From: Macrostomum lignano
Lineage: Eukaryota
Direction of reading: 5' to 3'
Length of the DNA stretch: 64,000 nucleotides
NCBI GenBank assembly: GCA_002269645.1
Contig: NIVC01000460.1
Span: 310,001 to 374,000 of the forward strand
Shown here: in pieces, positions 1 through 64,000 of the stretch
Position numbering within the stretch: the first letter of the stretch is position 1
How the letters are laid out: every line of letters begins with the position of its first letter
Position numbers and translations under genes: made by a program
The notes under the pieces: generated by a model
Seen by the model: only the letters and a program-made list of their open reading frames with translations
The model's database searches: none
What the model was told of the DNA's origin: nothing

Positions 1-1140
1 AGATCTCATCTCTCTCCTGTCTCATCTCTCTATCCTGTCTCATCTCTCCCCTGTCTCATCTCTCCCCTGTCTCATCTCTCCCCTGTCTCATCTCTCCCCT
101 GTCTCATCTCTCCCCTGTCTCATCTCTCCCCTGTCTCATCTCTCCCCTGTATCATCTCTCCCCTGTCTCATCTCTCCCCTTTCTCATCTCTCCCCTGTCT
201 CATCTCTCCCCTGTATCATCTCTCCCCTGTCTCATCTCTCCCCTGTCTCATCTCTCCCCTGTCTCATCTCTCCCCTGTCTCATCTCTCCCCTGTCTCATC
301 TCTCCCCGGTCTCATCTCTCCCCTGTCTCATCTCTCCCCTGTCTCATCTCTTCTGTGTCTCATCTCTCTCCTGTCTCATCTCTCTATCCTGTCTCATCTC
401 TCCCCGGTCTCATCTCTCCCCTGTCTCATCTCTCCCCTGTCTCATCTCTCCCCGGTCTCATCTCTCCCCGGTCTCATCTCTCCCCTGTCTCATCTCTCCC
501 CTGTCTCATCTCTCCCCTGTCTCATCTCTCCCCGGTCTCATCTCTCCCCTGTCTCATCTCTCCCCTGTCTCATCTCTCCCCTGTCTCATCTCTCCCCTGT
601 CTCATCTCTCCCCTGTCTCATCTCTCCCCTGTCTCATCTCTCCCCTGTCTCATCTCTCCCCTGTCTCATCTCTCCCCTGTCTCATCTCTCCCCTGTCTCA
701 TCTCTCCCCTGTCTCATCTCTCCCCTGTCTCATCTCTCCCCGGTCTCATCTCTCCCCTGTCTCATCTCTCCCCTGTCTCATCTCTCCCCTGTCTCATCTC
801 TCCCCTGTCTCATCTCTCCCCTGTCTCATCTCTCCCCTGTCTCATCTCTCCCCTGTCTCATCTCTCCCCTGTCTCATCTCTCCCCTGTCTCATCTCTCCC
901 CTGTCTCATCTCTCCCCTGTCTCATCTCTCCCCTGTCTCATCTCTCCCCTGTCTCATCTTTCCCCTGTCTCATCTTTCCCCTGTCTCATCTCTTCTGTGT
1001 CTCATCTCTCTCCTGTCTCATCTCTCTATCCTGTCTCATCTCTCCCCTGTCTCATCTCTCCCCGGTCTCATCTCTCCCCTGTCTCATCTCTCCCCGGTCT
1101 CATCTCTCCCTGGTCTCATCTCTCCCCTGTCTCATCTCTC
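1..1140. repeat. 16-bp minisatellite (CCCCTGTCTCATCTCT)n, runs off the window start
   Basis: Directly visible tandem unit. The ORF at 355-1245 is only its periodic translation. Confidence 0.97.
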
Positions 1141-3010
1141 GCGATTACGCGAGCAGACGCAGCGTCTCCCAGCCAGTTTACAGGACACAGATACGCAACC
1201 CGACAGACCTCGGGCAGACTACGGATTGTTCATTCGAGGGCGTAAATCAGGAAGACCCGTCGTCCACCTATAGGCTGGTTACAGTGGGCAACAACCTTAG
1301 AGCTTGGGACTGCCAAGCCATTTTGTCCGGGTTTTATACCAAGGAGGGAGAATATTTTACTAGCGAATGCTAACAGCGTTGGGTGGTGACTGATCGGTTG
1401 ACAGACTAGGCAATGTGTCCTGTGCTTGAGCTGAGTTTAATATTTAGAGTGGTCCAGTTCCACCTGTCGTAGCCCTTGAAGGTCCAGCAGTCCGTCAAGA
1501 TAAAGGTAGGTGACCACCGAAGACGGAGATTATGCAGGCACATTCGGGTGACATGCTGATAAATTTTGAAGGCCTGGTGTAGTGTGAGCATCTTTTGCGA
1601 TAGCCTTGTATTCTATTAGTTAGGTTTTGCATTATTGTTATTGAATTATTATTTTGCTTTAGTTTAGTCATACGTTTTTGGTGTACTTTTTCCTTGTTAG
1701 TTAGAATCAATTTTGCGTAAACAGGTTAGAGTTAGACGCCAATTTTGTGACTCAGCGGAGGGTTGAGTTTGTCTGCGAACCCCAGCTTTGCGCGGCCAGC
1801 CAATCAGAACCGGCCTGGACCCTGGCACGCGGCAAGTTTCAATTCTACCCGGCGCCGCGGGCACAGTACAATTCGGCTTAAGCGAGCGGCCGGCCAGACG
1901 ACCACCACCCGGCTTGAGGGGGTTTTGAGGGGTCGTGACTCTGACTATATATGAAAGTGTGTTTTGGCAATCGGATCTCGCTTGCTCCCTTTCCCCGGTT
2001 TTGCCTTGTCCAGTTCCCGGCCGGTGGCCTGTTTCCCCTCGATTCGCGCTTTGAGGCGTTTTGATTTCATCACCCCCGGTCCATATTTTTTGTTCCCGCC
2101 CAACCGCAGTAGTCTTGTGGCGTAACGTCTACGGCAAATTTCTGTCTGAAGTCGTCGCTATCAAGCGCGGTTAGATAGAGACTGTCGGATCTGATCAAGT
2201 ACGCGGCCTCGACCCCGAGGGCCTCAGTGTTACACTGAAGGGCAGTGCCGATAGAATTTAGTCGGTACTCCGTTGAACGGTCGATTCGGCAGGGCTCTCG
2301 TTTGAGTGTAGGTCTGGCTTAGGCCAGGGGTTAGGAGTCTTTCTCCGTGGTCCTGTGTTCGGTGCCTTCTCCTTCTTCTTCTTCAGCCGAGATCCGCTTG
2401 TCAGTGCGTAATATAATCATTATTAATCGTTATTATTCGTTATCATCAGTCTAATTATCTGCGTCGCGAATTGCTTGAATCCTGTAACTTGCGTAATCAA
2501 ATTAAACCGTCTAGCCAATTATCAGTTGTATCACATAGGATTATCACTCTCTAAATCTTTCGGTTTGTGTTCCCTCGTGTTCTTTCTTTTCTTGTACTGT
2601 ACCTGCGGCTATTGGAGAAAGACTGGTAGGACTCGCCGACCGGCGATAGGCGATTAGGATTAATAGCTTTAAAATCTCTGACGCTCCAAGTAGGTTTGTC
2701 TAGGGCCTAAATAATTGCTCACCGTGCATGCTATTATCTAATTGCCTTTTTATCACACTGGCAAGGCCGCACTGGGGCGCAGTGCTAGTTCGTGTGTAGG
2801 GGCGTATGAAATACACTAGCGCTTATAGGAAAAACCCCACCTTCGGCCAGAACCAATGAATATCTCGACGGTCTCAAGAGCTGGCGACTTGATTCTTGTT
2901 TCAGAAGATGCGCAACAAAAATTTGGCCCGTGTTCTTGAGTTTCGTTTGCTGGCGTTGCTCCGTTCGGGTGCTGCATAAAAATTTGTCTGGGGGGTGGGG
3001 GGAGAAATCC
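1141..3010 (+). mobile_element. Probable internally deleted LTR-retrotransposon remnant (BEL/Pao-like)
   Basis: CCAAT- and TATA-like motifs at about 1800-1955. ...ATCACA is followed by a TGG PBS-like site at 2759. A frameshifted peptide GDLILVSED...LARVLE (2883-2940) resembles the BEL/Pao integrase C-terminal segment, followed by a G-rich polypurine tract (2990-3006). No second LTR is seen and the left boundary is uncertain. Confidence 0.35.
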
Positions 3011-3211
3011 CCCATTGGTATTTCTACTGTTAAATGGCAATAGCCGTAGAGCCAGAAGCTGCAGCAACTTGTCCTATGACTGCTTAATTGTCTTTTACTG
3101 AATTGTCTTTTCCGCGCCTAAGACAGCTGAAACCCGATCCATAGGACTCCTCTCAGTCAATGCTCCTTGAGCGGGTCTGCAGTAGTGTCACAGTTTTGTT
3201 TTTATTTCTAG

Positions 3212-3452
3212 AAAAAAAGACTAAACGAGTTGGAGAGACGACGAGGAAGTCCAGTCTTCGATACTACTCTACTGGGTGCCCCAGCTATTGTGCCGAGCTG
3301 CTGCCCGCTGGCTTGCATCAGAGGGACTGACCGTCTCCGACCGTCCTCTCTCCGGTGCTGCAGCCGTGAGTGAAGATTCAGCTGTCCCGCACTGCGAAAT
3401 GCTTGGCCAATGCAAACAAGCAAAATTTGCTTGGCCACTGCTGACAGCTAAT
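3212..3452 (+). pseudogene. Array unit 1: degenerate exon of the unidentified N-terminal region
   Basis: Shares ACTACTCTACTG (TTLL) and LASE with 11130-11200. Ends ...LLTAN|GTGAGT, matching ...LLTAH|GTGAGT at 16393. Confidence 0.45.
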
Positions 3453-3629
3453 GTGAGTGGACTGCTCTCCTGACTACCTGCCTTTGGTGATAGAGGTCTC
3501 AGGGACAATTTTCTTTGTTCTAGTACACAGCACATGCCTTATATTGGAGTGTCCTGTGTGCTGCTACAGAATTGAAAATTCGGAATATCGGAAAAGGTAC
3601 CAGCAGTTCCAGGTTTCCTGTTCCAAAGA

Positions 3630-4060
3630 CTGGGATCAGGGACTCATCTCTCATCTCTCCCCTGTCTCATCTCTCTCTCCCCTGGGATCAGGGACTCATC
3701 TCTTATCTCTCCCCTGTCTCATCTCTCTCTCCCCTGGGATCAGGGACTCATCTCTCATCTCTCCCCTGTCTCATCTCTCTCTCCCCTGGGATCAGGGACT
3801 CATCTCTCATCTCTCCCCTGTCTCATCTCTCCCCTGGGATCAGGGACTCATCTCTCATCTCTCCCCTGTCTCATCTCTCCCCTGGGATCAGGAACTCATC
3901 TCTCATCTCTCCCCTGTCTCATCTCTCCCCTGGGATCAGGGACTCATCTCTCATCTCTCCCCTGTCTCATCTCTCCCCTGGGATCAGGGACTCATCTCTC
4001 ATCTCTCCCCTGTCTCATCTCTCCCCTGGGATCAGGGACTCATCTCTCATCTCTCCCCAG
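3630..4060. repeat. 48-bp chimeric minisatellite (CTGGGATCAGGGA joined to CTCATCTCTCCCCTGT-type units)
   Basis: CTGGGAT recurs at 3834 and 3882 (48-bp period). The unit combines the two neighbouring repeat families. Confidence 0.9.
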
Positions 4061-4064
4061 CCCA

Positions 4065-4295
4065 GTGGGATCAGGGGCTGGGATCAGGGACTGGGGTCAG
4101 CAGGGACTGGGATCAGGTACTGGGGTCAGGGGCTGGGATCAGGGGCTGGGATCAGGGGCTGGGATCAGGGGCTGGGATCTGGGGCTGATATCAGGTGCTG
4201 GGATCAGGGGCTGGAATCAGGGGCTGGGATCTGGGGCTGATATCAGGTGCTGGGATCAGGGGCTGGGATCAGGGGCTGGGATCAGGGGCTGGGAT
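4065..4295. repeat. 13-bp minisatellite (CAGGGGCTGGGAT)n, left part
   Basis: Tandem unit visible. It continues at 5590-5970 after a transposon insertion. Confidence 0.93.
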
Positions 4296-5589
4296 TAGGG
4301 GTGTTCGGGTCGGCCATTTTTTCGGGGTTCGGGGTTTACCCCGAAACCGGTACCCCTACCCCGAACCCCGAACCCCGTCCCGAACATTTCTTCTAACCCC
4401 GAACCCCGAACCCCAAACCCGGTACCAAAACCCGACCCGACCCCGAACGTAACCCCGAACATTTTCACGCTTATTTTGGTCAATCATTTTAATAAATTCA
4501 GTTTTCAGTTTTCAATTTTTCAGTTTTCAGTTTTGAATTTCAGTTTTAAATTCAGTTTTATATATTGAGATGTGCCTTAACAGCTTCAACCACTTAGCCT
4601 TGTGGTTTTATTTCCCTTAGCTACTCTACAACTAGGAAAAGAAATATGAAACACTTCTTGCAATGGTATTGGGATTGAGATGGAAGGATTACCAAGACCC
4701 AAGATCTAATAGTAAGATACATGAAAGTTCACAACTAAAATCAGGACCATTTCGTACCTATACTTACAACGAAATTGCTTTCATAGTAATATTACATCTA
4801 TGAGTTTATTTAAGCTGCAAAAATAGAGTACAATAAAATTAGATTATACCCTGTAGTGTAGATATCAGTAGAGATAGAACGATAAAGAGATGGCACAGAT
4901 AAAACAATGAAACAATGAAACGGGAGAGTTAATCACAAATATATATTTATTTTTACTTTTGACTACAGTTAACAGTAAGTCAGTAGTGGTATAACAGAAT
5001 TGCTATGTAAAAACTAAAGTGACGTCTTTACATAAAATTGTATGCTGATATGAGTAGGTAATCATTGTGATAATTGATTATTGGCGACTGATGCGTGGAG
5101 AATAATGGTGTATTTATAAATTTTAAGCTTCCTCATCCAATCCAGAAGTTCAGACCATGTTACACGTAGCACATGTAAAATTATTACTGAACGTAATTTT
5201 TTTAATCATCAACTGCAAGACTGAATGGGTCGAAAAACGTCAATCGTTATTTACCAGAAAGTGTAAATGAATCCATGGTTCTATCTGCTATTTCCGTTTC
5301 AAATTGTATGTAAAATATAACTTAATTTGTACCTGAAACTCAATGCATATCTTTCGCATTGTGGATTTTGCATAAGGAGCAAAAAGTGCTTGAAAATACT
5401 CTTGAGAATGATAATTGTTCAAAACCCCGAAAACCCCGAAAACCCGGTGGCCAAACCCGACCCGAACCCCGAACCCGGTACCCCTACCCCGAACCCCGAA
5501 CCCGACCCGGAACACCTACCCCGAACCCCGAACCCGGTACCAAAACCCGACCCGAAACCCGACCCGACCCCGAACCCCGAACACCCCTA
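4296..5589. mobile_element. Non-autonomous hAT-type DNA transposon (1294 bp)
   Basis: 14-bp TIR TAGGGGTGTTCGGG/CCCGAACACCCCTA. 8-bp direct repeat GCTGGGAT at 4288-4295 and 5590-5597. Subterminal CCCGAA repeats at both ends; AT-rich interior with no transposase ORF. Confidence 0.85.
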
Positions 5590-5970
5590 GCTGGGATCAG
5601 GGGCTGGGATCAGGGGCTGGGATCAGGGGCTGGGATCAGGGGCTGGGATCAGGGGCTGGGATCAGGGGCTGGGATCAGGGGCTGGGATCAGGGGCTGGGA
5701 TCAGGGGCTGGGATCAGGGGCTGGGATCAGGGGCTGGGATCAGGGGCTGGGATCAGGGGCTGGGATCAGGGGCTGGGATCAGGGGCTGGGATCAGGGGCT
5801 GGGATCTGGGGCTGATATCAGGTGCTGGGATCAGGTGCTGGGATCAGGGGCTGGGATCAGGGGCTGGGATCAGGGGCTGGGATCAGGGGCTGGGATCAGG
5901 GGCTGGGATCAGGGGCTGGGATCAGGGGCTGGGATCAGGGGCTGGGATCAGGGGCTGGGATCAGGGACTC
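5590..5970. repeat. 13-bp minisatellite (CAGGGGCTGGGAT)n, right part
   Basis: Tandem unit visible. Confidence 0.95.
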
Positions 5971-5996
5971 CCTGGGATCAGGGAATGGGGTCAGGG

Positions 5997-6853
5997 ACTG
6001 CTTGAATGTGGCGGCAAATGAGGAGGGGAGTGAGGCCACTCGGGCAACAGTTGCAACAGTTAAAGAAAAATGGCAAAAGACAGCAAAAGAAGCAAAAGAA
6101 GCAAATGGCAAAAGAAGCAGCAAAACTTGCTACACAGCATTCTGAGACTGCAATGCGAGAGGCGATGGAGGCAGCAGAACTGACACCTGATAAAGTACAA
6201 CCCAGCATAGTCACGATTTCTGAGATGAGCGGAATCCCGGCGCTAGACAATTTTCATTAAAAATTAGGAGAGAACTGGCGGATTCTTTCAATTCCTCAGA
6301 TAGAATAGTCACAGCCTACAACAGCCATGTCTGGGAATTACAAGAAATACAAGGAAGAGATTGCATCATATCCGTCAATGGCCGCTATCTCTTGACGAAG
6401 CTCAAGATGAAAACAAACGGAATGCTCTCGGCCTACTTTTCCGTGCGTCTGCCACATAAGGCGAACAAGAAAAAAAAGACTGAAGTTTGCGGATTCATAA
6501 AAAAGGCGATTAAGGAATGTTGTACTGATGCGCACTTGGTAATGATCGCTGGCGATTGGAACATGGAGCCAGTCAAAATAAGAAACTTTCTCGCCGACAT
6601 ATCGCCCCAGCTGGCTTTCCAAGTTGGTCGAACAAACGATTTAAGAAGCAAAAAAGGCTGACTGATCGACAACTTTGCACTGATTGATCAGCGACCCAAT
6701 AGAACGGCCAGCTTCGGCGCGAAGAGGATAATGAATGAGATGCAAGTCGAGAAAGTCACGACTCATGCTCCGATCTGGGCAGAGAGAGGTTCGACTCACC
6801 CCGAGCAGAGAGGAATGAACTCTCAAGAGTCTAGCAGATGCAATCGAGAATAG
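5997..6853 (+). pseudogene. Array unit 1: Ala/Lys-rich helical segment plus C-terminal EEP (endonuclease/exonuclease/phosphatase) domain, disrupted
   Basis: Motifs QPSIVTISE, AGDWN (6551), IDNF and TTHAPIW (6758). Disruptions: TAA at 6258, a frameshift near 6285, TGA at 6659, and a frameshift in the helical part. Confidence 0.75.
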
Positions 6854-7544
6854 AAACTGACACGGTTTTAATCATTAGTATTGTTTGTTAGGAACTATTT
6901 ATCAATATTTATCGACTTGACCTAAGCTTTCCTTAGAAATATCAATGACAGGCAAAAGGATTATTTCAATGGCTGTTGAGTTTTATATCTTTTTCTGATG
7001 ATCCGCCAATGATACTCCCACATCATTTCATCTCATTTCTTAATTTTATTCCAGTGGCATGCCAAATTTAAGGGTAATTTCCTTGTACGCGAAATTGTTT
7101 CTTGCCTTATGCCTTAGTGATGCCTTAGTGATTTTATTTCTTGTGCGATTCTGTTGCAGAGGAAATCAATACTAAACAGAACCTACGTGCCTGCCTGCCT
7201 CACTGCTTTCTAGGGCAGTGGTAAACATGAAACCTTCTTTGTTCTTTGCATTTGAGCTCAACTCATTGAGAATTTGTAACTAAAGAAAATAAGCATGATG
7301 CATATACAAACCTTAAAATGCTTACACATTGCCAACACGGACTACTTAATTGTCGTTTATTGTCTACTTAAGTAGTCCGTGATTGCCAAGTACACATGCG
7401 TGTGTAATATTAAATGTACTCATAATGGCCATTACATTAGCCTCCAAGTGGCGTGCCAGAGCCCGACATTGCAGAAAAAGAGAAAATTGGTCCCATATTC
7501 TCGCCAGCAGAGTTCCCACCCCCAACAGTAATCCCATCCTGTCA

Positions 7545-8350
7545 GTAGGAATCAAATTTCTCTACATAAATCCCATCATATTCACAGAAATCCCATCCCA
7601 TCAGCAGAAATCCCATCCTCTCAACATAAATCCCATCCCATCAGCAGAAATCCCATCCTATCAGCAGAAATCCCATCCAATCAGCAGAAATCCAATCCCA
7701 TCTACAGAAATCCCATCCCATCTACAGAAATCCCATCCCATCTACAGAAATCCCATCCCATCTACAGAAATCCCATCCCATCAGCAGAAATCCCATCCTA
7801 TCAGCAGAAATCCCATCCCATCAGCAGAAATCCCATCCTATCAACATAAATCCCATTCCATCTACAGAAATCCCATCCCATCTACAGAAATCCCATCCCA
7901 TCAGCAGAAATCCCATTCCATCTACAGAAATCCCATCCCATCAGCAGAAATCCCATCCTATCAGCAGAAATCCCATCCCATCAGCAGAAATCCCATCCTA
8001 TCAACATAAATCCCATTCCATCTACAGAAATCCCATCCCATCAGCAGAAATCCCATCCTATCAACATAAATTCCATCCCATCAGCAGAAATCCCATCCTA
8101 TCAGCAGAAATCCCATCCCATCAGCAGAAATCCCATCCTATCAACATAAATCCCATTCCATCTACAGAAATCCCATCCCATCAGCAGAAATCCCATCCTA
8201 TCAACATAAATCCCATTCCATCTACAGAAATCCCATCCCATCAGCAGAAATCCCATTCCATCTACAGAAATCCTATCCCATCAGCAGAAATCCCATTCCA
8301 TCTACAGAAATCCCATCCCATCAGCAGAAATTCCATCCGATCTACAGAAA
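7545..8350. repeat. 20-bp minisatellite (TCAGCAGAAATCCCATCCCA)n with variants
   Basis: Tandem unit visible. Confidence 0.95.
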
Positions 8351-8409
8351 TGCTGTTAAAAGGAAGTCCTAAACTCCTGATGGGATGCCATATTCCATAC
8401 TCAAAATGG

Positions 8410-8545
8410 CATAAATGGCACTCAGTATACGCCATACTCATACTTTTCTGACCGCCGTATAATGACAGAGCTGCGAAACGTATGGACAACGCATACTCCG
8501 ATCAGGGCGGTGGTTCGACTTCCTGCAATGATGCCTGAGTCGCCT
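8410..8545 (+). pseudogene. Fragment of the EEP C-terminus from another paralogue
   Basis: RIMTELRNVWTTHTPIRAVVRLP aligns with WIMNEMQVEKYTTHAPIWAEVRLT at 14461-14535. Confidence 0.65.
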
Positions 8546-8559
8546 TACATTCAGGAACT

Positions 8560-9684
8560 ATGCTATCAGTTAGAGAGAAGCACATTTATAATCAGGATCT
8601 GCAGCAGAATTATTTGGATGGCCAGTACTCGCAGTCTGGGCACCCGGCACACATCTCAAAGCTATCCATCACAGAATCAGTTCTACGGAGGACGGCTTTT
8701 AACCTGCCTGGCCTGACTACCTTGTCTCATCTCTCTACTGTCTCATCTCTATCCAGTCTCATCTCTCTATCCTGTCTCATCTCTCTATCCTGTCTCATCC
8801 CTCCCCTATCTCATCTCTCTATCCTGTCTCATCTCTCCCCTATCTCATCTCTCTATCCTTTCTCATCTCTCCCCTATCTCATCTCTCTATCCTTTCTCAT
8901 CTCTCCCCTATCTCATCTCTCTATCCTGTCTCATGAGACATCCAATGCGGTCCACTGTCATTTTTTGGATCCTCTCTTTGGCCCGCGAGCTGTGTGTCGA
9001 GATTGCTCGCAAATGTACGAATATATGGGATGAGACAACTTTGTGGCTTCATTTGAAAACCTCAAAGGAAAGAGTCTTCCCGGTGGGCTGATTGAAATAG
9101 CCTTTGCGGCGGCAACGCAGGCATCAGCGAGAGCTTTAGACGCGGTGATTTTGCTGACACCGAATGGATTGCAGCCGGCACGTGCAGCAACGACATTGAT
9201 GGAGCGAATTGATGAGGCAATCAATGCGGTAACGACTTTGATGGAGCTAACTAATGCGGCGATGAGTTTTCACGAATCTTTGAATCAGTCAAAAGATGCG
9301 GCAAATAAATCTCTGCAATTCATGAATGAGACGAAGGTTACGGTATTCATGCTTGAGAATGTTCAAGATGCCGAGAGAGCATCAATACGAAGTATAGAAC
9401 TTATTGTCGACGGATCGATGCGTCAGGCACGTGTTGAGGTAATAAAATCCCAGGAGTCTATGAGTAAGGCAGGGAGTTGTCTGGAGCTTATCAGGAACAT
9501 AATAAATAAGGAAAACTTTTTTGAGGAGTCAACGAAAACAGAAAAATGGGCGAAAAGCGCGGATTCTCAGGCGGTTTCAATAGATGAAAGGTACAGGGAG
9601 GCAATGGTTGCGGCTGAGACTGCAGTTACGCATTTTCAGCCGGAAATAACGGCGAAATATACTCGTATAATTTTTTTTAACTAA
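8560..9684 (+). pseudogene. Array unit 2: N-terminal region (HIYN...ITES...VCRDC) plus PGGLIEIA helical segment, lacking the EEP C-half
   Basis: ORFs 8560-9033 and 9043-9684 share one frame, split by a single TGA. PGGLIEIAFAAATQA matches PSGLVEITFSAATQA (17149) and AGGLREIAKLAAAQA (about 12475). A minisatellite sits at 8720-8935. Confidence 0.6.
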
Positions 9685-10029
9685 CTCATTAATTAGGTTG
9701 CGGTAAACGCATATCATCAACGTGTTTTGATTGTGTGCAGCAAATTAAACTCAAGTGTGTTCTTCTACATTAGTTCAGATTAATGGATACCTGAATGACA
9801 TCAAAGCCATTGGATGGGTGCTTAATCAAGTGTCATAGAACATAGTCTCCTGCCAGGAGAGAGATGAGACAGGATAGACATGACATAGACATAGTCTCGT
9901 GCCTCATCTCTCTCCTGTCTCATCTCTACGCTACATGTAGCGGTTTTGTTGGAATCAAAGCAATGAAAGTCGTTAGTCGATCTTTCTCAGTGCCTCTCCT
10001 AATGTTAGTGCAGTAACTGCCTCTCTACA

Positions 10030-10640
10030 GTTACACGTTACAGGAGAGATGAGACAGGGGATGTGAGACAGGAGAGAGATGAAACAGGAGAGAGATGAGA
10101 CAGGAGAGAGATGAAACAGGAGAGAGATGAGACAGGAGAGAGATGAGACAGAACAGAAGAGATGAGACAGGATAGAGAGATGAGACAGGAGAGAGATGAG
10201 ACAGGAGAGAGATGAGACACAGAAGAGATGATACAGGAGAGAGATGAGACAGGAGAGAGATGAGACAGGAGAGAGATGAGACAGGAGAGAGATGAGACAG
10301 GAGAGAGATGAGACAGGAGAGAGATGAGACAGGAGAGAGATGAGACAGGAGAGAGATGAGACAGGAGAGAGATGAGACAGGAGAGAGATGAGACAGGAGA
10401 GAGATGAGACAGGAGAGAGATGAGACAGGAGAGAGATGAGACAGGAGAGAGATGAGACAGGAGAGAGATGAGACAGGAGAGAGATGAGACAGGAGAGAGA
10501 TGAGACAGGAGAGAGATGAGACAGGAGAGAGATGAGACAGGAGAGAGATGAGACAGGAGAGAGATGAGACAGGAGAGAGATGAGACAGGAGAGAGATGAG
10601 ACACAGAAGAGATAAGACAGGAGAGAGATGAGATAGGACG
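10030..10640. repeat. 16-bp minisatellite (ACAGGAGAGAGATGAG)n, reverse-oriented relative of the 1-1140 family
   Basis: Tandem unit visible. Confidence 0.96.
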
Positions 10641-10699
10641 GAGATGAGTTACAATACGTGGGTGCTAGGTAAAGCAGTCTACCTGAGAAGCCCGGCTCT

Positions 10700-11269
10700 C
10701 CCAGCAGCCGTACATTTATAATCATGTTGCAAACGAATATGGCAATCTTCAACTACTTTGCAATCGTCATGCATGCATGAGTGTGAAAGAGTGGCGAGTC
10801 ACCGAGAGTGAAAGTTTAATTCTTGGAGCCAGAATTAGCACTTGCATGCGCAAAGGTAAAAGTTCAGTCCTCCAAGTGCAATTCTCGCAGACCTGTGCCC
10901 ATCAGCTGGTGTTGCCGTCAGCAGTTCTATCGCCGACCTATGCTCGCCCTTGGAGTCCAGCAGTCCATGTTCAGGCTGGTTTGACTCGCCTTATCATACG
11001 ACCACCCTTGCGCCCTCAAGTGTTTTTTCGCTCGGTTGCCTCGGTGTAGGGCTGTTGGGTCGCTTCAGGTATTCACGTGGTGGACTCTGGGCTGACCACT
11101 GCACTAAATACTGCGTATTGAAGTGCGCACTACTCTACTGTTTTGTAAGTAGTGCATCGCGAATATTCACACGACGATTGCTGAGTTGCTGGCCAGCGAG
11201 TCAAGGTGAGCCACTGTGACGCAGATGCAGCTGGGCAAGATTGCTTTTGAGCTGCGTTTCGGGCTCAAC
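10700..11269 (+). pseudogene. Array unit 3: degenerate N-terminal region
   Basis: YIYNH...RVTESESLILG resembles HIYNQ...SITES (unit 2) and ESIVLG (unit 4). TTLL...LASE...KIAF resembles unit 1. Ends at a GTGAGT donor; multiple stops. Confidence 0.45.
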
Positions 11270-11354
11270 GTGAGTTCCTCAGTCCAGCGGATTTTTATTT
11301 AGAGCGCGGACTTGTTGCTTTCCGAACGAAAATCGGCAACAACAGCCAGAACAA

Positions 11355-11600
11355 AGCTGACAAACAACATGGAACTGGGGTCAGTGACTGGGGTCAGTGA
11401 CTGGGGTCAGTGACTGGGGTCAGTGACTGGGGTCAGTGACTGGGGTCAGTGACTGGGGTCAGTGACTGGGGTCAGTGACTGGGGTCAGTGACTGGGGTCA
11501 GTGACTGGGGTCAGTGACTGGGGTCAGTGACTGGGGTCAGTGACTGGGGTCAGTGACTGGGGTCAGTGACTGGGGTCAGTGACTGGGGTCAGTGACTGGG
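11355..11600. repeat. 13-bp minisatellite (CTGGGGTCAGTGA)n
   Basis: Tandem unit visible. Confidence 0.95.
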
Positions 11601-11714
11601 TCAGTGGCCATGAGGTCAGGGACAGTCGTCAGGGACTGGGTCAGGGATTGGGGTCAGGGACTGGGGTGAGGACCTGAGTGAGGGATGTGGGTCAGGGACT
11701 GAGGTCAGGAACTG

Positions 11715-12275
11715 GGTCAGGGACTGGGATCAGTGGCCAGAAGATCAGGGACTGGGATCAGTGGCCAGAAGATCAGGGACTGGGATCAGTGGCCAGAAGA
11801 TCAGGGACTGGGATCAGTGGCCAAAAGATCAGGGACTGGGATCAGTGGCCAAAAGATCAGGGACTGGGATCAGTGGCCAGAAGATCAGGGACTGGGATCA
11901 GTGGCCAGAAGATCAGGGACTGGGATCAGTGGCCAGAAGATCAGGGACTGGGATCAGTGGCCAGAAGATCAGGGACTGGGATCAGTGGCCAAAAGATCAG
12001 GGACTGGGATCAGTGGCCAGAAGATCAGGGACTGGGATCAGTGGCCAAAAGATCAGGGACTGGGATCAGTGGCCAGAAGATCAGGGACTGGGATCAGTGG
12101 CCAGAAGATCAGGGACTGGGATCAGTGGCCAGAAGATCAGGGACTGGGATCAGTGGCCAGAAGATCAGGGACTGGGATCAGTGGCCAGAAGATCAGGGAC
12201 TGGGATCAGTGGCCAGAAGATCAGGGACTGGGATCAGTGGCCAGAAGATCAGGGACTGGGATCAGTGGCCAGATC
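11715..12275. repeat. 28-bp minisatellite (GGGACTGGGATCAGTGGCCAGAAGATCA)n
   Basis: Tandem unit visible. Confidence 0.95.
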
Positions 12276-12371
12276 AGGGACTGGGGTCAGGGACTGGGGT
12301 CAGGGTCTGGGGTCAGTGGCCATGAGATCAGGAACTATCTGACTGTGACCCGCATTTTTATCACCCCCCAG

Positions 12372-14550
12372 GCTGAAGGATGGCTGCCGGGGACGCAAAG
12401 CCGACTTCAAGTTCTTGGCGTTGGCCATCAACGCGGACGGTTCAAATCGACGAGAAGAGCTGAAGGGGGACAAACGCCGGTGGACTGCGCGAGATCGCCA
12501 AGCTGGCGGCAGCGCAGGCGGCCATGCCGGAGAAGGCGGAAGCCCTGGCGGCTTTGCACGTCTCACAGCATGCGTCAAGAAAGGCGAAGGAGGCCATCAA
12601 AACGGCAAGAGAGGCATCAAAGGAGGCGGTAGTGAAAGCAGCGCATGCGTCAGAAGCGGAATTGGGGGAAGCAGAGGAGAAATTTAAGGAGGCAAGAGAG
12701 AAAGCGGAGAAGGCGGCAAATGTGAATTGGCAGGAGGTAGAGAAGCAAGCAGAATCTGCGGCAGAGTTTTCTCAGACTGCGATGCAAAAGGCAAGGAGGC
12801 GGCGATGAAGGCGGCAACCTACAATAAAGTACAGCTCAGCATAGTTACGATTTCGGAAATGAGCAGAGAGAAGGCACTAAATAAATTTGTAACCGAGTTA
12901 GGTTAAAGTTGGGATAAACGCTCGTGTTGTGTCACTACACGTGATTGAACAGCTCCCTAAGATTGTTCTGCAGCGAACGAGCCTGGAGATGGCGTCAGCC
13001 CACTGACCGGACTGACTCCGCTACTGAGCGTAGGATCGCGTCGAGGTAAGGCAGTCAGTCCGTCCCTAGAGCGTACGGTACCCACTTTGCTCGAGATCCA
13101 AATGATTAATGAACACAGACGCGAGTCTTACTTTGACTTCCAATCGGCACGGCGGTAAGCAAGGCAGCGAGTTCGTATTGAGATTTCGATATTGCAGTTT
13201 GTTGATTCCGTAGAGTCTAGTGCCAGGTGTCAACGGGCACACGCTCACCCTGCCCACCGCCAGCAATTCTCTATTTATTTAGGCTGCCTGGCGTAGGCCC
13301 TAGGGTCTCACGCCAGACAGCATTATCAACAACCAACTTGTTGGCCAATCACCAATTGACAAGGGACAAGGGAATTGACAAGTGCTAACAAAAAGGGGAG
13401 AGAGGGGCCAGGCCAGCCAATCCGGCTGGGTACGCATAATAAGAAAAAGGGGCAGAGAATAAGGGTTGATACACAACTGGGGGGGGGGGTTTACGCAGAC
13501 AGAATGGGGGGGGGGTTGGCGCAGGCACGCGGCCAGGGGGGTTGGGAGTGCAGTGCCGGGCACACTTGACCGAGAGCCAGAGATTGCTCATCGGTGCAAG
13601 TGCACCCGGGCACAACACCCTCCCCCACCACAAAAAGAGGGTTCATACCATAGACTAAAAATTAAAGTGCATAAAAGTTTCGCACTCCCGACATCAGTTG
13701 AGCCGGCAGGGTCTTGTCGCCGCGCTCCGCTGCCAGCCAAGTCGCCGTCGTCCGTCGGTTTTCCTGGGTTTTCCGCAAACGGTGCTGATGATGCTAGCAG
13801 GAGCCGCTCCGAGGGCAGGGCAGCGATGCGTCGCGCATGCCAGCTGCTGTGTACCAGCCGAGCGGTGACCTTGAACTTGAGGCCCGGTAACGTAGCCAGG
13901 TACAGCCCTAGAGTGTCTACGGGCCAGTACGACGACTCGGTGACTAGAATGCGACCTTTCACGACGCCATTGTCGCCGGGAAGTTGCACGAACTCGTACA
14001 CTCGCACTGTTTCAAAAGCAATTCTGCAGATAGGATAGTCACGGCCTTCAACACATACGTCTGGGAATTGATAAGCACAAAAGATAAAGAAGAGTTCATA
14101 GCGTCTGACAATGGCCGCTATCTGATAACAAAGCTCAGGATGAGAGCAAACGACATGATCTTGGTCTACTTCTCTGTGCATCTGCCACACAAGACAGGCA
14201 AGGACAAAGCTTATCAGTTGATAAAAGGTGCTATTCAGGAATGTTGCTCTGATGCAGCCTTCATTATGATTGGTGGCGACTGGAACATGGAGCCTGAAAC
14301 TATTGCAGAGGAATTCAGAAAAATTCAACATAAGCTCGCCTTCAATACCAATGATGGCCGAACTAGCGCTGAAAGTGTAGAAAACGCAATCGACAACTTC
14401 GCACTGATGGCTGGGTCATCCAGTGAAGCACAGCTGTGGACACCATGCTTTGGCTCGAAGTGGATAATGAACGAGATGCAAGTCGAGAAGTACACCACTC
14501 ATGCTCCGATTTGGGCGGAGGTTCGACTTACCCCCAGAAATGAGGAATGA
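12372..14550 (+). pseudogene. Array unit 3: most complete split-EEP gene (N-motif, helical insert, EEP C-half), interrupted by an LTR element
   Basis: 3' splice site with a CTGAC branch point before 12372. Motifs FLALAINADG (N at 12430), SIVTISE (E at 12856), VYFSVHLPH, GGDWN (14275), IDNF (14389) and TTHAPIW (H at 14500). Two single-base frameshifts, TAA at 12904 and a 1083-bp insertion. Confidence 0.8.
12925..14007 (-). mobile_element. Truncated LTR retrotransposon: 3' internal fragment, PPT and one 693-bp LTR
   Basis: LTR 12925-13617 is bounded by TGTTGTG...CACAACA. Polypurine tract GTGGTGGGGGAGGG on the minus strand (13618-13631) abuts the LTR. Removing 12925-14007 restores the host reading frame (RS-CFKSNSADR). 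Confidence 0.8.
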
Positions 14551-14639
14551 AACAATTGACTGTTGAATTGCTTAACCTGGTTTCTAATTTTAACTCTAGT
14601 GCTATTTTGTGCCTTGTACTCGTAAAATGCCAAGTAAGT

Positions 14640-14800
14640 TTTGAGTAATGACTGGTGAATGGTGAATTGGTGACTTGGTGAATTGGTGAATGGGGAATTG
14701 TGAATGGTGATTGGTGAATAGTGAACGGTGAATGGTGAATAGTGAATGGTGAATGGTGAATAGTGAATGGTGAATGGTGAATAGTGAATGGTGAATGGTT
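14640..14800. repeat. Degenerate (GGTGAAT/AGTGAAT)n repeat
   Basis: Tandem unit visible. Confidence 0.85.
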
Positions 14801-14971
14801 CGCTTAATTTGGCGATTCCTTACACCCGCATCGCTATTTTCATAGCCATGTTTTTCTCGTCAACCGTCAAGTTTAGCTACGAGCTACTACTGCAAGTCAG
14901 TAGCAATCCAAGAACAATTAAATATAAAAATCAGGTAAAGTGGCTCGCTTGATGAAGAGTAGATAAATAAA

Positions 14972-15374
14972 GGTAAATATCAACATGAAGTATTATTTGA
15001 GTTGCCGATGCATTTCGTCCATTTGCATTAGGACATCGTCAGGGTCTTTTTATTTAAGAAACAAAAATTTGCGATGGGTGGGGCCAGCCGTCAACTCAGA
15101 ATTTTTTAGCTGATTTGTCAATGACCGGACTGGCTTGAAACTGATATGCACTTTACCCAACCAATACTGTATCAAAAAATTGATTACTATGTACAAGTTT
15201 TAAGCCATCAATTAAAAACTCAATTCAACTACTCTTGTTACTCTCAACTATATATATATATATACTGAATATTCGTTCAAATTGTTTCTCAATAAAAAGA
15301 CCCTGACGATGTCCTAATGCAAATGGACGAAATGCATCGGCAACTCAAATAATACTTCATGTTGATATTTACCT
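14972..15374. mobile_element. MITE with about 95-bp TIRs (possibly Kolobok-like)
   Basis: AGGTAAATATCAACATGAAG... is mirrored at 15284-15374. Flanked by TAAA (left) and TTAA (right). Confidence 0.7.
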
Positions 15375-15797
15375 TTAATTAAATCTAAAACAAAAAATGC
15401 AGCAGGATTGAAATCCTTTGTTCAATGACCTTCCCTATTATGCAAAAAAGTTTACAGTCATAGTGGTTGAGTTCGTTTCCTCAACCACTATCCTCAACTT
15501 CTAAAAGTTATGCAAAAGCCGCCAAAGATGCGAAAAATCTTGCTTTCCAAAAGTACACTCTTGACACTGGACAAACTTGTGCTTTTCAAATTCTTAAAGC
15601 ATTAAAAAAAACTGCATCCACAATGGACGCGCATACTACTGCTGACAGTAGCGACTGGCCAAGAGTTGGAAACAGTCTATGCAGTAGTCTATGGTAAATT
15701 CTATACTAAAAACACGAATATCCGTCGTGAACGAATGAACTGACACTGCCCGACGAATCCATGGAGGCCTTGGATAAGCCTAATGTGAATCAAGTTG

Positions 15798-15907
15798 AGT
15801 AGTGGTAGGTATTATATTGGATGGGAGCCATTCACACTCGCTTTGCTCGCTCGTTCACTCGTTCATTCTTCACTTGATGTCCATCCAATATAATACCTAC
15901 CACTACT
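15798..15907. mobile_element. 110-bp hairpin MITE with 27-bp perfect inverted repeats
   Basis: AGTAGTGGTAGGTATTATATTGGATGG and its reverse complement. Confidence 0.65.
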
Positions 15908-16674
15908 ATAAATATATTTTTTAAAAACCTGCAATTTTAATGATTGGAATTTTACCCCCCCCCCTCTTAGAGTGCTTCTGGAGGCCATTTTGGGGTGATT
16001 CTTGAGTCATGAGTCAGCTGGTGTGTCCAAAATGTCTTCACATTCTATTCATATTTTATTACATTATATACATATACGCTCGTATATCCCTATATTATAA
16101 AATTGCTAAGGGACTTTTTTAAGTCAGCTGACTCATTAAGAATAGCTATGCATCCCCAACAGTACGTTTTGGATAAAGGGGGAACTTCAACACAGCACTG
16201 TACAGTCTCCATTGTTTTCGCAGTACTCAGAAAAGGGAAGTTGCTCTGTACTCTCAAAGAGTCTATTGTTCTTGGAAAGGGCAACCTCCCGTGTAGCGTA
16301 TATAGTATGTAATTTTGGCTTGCGTACTGCAGAGACTGCTTGGACTCCCCCAGTAGCTGCGCCGATTCACCACGATAATTGCTGACAGCTCATGTGAGTG
16401 ACTGGCCACCTGACTGCCTTTGGTGATGGAAGTGTCTGGGGACAGTGTTCTGTGTGCTAGGAGCAGGGACTGGGATCAGAAACTGGGGTCAGGGTCAGGG
16501 ATTAGGGACTGGGATCAGAGATCAGAGACTGGGATCAGAGATCAGAGACTGGGATCAGGGACTGGGGCCAGGGACTGGGATCAGGGATAAGAGACTGGGA
16601 TCAATGACCAGAAGATCAAGGACTGGGGTCTAGTACACAGCTAGTAAACAGCACATGCCTCATATTGGACACTG

Positions 16675-16870
16675 TTTTGTGTGCCAGTACACAGCACTGT
16701 GTCAGGTTTCTATGTGCCAGTACACAGCACTGTGTCAGGTTTCTATGTGCCAGTACACAGCACTGTGTCAGGTTTCTATGTACCAGTACACAGCACTCTG
16801 TCAGTGTTCTGTGTGCCAGTACACAGCACTCTGTCAGTGTTCTGTGTGCCAGTACACAGCACATGCCTTA
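16675..16870. repeat. 33-bp intronic tandem repeat (GTGCCAGTACACAGCACTGTGTCAGGTTTCTAT)n, about 6 copies
   Basis: Tandem units without spacers. A related single copy occurs near 3520. Confidence 0.9.
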
Positions 16871-17299
16871 CATTGGACAGTGTTCTAAGTTTTTTACCAC
16901 ATGTAAAAACTGTCAGATATGAGTTTGAAGTCTTTCTCATGATACATTTTACGATTTTTCCACAAAAGGTGGCTTTAGTGTTGGAGGAACTGAGATATGT
17001 GACTTTGGGATTAGGGACTGTCTAACGGTGACCCGTATTTTCATCACCCGCAAGGCCGTGAAGTATGGCGACCACGCTTGACAACTCTGACTGCACTAGT
17101 TTCTTGGCGCTGTCCATCAACGCGGACGCTTCAAAACATGACATGTTTCCTAGTGGACTGGTTGAAATAACATTTTCAGCTGCAACGCAAGCCGAAAAGG
17201 TCTCAAAAGTAGCGAGTGAGTATTGGAATAAGGTGGCAACGCAGGCCACTGAGAAAGTGAAGGTGGGGACTACGAAGTGGCAGAAGGTGAAGAATGAGT

Positions 17300-17712
17300 T
17301 AAAGGAGAAGAAGGAGAAGGAGAAGAAGAAGGAGAAGAAGGAGAAGAAGGAGAAGGAGAAGGAGAAGAAGGAGAAGAAGAAGAAGGAGAAGAAGGAGAAG
17401 GAGAAGGAGAAGAAGGAGAAGGAGAAGAAGAAGAAGGAGAAGGAGAAGAAGAAGAAGAAGGAGAAGAAGGAGAAGGAGAAGAAGAAGAAAGAGAAGGAGA
17501 AGAAGAAGAAGGAGAAGAAGGAGAAGGAGAAGAAGGAGAAGAAGGAGAAGGAGAAGAAGGAGAAGAAGGAGAAGGAGAAGAAGAAGAAGGAGAAGGAGAA
17601 GAAGGAGAAGAAGGAGAAGGAGAAGGAGAAGAAGGAGAAGGAGAAGAAGGAGAAGGAGAAGAAGGAGAAGGAGAAGAAGAAGAAGAAGGAGAAGAAGGAG
17701 AAGGAGAAGAAA
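17300..17712 (+). repeat. (AAG/GAG)n trinucleotide repeat encoding a Lys/Glu tract
   Basis: In frame with ORF 17065-17718. Confidence 0.95.
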
Positions 17713-18516
17713 CTGTAAAAGCGGTAGCATCAAAACATTCTGTCAATGACAATGCGTTCCAAACTCTTCTTGAAGCAAACGTAGTGAAATCCCAAGTTAG
17801 ATATTTCAGTTTTCTGTCGTAATGCTGTAATGCAACAACAAATATCAAAATTTCAAGTGTTTTCAAATCTCAATGAGCCAATCAACAGAATGCTTCTCCT
17901 ATTACTAATGTTATTATTGTTACATTTGATTTTGTTGTGTCCTCATCAATTGAAAATTTTCCACCATTTTCTGCTGAGTCCATTAAACTTAAAATTTGCT
18001 TCTAGGACGCTCTAACAGTAAGTGATGAAGCACGACCTAAGATTTTTAGTGATTGTTGTGCGCTATATTTTATTGATTTATTTGACAAAAGAACTCTTAT
18101 TTAACCAACAGATTAGACTTTTTTTTCCGCAATACACAAGATAATACACAATATTAAAGCTCCCTGACGATCATAAACACACAGAAACATTTCGTTTTTT
18201 CTCCTTCCTTCATAATTTCAATTTCTTCATTTGATTCTTTCACTTCTAATCGATTGAAGTTTTATGGGTACTACATAAGAATTTGTTAATTTGTTAATTT
18301 ATTAATTTGTTAATTTGTTACTTTGTTAATTTATTAATTTGTTAATTTGTTAATTTGTTAATTTGTTAATTTGTTAATTTGTTAATTTGTTAATTTAAAA
18401 CACAATTTAATGAATATTGTACCATGACCTTTGTGCCCGCTGGGCACTTATTCTTGCCTTTTAATGCCATAGACTACATTTAAGCCCGCTTGCAGGAGTC
18501 AAACTTACTTTAATTC

Positions 18517-18557
18517 AAATTAGCGGGCAGTTAATGTCATTAACTGCCCGCTAATTT
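18517..18557. other. Perfect 20-bp palindromic hairpin (1-nt loop), with a second inverted pair at 18604-18722
   Basis: AAATTAGCGGGCAGTTAATG-T-CATTAACTGCCCGCTAATTT. Confidence 0.8.
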
Positions 18558-19029
18558 TGTTCCACTTTGTCAAGGACACAAATGTCTATGGCACAATAAT
18601 AGTAATACCCATGCTTTAAGGGCGTTAATGGGAAAATCAGAGGGCGCCGTTAGAAGAGGTTAAAAGAGGGCTTTAGACGGCACCCGAGGATTTCTCATTA
18701 ACGCCCGCAAAGCATGGGTATTAATGTACTATTCTTTGGGCCTGTGGTAAAGTAATATGTTTGAGTGTTTTTTGCGATTGTGTGACAATAACTCAACTAA
18801 AGTATGTAATCCTAGTTCAATGCACTGCTTTTTATACAACTGGTGTTTCAGTTAGAGAGCGGTATAAAGTTCTAGACATTACATGCAGTTAAATATCCCT
18901 CAGCAGAAGCCAATCCCTCAGCACTAAGTGCTACTTAAAGTACTTCTTATTGTAAAATCAGATTACTCCACGCAAACACAATTGCTATTTAGAAAGTAAC
19001 GGCCTAAATGACTTAGGTAGTAACGGTCA

Positions 19030-20170
<1,141 letters not shown>

Positions 20171-20314
20171 GTTTGAAAGCGGCAAATAAAATCGATATCA
20201 GGCAAAACAACCACCACCGCACACGCAGGTACATATGCACTGAATGAATGAGTGAATGAATGAATTCCGCGACAGCGTGATTTCATGAGTTCATGAGTTC
20301 ATCTGCACCCGCAG

Positions 20315-22776
<2,462 letters not shown>

Positions 22777-22905
22777 TGCTAGATGCGGTAGATAAATTTT
22801 CAGTGGACCCAACACTAAGGTGTCCACATTTCAATGCTCTATTGTCTCGGCCAATAAGATATGTACATTCCCGCCTCCCGTTCTCACACTCAGTCTCAAA
22901 GAGCG

Positions 22906-22949
<44 letters not shown>

Positions 22950-23089
22950 CTGCTCGCTATCTTTGATATAAGCAGTCATTTACGGACACACACATATTTA
23001 AGACACGTTTAGTCAACTGAAAAAAGTCTTCCTTTACTTACTCGTACAAGCTTAGCAAACAATTATTATCTTACACCATAGCAAAAATC

Positions 23090-25889
<2,800 letters not shown>

Positions 25890-25908
<19 letters not shown>

Positions 25909-27052
25909 TCCCAGATCCTGATCCCAGATCCTGATCCCAGATCCTGATCCCAGATCCTGATCCCAGATCCTGATCCCAGATCCTGATCCCAGATCCTGAT
26001 CCCAGATCCTGATCCCAGATCCTGATCCCAGATCCTGATCCCAGATCCTGATCCCAGATCCTGATCCCAGATCCTGATCCCAGATCCTGATCCCAGATCC
26101 TGATCCCAGATCCTGATCCCAGATCCTGATCCCAGATCCTGATCCCAGATCCTGATCCCAGATCCTGATCCCAGATCCTGATCCCAGATCCTGATCCCAG
26201 ATCCTGATCCCAGATCCTGATCCCAGATCCTGATCCCAGATCCTGATCCCAGATCCTGATCCCAGATCCTGATCCCAGATCCTGATCCCAGATCCTGATC
26301 CCAGATCCTGATCCCAGATCCTGATCCCAGATCCTGATCCCAGATCCTGATCCCAGATCCTGATCCCAGATCCTGATCCCAGATCCTGATCCCAGATCCT
26401 GATCCCAGATCCTGATCCCAGATCCTGATCCCAGATCCTGATCCCAGATCCTGATCCCAGATCCTGATCCCAGATCCTGATCCCAGATCCTGATCCCAGA
26501 TCCTGATCCCAGATCCTGATCCCAGATCCTGATCCCAGATCCTGATCCCAGATCCTGATCCCAGATCCTGATCCCAGATCCTGATCCCAGATCCTGATCC
26601 CAGATCCTGATCCCAGATCCTGATCCCAGATCCTGATCCCAGATCCTGATCCCAGATCCTGATCCCAGATCCTGATCCCAGATCCTGATCCCAGATCCTG
26701 ATCCCAGATCCTGATCCCAGATCCTGATCCCAGATCCTGATCCCAGATCCTGATCCCAGATCCTGATCCCAGATCCTGATCCCAGATCCTGATCCCAGAT
26801 CCTGATCCCAGATCCTGATCCCAGATCCTGATCCCAGATCCTGATCCCAGATCCTGATCCCAGATCCTGATCCCAGATCCTGATCCCAGATCCTGATCCC
26901 AGATCCTGATCCCAGATCCTGATCCCAGATCCTGATCCCAGATCCTGATCCCAGATCCTGATCCCAGATCCTGATCCCAGATCCTGATCCCAGATCCTGA
27001 TCCCAGATCCTGATCCCAGATCCTGATCCCAGATCCTGATCCCAGATCCTGA
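25890..27052. repeat. Highly homogeneous 13-bp minisatellite (CCTGATCCCAGAT)n
   Basis: About 89 near-identical units. Confidence 0.98.
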
Positions 27053-27535
27053 TTAGCAAAATCATACACTGATTTGACCTCTGACTTACTAATTTAATAA
27101 ACTAATCCAGAATATTATACACTTAACACTATAGCACGAAACACCTTGTATTCAATCTGGCTTAAATGCTTTGTGTTTGCTTTTTCAAACGTAACTGACA
27201 TATCGATAAATAGATAGAAACAACTTTTTTAGTAGTACATGTAGATTTTTTTTCATATTTCAGTTTAAAAACACAGCGACGACTCTGATCTCGCACTCTA
27301 TATTTTTCCATTTAATTTTTTCCTGCTTTTACATATGGACCCATTGCCTCAAAAGTGCATCGAATGAAACTAGTCGAGCCGGGCAAATTTTTCGCCTAAT
27401 TGAACTGTATTCCCTCGCGATTTGCTTGCACTGTCTATGGCCCGGGGCCCGGGGCAAAAGCAATGCTGATGAGCGTGTTTTCCCCCGAGGCATTGAAATG
27501 TGCAACAAGAACGCTAAATAGACAGCGGATCCGGT

Positions 27536-28585
27536 GTGTTTGCAAACATGGTAGACAAAGACAAGCAGAGAGTCTTCTGCACACCTGGCTTCGGCACGTT
27601 CGGCTCGATGATCGACTTGGGCCTGGACCTGGAGCCGCTGAGGAACCGGATTCGCGAATGCAAACTGCGCTACCACCGCGAGCTGTGGAGCATCATCTGC
27701 GACTTGGGCATTCAGGGCGGCGACTCTGGCTGGAAGAAACGCGACGACGACGAGGGCGGCGGCGAAGGCGGCGGCGAAGGAGGCGGCGATGGCGGCGGCG
27801 ATGGCGGTGGCGAAGACGGCGGCGAAGGCGGCGGCGATGGCGGTGGCGAAGGCGGCGATGACGGCGGCGATGGCGGCGGCGAAGGCGGCGGAGATGACGA
27901 GGGAGACGAGGCCAACCAGAGCAACATCAGAGCGATTCGCAATCGCAACAGGTCCAATGCGGCGGCCAATTTCGGGCGTAATTCTTTTCAAAGATCTTCG
28001 ACTGCTCTGAGACAGCAGCGGCAGCAGCAACAGCAGCGGCAGCAGCAGCGGTTGCCACCAAAGCAGCAGCAACAGCAGTATCAACAGCAACAGCATCGGC
28101 AGAGGCAGCGACAGCAGCCTCAGTGGCCTCCGCAACAGCTTCAGCCGCAGTGGCCCCCGGCTCCACCGCTTCAGCAGCCTCAATGGCCTCAACAGCAGCC
28201 GCAGATTCTGCATCAGCAGCAGCCATGGCTTCCACCCAGCATTCCCGGTCCATTGGCCCCGCTAGTAATCGAAAATGCTAATTATTTGTCTCATGCTCGA
28301 GCGAAACTGCCTTCAGTCGGCAAGAGTGCCAGCAGAAGAGGTGGGGGAGGCGGCGGCGGCATCTGCAACGGCAGCTGCAGCAGCAGTTCGCTCACATCTG
28401 CCGATGACGTCACAGGGTGCGAATTCTCCGAGCTGCCGGCCTTGCCGGACATCGAGTCGGCCCCGTCGTCATTGTTAGCCCAGTCGAAAAAGTTTGTGCC
28501 GCTCCGTTGCGGCGATTGGTCGTCGCGTAAAACAAAAGAAACTGGCAGTGACCGGCGTCGGAAGCACGGCAAGCACAAGCACTGA
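27536..28585 (+). CDS. Uncharacterised low-complexity protein (G/E/D tract, polyQ/P tract, basic C-terminus)
   Basis: 349-aa ORF with gene-like codon use. An upstream open frame (LIELYSLAICLHCLW...) would join it if one A were added at the AAA run near 27516. Confidence 0.5.
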   Translation: MFANMVDKDKQRVFCTPGFGTFGSMIDLGLDLEPLRNRIRECKLRYHRELWSIICDLGIQGGDSGWKKRDDDEGGGEGGGEGGGDGGGDGGGEDGGEGGGDGGGEGGDDGGDGGGEGGGDDEGDEANQSNIRAIRNRNRSNAAANFGRNSFQRSSTALRQQRQQQQQRQQQRLPPKQQQQQYQQQQHRQRQRQQPQWPPQQLQPQWPPAPPLQQPQWPQQQPQILHQQQPWLPPSIPGPLAPLVIENANYLSHARAKLPSVGKSASRRGGGGGGGICNGSCSSSSLTSADDVTGCEFSELPALPDIESAPSSLLAQSKKFVPLRCGDWSSRKTKETGSDRRRKHGKHKH

Positions 28586-30410
28586 TAATGAAAAAGCGAC
28601 TGAACCTCCGCGCTAAACTTGCCATGTACTTTCATTTTTCCTAAAACGTAATTAGTTAAAATTTTATTGCTCTCCTTATAATAAGTATTTCTGCGAAATG
28701 AAAAAGGTGTCAGAAATCGTTAATTACTTCCATACTCTGATTTGCGAGCTTTCAACTTTGCGGACGAAAAAAGATATTACACCACTTATTGTTTTTTGAC
28801 AATGTATACGTGCTCATATTCATTTTTTGGCCAATTTCAAAACAAATATATTTTACGCTATTTTCTGCATTAAAACAAAAGACTTCTGATATGTCTGTAT
28901 CATTGCGTCGTGGATCATTTTCTTATAGTTTGAGATGTAGGTTTAGAAAATGGTATAATACGAATAGCCGATCGATAGATTGCAATACTCACATAATGAA
29001 GATAGCAATAACCATGCAGCTCGGCCAGATATTCGTTGACGAGTTTACCGGCACCCTTGAAAATACGCGGAAATTATAGTTTTTTTTCAAATGAAGATTG
29101 CATGGACATAAAATTCTTGAAATAGGGTAGACTAAAAAACTGAAAAAGCAAAAAAGGTGATGGGGAATAGCTCATAAGAGGACTAATGCGAAGTGTAACA
29201 CAGATTGTGAGTGCATTGAATTTATAGGTATTTATGTACAGGAGTCAAGTGATCTGATCTGCTAGGGGATCAGTGGATGTAAGTTCTAATCGCTGTTGCT
29301 TGTGCAGTTTGGCAGGTTGAAAGGGGAGCTTAAAAAGGACGTTTTTATTGCGTAACGATTTCTTTTATTTCAACATTGCTCGTAAGTGGTCGCCGTATTC
29401 CGCTTCCATAAGGTGATGACTGAAGTGATAAAGTGTGTTATTGTAGGAAAGATACAGAGGAGGAAAAATATGATGATGTGTTTATTCTGAAGTAGTATAC
29501 ATAGTTGCCTATCCTTTTTTGCTTCGTAGGTAATAGAGCTTTTAAAGCTGTTGTTTGGTTCGAATATGATTAAAAAAATAATTTAACTTTGATTCAACGT
29601 TCATTTAACGCTCAATTATCGTGAATTTTTAAATGTGCGCATTTCTCTACAAGTTTTAACTAAAAGAAATGTGAAATATTAAGAAATTTTTCTTACAGAT
29701 GATATATTATTTACCAGAATAACTTTTTCGTACTTTAATTTTAATCTTAATTTGAAGAAATGGCTGGCTTCCTTCCCGTAATAAAGTGCGTTTTTAAATT
29801 GCAAAAGCTGCCAAGTTAATCCAGCAATGAATTTCCCAGAATTGAATTGAGAAAATATGCGCCGTAAGTGTAGTAAAATAGTTTGAAGCTTACGAGCGTA
29901 TGTCTGTTAGCCGCGCAATTAGTGACTAAAATTTTGTCAATAATTGCGATGAAAAGATTAAAAAACAACAATAAGAAACAAATAAAAACATAATATTTAT
30001 TGTCTTATTGAAATACGATTTTTTGTTTACTTTGTATTGTATTGCACCATGAACACCATTTTTATACGTGCTCATATTCATATGATAACCATTGATAAAT
30101 GATAACCATTGCAGGTCATTGACTCATCGCTCACACTTTTATTATAATACTTATAGAAATAGACTCAATAAAGTTGAAACATCAAATATGCACATTATGC
30201 AGTAGCATAGCCAGAATTTCCATCCTGACCTACTATGCAATAAAAACAAATTACTTTACTAGCATTCGCATCAATTAGCCAGTATAATTATTCATAGCTT
30301 ATAAACTTACTTTCTATAGCCTAGGCCTATTTAAAATAACAAAATCCTTATTTAGTAGCCAGGTTGTGGATGGTATGCATGTATGCCAGAACTTTTCTGG
30401 CATACAAAAA

Positions 30411-31004
30411 GGCAGTGCTTATCCCCATGGTACCGTAGGAATAATTTCTGTCTTATCCCAACGGTACCGTGCGCATAATTTTCTGCTTATCCGCACGGCA
30501 CACTGAGGAGATAGCTGCCCTATCTTCTACATATGCCATGCGAATAATTTTCTGCTTATCCGCACGGCACACTGACGAGATAGCTGCCCTACACGTCCTC
30601 TGTTTTATTCCCTCTGCTTTACTAGCTGCCCTATCTGCTACATATGTATGCTGTGCTGTGCGTGAATAGTTTATAGCTAATTGAAAGGGAATTTGAACTG
30701 AGGATACTAAGAAGCTGTTGATCTTGATGTAAAAACTCGAATAAGTTCTAGACTAGTATATGCATGTGTAAATGTGTGTTATTCTGCTTTACTGATACCC
30801 TTCTGTATACTTATTCAACAATAATTCAACAAAGTTGTTATACTGCACTCAAATTGTATGTACTAAACTTCCCACATGGCAAATGTAGAAGATAGGGCAG
30901 CTATCTCGTCAGTGTGCCGTGCGGATAAGCAGAAAATTATTCGCACGGTACCGTTGGAATAAGACAGAAATTATTCCTACGGTACTGTGGGGATAAGCAC
31001 TGCC
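30411..31004. mobile_element. Non-autonomous TIR element with 9-bp TSD (MULE-like)
   Basis: About 130-bp TIRs starting GGCAGTGCTTATCCCCA. ATACAAAAA duplicated at 30402-30410 and 31005-31013. Confidence 0.85.
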
Positions 31005-32110
31005 ATACAAAAATGGGGTTAAATGGCTACCCTAAGTCCTTGGCATACACAATCGCATACACAACCCCTGGCGAAATTTGTTGGTATACACTATTGGTGT
31101 ACACAATAACACAGCCATGCATACTTTTTTGGCGTACAAATTTTGGTGAATAAATTCATGCCATACATGAAAATTGTAATATAAATTAATGTTTTTACGT
31201 AAAGTAACGGAAAATTTATATCGTTAGGGATAAAATTTTTGCTTCTTTGTAATTAGCAATAAATAAAACTAGTGTAAATTTTTGCTAAGAGTATCAATTT
31301 TGCATCATATTTTTTGTAGGTATAATTTAATTATACTAAATTAGTAGGCCTATCATTGGTGACAATTATAGAGACTACTTTATAAACTCAAGACAAGTTA
31401 ATATAATAGTATCTAATTATACCTAAGGTTTGATATTCAATTCTCAACTTACTTAGAATAATTTGTGTCTTCAGGAAAGACAGGAACTTGTACCTTTCTG
31501 CATTGCTTTGGTTTACTTAGTTATAAAATAGGTAATACAATTAACTAGGATGATTGAGAGCATATGTGGTGACCCCCCTTCCCCTAGTCTTTATACTATA
31601 TAGCTATATATAGGTAGCCTTTAGATACATTGCACAAAAACTATAGCTAAGTTGGTTACATATCTAGCCTATTTGGGGTAGGTATAATCACACTGTATTG
31701 AAAAGAAATATGTATTATAATTATATAAGACTAAGAGTGTTTTTAGTTTGAAAATCAATAATATCTACTTTAAAATTGAAAAAATAAATATTCTAAGCAA
31801 CAAATAAACTACTTTTATTAAACTAAAAAACTTTATTAAAATTTTTTAATAAAGTTTTAAAGTTTTTAAGTTTTAAAGTTTAAAGTTTAAAGTTTTAATA
31901 AAGTTATTAAAACTTTATTAAAAACTTTTATTAAACTACAAAGAAACTAAAAATAGAAATATTCTAATAATAATACGTAAAATAAGAGCAGTATGGCTTA
32001 TATAATGTGCACTTTGTTATATGCATACTAATAAGGATGCCAACAAGATTTATTAATAGGTTTTAAAAAGAAGAAATAAAAATGTACATAACTAAGTATA
32101 AAAATAAATA

Positions 32111-32499
32111 CAGGGTGTCCCATAAGTAACTTTACAACTTGTTTCGTAAATAACTTTGTGGTTAATGCTTGGATCCCCACCAGATTTTAGCATAGGAAAA
32201 TATATAGAAAAGGGATTTTTTGACACCAAAAGCATGTTCATATCAGGCCCAGATTTTGCCTGAGACGCTTACCAAAGCCCTGCTGGACTTTCTGCGGCGG
32301 CTGGAGGCCTGCCTTACAAACTGCGGTGGCCACATCGAAGGACCCTGAACGGACTGTATTTTTTAACATATGAACATGCTTTTGGTGTCAAAAATCCCTT
32401 TTCTATATATTTTCCTATGCTAAAATCTGGTGGGGATCCAAGCATTAATCATAAAGTTATTCACGAAACAAGTTATAAAGTTACTTATGGGACACCCTG
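32111..32499. mobile_element. Tc1/mariner-type MITE
   Basis: About 130-bp TIRs CAGGGTGTCCCATAAGTAAC..., flanked by TA on both sides. Confidence 0.88.
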
Positions 32500-32721
32500 T
32501 AAATCCAAAAAATATATATAATAAAATTAAAAACAATAGCTTAGGGCCTAAATAAAATACCATCTAGTAAAACTATAAGCTATAAACAGAATATAGATAT
32601 CTTAAACTTGAAAGTTTCTTTGTATAGCTAAATAACTTAACTTTATATATGGTTACTTAAACAGTAATAATAATTGCAATCATATAAACCATTCATGTAC
32701 ATCTATCCTTATATTATATTA

Positions 32722-32996
32722 CATACATGCGCAACTGCTAGCCAACCTAGCCCATCTGGCCACCATAAATTGTGGCAGACCAGGGGTAAGTCACAAAAAT
32801 GCCCACCCCAAAGGAAACAGACATAGTACTAATTAGATGCTGAGACATTTAGCCCTCGTATGATAGTCATAGTTACTCCTGCCGTTTACCCACAATTGCG
32901 TTAATGTTGCTTTAGTTATTTTCACAGGTAAGTTGCATTTTTGGTCAAAAAGTAAGTCCCATGGCTAGTGTAAATCAGGGGGGTTGCACATGTATG
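32722..32996. mobile_element. hAT-like MITE, copy 1
   Basis: TIR CATACATGCGCAAC/GTTGCACATGTATG; 8-bp TSD TTATATTA. Confidence 0.85.
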
Positions 32997-33355
32997 TTAT
33001 ATTATATGCAAAATATGCAATATATTATCAAAAGCTTTTATAATTCTTTAAACTTCAATAAAATTTACAAAAATTTATAGCGTTACAAACATGCTTGCTT
33101 ATAAAACAGTTTTAATAAATTAAAAACTTTTGAAAAATTGTATTATAATAATATTACTGATTTTTACATTAAAAAATTGCCACCTTTTTCCCCAGTAAGC
33201 AGTGTCTCAACTAGTGTCCAATCACCTGGCCAACCATTTTGATATACAGGTTGAGTGGCACAAGTTGTGTCACTCGAAAATCAATACTAAGCTAGAATTT
33301 ACTGTGCACTTTCAAAAGTGGCAACATTTTAATGTTGTTTAGTATGTATAATAAG

Positions 33356-33644
33356 CATACATGCGCAACCTCCAAAATTCGGTCGGCCATGCGACTTAGT
33401 TTTAACAAAAATGCGACGTAGTTTTTGGCCAAAAATGCGACTTACATGTAAAAAAACCCTAACGCTAAGTTAACGCAACTTTGGGTAAACGGCAGGAGTA
33501 ACTATGACTGTCTTATTAAGTCAAAATGCCTCGTCAGCTACTTAGTACTACTACTTTGGTACTTTTTCGGGTGGGCATTATTGCGACTTCCTTGGTTGGC
33601 CGCCAAATCGGTCGGCCGGATCGGCCGACTGTTGCGCATGTATG
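33356..33644. mobile_element. hAT-like MITE, copy 2 (same family, opposite orientation)
   Basis: TIR CATACATGCGCAAC/GTTGCGCATGTATG; 8-bp TSD ATAATAAG. The internal segment GGGTAAACGGCAGGAGTAACTATGAC is the reverse complement of a segment in copy 1. Confidence 0.85.
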
Positions 33645-34029
33645 ATAATAAGCCAAAAACAAATATTTACTAGGCTAATAATATTACAAAAAATTTGCAT
33701 TACAAAAAATTTGTGGATCTTGTAAATAAGTCTCGTATATATTAATTATAGAAAATATAGACTGTAGTTTAAATTAAATGTATCCTTAGGAAAAAAGAAA
33801 GAAAACAAACTGTTAATCTGTCAAAATTAGCAACTGTTTGTACCATATAAAGTAACTTTTAAAGCCATGGTTTAATATTCTTATACTAATGATTCAAATT
33901 CATTTTCACACCTTCAGTCCACTTGCTATTAGCCATCAAGAAGCAGTGGTTTTACCTATCCAATACCCAAGCAATTGGGCTTGCTTGCGGCAAACTTAAA
34001 CCCTTGAGAGGCTAAAGCAAAGACTACAA

Positions 34030-35847
34030 ATGAAGGTCAAACGCCTGGCCAACGCAGCCGGAGTCGCCCTGCCACTCGACGCGGACTATGCAGAGAGTCT
34101 CGAAGGCGGCGGTGCAGCTGCGGCAGATTCAGCTGGCCAAGCCGGCTCCGGCGTTGCCGAGGATGACGACGAGGGCTTGGATCTGGACGAATTCATTCAG
34201 CAGATGATGATGGATGGTGGCGGTGACGGCCAAGCGCTGGTGGCTGACGAGCTGCCCATGCCCGACCAGCAGCAGCAGCAGCAGCAGCCTCAGTATTACA
34301 CTGGGCCGGTCATGCAGCCAGCAGCGGCCGGGCTTGGCGTTGCTCAAGCCAACGGATTCGTCGATAATGGCTTTCGTTACCATGGCAACTATGGCGTCCA
34401 ACAGCCGTCGCTAGTACCGCCGCAGTTCAATCTGCAGTCTGCAGCTACCGCTAATTCATCTTCCGTCATCTTTCCACTGTCTGGTCCGCAGTCGCTGGGT
34501 TCAGAGTTTCAGCAGCAGCAGCAGCAGCAGCAGACTGCTCAGGTGTCCCAGCAGCAGCAGCAGCAGCCGCCTTCGGGAATTCGAGCTGCCATTAATCTGC
34601 GTAAGCGACCTCTGCAATCGCAGCAGCAGCAGCAACAGCTTCTGCTAGATTTGCCCGAATCGTCTAACGACGCATTCGATACTAAGCCTATTATCCAGAA
34701 GCAGCAGCAGAAGCAGCAAAATCAGGAATCCAATTCCAAATCGTCTGTTGGCGGTGATTCGAATTCAACAGCGATAACAGCTGGGGACGCTGGCGGTGGA
34801 GATTTGACTATAGAGGATCCGAGCGAGAGAAAACGATTGAAGAATGCTCAATTAGCTAGGTGAGTTGACCTGCTCAGATTGTATCAGCGTCACTTTGTTT
34901 GTTGGGTCAATTCCAGGGTCAGTGCCAGTGTGTTGGGTCAGTGCCAGAGTCTTTAGGGTCAGTGCCAGAGTCTGTAGGGTCAGTGCCAGAGTCTGTAGGG
35001 TCAGTGCCAGTGTCTGTAGGGTCAGTGCCAGTGTCTGTAGGGTCAGTGCCAGTGTCTGTAGGGTCAGTGTCAGTGTCTGTATTGTCAGTGCTAGTGTCTG
35101 TAGGGTCAGTGCCAGTGTCTGAAGGGTCAGTGCCAGTGTCTGTAGGGTCAGTGCCAGTGTCTGTAGGGTCAGTGCCAGTGTCTGTAGGGTCAGTGCCAGT
35201 GTCTGTAGGGTCAGTGCCAGTGTCTGTAGGGTCAGTGCCAGAGTCTGTAGGGTCAGTGCCAGTGTCTGTAGGGTCAGTGCCAGTGTCTGTAGGGTCAGTG
35301 CCAGTGTCTGTTGGGTAAGGGTTAATTTCGATTGAGTCGGGGGTCTGGACCAACACCTATTGTATGCTATAACGAAGCTTCTAAAAATTGCACTTCAATG
35401 TTCAGAGAAAATCGAGAAAAGAAAAAGCAACACGTTCAAGAGCTGGAGAATCGAGTCCGAGACCTCGAATCGGCATTGTCCGCCTCGCGCGAGCGCGAAT
35501 CGAGCTTAACAAGCGAATTAAGCTCATCTAAGCGGCATAACAACTATCTGCTGTCGGTGCTGTACAGGCAGAGCGAGCTGGCCTCGTTCTTGTCCACCGT
35601 GCCTGCGCTGGTGTCCCGAGAGCGCCAGCTGCAGCTGCAGCAACCGCAAGCAACTAGAGATACGGACAGTCAGACAACTACAGGCGGAATTTGTTTGCAC
35701 CTGGACAATCAGGAGACTGTATCTGTTTTGTTGTGCGACAAATGCGCCGCTCTGGGTGGCGGCGGCAGCGTCGGTGACGCGGTGCTAGGCGGATCTGCTT
35801 CGCAGCCTTCGTCTTTAACTGGGAATCAGTCGAATCTGTCGCTTTGA
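34030..35847 (+). CDS. CREBZF: CREBZF (Zhangfei)-like bZIP transcription factor, 2 exons (34030-34859, 35406-35847)
   Basis: Spliced basic region ERKRLKNAQLAR-ENREKKKQHVQELE plus leucine zipper. The C-terminal GGICLHLD..VSVLLCDKC motif matches the CREBZF-family GGVCLHV..VSVEFC motif. The phase-2 intron is compatible. Confidence 0.85.
34915..35312. repeat. Intronic 21-bp minisatellite (GGGTCAGTGCCAGTGTCTGTA)n
   Basis: Visible. Confidence 0.95.
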
Positions 35848-35949
35848 AGGCAATTTGTGAGCGTAGTTATGTGTAACCTGTGCGCTGGATGCTTTCGGTT
35901 TATGACAGCGTGAATACTGCTTGAGCTTTCTAGGATTGTCTTCTGTGCC

Positions 35950-36440
35950 TAAGGGGTCGTAGTGGCATTCACTGAAACACCTGAGAGAATAGTGGCACCC
36001 GCTGAAGGAACTGAAGGAATGGTGGTACCCGATGAAGTAACTGAGGTCGTAGTGTCACTCACTGAAGGACCTGAGGTCGTAGTGTCACTCACTGAGAGGA
36101 CCTGAGGTCGTAGTGTCACTCACTGAGAGGACCTGAGGTCGTAGTGTCACTCCCTGAAGGAATGGCGAGACCCGCTGAAGGACCTGAGGAGGTGACAGCA
36201 CCCACTGAAGGGCCTGAGGAGGTGACAGCACCCACTGAAGGGCCTGAGGAGGTGACAGCACCCACTGAAGGGCCTGAGGAGGTGACAGCACCCACTGAAG
36301 GGCCTGAGGAGGTGACAGCACCCACTGAAGGGCCTGAGGAGGTGACAGCACCCACTGAAAAGCCTGAGGAGGTGACAGCACCCACTGAAGGGCCTGAGGA
36401 GGTGACAGCACCCACTGAAGGGCCTGAGGAGGAGAAGACA
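35950..36440. repeat. 30-bp tandem repeat (translates as TAPTEGPEEV), degenerate towards the left
   Basis: Homogeneous units at 36170-36430; diverged 30/31-bp units upstream. Confidence 0.9.
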
Positions 36441-37589
36441 GAACCCACTGACCTGAATCCTGGGGTGTTCGCTCAGATTTTGTCAAAACAATTCTAACGT
36501 AGATAAATTTCTTAAAAAATTGACACATTTGACAACTGTTCGTGTGACTATGGAGTGTATTTTGTGTCAATAAAACTATTTATTTACATTTAGTAATCAT
36601 TATTACATTTCTGTATATAATTTTTGCTACGATAAATTTCCATATCTATTAGTACATTTTTAGCATCGAACTTATAACTCGTATTCAATCGTAGTTTCTT
36701 ACGTAGTCAATGCATTCATTGGCTTAGTTTCAAAGTTTATATAAAAAAATGACTTTACAAAGTTATATCACTACATATCGGTAGGCAGGTAAGTGAATTC
36801 TGATTAAATCTGCCGCAATGTGTTTTTGTGTAATCGTCCATTCCTTCATCACTTACGAGGTAGCATTTCTTCCTTCTAGAGAGTAAAAATCTATAAAATT
36901 CACAAATCTATTATAATATTTTATTAGCAAACGCTAACTTGGCTACTCGCAACAAATAAGTAGTTTGTTACGGTTATTTGCGTGTTCTGTTTGTAAAGTT
37001 TGTAAAATTTTGACGTGCCATGCATTTCTTCTGAAGCTGTCCGACTTTCTTTGGAGAATTTTAATAAATAATTAATTAAAATTTTCTGTCTTTTTAACCA
37101 ATGGATGAAATTTATTGAGAATTAATATTTTTACTGTAATTACTGTTGTCAATTAAACCAAGCGGACTATTATTCAGACGCATTGTAATTTATCACATTT
37201 TGCCTTACTGACATTTTTGAAATGAAATTATTGCATTAGACAATGTAGAGCAGTTGTGCCCAAAATATACAGTCGCTGGTTTCTTGTTTAAAAACATTTT
37301 CTGTTACAGTCTTTAAGTAAACTTTTTTGAATTTTAGATTATTTAATGATAATATTATTGTCATTGAGCTCATGTGTGACGGAGAACCAACATCTGAGCG
37401 GTTTGCTTTCTACATATGCATATTTATTACGCAACAAAAATGTTGTAAAATGTTCATGATTACTTAAAAAGAAAAAAACTTAAAACACAGATTTTGTGTA
37501 CACGTTTCTATTTATCATTTTTGGAGTGTTTTTTTTGTTCTTTGTTAAAATAAGCCGAAATACAAGTTTTAGAGTCTTCATCTTCCAGC

Positions 37590-38245
37590 ATCCAATGATA
37601 CGAGTTCCTGCAGTTCCATGGGGATATCATTGATGAGGCCGCTTCCAGCATCCCGTGTATGTCTGTAGTTCCATGGGGATATCATTGATGAGGCCGCTTC
37701 CAGCATCCCGTGTATGTCTGTAGTTCCACGGGATATCTTTGATGAGGCCGCTTCCAGCATCCCATATGTCTGTAGTTCCATGGGGATATCATTGATGAGG
37801 CCGCTTCCAGCATCCCGTGTATGTCTGTAGTTCCATGGGGATATCATTGATGAGGCTGCTTCCAGTATCCCATGATACCTGCAGTTCCATTTGGGATATC
37901 ATTGATGAGGCCGCTTCCAGCATCCCGTGTATGTCTGTAGTTCCACGGGATATCTTTGATGAGGCCGCTTCCAGCATCCCATATGTCTGTAGTTCCATGG
38001 GGATATCATTGATGAGGCCGCTTCCAGCATCCCGTGTATGTCTGTAGTTCCATGGGGATATCATTGATGAGGCTGCTTCCAGTATCCCATGATACCTGCA
38101 GTTCCATTTGGGATATCATTGATGAGGCCTCTTCCAGCATCTCATATGTCTGTAGTTTTATGGGGATATCTTTGATGAGGCTGCTTCTAGCATCTCGTAT
38201 GTCTGTAGTTTCATGGGGATATCTTTGATAAGGCCGCTTCCAGCG
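37590..38245. repeat. About 54-bp minisatellite with a 217-bp higher-order period
   Basis: GATGAGGCCGCTTCCAGCATCCC units; identical minus-strand ORF starts at 37847 and 38064. Confidence 0.9.
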
Positions 38246-38334
38246 TCTATTTCTGTTAGGGATTAGATGAAAATGTTGGCTGATACAATATCCTGTCTCA
38301 AACTGAATCACTTCATGTTGATCGCAGCAACAAC

Positions 38335-38580
38335 ATGGGATTCGGTCTATTCAGCCTGCTCGAGGCTGGCCTCCTACTGCTCAACGCAATCTGCGTGCTT
38401 CATCGCGAACGATTCCTAGCCAGATTCGGCTGGAGCTCTGAGCAGAGAGACTTTGGCGAGCCCGGCGTGACTGCCAAAGGCCAGTTGGTGAATCTGGTGA
38501 ACAGTGTGCAGTTTGTGATGCGCGGGCCGCTCATTGTTGTGAACTCTTTGGTTATTGTTTATAAACTTGTGCTGGGCTGA
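38335..38580 (+). CDS. IER3IP1: Immediate early response 3-interacting protein 1 / Yos1 homologue, single exon, 81 aa
   Basis: MGFGLFSLLEAGLLLLNAICVLHRERFL..GW...KGQLVNLVNSVQFVMRGPLIVVNS closely matches the known IER3IP1 sequence pattern. Confidence 0.95.
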   Translation: MGFGLFSLLEAGLLLLNAICVLHRERFLARFGWSSEQRDFGEPGVTAKGQLVNLVNSVQFVMRGPLIVVNSLVIVYKLVLG

Positions 38581-38704
38581 TGGCGACCAAGGGGAACTTA
38601 AATTTCCCCTGGCTTAGGGCGTCATGCAGTTTTACCTTATTGGTGATTTCTGATAATGCGAGAAGTTCCTGTTTTGATACATTTTTTCCACAGCGCATGG
38701 ATAA

Positions 38705-39250
38705 AAACATCCCCAATCCCAATTATCCCAATATTAGAAATCCCAGATCCCAATTATCCCTTTATTAAAAATCTCAGATCCCAATAATCCCTATATTTTT
38801 AAATCCCAGATCCCAATTATCCCTATATTGAAAATCCAAGATCCCAATTATCCCTATATTGGAAATCCCAGATCTCAATTATCCCAATATTGAGAATGCC
38901 AAATCCAAAATTATCCCTATATTGGAAATCCCATATCCCAATTATCCCAATATTGAAAATCCCAAATCCAAAATTATCCCTATATTGGAAATCCCAGATC
39001 CCAATTATCCCAATATTGAAAATCCCAGATCCAAAATTATCCCTATATTGGAAATCCCAGATCCCAATTATCCCAATATTGAAAATCCCAAATCCAAAAT
39101 TATCCCTATATTGAAAATCCCAGATCCCAATTATCCCAATATTGAAAATCCCAGATCCAAAATTATCCCTATATTGGAAATCCCAGATCCAAAATTATCC
39201 CTATATTGGAAATCCCAGATCTCAATTATCCCAATATTGAGAATGCCAGA
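38705..39250. repeat. About 31-bp minisatellite (AAAATCCCAGATCCCAATTATCCCTATATTG)n with alternating variants
   Basis: Visible. Confidence 0.92.
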
Positions 39251-40145
39251 TCTCCTGATGGGTTTTCAGTTACTCAATTTAACCGTTTTCACCATATAGT
39301 TAATTCTCCATTGCCAGTGGGGCAGATTAGTGGTAAGAATCTGTGTTTCATCTTCCTCATCATATTGCACGATTATATATAGTGAATATGGATTGCTATC
39401 CCGCTATAGTTATTTGCTTATCTGTATTTAATGTGCGCGTGATTGTTCAAATGATGCAAAAAATTTACCAAGTAAAATATATCTGCTCGAAAATAAATAT
39501 TTGCTTAATTAAAAGATTACTTTCGAGTTGATTTCTTTCATTTTAGTTTAGTAAGAAAAGTCTGTGTCAGTAAGTAGCTTTGAGTAGCACAGAGGTTCCA
39601 TAGGATGGGTTTATCGGTTGTAGATACCCAATGCAAAGCAGTTATCAACAAGCAAAGTACATAGAGTACTTTTATAGGACACCTTGGCGCAACGCCTTCG
39701 GCAACAACGTCACACTGCAACCCAAAGCTGAGACCAATGGTCGTGGGGGCGAGAGAGTCAGGCCTGTGTTTACCACGAGTACTTTCTCAACTTTGGTTCT
39801 AAGAAATTTGAGCATTGCCTCCTGTCACAAACAGACTGCTCAATAGCAGCTACTCTAACCTGTGCTCCCGCTTCAGTTTGGCCAGAAAAAGTGCACAGCG
39901 CCCCTGATAAGATGGAGTGAGAAAACTTGCATACTCGCTGTTCCTTCATCAACGCAATTTTAATGAAATTAAAACTGTAAAAATGGCTTATCGATATTGC
40001 AGCATATTGAGCTTCGCCTTTCAAACATACTCATCATCTTGTAGTTTAACAACCATACTCGCATTGAATTCGCTCTACGACAAGGCCTGCGTGCATTGAA
40101 AAAGTAACAGACTAGAGACCCAGAATCTTGGCCTCATCATTCGCC

Positions 40146-43100
40146 ATGAGCGGCGCTGCTAGCACAAGCGGCAACTGCATGCAGTCTCCGCAGCAGCTGC
40201 AGAAGCAGCAGCAACATCAACAACAGCAGCAACAGCAAAAGCTGTCCGGCAGCAGCGGCGAAGACATGGACGGCTTGGCCGCAGCCTATGAGCGTCTGGC
40301 TGTGCGGTTCAACCAGCTGGAGGCCGCATACAACCAGCTGCGTCCTGCGGCCGCCGCTGCCGCCGCCGCATCCTCGTCATCTACGGCGCCTCTGCCAGCC
40401 TGTTTCCGATCAACGGCGATTGACAGCTCGACTGGCGCTAGCGCTTGCAGCGATCACGAATCGTCAAATAATTTGGCTTCGTCAGCTGGTGCGCAGGCAG
40501 CAGCTGCCGCCGCTGCGTCGTCGTCTGCGTCGGCGCTTCCCGCCTCGCCGACATCTCCCGGCGCGTCGACTGTTGCTAAGCCAAATCTGCAGCAGCAGCA
40601 CGGGGGTATGCCGTTGCTTAGTAATAAGCCGGTTAGTCTGCTCCTAGAAGAGATTGAACGGCTTAGGGAAAGGGCTGAACGAGCAGAGAGTCTGGCGGCG
40701 GCCTGGGAACGGCAGGCTGGTCACACTATTGAACAGCTGGAGCTGCTGGGCAGTCAGCTGGAGGAGTTGCACACGGCTGCACTTGGCGCCGGATCAGAAG
40801 GTGGCAGGGCCTGTCGGATGTTGGAAGCTGGGCTGTCCGGTCTGCGCAGGCTGGTTAGTGGTCAGAGGGCCCTGCTGGACAAGCTAGTGCTGCGCGAGTC
40901 TGCCCGATTTCAGCAGCAGCAGCAGCAGCAACAGATGATGCAACAGCAGAGAAGACGGAGGCGCGTACCCGATTCGCCAGCGGAGTTAGTTTTTTGCGTT
41001 TTTTAAGAACAGTGGTTGGTGTCTGGCCTGTCTTATTTAATGAGATATTTTTTGGTTTTCAAGTGGTGCACGCGTGTATTTTTGTTAGGGGTTGGCATCG
41101 AGGCATTTTTATTGGTTGATTTGGTGTATTTTAGGGTTGGAACTGGCGTGTTTTTATTAGGGGGTGAGATTAGTGTGATTATTAGAGAGTGACGTTGGTG
41201 TGTTTTATGAGGGGGTGAGGTTGGTGTTTTATTAGGGGTGAGGGTGGTGTGTTTTATGAGGGGTGAGGGTGGTGTGTTTTGTGAGGGGTGAGGGGTGAGG
41301 GGGGTGATTTTATTAAGGGGTGAGGTTGGTGTGTTTTATTAGGGGGTGAGGTTGGTGTGTCTTATTAAGGGGTGAGGTTGGTGTGTTTTATTAAGGGGTG
41401 AGGTTGGTGTGTTTTATTAAGGGGTGAGGTTAGTGTGTTTTATTAAGGGGTGAGGTTGATGTGTTTTATTAAGGGGTGAGGTTAGTGTGTTTTATTAGGG
41501 GTGAGGTTGGTGTGTTTTATTAAGGGGTGAGGTTGGTGTGTTTTATTAAGGGGTGAGGTTAGTGTGTTTTATTAGGGGTGAGGTTGGTGTGTTTTATTAA
41601 GGGGTGAGGTTGGTGTGTTTTATTAAGGGGTGAGGTTAGTGTGTTTTATTAGGGGTGAGGTTGGTGTGTTTTATTAAGGGGTCAGGTTGGTGTGTTTTTT
41701 TAAGGGGTGAGGTTGGTGTGTTTTATTAAGGGGTGAGGTTAGTGTGTTTTATTAGGGGTGAGGTTGGTGTGTTTTATTAAGGGGTGAGGTTGGTATTTTT
41801 TATTAAGGGGTGAGGTTGGTGTGTCTTATGAGGGGTAGGTATGTAGAGTTGTTTTTAGACAATTGTGATTGGCTTATTATCCTCACCGTGTCCTTGTGAG
41901 GACTCAGTAGATGTGATTATCGTCCTTCCTCGGCTGCAGCTGTGCATAGAAATTCTAAGTAAGCAACTGTACCAAAATCAACTCAGGGAAGCGGAGGCCG
42001 ACATGGACGGCGGCGACAGTCCTGCCGATCTGGGCCGTCAGCAGCAGCAACAACCGCAACAACAGCTCAAGAAGCTGCGCTGTCGAAAGCGGCATCATCA
42101 TCAGCAGCAGCAGCATCGCTACGCCGATGAAGACAACAACGAGGCCGATCTCGATGACGAGTTGGACAACGAGGACGACCATCTGGATGGCGAGGACGAC
42201 GACGAGGTCATCGAGTACATTCAGCCGGATGGGGCGGCAGCGGCATCCGCGTCCGCCGATGGCGGCTCATCGCACTACGATAATTATGGAGGCGGCGACG
42301 GTGGCAACAGCGACAACTGGAGCCGTTGGATGCTGGCTCCGTCTTCGAGCCTGCTGCCGCGGACGGATTCTCTGGATCATCTGCGCGAGGACGATGACGA
42401 TTACCGGGGATTCGGCGAGGCCGGGGCCGCGGCGAACTTTAACAGCTACGGGGTTCAGGTGAGATGAAGTGCTTAGCCCTACCGTCTGCAGCTAAAGTGT
42501 CTGTCACTGCAGTGCCTAAACATCTGTAGTGTCTGTCACTGCAGTGCCTAAATATCCGTAATGTCTGTCACTGCAGTGCCTAAATATCTGTAGTGTCTGT
42601 CACTGCAGTGCCTAAATATCCGTAATGTCTGTCACTGCAGTGCCTAAATATCCGTAATGTCTGTCACTGCAGTGCCTAAATATCCGTAATGTCTGTCACT
42701 GCAGTGCCTAAATATCCGTAATGTCTGTCACTGCAGTGCCTAAATATCTGTAGTGTCTGTCACTGCAGTGCCTAAATATCTGTAGTGTCTGTCACTGCAG
42801 TGCCTAAATATCCGTAATGTCTGTCACTGCAGTGCCTAAATATCCGTAGTGTCTGTCACTGCAGTGCCTAAATATCTGTAGTGTCTGTCACTGCAGTGCC
42901 TAAATATCTGTAGTGTCTGTCACTGCAGTGCCTAAATATCTGTAATGTCTGTCACTGCAGTGCCTAAATATCTGTAGTGTCTGTCACTGCAGTGCCTAAA
43001 TATCTGTAGTGTCTGTCACTGCAGTGCCTAAATATCTGTAGTGTCTGTCACTGCAGTGCCTAAATATCTGTAGTGTCTGTCACTGCAGTGCCTAAATATC

Positions 43101-45729
43101 TGTAATGTCTGTCACTGCAGTGCCTAAATATCTGTAGTGTCTGTCACTGCAGTGCCTAAATATCTGTAATGTCTGTCACTGCAGTGCCTAAATATCTGTA
43201 GTGTCTGTCACTGCAGTGCCTAAATATCTGTAGTGTCTGTCACTGCAGTGCCTAAATATCTGTAGTGTCTGTCACTGAAGTGCCTAAATATCCGTAGTGT
43301 CTGTCACTGAAGTGCCTAAATATCCGTAGTGTCTGTCACTGCAGTGCCTAAATATCTGTAGTGTCTGTCACTGCAGTGCCTAAATATCCGTAATGTCTGT
43401 CACTGCAGTGCCTAAATATCCGTAGTGTCTGTCACTGCAGTGCCTAAATATCTGTAGTGTCTGTCACTGCAGTGCCTAAATATCTGTAGTGTCTGTCACT
43501 GCAGTGCCTAAATATCTGTAGTGTCTGTCACTGCAGTGCCTAAATATCTGTAATGTCTGTCACTGCAGTGCCTAAATATCTGTAGTGTCTGTCACTGCAG
43601 TGCCTAAATATCTGTAGTGTCTGTCACTGCAGTGCCTAAATATCCGTAATGTCTGTCACTGCAGTGCCTAAATATCCGTAGTGTCTGTCACTGCAGTGCC
43701 TAAATATCTGTAGTGTCTGTCACTGCAGTGCCTAAATATCTGTAGTGTCTGTCACTGCAGTGCCTAAATATCTGTAGTGTCTGTCACTGCAGTGCCTAAA
43801 TATCCGTAATGTCTGTCACTGCAGTGCCTAAATATCCGTAGTGTCTGTCACTGCAGTGCCTAAATATCTGTAGTGTCTGTCACTGCAGTGCCTAAATATC
43901 TGTAGTGTCTGTCACTGCAGTGCCTAAATATCTGTAATGTCTGTCACTGCAGTGCCTAAATATCTGTAGTGTCTGTCACTGCAGTGCCTAAATATCTGTA
44001 GTGTCTGTCACTGCAGTGCCTAAATATCTGTAGTGTCTGTCACTGCAGTGCCGAAATATCTGTAGTGTCTGTCACTGCAGTGCCTAAATATCTGTAATGT
44101 CTGTCACTGCAGTGCCTAAATATCTGTAGTGTCTGTCACTGCAGTGCCTAAATATCTGTAATGTCTGTCACTGCAGTGCCTAAATATCTGTAGTGTCTGT
44201 CACTGCAGTGCCTAAATATCTGTAGTGTCTGTCACTGCAGTGCCTAAATATCTGTAGTGTCTGTCACTGAAGTGCCTAAATATCCGTAGTGTCTGTCACT
44301 GAAGTGCCTAAATATCCGTAGTGTCTGTCACTGCAGTGCCTAAATATCTGTAGTGTCTGTCACTGCAGTGCCTAAATATCCGTAATGTCTGTCACTGCAG
44401 TGCCTAAATATCCGTAGTGTCTGTCACTGCAGTGCCTAAATATCTGTAGTGTCTGTCACTGCAGTGCCTAAATATCTGTAGTGTCTGTCACTGCAGTGCC
44501 TAAATATCTGTAGTGTCTGTCACTGCAGTGCCTAAATATCTGTAATGTCTGTCACTGCAGTGCCTAAATATCTGTAGTGTCTGTCACTGCAGTGCCTAAA
44601 TATCTGTAGTGTCTGTCACTGCAGTGCCTAAATATCCGTAATGTCTGTCACTGCAGTGCCTAAATATCCGTAGTGTCTGTCACTGCAGTGCCTAAATATC
44701 TGTAGTGTCTGTCACTGCAGTGCCTAAATATCTGTAGTGTCTGTCACTGAAGTGCCTAAATATCTGTAATGTCTGTCACTGCAGTGCCTAAATATCCGTA
44801 GTGTCTGTCACTGCAGTGCCTAAATATCTGTAGTGTCTGTCACTGCAGTGCCTAAATATCTGTAGTGTCTGTCACTGCAGTGCCTAAATATCTGTAGTGT
44901 CTGTCACTGCAGTGCCTAAATATCTGTAATGTCTGTCACTGCAGTGCCTAAATATCTGTAGTGTCTGTCACTGCAGTGCCTAAATATCTGTAATGTCTGT
45001 CACTGCAGTGCCTAAATATCTGTAGTGTCTGTCACTGCAGTGCCTAAATATCTGTAGTGTCTGTCACTGCAGTGCCTAAATATCTGTAGTGTCTGTCACT
45101 GCAGTGCCTAAATATCTGTAGTGTCTGTCACTGAAGTGCCTAAATATCTGTAATGTCTGTCACTGCAGTGCCTAAATATCCGTAGTGTCTGTCACTGCAG
45201 TGCCTAAATATCTGTAGTGTCTGTCACTGCAGTGCCTAAATATCTGTAGTGTCTGTCACTGCAGTGCCTAAATATCTGTAGTGTCTGTCACTGAAGTGCC
45301 TAAATATCTGTAGTGTCTGTCACTGCAGTGCCTAAATATCCGTAGTGTCTGTCACTGCAGTGCCTAAATATCTGTAGTGTCTGTCACTGAAGTGCAGCGA
45401 CCATCGCTAACCGCTCGCAGGGCCTGGAGACACGCCACTACAACTCAGTTGACGACATGCGCGCCTGGCTCGCTGCTGGCGCTTCAGGAGGCGGCGGCGG
45501 TTTCCAAGGCTTTGCCGACGATGTTACGCTTGATGAAGAAGTCAGCCGCTGTCTTCGTCAACAACAGCATCAGCAGCAGCAACATCATCTAATGATGGAG
45601 ACAGACTCAGCTTCCGGCTGCGGCTCTGGCGAACGTATGCGCTGCCCTGTGTGCGGTCTGAGCATGCCGCCGAATGGTGACTTGTCAGCATTTAATTTGC
45701 ACGTGAACAGCCACTTTGCGGACGATTAA
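40146..45729 (+). CDS. Coiled-coil adaptor with C-terminal UBZ1-type zinc finger (TANK/TAX1BP1-like); exons about 40146-40984, about 41986-42458, 45421-45729
   Basis: N-terminal LAAAYERL coiled coil, central coiled coil and acidic region. Final CPVC-x(13)-HVNSHF finger. The second intron junctions are phase 0 compatible; the exon 1-2 junction is tentative. Confidence 0.7.
41140..41835. repeat. Intronic 26-bp minisatellite (GGGGTGAGGTTGGTGTGTTTTATTAA)n
   Basis: Visible. Confidence 0.95.
42495..45395. repeat. Intronic 32-bp satellite (GTGTCTGTCACTGCAGTGCCTAAATATCTGTA)n, about 90 copies
   Basis: 32-bp period, no spacers; contains the palindrome CACTGCAGTG. Confidence 0.98.
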
Positions 45730-45971
45730 AAAGGGCCCGATTTCCCTGCTGAAAAATGTTCAATGTGGGTTTTATTCTAGCGCATAGCAACTACATATCC
45801 TAGTTGCTTTGCTTTTTGCAGCCCATTTGGGCCTACATGCATTGAATTTAATCCAAGATATGCGCATTTAATTTGGTCCAACAAGCATCAGTTTGGTCCA
45901 GACGCTTCATTTGCAAGCGATCGAAACACTCGACAGAGTTGAACGCCCAAAGAACATTGCAAGGTTGCTCA

Positions 45972-46205
45972 ATGTCAAGGCTAGAGCCTCAGGTCCAACT
46001 GCTACTCGATGCAATTGAGACGAACCTTTTGTTGACGTTGCAGAAAATGCAGCAGAAGTTTAAGGAACAGTTCCAGTTGGTTGTCAGATTGTTGGTACAG
46101 ACGCTGACATTACCAGCAGTACGCAACAACCTGCAGACGGTTGCAAGAAGGCAAGAGTTGTACCGATTGGCTCACGAGTGTTTGGATCAGATTGATGTTT
46201 GTTGA
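45972..46205 (+). CDS. Possible small helical protein or exon
   Basis: Open Leu/Gln-rich frame MSRLEPQVQLLLDAIE... with no recognisable family. Confidence 0.25.
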   Translation: MSRLEPQVQLLLDAIETNLLLTLQKMQQKFKEQFQLVVRLLVQTLTLPAVRNNLQTVARRQELYRLAHECLDQIDVC

Positions 46206-47871
46206 ACCAAATTAAATGCCATAGACAAAAGCTCCATTACTTTGGCAAGCATATCTTGGATTAACTTCAATGCGGTTTAGGCCCAAATAGGCTGCTAAGA
46301 GCTGTACTATAATAAATATATACGATTTTTCTTTACTATGCATAACGTGCTTAAAAACACTAGCAAGTTAGGGCGGCTGTACACCCTTTGTGAGCGTGTG
46401 CTTAGCTGTGCGTATGACTGCGTACTGCTCTGTGGAGTCGGCGGAATAATGGGCAGCAATGCCTCTTGTCAGTTGTGTGTGCACACAGCCTATAATTAGT
46501 GCTTATATATTGTTGACTTGCCGCTTATTGGCATGGATTGGCTCAGACACTATGCCTGCTATATAGATTTTAGTTTGAGAACTTCTACAGGGGGGATTAT
46601 CGTGGTCCTTTTTTAATATTTGTTCCGAGCTTTATTTAATTCGTATATTGATGGTAATTGTCTAAATAGGGTAAAGATTTGTATTGAGCATGTTAAATTT
46701 GTTGTCATCACGTGAGCTTTCACTTCTTTCAAACGTCTATCTGTACAAGTGCATTCTGGTAGCGAATCAACCGAGCGCTTGTTTGCTTGCTAATTTCAGC
46801 TGCCTGAGTCGTTTCTTGCTTACTTGTTATTTATTCATGCGAAGGTATATGCTATCTGACAGATAAAGAACCACTAATTATCTGGGCTTATAAATATTTG
46901 CTACAGCAATCCAGTCCTGTGTATTATTGGTCAATTTTCGTAATCGTTATCCTTGAATGTTTCTACTTTCAAATCCATTTATTGGTGGTTTCAAATGTAA
47001 TTTTCAACTGGCAGTGCTCGTATGCATAAATAAATAAATATCTACATATACACTTGTTTACGACTGCTTAATTTTTTATAACAGCTGAGTTCTTGTTACT
47101 TTTCTTTAAAAAGACTGACTGTCCAAGGCAAAATATAGCATTTTTTATTTTGCTTAATAATTTGAGCATTTACTTAGAGACACTGTCAATCATACAATAA
47201 ATGTATGTTATTACTTTCGTCTATGGTCAAAACACCGTCGATGGTCTATGGCACACGGACGGACAGAGCATTGAATTTAAGACACAGAGTTGGCGTTCCA
47301 TGGTACCGCATAGGATCGCGGAGTCAGGCGTGGATGTCATCACACGGTTGCCAAGGGTGCACACTGCGCTTCCTGCCTCTATGCTTGGTCCCTGACATCG
47401 TCTGATTGAGCGCGCATGTGGTCTGACAGTTTAGTCACAGTTGCAGTTTCAGACTTTTTCGCCATGTGCATCACAAAATTCTAATTTACTTTATCGCCTG
47501 TTCATTTTCTGTCACAAAATGCACATTTTTGTCTAATGGTTCTGAGTTTAAAGTCCGAATTCAAGTGGTTGATGTCTTGAATTTAGTGTTCTCCTCAAAC
47601 CGAGTTTTGGCTATAGATAATTGTCGAAGCATGGGTTGAAGCAGGGACTACTTCAGCATATAAACGACACTTGAGTAGTCCATACATGTAGGTTGAATAT
47701 GGTTGGCTGTGTCTTGAATTTTATTCTTAACTAAAAATGAAAAAAATCTAAATACCCCATGGTAGCTAGTTTAGAGTTCTACTGCTAAGTAATAGGGCTT
47801 CTCACTTAGTTTCGTTATTATATACATGTAGTTGTTCAACGGCTTAATTTTGAAACGACCTCCGATTGCGC

Positions 47872-48276
47872 CACAGATACTAAAATAACTAGATGGGCCA
47901 CTCAGGCATATATACTTAGCAAAACAGGCTTTCTACTTTTAGTTCAGTAGCAAAGAAGAATACATACGCTATTTTTAGAAAAAGCAGCTGAAATGACTGA
48001 TAAGTTTAGAAGCCCAAGCTTGCAGGCGTAAACAACTTGCTAATTGGTTCAGCAATGTACATTAGCCAGTCCAGTGAAATGTACATGGCAGCTTTAGCAA
48101 TAAAATTGGGGCGGGGCGGGGGTTAGTGTGAAAAGGCGAGGCGCGGTTGGAGATTTTAATCGGGGAGTAAGAGCCATATAAGGTATATAAGGCATATAAG
48201 GTAAGAGCAACTGAAAGTACGAGTAGCTTGCACGCAAATGTGCTGAGTGGCCCATCTAGTTATTCTAGTATCTGTG
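47872..48276. mobile_element. hAT-like MITE (405 bp)
   Basis: About 34-bp TIR CACAGATACTAAAATAACTAGATGGGCCACTCAG. 8-bp TSD GATTGCGC at 47864-47871 and 48277-48284. Confidence 0.88.
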
Positions 48277-48572
48277 GATTGCGCCAAGTCGTGCTGTTTT
48301 CTGAATCCGTTTGCATAACCACGACATGCCTGCATGGCAAGTTCTTATGATGTTTTCTTATTATTAGAACTTGCATGCGTGCGGCTTCCGTGCAAACTCG
48401 CTTTTTATAGATAAGCAGAACGATAATCAGAGTTGCATGTATAGCTATCGTTTATCTTTGGACGATGATGCGTTTAACTATTTAGACTGTCCTTCAGAAG
48501 CATTGATATAAACATGCATCTTCAAAGGGTAAGATACTCCCAGTAGACTCGAGTATACAACAGCCGCTTAAA

Positions 48573-50024
48573 ATGGTTCCACTCGAACAAACAGAAGCCA
48601 CTCGACTCATTGAAGATTCCAACGGCAGCACCAGCCGGCGGATTGTTCCGATTATTAATAAATCTATCGCTCTTCTGCTTGCTATGAAATTGGTCGGCAA
48701 CGTTCTTGAGTACCAGCTGGCCTACTTCAACATTGACGCTTACATGCAATACCACCAGAATAGCAGCAACTGCCAGCGCGTGCCGTGCTCGCAGAAAAGC
48801 AACGCGTACAGCAACAGCCTGGTGTTGGGCGCTGCATTTGTGCTATCGACCCTTAGCGGCCTGATATCCGATCGGTTTCTTGGCTGCGTTCGCGTCCTCG
48901 TCGCCGGTTGCATCATCCAGTTGTGGGCGTCTGTTTTGTTCCCGATGCTGATCAGGACGTCGCTTCTGTGCCAGAGTCGCGCTTGGTACTATGCAATCGC
49001 TGCTAGTATGACATTATCACTAGGCCTGGTTGATCCCCTCCTGCTGTACGCCATCATGCAGCACACAAACGGGCCGCGATCTAGACGGTTTATATTGTTT
49101 TCATACTTTGTTGCTGCCGCGGGAACCGAGTGCCTTGGCTGTTTGCCGGCTATACTGAGGTACGTGACGCAGGAGTCGGGAGTAGCCGATAACTTTGATT
49201 TTATTGGAATCGTGTTTAGCGCGCTGCTAGTTGCGTGCGTGTTCTTCCTAGCCAAAGATGAAAACGTTTGTGACAGACTGCGAACTGAAAACTTCGAGTT
49301 TCCACGACTGAAAAGGCTTCGAAGATATTACATTGCTGTTGCAGGCTTTATTCCATTCACGACGGTCATTATCTTGTGTAGAAATGTTTTTTATTTGACC
49401 GAGATCAAATACTATGCTAAGTATACTGATGAAAATGTGAATTACGCCATCACCATCGGGAGCTATCAGTTGGCTACTGTTGTCTTCAGCCTGCTCGGAG
49501 CAGCTGCTGCGGCGGCTAGAAAGTTCCCTCGCTGTCTGACGATTCGTATTCGAATCCAGTTGGGTCTCGGTCTCTTGCTAGCTTGCAAGATCATACTGTT
49601 CGTGGCGTCATTCTTTCATTGTGAATTATCAAATCTTGGTGAAAGTCACCCGATAGCTATTCAAGGCGCCTATTTTGTGGCCGGATTCATCGACGGACTA
49701 GCCAACTCGCTGACCGACGTGGCCATGTACGAACTGGTCGACTGCATTGCGGAGAGTTGCGCCCGAGCTATGTACTTGGGGATATTCTACACAACGTGGG
49801 GCTTGGGCCTCATGCTAGTGGGTATTGTTGTTAAAGTCTTAAAGTTTCTTCCATCAGAGGGTCACGACATGATTCCGGGGCCTGATGGATTGCCGCACTT
49901 CTATATCAGATATGCAATTGTCATTGGTCTTCTATTAATGTGCATGGGCTACTATTTTAAAGTAGCCTTACCGTTTGCGGAGCCCTTATGTTCAAGCGAT
50001 GAATCGGATCAAGAATTTGACTAA
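48573..50024 (+). CDS. Intronless MFS transporter, SLC15/POT (PTR2)-like, 483 aa
   Basis: About 11-12 hydrophobic segments. The LSGLISDRFLG motif after the second helix is POT-like. No canonical ExxER motif. Confidence 0.75.
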   Translation: MVPLEQTEATRLIEDSNGSTSRRIVPIINKSIALLLAMKLVGNVLEYQLAYFNIDAYMQYHQNSSNCQRVPCSQKSNAYSNSLVLGAAFVLSTLSGLISDRFLGCVRVLVAGCIIQLWASVLFPMLIRTSLLCQSRAWYYAIAASMTLSLGLVDPLLLYAIMQHTNGPRSRRFILFSYFVAAAGTECLGCLPAILRYVTQESGVADNFDFIGIVFSALLVACVFFLAKDENVCDRLRTENFEFPRLKRLRRYYIAVAGFIPFTTVIILCRNVFYLTEIKYYAKYTDENVNYAITIGSYQLATVVFSLLGAAAAAARKFPRCLTIRIRIQLGLGLLLACKIILFVASFFHCELSNLGESHPIAIQGAYFVAGFIDGLANSLTDVAMYELVDCIAESCARAMYLGIFYTTWGLGLMLVGIVVKVLKFLPSEGHDMIPGPDGLPHFYIRYAIVIGLLLMCMGYYFKVALPFAEPLCSSDESDQEFD

Positions 50025-52364
50025 TTTTGCATTATTAATCATCAAATGGATCTCAAAACAAAAATGTTTGCATGTAATTTTTTTCGCCTTGTCAGACCAT
50101 CATATGTCCGAATTTAGAAAAGTAAAAAAAGTCCGCGCGCTACTTTATCCTCGGATTTTAGATGTCATAGTTTGGATATGCACGCGGCATCACGAATTTT
50201 GCCTGTATAAAAACAAGACAGATTGGAGTCGGCAGAGCATTTATGAACAATGTAATATAGCTGCATCTAAAAAGCAAATTTACTGACAAGGGTACGCGCG
50301 TTCGTTCCAATTGCTTCAAGGAAATAATAATTCAAAGGCCTTTGAATCAAATTTAATTCAAATTTGTGCCCGCTGTCGAATTTAAAAGCCCGTCAGTTGC
50401 TTCTGGTTTGTGCCATAGAGACTAGCCAGCATTCTCTGGGCTTTGCTTAACTCTGTGTCCAAATTAAAAGCCCTCAGTCCAAAGTAGAACGCAAAAAGCT
50501 ATAATAACAACACCTATTTAATTCAAGAAAGACTTAATTCTTTGTTTTGAATGCTTGTTGCTTCAATCAATAAATTTAAGATACGTACACTTTCTGAGTT
50601 TTGCAGACAATATTATAAATAAATAATTTCACAAGTTTTTGCATTATGGATAGCGGACCAGGTACTAATGTTTATTTCTTACTAAACAAGCGGTTTGTTG
50701 TAATCAAAAAGTAATATTGTCGTGTGCTTCGTCGAAAAATTCAAATGTGAATGTATTTCGTAAAATGAACAAATGTTGTCAACTTGTCGTTGTCATCGAT
50801 CTATCTCTGCAAGGCCTGAGGCCGAATCATCTGATTCTTGAATTGATGTGTGTTTTATACTAGCTCTAAGGTTATATGCTAATAAAATTTTATGCTTGTA
50901 TCTGTCACTGTTTATAATTAACAAGCATGGTTGATTGGCTGGCTAATGCGTGGGCACGTGGCTGGCTGGCTATTAATAAAAGTAACAAGTAAACAATGTT
51001 GATTTCTTGCTTTGAAGACTAAGGGGACTTGAGAGTCGAGAGATTCTTGTTTATAAACTTTTTTGATGTTGCTTATTATATTCGATTATGTGTGTTGCTT
51101 ATCAACATTGCTGAAATAAAATTTATGTGAAATCTTGTCCGTTCATTAAAATGTTGTTATGTATCTTGTAAATTAATACTCAATAGTGAAAGTAATGACT
51201 AATGTTAATAAATTATACATATTAAATATTTGAAGTTCAATATATTATAAAGTTTTTTTACATAATGATTGAAATTAAATATTGAGCTTAGTAAAGTATG
51301 TCCATTATTAAAGATGATAGTAGATTAGCCCAGGTTTATTTAATTTTTGTTTTCAATTTTTAACTAATAAATAGATATCAAAAGAAGTTAAATAATAAAG
51401 ATAAATGATAAAATAAGATTTAAATTAATCAACTTGAAAAATTAGGTCAAACTGGTATAGTATATCTTTATAGTATAATAAATCAAATTGACTAATAATC
51501 AAAAGTAAATTAACATTACAGTATTTTTGTTCCTAAAAAAGCTGAGACCCTGGAATCTACCATAGTCATCAATTTTTGCCAATTTTGGCATTAATTATAA
51601 TCGTTGATTGGCTTGTGATTTAGGGTTAGTTTTTGCTATTCTGTATTAACTGATTGTTAGGTCATTCATACTCTGTCTAGGGTTGTCCCCCGTTTATATT
51701 TAACTCACTGGTATTGAAATAGAAAGTGTGGGGGTAGCCTACTAACTGTCTAACTGATGATAAAAATAGCACGCGTGAGCAACAATCAAAGGTAGAATGC
51801 TAACTCTTCAATTTATGGTTAGCTAGCTAAGCTAAGTTAGCTATTCTCCTGCTTGCAAGTTTTGATCATTTCATGCATTTCACTAGTCTCCGCTTCATTT
51901 GATTGTTTCTACGTTTAATATTATAGTTCAAATTAGTTATGAGTATTGGTGATTTATCCGTTTAAAATCTGGAATCCTAGATTATGATAAACTGTGATTG
52001 ATCTTGTGATTGAACTGGATTATAGTGCGCCATGTTGATTTATACTTGATTGATTGATTGATTGCCGTGTATTGGATTCATTCATTTGTTTATTGAAATA
52101 TTTAAAATTGGCGCGTTCACATTTTCTTCTTTATTCTATATCCATTTCAACTTTTAAATCCAACACCTAATTAAATTCTTCAGTCTTTTTCTTTCCCCTG
52201 TACTTTCAAGCCACCCACCAAACCTCAACTCCGCGGTCACTTACCCCCCTCCACTGCTCACCACTCTGCCCCCAAAAGCCCCAACCCCCCACCCCCCTTT
52301 ATCCTCTCGCCCGCCTGGCCCCTGGCCCTACCGCCTAACACTGTACTTTCATTGATCGATCGAA

Positions 52365-53590
52365 ACCACTGTGACAGTGGTGACTGGTGATGTGACATTA
52401 TATGCTGGTGAAGTGACCATGTTGACTGGTGATGTGACTCTATTGACTGGTGATGTGACCTTATGTGCTAGTGATGTGCCCATAGTGACTGGTGATGTGA
52501 CCTTGTTGACTGGTGATGTGACCATGTTGACTGGTGATGTGACCTTATGGGCTGGTGATGTGACCATGTTGACTGGTGATATGACCTTGTTGACTGGTGA
52601 TATGACCATGTTGACTGGTGATGTGACCATGTTGACTGGTGATGTGACCATGTTGACTGTTGATGTGACCATGTTGACTAGTGATGTGACCTTGTTGACT
52701 GGTGATATGACCATGTTGACTAGTGATGTGACCTTATGGGCTGGTGATGTGACCATGTTGACTGGTGATGTGACCATGTGGACTGGTGATGCGACCATGT
52801 TGACTATTGATGTGACCCTGTGGACTGGTGATGTGACCATGTTGACTGGTGATGTGACCATGTTGACTGGTGATGTGACCTTATGGGCTGGTGATGTGAC
52901 CTTGTTGACTGGTGATGTGACCATGTTGACTGGTGATGTGACCTTATGGGCTGGTGATGTGACCATGTTGACTGGTGATGTGACCTTGTTGACTGGTGAT
53001 ATGACCATGTTGACTGGTGATATGACCTTATGGGCTGGTGATGTGACCTTGTTGACTGGTGATATGACCATGTTGACTGGTGATGTGACCTTATGGGCTG
53101 GTGATATGACCATGTTGACTGGTGATGTGACCATGTTGACTGGTGATGTGACCATGTTGACTGTTGATGTGACCATGTTGACTAGTGATGTGACCTTGTT
53201 GACTGGTGATATGACCATGTTGACTGGTGATGTGACCTTATGGGCTGGTGATGTGACCATGTTGACTAGTGATGTGACCTTGTTGACTGGTGATATGACC
53301 ATGTTGACTGGTGATATGACCATGTTGACTGTTGATGTGACCCTGTGGACTGGTGATATGACCATGTTGACTGGTGATGTGACCTTATGGGCTGGTGATA
53401 TGACCATGTTGACTGGTGATGTGACCTTGTTGACTGGTGATATGACCATGTTGACTGGTGATGTGACCTTATGGGCTGGTGATATGACCATGTTGACTGG
53501 TGATGTGACCTTGTTGACTGGTGATGTGACCATGTTGACTGTTAATGTGACCCTGTGGACTGGTCACTGGTGATGTGACCATGATGACTG
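52365..53590. repeat. 21-bp minisatellite (GTGACCATGTTGACTGGTGAT)n, about 57 copies
   Basis: Visible; one frame is open on each strand. Confidence 0.97.
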
Positions 53591-53598
53591 GATTAACT

Positions 53599-54571
53599 GC
53601 AGCAGTCCCCCAGAATTAAAGATAGTGTAGGGTGAGAGAGGATAGTGGTGAGGAGAGTGAATGAAGGGAGTAGGTTGAGTGGGTTATGGATCAAACAATG
53701 GTTACATATTGGAGTTTATATAACATGCACAATGTCCTACTTTGTGTTGTACAGTTGAGTACTGTATTGATTATCCATTCCATCCATCTATCCATCCATC
53801 CATCCATCCAACTCAACTGAGTGCGTGTGTACATGAATGCATGCGTGCGTGCGTGCATAAGGCTTTAAATAATGATTGTTACTATTTATGGAAAATGTAC
53901 TAAAAATAGATGCATATTTAGATGCATATCCTATATACTAAAATTCATCCCTAAAGATATCCCTATAAAAATATCCCTAAACAAATGTCACTAGTTATGG
54001 AAACATGTAACTATAAATAGATGCATTTTCACCCCTTAGAGAAATTAGAAAGACAGACTATTCTAACTTGTGTAATAGAATCAATTAATCAGTGAGTGAG
54101 TGAGTGAGCAAGCGACAGAATGAATACTCTATATCTCTAGGGGTGAAAGTGCATCTATTTATAGTTACATGTTTCCATAACTAGAGACATTTGTTACTAA
54201 TTATAGTTACATATTGCCATAAATAGTGACAGTTGGTAATATTTATAGTAACAATATGCTATAAATAGCTAAAAAGTTTGACTGACTGCCACAACCAGGC
54301 ATATAACAAGCGATCATATAGCTAATATGCATGTATACAATAATGCCTAACGCACACTAATATGTACCAATTGACTGACTAACTAACTAACCCAATCTGA
54401 CAAGACCCAATCTGACTGACCCAAGTCCAACTATAATCCCAACCCAAACATATACTTGTCTACCTACCTACCTACCTACCTACTTACCCACCTACCTACC
54501 TACCACTATATTTATCCCACTAACCCAACCACTTACCTGTCACTGCCTATTTTATTCTGGGGGACCGCTGC
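53599..54571. mobile_element. Unclassified TIR element with a nested about 60-bp inverted pair (53981-54195)
   Basis: GCAGCAGTCCCCCAGAAT / ATTCTGGGGGACCGCTGC termini; no clear TSD. Confidence 0.5.
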
Positions 54572-54993
54572 GCTGGCCAAGAAATGTGAATAGTAGAATT
54601 TTTTTATTAAACTTCAACATAGTTTTCACATATAAGCTATATAAATAGCATAAAGTTTGTACTCAATTTTGAAATTGATTAGACTATTTAATATTGTATA
54701 TTATATCAATGTACTAGCAAAAGAAATATATATATAATTACATAGCTTTAGCTTGTTTTTTGCTTAGACTTTAAAGTTCTTTAAGTAATAAACTTTAGTT
54801 ATGCTTATATTTTAATTATGTTAATTTGATAAAAAACATCTTCAAAATTTTCAGTCAAATATTCTGCCTATTATTAATATTAGCATTCTGCTAAGTCACA
54901 ATTGAAAGAAATGAAGGTAATTGCTGCTTTTTTCATAAGTTTAACTATTTTTTATCCCTTTGTGTTAAAATACAAAACTGAATAATTTTAGAT

Positions 54994-57900
54994 ATGAGTT
55001 CCATTGAAGCCAGAGAGGCTGCAGCAGATGGAATACACCAGCTGCATGCAAATATTATACAGCAAGTTCAAAATGGTAAGTTTTATGCAGCAAGTTTGTG
55101 TTTGCATACTTTCCATTATTCTACTTAAAGTAGCAAATATGACGAATCGTTTTCAAAATATGCTTATCTGACAGATTGCCGGCCTGACCTGCTTCAGCCA
55201 ATGCTGGAGGCTCAGTTCCTACTGGTGCAGAAACTTTTGACCACTTCTGATGCCAATGCGAAATCCCAGCCAGAAGTGAGTGTTGCCCATTTGATTTTCA
55301 GCATGCCTATTGGGCGATATGCTCTTCACATTAGATGCTTCTTGTAAAACTTTGTAGGTAAATCATGGCGACCAGCAGCTTGAGCCTGACCCAGCCGGCA
55401 CCTCGGCGGAGTCGCTCGCCAGCACAGTTTCGTTGCTGCGCAACCAGCTGAATTCGGTGACTGTTCAGCGCGACGAATTGCAACAGCGTCTGCTTGAAAG
55501 CAACGCTCGACAGTCTGCGGAAGCTGGCGCGGACGAGCTGGCTAAACTGAAGGACAAGTACGCGCGCCTCGTAAAGCAGTGCAAAATCTTCAAAGAAACA
55601 ATTCGACAACTAAAAGAGGACCAACAAGGGCAGCCGCAACAGTCAGTCGAGTCGCAAGCGAGACGCGATGAATTAAAAGAGAAATTCGAACAGCAGGACG
55701 CACATAAGCAGCAGTTAATTGAGCAACTACAGTTGGAGCTCGATCGGCAGAGAGAACAATTCGAACAGTGCAATGCGCAGAAGCAGCAGCAGATGGAGGA
55801 GATGTTGCAGCAAATTGCTGAACAAAAGCGTCACTTAGAGCTTCAAGAACAGGCAAAGTCAGAACTTGAAGGGCTCAAAGTACAAGTAGCTTCGCAGGCG
55901 CAACAATTGGAGCTCATGGGAGAGCAAAGTCTGCAAATGGAACAGCTTCAACACCAGCTAGAAGACCAAAGTCAGCAATTAAAATTGCAAGATAAGGAAA
56001 AATTCGAAACGGAAGCGCTGAAACAAGAAATTGAGGAGCTGCAAAAGCAGCTTAAATTTGAGAGGCAAAATAATTTTCAGGCTAATGAAGTTCAGCAGCA
56101 ATTGGAGCTGAATGAGATGCTGAAGCTAGAAATTGAAAAGCTGAAAAAGCAACTTGAGGAGGAGAGGCAGCAGTTTAATCTGCGCATCGAACAACAACAT
56201 CTGCCGGGTCGGGAAGAAGAATTCAGCGCATTGCATAGGAAGCAGCAGCATCTTGAGCAGCATATACATCAAATAGAGGCCGACAAGCAGCAGCAGCTAC
56301 AACAGATCGAAGCTAAAAAGCAGCAGCAATTGGAGACGAAAGTACAGCAGATCAAGGCTGAGAAGCAAGAGCAATTGCAACAGATCGAGGCTGAAAAGCA
56401 GCAGCAATTGGAGATGAAAGTTCAGCAGATCGAGACTGAAAAGCAAGAGCAATTACAGCAGATCGAGGCTGAAAAGCAGCAGCAATTGGAGATGAAAGTT
56501 CAGCAGATCGAGGCTGAGAAGCAAGAGCAATTACAGCAGATCGAGGCTGAAAAGCAGCAGCAATTGGAGATGAAAGTTCAGCAGATCGAGACTGAAAAGC
56601 AAGAGCAATTACAGCAGATCGAGACTGAAAAGCAAGAGCAATTACAACAGATCGAGGCTGAAAAGCAGCAGCAATTGGAGATGAAAATTCAGCAGATCGA
56701 GGCTGAAAAGCAACAGCAATTGGAACAGCAAATACAGCAGCTTGAGGTTGAGAAACAACAGCAGCATGAGCAACAGATTCAGAAGCAACAGCAGTCACTA
56801 AGAGACACAGGTAGTCTGTCTGCACAAACGTCTGCTGAGTCACAAGACGTCGTAGTTAATGAGCTAAAGCTGAAGTGCGCCAAATTAATTAAGTTAAACA
56901 AGACAATGCGTGAGCAGCTCAAGCTTGCGGAGTCTCGCAATAGTTCCATCTCATCAGCTGTTGACGATGTGTCTTGTCAGACGGAATGTGACCAAACTGA
57001 TCAAACTTTAGAGGCATCGTCGTTTAATTTAGATGAAAATCTGGCGGAACTTAGTCGGCAATTAACGGAAAGTAAAGCAGAGTCTGAACAGTTTCAATCT
57101 ACTATCGATTCTCTATCAAAGCAGTTAGCTGAAGCAGGAAGACAGTTAGATGAAAGTAAATCTGAGTGTGAGCGCATTATTCTTACTGCAACTGATTTTG
57201 AAAGGAGGCTCGAAGAATCTGAGCAACAGTTGGCATCTAGTCTAAAAGAGTCTGAGAAATATCATTTGCGTGCAACTGACGCAGAGGAAAAACTTACTGT
57301 TAGTATTAGTGAATCAGAGCAGCTCCGCATGAAGCTTGCTGTTACAGAGGAGAAGCTGCAAGATACTGAAAGACGAGTTGAAATTCTGAGCGCCGAAGCC
57401 GAGCAATTCCAGCTCAGTGCAACTGATGCCGAGCAGAGACTTTTGGAAACCGATAAACAGTTCAAAGCTGGCCTTGATGAATTGGAGCAACTTCGAATCT
57501 CTTCAAAAAAATTGCAGGAGAGGCTAGCAGAAGCTGAAAGGCAAGTTGGGGCTAGTCAAGCGGAGTCTTATCAATTTCGACTCATTGCTGATGATGCCAC
57601 AAAGAGAGTTGCAATGGCTGAGAGCCAGCAGGCAGCTAGCAGTTCCGAAATCGAACAGCTTCAACTGGCGCTTGCCAACGCAGAGGAGAAGCTGTCTAAA
57701 ACAATGGATCAGTTGGCTGATATCAGTTCTGAGAATGAGCAGTTGCGCCTTAAGCTTTCTTCCAATGAATCTGATGAAAAATCGTCAGTAATACAGAAGC
57801 AGCTGGAAATTAGCCAAAGGAAGTCAGAGCAACTTGAACAGACCCTCGCTGAAGCAACAGAAAAGTTAGCTGACCTTGAAGGTCAACTTATCGCTAGCCA

Positions 57901-60316
57901 AACCGAATCGGAGGAGCTGCGTCAACAATTATCTTCAGCTAGAAGCAATGCGGATACTAAATTAGCTGAATTAGAAAGACTATTAGAGGAGGCCAAGGCT
58001 GAGTCTGAGCAGCTACGACAAAGTTTCACTAGTGCAACCGAAAATCTTAGTGAAACTAGGAGCGAGTTGCTAGCTAGTAAAGCCAAAACTGACGAACTGC
58101 AATTGACTGTGTCGGCTTTCGAAAATAAGCTAGCTGAATCTGAACAGTTTCTGTCAGCTTGCAGACATGAGGCCGAGCAGTTCAAGCAAGCGCACACTGA
58201 TGCCACTCAGAAATTACAATTTGCCGAGGAACAGGTCTCAGTAAAGGTGGCAGAGATTGAACGGTTGGAAATGTTTACTACTGAAGCGAGGGAACGGATT
58301 TCGATGTTGGAAGAACAGTTGTCATCAAAAACATCTGAAGCTGAACATTTGAGCCATGTTGCTGCTGAAGTAGAGAAGAGATTGTCCTTGGTTGAGGAGC
58401 AGCTATCAGAAAAAACGTCCGATGCTGAGATATCAACTGGCACAGCTGAAGTAGCTGAGCATGCAAAGCACGCAGTGCTAAACAATGATTCAGAAAAGCT
58501 AGTAGAGAACGAACGGCCGTTGTTTGCCGATCAATCTGACACAAAGCAGACTGACCAGTTCAGCTCTACTAAAGACACTGATTTTGATGAAATTAGCCAG
58601 CTAAAACAGGCAGTAGCAGAAGCAAAGGCGGCGCAGATGGCAGAAGCTACCAATGCTGAACAGTTACAACTTCGTCTCAGCAGTATGGAATCGGTTCTAG
58701 ACCAGCTGAAAAATCAAAATGCTGCTCTTCTGAGTGATCTTGATCTAGGTAGAAAGGCATTTGAGAAGCTTCTCTTGGAGAACGGGCAGTTGCGTGAGCG
58801 TCTTGCTGCAGCTGGATCTTTGGATTTGTCAACTGTACCTTCTGATGTTACTGAGACCTCTACGGACTCAACTGGAGCAGTCGAAGGCACCGATCCCGCT
58901 GCCGTGCAGGTGAAACTGCTGAACACACAGTTAAGCCGAGCCAGAGGTCAGCTGTTGCAACTGCGCTCCGAACGAAACAAAATTTACCACGAATACATGC
59001 GAGTTCGCCGCGAAAAAGAGGACTGTGAAAGTCAGCTAGCAGCCGTTTCTACGACGTCGGCGTCGGAAGAAAGGCAACCAAAGCAGATGGTAAACAGCGG
59101 TAGCTTGCACTGTTCGAACACAGATAAAGGTCCCGCATCGGCACAGGCGGCTGATGCAGAGGTTCAACGCGCTGCCGCTGCTGCTGCCGGTCAGCGCGAG
59201 GAAGAGCTGCTGGCAATCCGATCGGAGAACGAGGGTCTTCGATTCCGACAGAGCCTACTCGAGACGAAAGTGAAGAAAATGGAGATTCGCATGCGGGCAC
59301 AGCGCGAGAAGCTAGAGCGCTACCAACTACGCTTCGACGAAAAGGATCGCGAGCTGGAGCAGTTAGTTGACAAGGTTCGGCATCATCGAGCTCTGTTTGA
59401 CAATGAGAAGTCGGCTAGACTGCGTGAAGTCAATCAGTTGAAGTCGGCCCTAGCCGCCGAGGAGGCTCGCGCTCGCCGTATGGAGAAGCAGCGCGGCGGC
59501 GGTGGACGCGGAGAAACCCAGGCTCTTCTCGAGGAGCTGAGCGCAGCCAGGCACGCCAAACAGGAAGCTGAGCAACGTTACGACAGCGAGATTGCCACGC
59601 TGCGGGCTCAACTAGACGAGCTCGCGGCGGACAGCCAGGAGCTGCGCACTCAATTGGTGGAAGCGAAGCGGCGCCGAGCTACCGGGAATAACAACGAAGC
59701 AGAAATGCCACCAGCGCCAACCGAGTGCTCCGAGTGTAAGCGGCTGCGCGAAGCGGTGCGCGTTTTAGAGGCTCAGAAGCAGCGGCACCGTTCGGCCAGT
59801 CAGAGTGAGCAGCAACACGAGCAGTTGCTCAGATCGGCTGCCGCTGCGTTGGACACGGCTCTCCAACTGCGCGGTCAGCCTGGCGTTGTTGAGCCGGCGG
59901 CAACGCTTGACGCGCTATTGCGCAACTGCGCCGCACGTATTGAAGCGATGGCTGCTACGGTTGACGCTGCTTCTGCTGCTAGTTCTGCTGCAGATATTGT
60001 CAGTGTCGAGACTCAGACATCAACTACAAACAACGAGGTTTCAACTTTGAATGCTAGAGTTCCCTCTGCGACTGTGTCTGTATCGACTGAGACGACGATT
60101 GAAGACGCGCCGGATGCTGTCGCTGTCGACATGCCAACACTGCCGATGCTAGCTGGAGCCTCGACGTCAGCGCTTGGCGAGTGGATTCGTCAGACCCGAC
60201 CGCTGCTGCGCGGCTGGCCAACTCCGCTACGTCGAGCGCGGGTGGGACCGCGCGGATTCGCTATCGCCTATCTGTGCGCCGTGCACCTGCTTCTGCTGTA
60301 TTGCATGATGGCCTAG
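54994..60316 (+). CDS. GOLGB1: Giantin (GOLGB1)-like tail-anchored golgin, about 1713 aa; exons 54994-55075, 55175-55275, 55358-60316
   Basis: Very long Q/E/L/K coiled coil. C-terminal TM segment FAIAYLCAVHLLLLYC carries the Tyr/His signature of giantin/golgin-84/CASP anchors. Introns are phase-compatible. The 5' exons and exact orthology are tentative. Confidence 0.75.
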
Positions 60317-61611
60317 TTTGGCAGACTTTAAACACGGCTTTTGAATCTTGGTGTCTTTTTTTCCAGAATTATAGTGGAGAAATATTGATTTTTGTGGCTG
60401 TAAATTCATATGCAGATTTTTTATAGAGGCAGGGGCTGTGTGCACTGGCCCACTTAAAGCGACATTGTCACACAGCCGGTGAGAGGCATTACTGCCCATT
60501 CTGAGCAGGCACACAAGCGCGTGGATACGTACGCAGTCATACGCACAGGGACACACTCACACAGGAGTGTACAGCGGCCTTGGTCCTCAAGAGGTTTGGC
60601 CCTCAAGCTGGGCGGTAATTGCACGAGCAGACCCATGCCGAGATTCCAATTTAGTTCCAAATCACTGGGCTACGGCCCCCTTCATATGGGGAGCATGGCC
60701 ATTACCTGCCACCAACTGACTGCCGACGATTTAGATTAGGGTTTAGGTTAGGTTTCAAGCTAGGTTTTAGGTTCAAGGGTTTTTTTGTTTAGGTTTATCA
60801 TATGTATTGGATGCCTGTCCAATCGCGTCTATTTGTCCTTGCCCGCAATTCGCGGTAGCATCTGTTTCCGTGTACACCCGCTCTCACATTGCACAGCTGG
60901 CTGGTTTGTCTGGCCAGTCTAACAAATCGGCGTCAGAGTTGTCAAACTTTGCAAGTTCACGTCACATTCTAATTGATTTCCAAGGTATTTTTGGTGACTG
61001 TTTCATCGTCAAGGTGTTTGTGTATATTTCAACACGGCTTTGCGAGGTTATTTGAGCACAACATTTTTATGTTTTTCATTATTCATATTCAATTTCAATA
61101 TCGATGCCAATCAGTAACTTTGTCAGAAGCAGAGATGATCATTTTTATTTTATTCTCGCTTTCAAAACGCTTAGTTATTGTGTCAAATCTCTTAATATGA
61201 GGCGAAAATAAGTACCTTACCCGCTGGTGTATGTAACTGTACAAACAAGTAGTTTTTGTATCTGTATTTCCATTTATTTTTTTGTAAATGCTTTCTTCCC
61301 TATTAAATTCCAGCCCCTGTCTATTTTTGTTGAAAATCCCAGCCCTGTGAAGGAGAGCTCGAGTTTTTCTTTATCAGTGGCATCTGCTCATTCCTGTCCT
61401 CAGTCGCCTTTCAATTCGCCAAGCTTTAATCCTGTACTCGTTCCGACAATTTGGATTCATCATTTAAACAAATTGTTTTTCTGTGATTATTATTTTTTAT
61501 CTGTCAGTTCATTTTTTCCGGCTTAATGGGGTTTTTGGTATTAGCGTTTTGCAAACCAATTGAGCAAAGCAGTTTTTTATACGTTTTCGATGAGTCGAAG
61601 AGGCAGTGATC

Positions 61612-61694
61612 AATCGATTAATTGATTGATTGATTGATTGATTGATTGACTGATTGATTGACTGACTGATTGATTGATTGATTGACTGACTGAC

Positions 61695-61729
<35 letters not shown>

Positions 61730-61762
61730 CTGACTGATTGATTGATTGATGGGTTGATTGAC
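61612..61762. repeat. (GATT/GACT)n microsatellite
   Basis: Visible. Confidence 0.95.
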
Positions 61763-62526
61763 ATACTCCTACAAATCCCTCATTCCATTTTCAGAGCAGA
61801 AAAAGAAAACAGCTATGACGATAAATTTGTGTTGTCTATATCCAGCGTATTGTCATTGTCTACCGGCACTTGAAAGTTAATCAGGGTTGGCCGCGGTTAG
61901 TAGGGTAGGCTGTTTAACAAGCTGTTTACTTCACTACTCCAAGGAGCTACCGTGATTTAGTGACAGAGGATCACTAGAGACATAGAACAGAATTTATATA
62001 GTATTTATGTTACCGATATGACTCAAATTGGTTTGCTAAAATGCAATTTTTCAATCTTAACGTCAGCCTGTAAATATGACTTTTGTGCATTCCTCTTCTG
62101 AACTAATAATTTTTGTTATTAGCATATCTACAAGTCTACTAGCCTGATAAAAGATGTTTATGTCCTCAATATTGCGTTTTTTTCGTTCTAGCTTTATGTG
62201 CTCGTATTTAATTATCGATGATAACTTGTTTAAGTAATATTTTCAGAGCATTGCAAATTGGAAGGCTCTTTGCTTAAATATTTATTTATTAATCTGCTAT
62301 CTGATAGGGGCATAGGGTAGATTTCCGAATCTTCTGGTGCGTTTCAGATTGAAAAAATGTGTGCAAGCTCTGCAATTGGAGTTGCATTGTGTCTGGGCGC
62401 CACTTTCCTAAATTTTTCTGGCGTCAATATTTATTTTAGGTATTAACTAAGATCTGTTTGAGTTCATTATTTCACTCTTATTATTTAGTTTAGTTATTAT
62501 AGACTGCAAATGCAGGGTTGCAGCCC

Positions 62527-62835
62527 TTAGTTAATCCCTCAGAATTAGCGCCGTTTCTTAGTTAATCCCTCAGAATTGGCGCCGTTTCTTAGCTAATCCC
62601 TCAGAATTGACGCCGTTTCTTAGTTAATCCCTAAGAATTGGCGCCGTTTCTTAGTTAATCTCTCAGAATTAGCGCCGTTTCTTAGTTAATCCCTCAGAAT
62701 TGGCGCTGTTTCTTAGTTAATTCTTCAGAATTGGCGCTGTTTCTTAGATAATCCTTCAGATTTAGCGCTGTTTCTTAGATAATCCTTCAGATTTAGCGCT
62801 GTTTCTCACAGTCTCTCAGAATTAGCGCCGTTTCC
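62527..62835. repeat. 31-bp minisatellite (TTAGTTAATCCCTCAGAATTGGCGCCGTTTC)n, about 10 copies
   Basis: Visible. Confidence 0.92.
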
Positions 62836-63861
62836 CAGCTCATACTTGTGTTGCTTTCTGCTCCGCTGTCAACTTTTCAGTCCAATCGAAGTACCAAGTT
62901 GCTGATCTACCAAATGCTTCAGAAATGTTCTCTCTTTATTTTCATTAGTTCTTTGTTCTGGTTCCGTCACATAGGCATGCAAAAGAGAGCCTCGGCTGTA
63001 GCTTGAATTATTTAGTGTGGCTGGTACCGGGCACATTTTTCAGTAATGTTTTTCATACACTATAATAATAACAGACTAGACAGAAATTAGTGCAGTCGCA
63101 GCTGTAGTGTACTTTTAATGTTGATTTTCTGCCAGACTATTCAGTTGAAGAGCTGCAGATGAATTGGGAATCTGCGGCACTCTCAATCTCTGTGCACTCA
63201 GAGCAGTCAGTCTCCTGACTCAAACACTCCCTGCCCTCTGTGCTGCTCATTTTATTTATGTTAAATAGCCTTCAACCTCTCGCCCATCTCAACCGCTATT
63301 CTCTGCTCCTAGAGTAGATGCTTTTCTACTTCTATTGTCATTGGAGCATCATTTGAAATCCGATCTTCATCTTTCTACTCTCTTCAGCCGCACAGCCTCT
63401 CTCTTCCTAAATACTGCGCCCTCATCACCGCCATACAACTCGTACTGGGTGTGTGAACCGCTGCTTTGCATTCAGTCTAAGTAGCTTAGGGCTTTATTGT
63501 GTATTAATACTTCTGCTTCTAATCAAATTCGCTCGAACAATTGCACCTGTCTGAAGCTCGCTCATCAATCATGCAACTGTATTTCTATAGTATTCTTTGA
63601 AAGTCCATCGGCCTACGCGCGTGAGTTTACTCTGATTTTTTTCGGAAAATGTGTGTTTACTTTCTGTCTACCGTAATTGCCATTCGGCCCTGACTGCAGG
63701 CCCAGGGACACCTTTTGAGGGGGATGCCTGGACTGGAAACCAGATTTGTCATCCGCCTTAAGATATAAAATTATAGTTTTTCCTGTCAAGAAGCACAAAT
63801 ATCAAACTCAGCTCAATAAAGTCATCTCAAGTGGATATGATTGATTGACTGACTGGCGCAT

Positions 63862-64000
63862 TTGAGCGATTGTCTAGTGGTCTGGCGCGTCGCTCTGATG
63901 TGCCAGCGACCCAGGCTCGATTCCAAGTTGCAGTCGCATTAATCTGGGACTAAATTGGAATCTCAGCTTAAGTCTCCTCATCAAATTAACGCCACTGAGA
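63862..64000 (+). mobile_element. Head of a tRNA-derived SINE, or a tRNA pseudogene; runs off the window end
   Basis: A-box-like TGTCTAGTGG and B-box-like GGCTCGATTCC; no convincing cloverleaf. Confidence 0.55.

Follow-up and report, generated by a model that had tools for sequence, protein, structure and literature searches.

A probable tandem cluster of decayed EEP (DNase I-like) pseudogenes within minisatellite-rich DNA of Macrostomum lignano

The recurrence of endonuclease-like motifs in a stretch of 64,000 nucleotides of Macrostomum lignano DNA (the window) raises the question of whether the copies form a family of living split genes, derive from a mobile element, or are the remains of former genes. 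We conclude that the region probably holds five decayed relics (pseudogenes), clustered in tandem and all descended from a single ancestral gene, small and stand-alone, of the EEP (DNase I-like) superfamily. The relics (unit 1, relic 2a, relic 2b, unit 3, and unit 4) all lie head-to-tail on the + strand (Table 1). None of them has an unbroken ORF from a start codon through all catalytic motifs, each carrying frameshifts, stops, an insertion, or a truncation, and judging from these sequences an active enzyme can no longer be encoded by any unit. Frameshifts, stops, and an insertion account for the breaks in the coding region, and the units are therefore regarded as pseudogenes. The cluster is real but fairly ordinary, and its one unusual feature is a long helical insert.

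An earlier note on this DNA had proposed a tandem array of diverged paralogues, and tblastn, motif scan, and DNA homology all agree with this proposal. The M. lignano protein P0002 (described below) matched the window by tblastn at 14029-14529 (E 1e-34), 6281-6784 (E 4e-31), and 12397-12474 (E 3e-4), with weaker pieces at 12832-12933, 8444-8557, 17089-17133, and 6198-6278. SIVTISE, GDWN, IDNF, and THAPIW were each found twice, one set in unit 1 and the other in unit 3. At the DNA level, the catalytic halves of units 1 and 3 are homologous (6289-6819 versus 14019-14551), as are 12323-12446 of unit 3 and 17006-17135 of unit 4 (76%). This similarity is far beyond chance and indicates a series of homologous relics, outside of which no long non-repeat ORF was found in 2500-18500. 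The recurring motif order described earlier does correspond to same-strand homologous relics, but FLALxINAD is present in units 3 and 4 only, being degenerate in 9019-9684 and missing from unit 1. What had been taken for a single second unit at ~8.4-9.7 kb is in fact a pair of distinct relics, of which the first is a C-terminal tail (8444-8557) and the second, downstream of it, an N-terminal/helical piece (9019-9684). Unit 4 has no catalytic half and ends in (AGAAGG)n at 17282-17711. Instead of being far apart in protein sequence, the copies are moderately diverged, with 59% amino-acid identity between units 1 and 3 over 201 codons.

Table 1. Features of the relic cluster, in positions of the window.
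Feature	Positions	Strand	Basis or remark
Unit 1, conserved block on the upstream side, carrying a donor-like GTGAGT (GT at 3453)	3439-3523	+	79% identity over 86 bp to 16380-16460
Unit 1, minisatellite-rich stretch, putative 5'UTR intron	3630-5999	+	Tandem Repeats Finder
Unit 1, remnant of Ala/Lys/Glu helical insert	6000-6206	+	three-frame translation
Unit 1, E-motif SIVTISE (6207-6224) and catalytic half	6207-6818	+	tblastn, translation, motif scan
20/40/60-bp minisatellite in place of nearly all of relic 2a	7525-8351	+	tandem repeat search
Relic 2a, last ~38 codons (IMTELRNVWTTHTPIRAVVRLP), homologous to H-motif tail	8444-8557	+	tblastn, translation
Minisatellite upstream of relic 2b	8723-8934	+	tandem repeat search
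Relic 2b, N-terminal/helical piece	9019-9684	+	ORF list, translation, cross-unit alignment
16-bp minisatellite (GAGAGATGAGACAGGA) separating relic 2b from unit 3	10044-10648		tandem repeat search
Unit 3, minisatellites of 13-bp and 28-bp units on the upstream side, related to the unit 4 arrays	11374-12336	+	tandem repeats, DNA homology
Unit 3, acceptor-like tract TTTTTATCACCCCCCAG (12355-12371), in-frame TGA, ATG at 12380	12355-12382	+	conserved with unit 4
Unit 3, N-terminal half: Met, N-motif FLALAINAD (12415-12438), helical insert, E-motif SIVTISE (12841-12858)	12380-12912	+	tblastn, motif scan
Unit 3, ~1.09-kb G+C-rich insertion breaking the coding sequence	12913-13998	+	comparison with unit 1 and M. 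lignano genes
Unit 3, catalytic half, intact 188-codon ORF	13984-14550	+	ORF list, tblastn; E 6e-27 to P0001
Unit 4, conserved block on the upstream side, carrying a donor-like GTGAGT (GT at 16394)	16380-16460	+	DNA match to unit 1 block
Unit 4, minisatellites: 13/20/66-bp units (16460-16603), 33-bp unit (16680-16862)	16460-16862	+	tandem repeat search
Unit 4, acceptor-like tract (17038-17054), in-frame TGA, ATG 17065, N-motif FLALSINAD (17104-17127), start of helical insert	17038-17281	+	motif scan, translation
(AGAAGG)n microsatellite, grown from Lys/Glu-rich helical segment; end of unit 4	17282-17711	+	tandem repeats, translation

The damage differs from unit to unit. Upstream of the helical remnant of unit 1, motif scan and three-frame translation detected no ATG or N-motif; part of the remnant reads in frame 2 and the rest in frame 3, which implies a frameshift near 6090-6110, and the remnant carries the KWQK and TAMREAM anchors common to units 3 and 4 and relic 2b. 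The catalytic half of unit 1 contains a TAA (6258-6260), a frameshift (~6260-6285), a further stop (6659-6661), and a 4-bp AGAG insertion (~6781-6784), and its catalytic His is changed to Arg at 6446-6448 (SVRLPHK). In relic 2b both the N-motif (FVASFEN) and the E-motif (PEITAKY) are degenerate, and there is no catalytic half. The GGLIEIAFAAATQA anchor is present, and the helical insert, of ~200 codons, has an open ORF of 213 codons; the relic resembles unit 4 (E 2e-5) and unit 1 (E 0.012). Unit 3 has all the catalytic motifs by motif scan, whereas unit 1 lacks N besides its altered His, and the catalytic half of unit 3, with SVHLPHK, GGDWN, IDNF, and TTHAPIW, is the best-preserved piece of the cluster. 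The N-terminal half of this unit, with a helical insert of ~110 codons, is shifted in frame near 12398, 12475, and 12790 and interrupted by a TAA at 12904-12906. The insertion that follows is missing from unit 1 and from the M. lignano genes (GC 0.558 in 12001-14000), and neither a Pfam domain nor terminal repeats were found in 12913-13998. Downstream of the microsatellite of unit 4, tblastn and translation detected no E-motif or catalytic half.

Frameshifts and stops of this kind could also be assembly or sequencing errors in repeat-rich DNA, units 1 and 3 being truly intact; the region is dense in hard-to-assemble tandem arrays, and several shifts fall within short homopolymer or dinucleotide runs (GGGG, AAAA, AGAG). 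We consider this improbable. ORFs of 1627 and 483 codons run through the same window uninterrupted, which argues against the frameshifts being assembly noise, and many lesions are substitutions or large changes rather than small indels: two different TAA codons, a third in-frame stop, the His to Arg change, and the 1.09-kb insertion, besides the loss of the unit 1 N-terminus and of the catalytic halves of relic 2b and unit 4.

The Cys-containing N-terminal exon described earlier is not a conserved coding exon, as tblastx detected no protein-level similarity between the upstream regions of the units, and the 86-bp DNA block is their sole shared element. In unit 1 this block is a putative end of a non-coding 5' exon, and the segment 3511-3548 matches 16840-16877. 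The putative intron of unit 1 holds arrays of 48-bp (3630-4058), 13-bp (4066-4301 and 5590-5966), and CCCGAAC (5426-5582) repeats, and a possible donor (CAAG/GTGAGC at 11206) lies upstream of unit 3. In units 3 and 4 a TGA stands in frame two codons before the ATG, and thus an upstream exon could be 5'UTR at most. The single-exon M. lignano homologues have an acceptor-like CAG directly 5' of the ATG, and their start Met aligns with that of the units, downstream of the minisatellites. We infer from the conserved donor and acceptor blocks, together with the in-frame TGA, that the units would have had a 5'UTR intron. The split, intron-containing coding region proposed for them is not supported, in view of the single-exon homologues, the nature of the breaks, and the TGA before the ATG.

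Unit 3, at least, might nevertheless be a live intron-containing EEP gene from which the 1.09-kb block and the apparent defects are spliced out. A phase-0 GTAACC at 12889 and an AG at 13982-13983 could join ...NKF to LHELV..., which would delete the TAA, and the spacing would then differ from that of P0002 by one residue at most. The ORF of 188 codons further downstream is unbroken, and donor- and acceptor-like sites precede the ATG. However, the three other frameshifts of this unit cannot be introns because the residues flanking them are contiguous in the homologues. Moreover, the piece that would be lost by splicing (VTELG*SW) has homologous coding counterparts in both unit 1 and P0002, each of the M. 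lignano genes has one coding exon, and the N-motif frame is without a start codon, all of which makes a live unit 3 quite improbable.

Among 5.8 billion proteins searched, the close homologues were two M. lignano proteins and no others, P0001 and P0002 (BOX15_Mlig009936g1 and BOX15_Mlig011052g1; 293 and 296 aa), with E 6e-27 between the unit 3 half and P0001. By significant full-length similarity the units belong to the stand-alone short EEP family that P0002 typifies. Both are stand-alone domains, 41-43% identical to the window units over the catalytic half (E 1e-25 to 1e-34), and share their motif order (FxALAINAD, SILTVSE, SVHLPHK, GGDWN, IDNF, SHAPI), but they are intact, single-exon, single-copy genes (one copy each within 10 kb either side), whereas the units are tandem and all broken. 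A profile search of 1.84 billion representatives gave 52 related short proteins (clusters at 50% identity), including transcripts of Mantoniella beaufortii and Lapot gusevi and metagenome contigs. Almost every one of these uncharacterised proteins retains the catalytic residues N, E, H, D-x-N, and D-N. By BLASTP the catalytic halves of units 3 and 1 match 51 and 44 of the 52, respectively. PF03372 is matched by 19/52 (best E 6.7e-9); the window ORFs and P0002 have no direct PF03372 match, and their EEP membership follows by transitive homology. The gene had been called unrecognised, which holds for Pfam, but UniRef names the M. lignano proteins as of endonuclease/exonuclease type (the name begins 'Endonuclease/exonuclease/p').

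In the PDB the family profile matched 3g6s, nocturnin, and DNase I at E 4e-4 to 1e-3, and the HMMER alignments put its N, E, H, and D-x-N on the catalytic residues of all three. The AF2 model of P0002, a 42%-identical homologue and not a window copy, has pLDDT 89 and pTM 0.85, and Foldseek placed it with TDP2, 3mpr, 3g6s, nocturnin, DNase I, and EEPD1 (E about 1e-11, TM 0.55-0.69). The profile, the PF03372 matches, and the predicted structure support the earlier assignment to the EEP superfamily with its ordered catalytic motifs, and this assignment holds for the units. TDP2, nocturnin/CCR4-type enzymes, DNase I, and the Bacteroides proteins 3g6s and 3mpr share the four-layer alpha/beta sandwich fold and the E, H, and D-x-N motifs, but at 12-16% identity and with no subfamily-specific match, so that their substrates are not transferable; the family also lacks the extra domains of TDP2 (UBA) and CCR4 (LRR). 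By homology, the ancestral protein would most likely have been a phosphodiesterase that depends on Mg2+ and acts on a nucleic-acid phosphodiester, a substrate suggested by the fold. These proteins add to the superfamily a small, patchily distributed, functionally uncharacterised branch with members from a flatworm, a prasinophyte alga, a rhizarian, and metagenomes.

LINE endonucleases also have the EEP fold, and LINE-1/APE1-type enzymes show the same ordered catalytic motifs as the units. The multiple decayed copies could accordingly be what remains of the endonuclease of a mobile element, such as a non-LTR (LINE-type) retrotransposon, and 2/52 family members do match PF14529 'Endonuclease-reverse transcriptase' weakly (E 0.0018). 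Several observations make an origin as a LINE or Penelope endonuclease highly improbable, in line with the non-retrotransposon family inferred in the earlier note. Six-frame translation of 6785-7524, 9685-10043, 10649-11373, 12904-14010, and 14551-16459 detected no RT or any Pfam domain in the spacers and the insertion, and no long non-repeat ORF lies outside the units in 2500-18500. Homologues elsewhere are 150-430 aa long and stand alone, each having a start and stop of its own, and the M. lignano loci are single-copy within 10 kb each side. TDP2, nocturnin, DNase I, and proteins like them make up the 50 best structural matches, which include neither APE1 nor L1-EN. APE1 and L1-EN have Tyr at the position of DNase I H134, where the family has His. 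In addition, the window units share one strand, a head-to-tail arrangement, and a common upstream non-coding structure.

The helical insert, common to all units, separates them from their intact relatives. It spans 100-160 residues between the N and E motifs and is found in 0/52 family members; the N-to-E spacing is ~140 codons in unit 3 and ~200 in relic 2b (about 140-200 residues in the window units), compared with ~40 residues in P0001 and P0002 and 26-45 in full-length family members. The insert interiors align weakly between units. We tentatively raise the rather unlikely possibility that the relics are dead copies from a lineage-specific EEP branch that is active to this day. This branch would carry a long helical arm between strands 1 and 2 of the catalytic domain, have intact expressed paralogues elsewhere in the genome, turn over by minisatellite-driven unequal crossing-over, and have gained a new targeting or oligomerisation function through the arm.

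For the probable pseudogene cluster itself, we propose the following history. The ancestral unit would have comprised a short non-coding 5' exon, a 5'UTR intron gathering the genome's common minisatellites, a splice acceptor ~10 nt upstream of the ATG, and a single coding exon with the N-motif, the lineage-specific insert, the E-motif, and then the H, D-x-N, D-N, and H motifs. Several head-to-tail duplications of this unit may have followed, for which unequal crossing-over between flanking minisatellites is the most likely mechanism. A pairwise comparison of two sequences, units 1 and 3, gave a dN/dS of 0.38 (bootstrap 0.24-0.56; Nei-Gojobori, 201 codons), and past selection was therefore purifying and not diversifying, contrary to the suggestion of an immune, toxin, or conflict effector. 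The copies would thus have diverged long under purifying selection (dS about 0.8, dN/dS about 0.4) before being inactivated one by one by frameshifts, stops, loss of the catalytic His, the 1.09-kb insertion, and replacement or truncation by repeat arrays.

The window offers a clear local example of gene birth and death within minisatellite-rich DNA, and for annotation these copies should be called pseudogenes, neither a split gene nor LINE fragments. Because every copy is dead, the locus says little on function, but it points to an EEP family worth a biochemical test in M. lignano. From its sequence, the intact catalytic half of unit 3 may have had a recent or partial function.

We conclude that the gene copies at approximately 3.2-17.9 kb are real tandem pseudogenes of a small, uncharacterised, stand-alone family of EEP (DNase I-like) proteins; a split gene and a retroelement are both rejected. 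The recurrence of a common motif order, noticed earlier from the sequence, was confirmed both by tblastn with the only two close homologues, the Macrostomum lignano proteins BOX15_Mlig009936g1 (P0001) and BOX15_Mlig011052g1 (P0002), and by a six-frame regular-expression scan, but the details of the copies need correcting (see table). In the scan, SIVTISE, GDWN, IDNF, THAPI, YFSV, GRYL and LPHK were each found exactly twice, one match per catalytic half, and [F/L]AL.INAD occurred exactly twice (12415 and 17104) and GL.EI three times (9085, 12482 and 17155). DNA self-comparison paired 6289-6819 with 14019-14551 and 12323-12446 with 17006-17135. The upstream blocks also matched between units (3439-3523 with 16380-16460, and 3511-3548 with 16840-16877), thus the duplicated unit took in non-coding upstream sequence. 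Every piece of the cluster lies on the forward strand. About four paralogues had been proposed; their tandem arrangement holds, but the count is five relics (units 1, 3 and 4, and relics 2a and 2b), none of them intact.

Features of the EEP cluster and of the rest of the window (tblastn, matches of the two M. lignano proteins)
Feature	Position	Strand	Remarks
Unit 1 upstream block	3439-3523	+	minisatellites 3630-5999 come next
Unit 1 helical-segment remnant	6000-6206	+	directly abuts the minisatellites
tblastn	6198-6278		frame 3, E 0.25-0.3
Unit 1 E-motif	6207-6224	+	catalytic half continues to 6818
tblastn	6281-6784		frame 2, E 4e-31
Relic 2a	8444-8557	+	last ~38 codons only; minisatellite 7525-8351 upstream
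tblastn	8444-8557		frame 2, E 0.025-0.05
Relic 2b	9019-9684	+	degenerate N-motif, conserved GGLIEIAFAAATQA anchor, ~200-codon helical ORF (by composition), degenerate E-motif
Unit 3 upstream minisatellites	11374-12336	+	
Unit 3 acceptor-like tract	12355-12371	+	ATG at 12380, then N-motif and helical insert
tblastn	12397-12474		frame 1, E 3e-4
tblastn	12832-12933		frame 1, E 0.022
Unit 3 E-motif	12841-12858	+	
Unit 3 insertion	12913-13998		1.09 kb, G+C-rich; no domain, no terminal repeats
Unit 3 catalytic ORF	13984-14550	+	intact, 188 codons
tblastn	14029-14529		frame 1, E 1e-34
101-bp inverted repeat	14964-15064, 15282-15381		between units 3 and 4; arms 97% identical, ~220 bp apart; hairpin- or MITE-like
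Unit 4 upstream block	16380-16460	+	then minisatellites
Unit 4 acceptor-like tract	17038-17054	+	ATG at 17065
tblastn	17089-17133		frame 1, E 0.14
Unit 4 N-motif	17104-17127	+	then beginning of helical insert
Unit 4 (AGAAGG)n array	17282-17711		after start of helical insert
Microsatellites just downstream of cluster	19032-20170, 20634-22623, 23169-23526		(AGAC)n, (TTAGTTAG)n/(AGTT)n, (CAGA)n
184-bp interspersed element	25102-25283		reversed copy 31436-31690; 87% identical to M. lignano DNA (locus L001, 13390-13560)
Poly-Gln-rich ORFs, several	34030-35847, 40128-42467	+	
32-bp unit array	42496-45395		2.9 kb, about 91 copies, 97% matches; largest array
483-codon ORF	48573-50024	+	looks like a multi-pass membrane protein
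1627-codon ORF	55433-60316	+	Gln/Glu-rich coiled-coil, internal 78-bp repeats, hydrophobic, tail-anchor-like C-terminal tail

Unit 3, the most complete of the cluster, carries three frameshifts (near 12398, 12475 and 12790), a TAA at 12904 and the 1.09-kb insertion, for which terminal inverted repeats and target-site duplications were sought and none was convincing. Unit 1 has neither an ATG nor the N-motif, and the alignment of its start with the N-terminus of unit 4 was too poor to define a deletion. Its frame also changes within the helical part and shifts again before 6281; stops interrupt it at 6258 (TAA) and 6659, Arg replaces His in the otherwise invariant SVHLPHK (6446-6448), and 4 bp (AGAG) are inserted after TTHAPIWAE. 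Relic 2b lacks the catalytic half, and in unit 4 nothing recognisable follows the (AGAAGG)n array.

The earlier note had described a split, intron-containing gene. However, the residues flanking the frameshifts are contiguous in the homologues, which rules out introns, and the homologous M. lignano genes are single-exon. Sequencing error would have to generate three shifts within 0.5 kb of unit 3, an implausible rate beside a 4.9-kb ORF of the same window that contains no frameshift; besides, the lesions include several substitutions and large rearrangements. Neither programmed frameshifting nor a non-standard genetic code was accepted, because long standard-code ORFs of the window (1627 and 483 codons) run without an in-frame stop. 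Over 201 aligned codons, with the frames corrected for counting only, units 1 and 3 share 59% amino-acid identity (dS 0.82, dN 0.31). Their dN/dS of 0.38 (bootstrap range 0.24-0.56) indicates that most of this divergence arose under purifying selection and that inactivation came later. The likeness to immune, toxin or conflict effectors suggested before has no support in this comparison of two sequences, in which no diversifying selection was seen.

The assignment to the EEP superfamily proved correct, since several indirect lines of evidence agree. The window ORFs themselves gave no direct match: a Pfam scan of seven of them returned no EEP domain, and when the 188-aa ORF alone was compared with the PDB by phmmer, only noise came back. 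A profile was built from the two window halves together with P0001 and P0002; among 1.84 billion representative proteins it retrieved 52 matches at E < 1e-3 (13 of them < 1e-10), all short (134-428 aa), and 19 of the 52 matched PF03372 (Exo_endo_phos). By BLASTP, the catalytic half of unit 3 matches 51 of these 52 family members and that of unit 1 matches 44. H143, G175, D176 and N178 are invariant in the 52-sequence alignment, E57, P145 and N222 nearly so, and N16 is kept in nearly all full-length members. Against the PDB, the family profile matched 3g6s (4e-4), nocturnin (8e-4) and DNase I (1e-3), followed by ExoIII, sphingomyelinase and TDP2. In the printed alignments, the family motifs iNaD, vtlsEv, VHLPhk and GDfNa align with FNIRYDN (3g6s), I(V/L)..QEV (3g6s, nocturnin and DNase I), THF/THL/LHS and GDFN, respectively. 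The DNase I residues at these positions would be E39, H134 and D168/N170. An AlphaFold2 model of P0002 from this alignment reached pLDDT 89 and pTM 0.85, whereas a 4-sequence alignment gave an unusable model (pLDDT 46). Foldseek with the P0002 model returned EEP structures only (TDP2, 3mpr, 3g6s, nocturnin, DNase I, DNase1L3, EEPD1 and synaptojanin 5-phosphatase), at E about 1e-11 to 1e-10, TM 0.5-0.69 and 11-16% identity. No particular EEP subfamily is favoured, thus the substrate cannot be assigned. A BFVD viral fold search found generic EEP proteins only (identity ≤18%) and no closer viral relative. Searching the literature for the ids of the two M. lignano genes, or for Macrostomum in connection with EEP, found nothing.

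Two observations concern the relatives. The P0001 gene (NIVC01000386.1, locus L005, about 9935-10001) has ATA instead of ATG as start codon. Its annotated start accordingly falls on a later Met, past the N-motif that the DNA still encodes, and leaves the protein without the catalytic Asn; this M. lignano gene may itself be decaying. The distant members P0004 and P0006, from Logan and JGI, start with a Cys-rich MVCGCCGA, reminiscent of lipidation motifs, which is not found in the window units or the M. lignano proteins.

The view that these are not LINE or Penelope endonucleases was upheld. Six-frame translations of all spacers (X-masked) and of the 1.09-kb insertion contained no Pfam domain at E ≤0.01. 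Outside repeats and units, 2500-18500 holds no ORF above 100 aa except two (190 and 247 aa) that overlap unit 3 or its insertion, the former without a Pfam match. The homologues are stand-alone proteins, and each M. lignano locus is single-copy within 10 kb on either side. APE1 and L1-EN were absent from the top 50 structural neighbours of the P0002 model (Foldseek).

The N- and E-motifs lie 26-45 residues apart in full-length members of the 52 relatives, compared with about 140 in unit 3 and about 200 in relic 2b. The intervening segment of the window units is rich in Ala, Lys and Glu without Pro or Gly breaks, a composition that suggests a helix. Its ends are homologous between units (GGLxEIxxAAxQA, E 2e-5; ...TAMxxAMxAA...KVQxSIVTISE, E 7e-8 and 0.012), thus the insert is older than the duplications; its interior aligns poorly, and the insert of unit 4 gave rise to a microsatellite. 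The insert position corresponds, in the model of P0002, to residues 28-46, which form the first helix and connect strands 1 and 2; the structure would probably tolerate a helical arm projecting there. This lineage-specific structural oddity is known only from dead copies.

The proposed Cys-containing N-terminal exon is not supported, as tblastx found no common coding potential in the upstream regions and an in-frame TGA lies two codons 5' of the ATG in both units 3 and 4. The start Met of these units (MAAGDAK... and MATTLDNS...) aligns with Met1 of P0002 (MAASKDSA...) and lies downstream of the minisatellites, ~10 nt past a polypyrimidine-AG tract. The conserved upstream block contains a donor-like GTGAGT (3453 and 16394), and in M. 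lignano L001, a genomic locus used for comparison, CTCTCTCTGCAG directly precedes the ATG. The most economical model would have a 5' exon without coding sequence, followed by an intron in the 5'UTR in which minisatellites accumulated. Minisatellites with CTGGGATCAGGG-type units also occur far from the array (e.g., 25889-27053); this family is found genome-wide and is not peculiar to the EEP gene. The 13-bp array at 25889-27053 (100% matches) repeats, in reverse complement, the unit family that precedes the EEP units.

The window is eukaryotic and unusually dense in tandem arrays, with >20 separate mini- and microsatellite arrays, and has no Rfam match. The 184-bp element was suspected, from its translation, to be a tRNA-derived SINE, but no tRNA was predicted by ARAGORN anywhere in the window. 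The 483-codon ORF has no Pfam match and no homologue at E ≤1e-5 among 5.8 billion proteins; it may be an orphan gene or no gene at all. Two window ORFs outside the EEP cluster matched no M. lignano protein. The poly-Gln-rich ORFs lack Pfam matches at E ≤0.01, and the one at 35332-35847 includes a basic-leucine-zipper-like stretch. The 1627-codon ORF has no Pfam match either; the only match of its last 438 aa is one protein from Logan run SRR28338165, with 71% identity.

Follow-up and report, generated by a model that had tools for sequence, protein, structure and literature searches.

The stretch of flatworm DNA analysed here (64,000 nucleotides from Macrostomum lignano, referred to below as the window) raises the question of whether an EEP-type catalytic domain can be split by a long helical arm and still belong to a working enzyme. 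Two motifs of such a domain, INADG (12427–12441) and TISE (12847–12858), lie unusually far apart in one gene copy, unit 3. The original prediction was that they belong to one EEP domain, apparently split by a coiled-coil insert of roughly 130–140 residues that varies between copies and would serve as a stalk or as an oligomerisation or sensor arm.

Results

Reading frames of unit 3

Translation of the window places both motifs in frame 1. The Asn codon is at 12430 and the Glu codon at 12856, a spacing of 142 codons that agrees well with the ~140 predicted. The Ala-rich helical sequence expected between them is also present, and its reading is in frame 2. Frame 1 itself carries a TAA at 12685–7, and no continuous reading runs through the two motifs. 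Three frame changes within 524 bp are needed to read the unit (Table 1), and the coding path is stopped again by the TAA that opens a 1,077-bp insertion. With three frame changes, a TAA and an insertion within the domain, unit 3 has no single translatable EEP reading.

Table 1 Features of the window, with positions numbered from its first nucleotide
Feature	Position	Strand	Basis or remark
Unit 1: extension tail, TISE strand, EEP body	6006..6818	+	
C-terminal piece of another unit (…THTPIRAVVRL…)	8444..8530	+	isolated between satellites
Unit 2: 213 open codons, helical region only	9043..9684	+	
28-bp satellite, 22 copies	11717..12336	.	abuts the upstream side of unit 3
Unit 3: leader, also in unit 4	12340..12379	+	sequence comparison; an acceptor-like pyrimidine tract with AG immediately precedes the ATG
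Unit 3: ATG and first four codons (MAAG), frame 2	12380..12391	+	frame path
Unit 3: frame change 1, two leftover bases	12392–12393	+	frame path; between ATG and INADG
Unit 3: strand beta1, Asn/Asp motif (FKFLALAINADGSNR) and loop ELKGDK, frame 1	12394..12474	+	homologous to BOX15_Mlig011052g1 residues 5–30
Unit 3: frame change 2, surplus base	12475	+	frame path
Unit 3: start of helix alpha1 (GGLREIAKLAAAQA) and ~100-residue Ala/Glu/Lys-rich extension, frame 2	12476..12787	+	
Unit 3: frame change 3, leftover bases, one base missing	12788–12789	+	frame path
Unit 3: end of extension, strand beta2 with catalytic Glu (KVQLSIVTISE), next helix (MSREKALNKFVTELG), frame 1	12790..12903	+	homologous to unit 1 6162–6269 and BOX15_Mlig011052g1 residues 49–77
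Unit 3: 1,077-bp insertion, starting with in-frame TAA	12904..13980	.	
Unit 3: remaining EEP domain, frame 1, 189 open codons and stop	13981..14550	+	SVHLPHK, GGDWN, IDNF, THAPI present
Unit 4: ATG, strand beta1 (FLALSINADAS), alpha1 start, KWQK block, microsatellite, stop	17065..17718	+	

The two motifs are not chance occurrences, since the N-terminal piece, the TISE piece and the body at 13981–14547 all match one family. A family HMM recognises the body at E = 2e-39, the Asn piece at 7e-4 and the Glu piece at 5e-3, and over 26 aa the N-terminal piece is 62% identical to the beginning of the M. lignano protein BOX15_Mlig011052g1 (E = 3e-4). Between them the pieces keep all of the family-invariant residues (in INAD, TISE, SVHLPHK, GGDWN, IDNF and THAP).

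Each of the three frame changes adjoins a short homopolymer (G4, A3 and A4). Homopolymers are sites where long-read assemblies err, and unit 3 might on this account be a working gene, its frame changes being assembly errors, its 1.08-kb block an intron and its product an EEP enzyme with a variable arm for oligomerisation, targeting or regulation. The intact catalytic residues and the open C-terminal body are what such a gene would show. However, the three breaks fall within 24 homopolymer runs in unit 3, as against none in about 320 runs over the ~9.3 kb of other open reading frames in the window. Because the latter are free of frame breaks, assembly error is an unlikely source of those in unit 3.

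Nearest relatives and fold

A protein search with the joined pieces of unit 3 matched only two proteins, the M. lignano hypothetical proteins BOX15_Mlig011052g1 (P0002, 293 aa) and BOX15_Mlig009936g1 (P0001, 296 aa), both of which carry the UniRef name Endonuclease/exonuclease/phosphatase domain-containing protein. The matches have E-values of 6e-27 to 5e-34 and the bodies are 41–44% identical. Like unit 3, these relatives have the motifs FxALAINAD…, …S(I/L)xT(I/V)SE, SVHLPHK, GGDWNM(E/K)P, IDNFAL and (T/S)HAPI in identical order, and an acceptor-like tract before the ATG. Both are single-exon genes. They differ from unit 3 in having neither frame changes nor the 1,077-bp insertion, in an Asn-to-Glu spacing of 41 as against 142, and in being single-copy loci whereas unit 3 is part of a satellite-flanked array. 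At the BOX15_Mlig009936g1 locus the ATG has been lost (ATA) and the annotated product lacks the Asn strand.

The AF2 model of BOX15_Mlig011052g1, the closest intact relative of unit 3, has pLDDT 89.3 and pTM 0.85 and shows the four-layer alpha/beta sandwich of the EEP superfamily (DNase I-like fold), to which TDP2, DNase I, nocturnin and exonuclease III belong. Strand beta1, which carries the Asn, spans residues 7–16, helix alpha1 30–46 and strand beta2, which carries the Glu, 50–58; alpha1 is the only helix between the two strands. A Foldseek search of the PDB with this model ranked TDP2, DNase I and nocturnin highest (E ~1e-12) and, with ANGEL2 also matched, gave E-values from 1e-12 to 1e-10, and the BOX15_Mlig011052g1 sequence had no match among PDB sequences. 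The residues invariant in the family are N16, D18, E57, H143, D176, N178, N222 and the His before P255. The clade keeps the Asn, Glu, His, Asp-x-Asn, Asn and His motifs of the superfamily, the last in the form (S/T)HxP, lacking the Asp that usually precedes this His. A Pfam search gave no PF03372 match for any piece of the window or for either M. lignano protein, and membership is therefore shown by the structure and by the wider family, in which 19 of 38 members match PF03372 (E ≤ 0.1, best E 6.7e-9). Members of the clade are found in Macrostomum, in a prasinophyte transcriptome and in many metagenomes. Unit 3 is an EEP-type domain, nuclease/phosphatase-like, as the family matches and the fold of BOX15_Mlig011052g1 bear out, and its sequence similarity to the EEP superfamily is remote.

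The body of unit 3 also gave a weak match to the cytolethal distending toxin subunit B (CdtB) family NF011787 (19.7 bits, E 3.8e-4), and CdtB chains turn up at E 0.4–0.5 when PDB sequences are searched with the profile of the clade. We rejected a relationship to this toxin, as the match is far below the cut-off of 189 bits and TDP2 and DNase I rank first in the fold search. The two share the generic EEP/DNase I-like fold; unit 3 has no partner subunits and lies in a eukaryotic context.

The helical extension

The Asn and Glu strands are much farther apart in unit 3 than in any relative found, the spacing of 142 comparing with a median of 38 and a range of 32–43 in 35 family members. The true surplus is accordingly ~100 residues rather than 130–140. 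It sits at the C-terminal end of alpha1, after the homologous start of that helix (GGLREIAKLAAAQA), which is common to units 2, 3 and 4 and BOX15_Mlig011052g1. When the joined reading of unit 3 was aligned to all family members by MAFFT, the family Asn motif fell on residues 107–120 of the extension; this alignment would have forced an artefact on a structural model and was rejected.

Read in frame 2, the extension of unit 3 gives an Ala/Glu/Lys-rich translation of high helix propensity. The helical character that had been proposed is therefore retained; for a coiled coil there is only a modest hydrophobic periodicity, strongest at 3.5 residues, and a low-confidence model of unit 2, which is all-helical with four long helices at a pLDDT of only 54.8. 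The extension was also considered as a tandem repeat, which was rejected as it holds only scattered imperfect repeats of 23–26 nt.

The composition of the DNA allows another view, namely that the extension was never coding and is purine-rich filler gained after the copies had died, its helical translation being a by-product of DNA rich in GCN, GAR and AAR. In unit 3 the extension is indeed poor in T (11.8%) and all three frames are fairly open, and in unit 4 the insert is a microsatellite. Against this, frame 2 of unit 3 is open throughout, for which we estimate a chance of ~0.01 from the per-codon stop probability, and the helical open reading frame of unit 2 has an ordinary composition (24% T). 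The latter stays open over 213 codons (P = 6e-7 by chance), as against 21 and 15 stops in the other two frames of unit 2, and this indicates that the extension was once translated. Across units 1, 2 and 3, moreover, the extension keeps both its collinearity and its frame with respect to alpha1 and beta2. We consider the filler explanation quite improbable.

Three blocks are common to the units (GGLxEIxxxAAxQA, KWQK and TAMxEAMxAAE…KVQxSIVTISE), and the extension is collinear between units 3 and 2 with 32% identity over 85 aa. Because the units hold such collinear, homologous blocks, the extension can be taken as ancestral. Judged by these comparisons it is real, inherited, helical in character and purine-rich. 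The differences in its length among units fit slippage and decay. The prediction that the insert varies between units is thus right as to length, but the variation looks like divergence and indels on collinear homologous ends rather than design: the first ~85 residues are homologous across units and the K/E repeat of unit 4 is a plain (AAG/GAG)n microsatellite.

It might also be that two genes lie side by side, one for a helical protein, best kept in unit 2, and one for an EEP protein, the apparent insert being an artefact of their juxtaposition or fusion. Unit 2, with 213 helical codons and neither EEP body nor Asn motif, has the look of such a gene, and the unit 4 open reading frame too is without an EEP body. 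However, the helical part is preceded in units 3 and 4 by the Asn strand, which belongs to the EEP core in the BOX15_Mlig011052g1 model, and passes straight into the Glu strand in units 1 and 3, and it starts with a sequence (GGLxEI…) homologous to alpha1 of BOX15_Mlig011052g1. It thus sits within the EEP domain, not next to it. Nor does it have a free-standing homologue in the protein search with the unit 2 open reading frame, which found no relative at E ≤ 1, and we regard two adjacent genes as very improbable. Derivation of the helical part from a gene neighbouring the M. lignano loci was rejected, there being no similarity.

The 1,077-bp insertion

The insertion is richer in GC than the surrounding gene and has the direct repeat AAGTTG on both flanks. 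At the point where it interrupts unit 3, unit 1 and the M. lignano genes, which are intronless, run on without a break. No second copy was found in the window or in L001, no terminal inverted repeats were found, its open reading frames have no Pfam match and Rfam gave no match over the whole window. A GT (12889)…AG (13983) pair would excise the 1,077 bp in frame, and on the strength of this pair the insertion may be an intron, as a working gene would need. On the other side, VTELG, encoded by the 15 bases that follow the putative donor, has homologous coding sequence in unit 1 and in M. lignano, and the relatives of unit 3 are intronless.

Other units and the comparison with nSMase2

Satellites of a related GGGACTGGGATCAG type lie upstream of units 1 and 4. 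Units 1, 2 and 4 are structurally truncated, not just frame-shifted. Unit 1 has lost its N-terminus, where a satellite abuts; its reading changes frame at least three times and meets an in-frame TGA near 6661, and an Arg replaces an invariant His (SVRLPHK, at the position of His143). In unit 2 the Asn motif has decayed to SFEN; the open reading frame has a stop immediately upstream, starts without an in-frame ATG and is not followed by an EEP body. Unit 4 has neither Glu strand nor EEP body, and its (AAG/GAG)n microsatellite (17282–17711) begins at a naturally Lys/Glu-rich block. All copies in the 64-kb window are defective.

In human nSMase2 (SMPD3) an insertion of ~165 residues (175–339) lies between Asn130 and Glu364 (PMC9697135). 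The statement that a single short helix separates these strands in EEPs therefore holds for the clade of unit 3 but not universally. By motif order the nSMase2 insertion interrupts an EEP/DNase I-type catalytic domain at the topological site that is lengthened in unit 3, a likeness of architecture only, as no sequence relationship to the clade was detected. The family profile reached SMPD2 among PDB sequences at E 0.023, over only 33 residues around the GDxN motif, and sphingomyelinases were absent among the 50 Foldseek matches listed for the BOX15_Mlig011052g1 model. The nSMase2 insertion, further, belongs to a working, regulated enzyme, whereas every copy in which the unit 3 type of extension was seen is broken.

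That the site tolerates large insertions in nSMase2, and that the unit 2 helical frame is open far beyond chance, would both suit a working gene with a variable arm. The truncation of the neighbouring units speaks against it, as does the finding of no intact long-arm protein among 5.8 billion proteins, and taken with the clustered frame breaks and the coding sequence beyond the putative donor this makes a working gene unlikely.

Discussion

The evidence is probably best explained by a tandem, satellite-flanked array of gene copies with an inherited extension of alpha1, unit 3 being a recently inactivated pseudogene rather than a functional enzyme that carries a sensor arm. The region would be the 5′ half of unit 3, a copy of a lineage-specific, originally intronless flatworm gene for an EEP-fold protein. 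The common ancestor of the copies would already have had the C-terminal end of alpha1 lengthened by ~85–100 Ala/Glu/Lys-rich residues encoded by purine-rich DNA. Both ends of the extension probably return to one point on the surface of the beta-sandwich, and for this reason it could be tolerated as a protruding helical arm. Purine-rich DNA of low complexity would be prone to slippage and small indels, and such slippage could account for the differences in length between units, the frame changes of unit 3 and the (AAG/GAG)n of unit 4.

We take unit 3 to be a recently inactivated pseudogene because it cannot be translated as one protein although its catalytic residues are all kept. Given these residues and the open C-terminal body of 189 codons, either the inactivation is recent at most or unit 3 is still used in some form. 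A working protein, as originally proposed, does not agree with a broken unit 3 among units that are all truncated or mutated, and a stalk, oligomerisation or sensor arm finds no support in a pseudogene array of which every copy is broken.

A doubtful prospect, and rather an unlikely one, is that intact, expressed members exist elsewhere in the genome, with a fast-changing helical arm of ~100–200 residues at the alpha1/beta2 junction. The same low expectation covers the reading as a whole, in which the arm would change in length and sequence by slippage in purine-rich codons and the window would hold its dead copies.

As it stands, what the window shows is a tandem array of gene copies in decay, set in a flatworm genome rich in repeats, and it matters little, its split-domain appearance arising from an inherited helix extension together with frame changes and an insertion. 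It does document a small, uncharacterised EEP clade that is sub-threshold in Pfam, it shows once again, after nSMase2, that the alpha1/beta2 junction of the EEP fold admits large insertions, and it offers a worked example of purine-rich helical coding sequence seeding the growth of a microsatellite. Should intact long-arm copies exist, their arm would amount to a diversifying appendage to an enzyme of nuclease/phosphatase-like type, and the copies would provide a natural system for the effect of such a helical appendage on an EEP enzyme.

The EEP family and its fold

The remaining C-terminal domain (body) of unit 3, the copy under study among four copies (units 1–4) of an endonuclease/exonuclease/phosphatase (EEP)-type gene, has only two matches among 5.8 billion proteins, the M. 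lignano proteins BOX15_Mlig009936g1 (P0001, 296 aa) and BOX15_Mlig011052g1 (P0002, 293 aa), at 42–43% identity. An exhaustive HMMER search with P0002 gave 38 family representatives, the majority unnamed metagenome or Logan sequences, with one cluster from a Mantoniella transcriptome. Asn16, Asp18, Glu57, His143, Pro145, Gly175-Asp176-x-Asn178, Asn222 and Pro255 are invariant or nearly so in the family alignment. The Pfam EEP model is matched by half of these relatives (19 of 38) and by neither the window pieces nor P0001 and P0002. With the family alignment as input, AlphaFold2 models P0002 confidently (pLDDT 89.3, pTM 0.85). The model places β1 at 7–16, ending at Asn16, a single helix α1 at 30–46, and β2, containing Glu57, at 50–58; a Foldseek search of the PDB with this model returned TDP2, DNase I, nocturnin, ANGEL2 and CNOT6L (E 1e-12 to 1e-10). 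Together, the Pfam matches, the predicted structure and the Foldseek matches establish the family as EEP members. A search of a viral library returned generic EEP proteins. The unit 3 body (13981–14547) reaches 19.7 bits with the NCBIfam model of the CdtB family, far below its cut-off of 189, and assignment to that family was rejected as generic fold likeness. Several family members outside the window carry an N-terminal Cys-rich motif, MVCGCCG…GCSC…H.C.

An extension between the Asn and Glu strands

In unit 3, the motifs INADG (12427–12441) and TISE (12847–12858) lie where the original prediction had put them, both in frame 1, and the distance from the Asn to the Glu codon is 142 codons, matching its estimate of ~140. 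The Ala/Glu/Lys-rich sequence reported between them is present but lies in frame 2, so that the split domain holds at the DNA level and not as an open reading frame. The corresponding spacing in the 35 relatives with both motifs is 32–43 residues (median 38); the excess in unit 3 is thus ~100 residues, and not the 130–140 aa first proposed. The frame-2 piece opens with GGLREIAKLAAAQA, homologous to the start of α1 in P0002, ARGLEQLVKDVQEE, which places the extra residues (the extension) after a normal α1 and before β2. The same block is also homologous to its counterparts in units 2 and 4. Alignment of the joined unit 3 reading with the whole family was unsuitable, the Asn motif being misplaced by MAFFT.

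Collinear blocks run through units 1, 2, 3 and 4 (GGLxEIxxxAAxQA; KWQK/KFKE/NWQE; TAMxEAMxAAE…KVQxSIVTISE), and a tandem repeat looked for in the unit 3 extension was absent. Between units 3 and 2 the extension is collinear over 85 residues at 32% identity, a match that is weak alone and anchored at both ends; such collinear, end-anchored matching among the units makes the extension older than the local duplications. The unit 2 ORF, of ordinary composition, has 213 codons without a stop (P = 6e-7), with 21 and 15 stops in the other two frames, and this openness beyond chance argues that the extension was translated. It also weighs against the extension being filler that never coded, which we consider quite improbable even though the unit 3 extension DNA is T-poor (11.8% T) and open frames are therefore cheap there. 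Even less probable is that the helical and EEP parts are two adjacent genes.

The helical character of the proposed coiled-coil insert is borne out by a high helix propensity and by the four long helices that AlphaFold2, run on the unit 2 sequence alone, predicts with low confidence (pLDDT 54.8), but the coiled coil itself is not, the strongest hydrophobic periodicity (3.5 residues) being modest. The unit 4 microsatellite begins exactly at the naturally Lys/Glu-rich block KWQKVKNELKEK, the outcome expected from replication slippage in GAR/AAR codons.

Probable inactivation of unit 3

The three frame changes of unit 3 fall within 524 bp containing 24 homopolymer runs of at least 3 bases, whereas six other ORFs of the window (~9.3 kb, ~320 such runs) have no break, making general assembly error an unlikely cause. 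These controls include a Gln/Glu/Leu-rich, coiled-coil-like ORF of 1,627 uninterrupted codons (55433–60316); a 483-codon, multi-pass membrane-protein-like ORF (48573–50024) also served to control assembly quality. Neither of these two ORFs has a Pfam match.

The body is separated from the Glu strand by a 1,077-bp block that starts with an in-frame TAA, exceeds the gene in GC content and lies between direct repeats of AAGTTG. Unit 1, in which the homologous codons follow one another directly, lacks it, and so do the two single-exon M. lignano genes; the block has no terminal inverted repeats, no second copy within the window and no Pfam match. That unit 3 is functional, its breaks being assembly errors and its block an intron, is unlikely: every break does adjoin a G4, A3 or A4 run, and splicing from GT (12889) to AG (13983) would excise the block in frame, but the 15 bases downstream of this GT have homologues in the relatives that are coding. 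We conclude that the region is probably a pseudogene, a copy of an EEP gene that is specific to the lineage and carries an ancestral helical extension. All the invariant residues are retained and the 189-codon body is open, so any inactivation would be recent.

The surrounding array

The window is eukaryotic and satellite-rich, without an Rfam match. A family HMM run against its six-frame translation found family sequence in units 1 and 3 and in a single fragment, and nowhere else. A GGGACTGGGATCAG-type satellite lies upstream of each unit, and the locus is a tandem array that appears to be in decay.

Coordinates of features in the window and at the M. lignano gene loci L001 and L002
Feature	Position	Frame	Description
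Unit 1	6006–6818		starts within extension, satellite abutting; at least 3 frame changes, in-frame TGA, invariant His to Arg
Fragment	8444–8530		isolated C-terminal piece
Unit 2	9043–9684		helical part alone; Asn motif decayed to SFEN, stop directly upstream, no body
16-mer array	10044–10648		
Unit 3, start	12380–12391	2	ATG and four codons
Unit 3, frame change 1	12392–12393		two bases left over
Unit 3, Asn strand and ELKGDK loop	12394–12474	1	
Unit 3, frame change 2	12475		one surplus base
Unit 3, α1 start and extension	12476–12787	2	
Unit 3, frame change 3	12788–12789		two bases left over
Unit 3, extension end, Glu strand, next helix	12790–12903	1	
Unit 3, interrupting block	12904–13980		TAA first; 1,077 bp in all
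Unit 3, remaining domain	13981–14550	1	189 open codons and stop
Unit 4	17065–17718		ATG, Asn strand, α1 start, then (AAG/GAG)n microsatellite and stop
(AGAC)n	19032–20170		1.1 kb
(TTAGTTAG)n	20634–22623		2 kb
(CAGA)n	23169–23526		
~1.4-kb array	25629–27065		reads as 478-codon 'ORF'
184-bp repeat, counterparts	L001 13390–13560; L002 13403–13573		

Many long ORFs of the window are satellites in translation. A 184-bp repeat (25102–25283, also 31497–31608) is 86–87% identical to DNA found 3.4 kb downstream of the EEP gene at each M. lignano locus; no other direct link at the DNA level joined the window to M. lignano. By eye, a Gln-rich bZIP-like gene seems to have two of its exons at 34030–34863 and 35332–35847 (…ERKRLKNAQLAR / …FRENREKKKQHVQELENRVRDLE…), separated by a block that holds a minisatellite (34899–35318); neither piece, searched singly, matched Pfam.

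Units 3 and 4 each have, immediately before the ATG, a pyrimidine tract that ends in AG (12340–12379 and 17030–17064), and in both M. lignano genes 'ctctctctgcag' precedes the start position (L001 ~9985–10000, L002 ~9920–9935). Spliced-leader trans-splicing is known in M. lignano, and these sequences look like candidate acceptors. At the P0001 locus (L002 ~9935–10000), ATA stands where P0002 has its start ATG, and the annotated P0001 starts at Met23, without the Asn strand; judging from this sequence, the homeologous P0001 copy may be defective too.

Discussion

The premise that one short helix separates the Asn and Glu motifs is true of this family and of most EEPs but is not universal: human nSMase2 has a large insertion (residues 175–339, between Asn130 and Glu364) at the topological site of the unit 3 extension (PMC9697135). 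Homology to sphingomyelinases was detected neither by sequence-profile search nor among the fold-search matches listed. A large insertion at the α1/β2 point is accordingly an architecture already known, and only this family's version of it, in dead copies, is new.

Beyond the flatworm genes, the clade was seen only in unnamed metagenome, Logan and MMETSP sequences (one Mantoniella); its patchy occurrence, together with the absence of introns from the flatworm genes, opens the question of a horizontal origin.

We take as demonstrated an EEP family, an inherited helical extension of ~100 residues at the α1/β2 junction, and the breakage of its copies. The extension would form a protruding helical arm, tolerated by the fold because its ends meet, and its purine-rich, low-complexity DNA may be prone to indels; this would account for the varying length of the extension as well as for the frame changes, in an array that appears to be dying.
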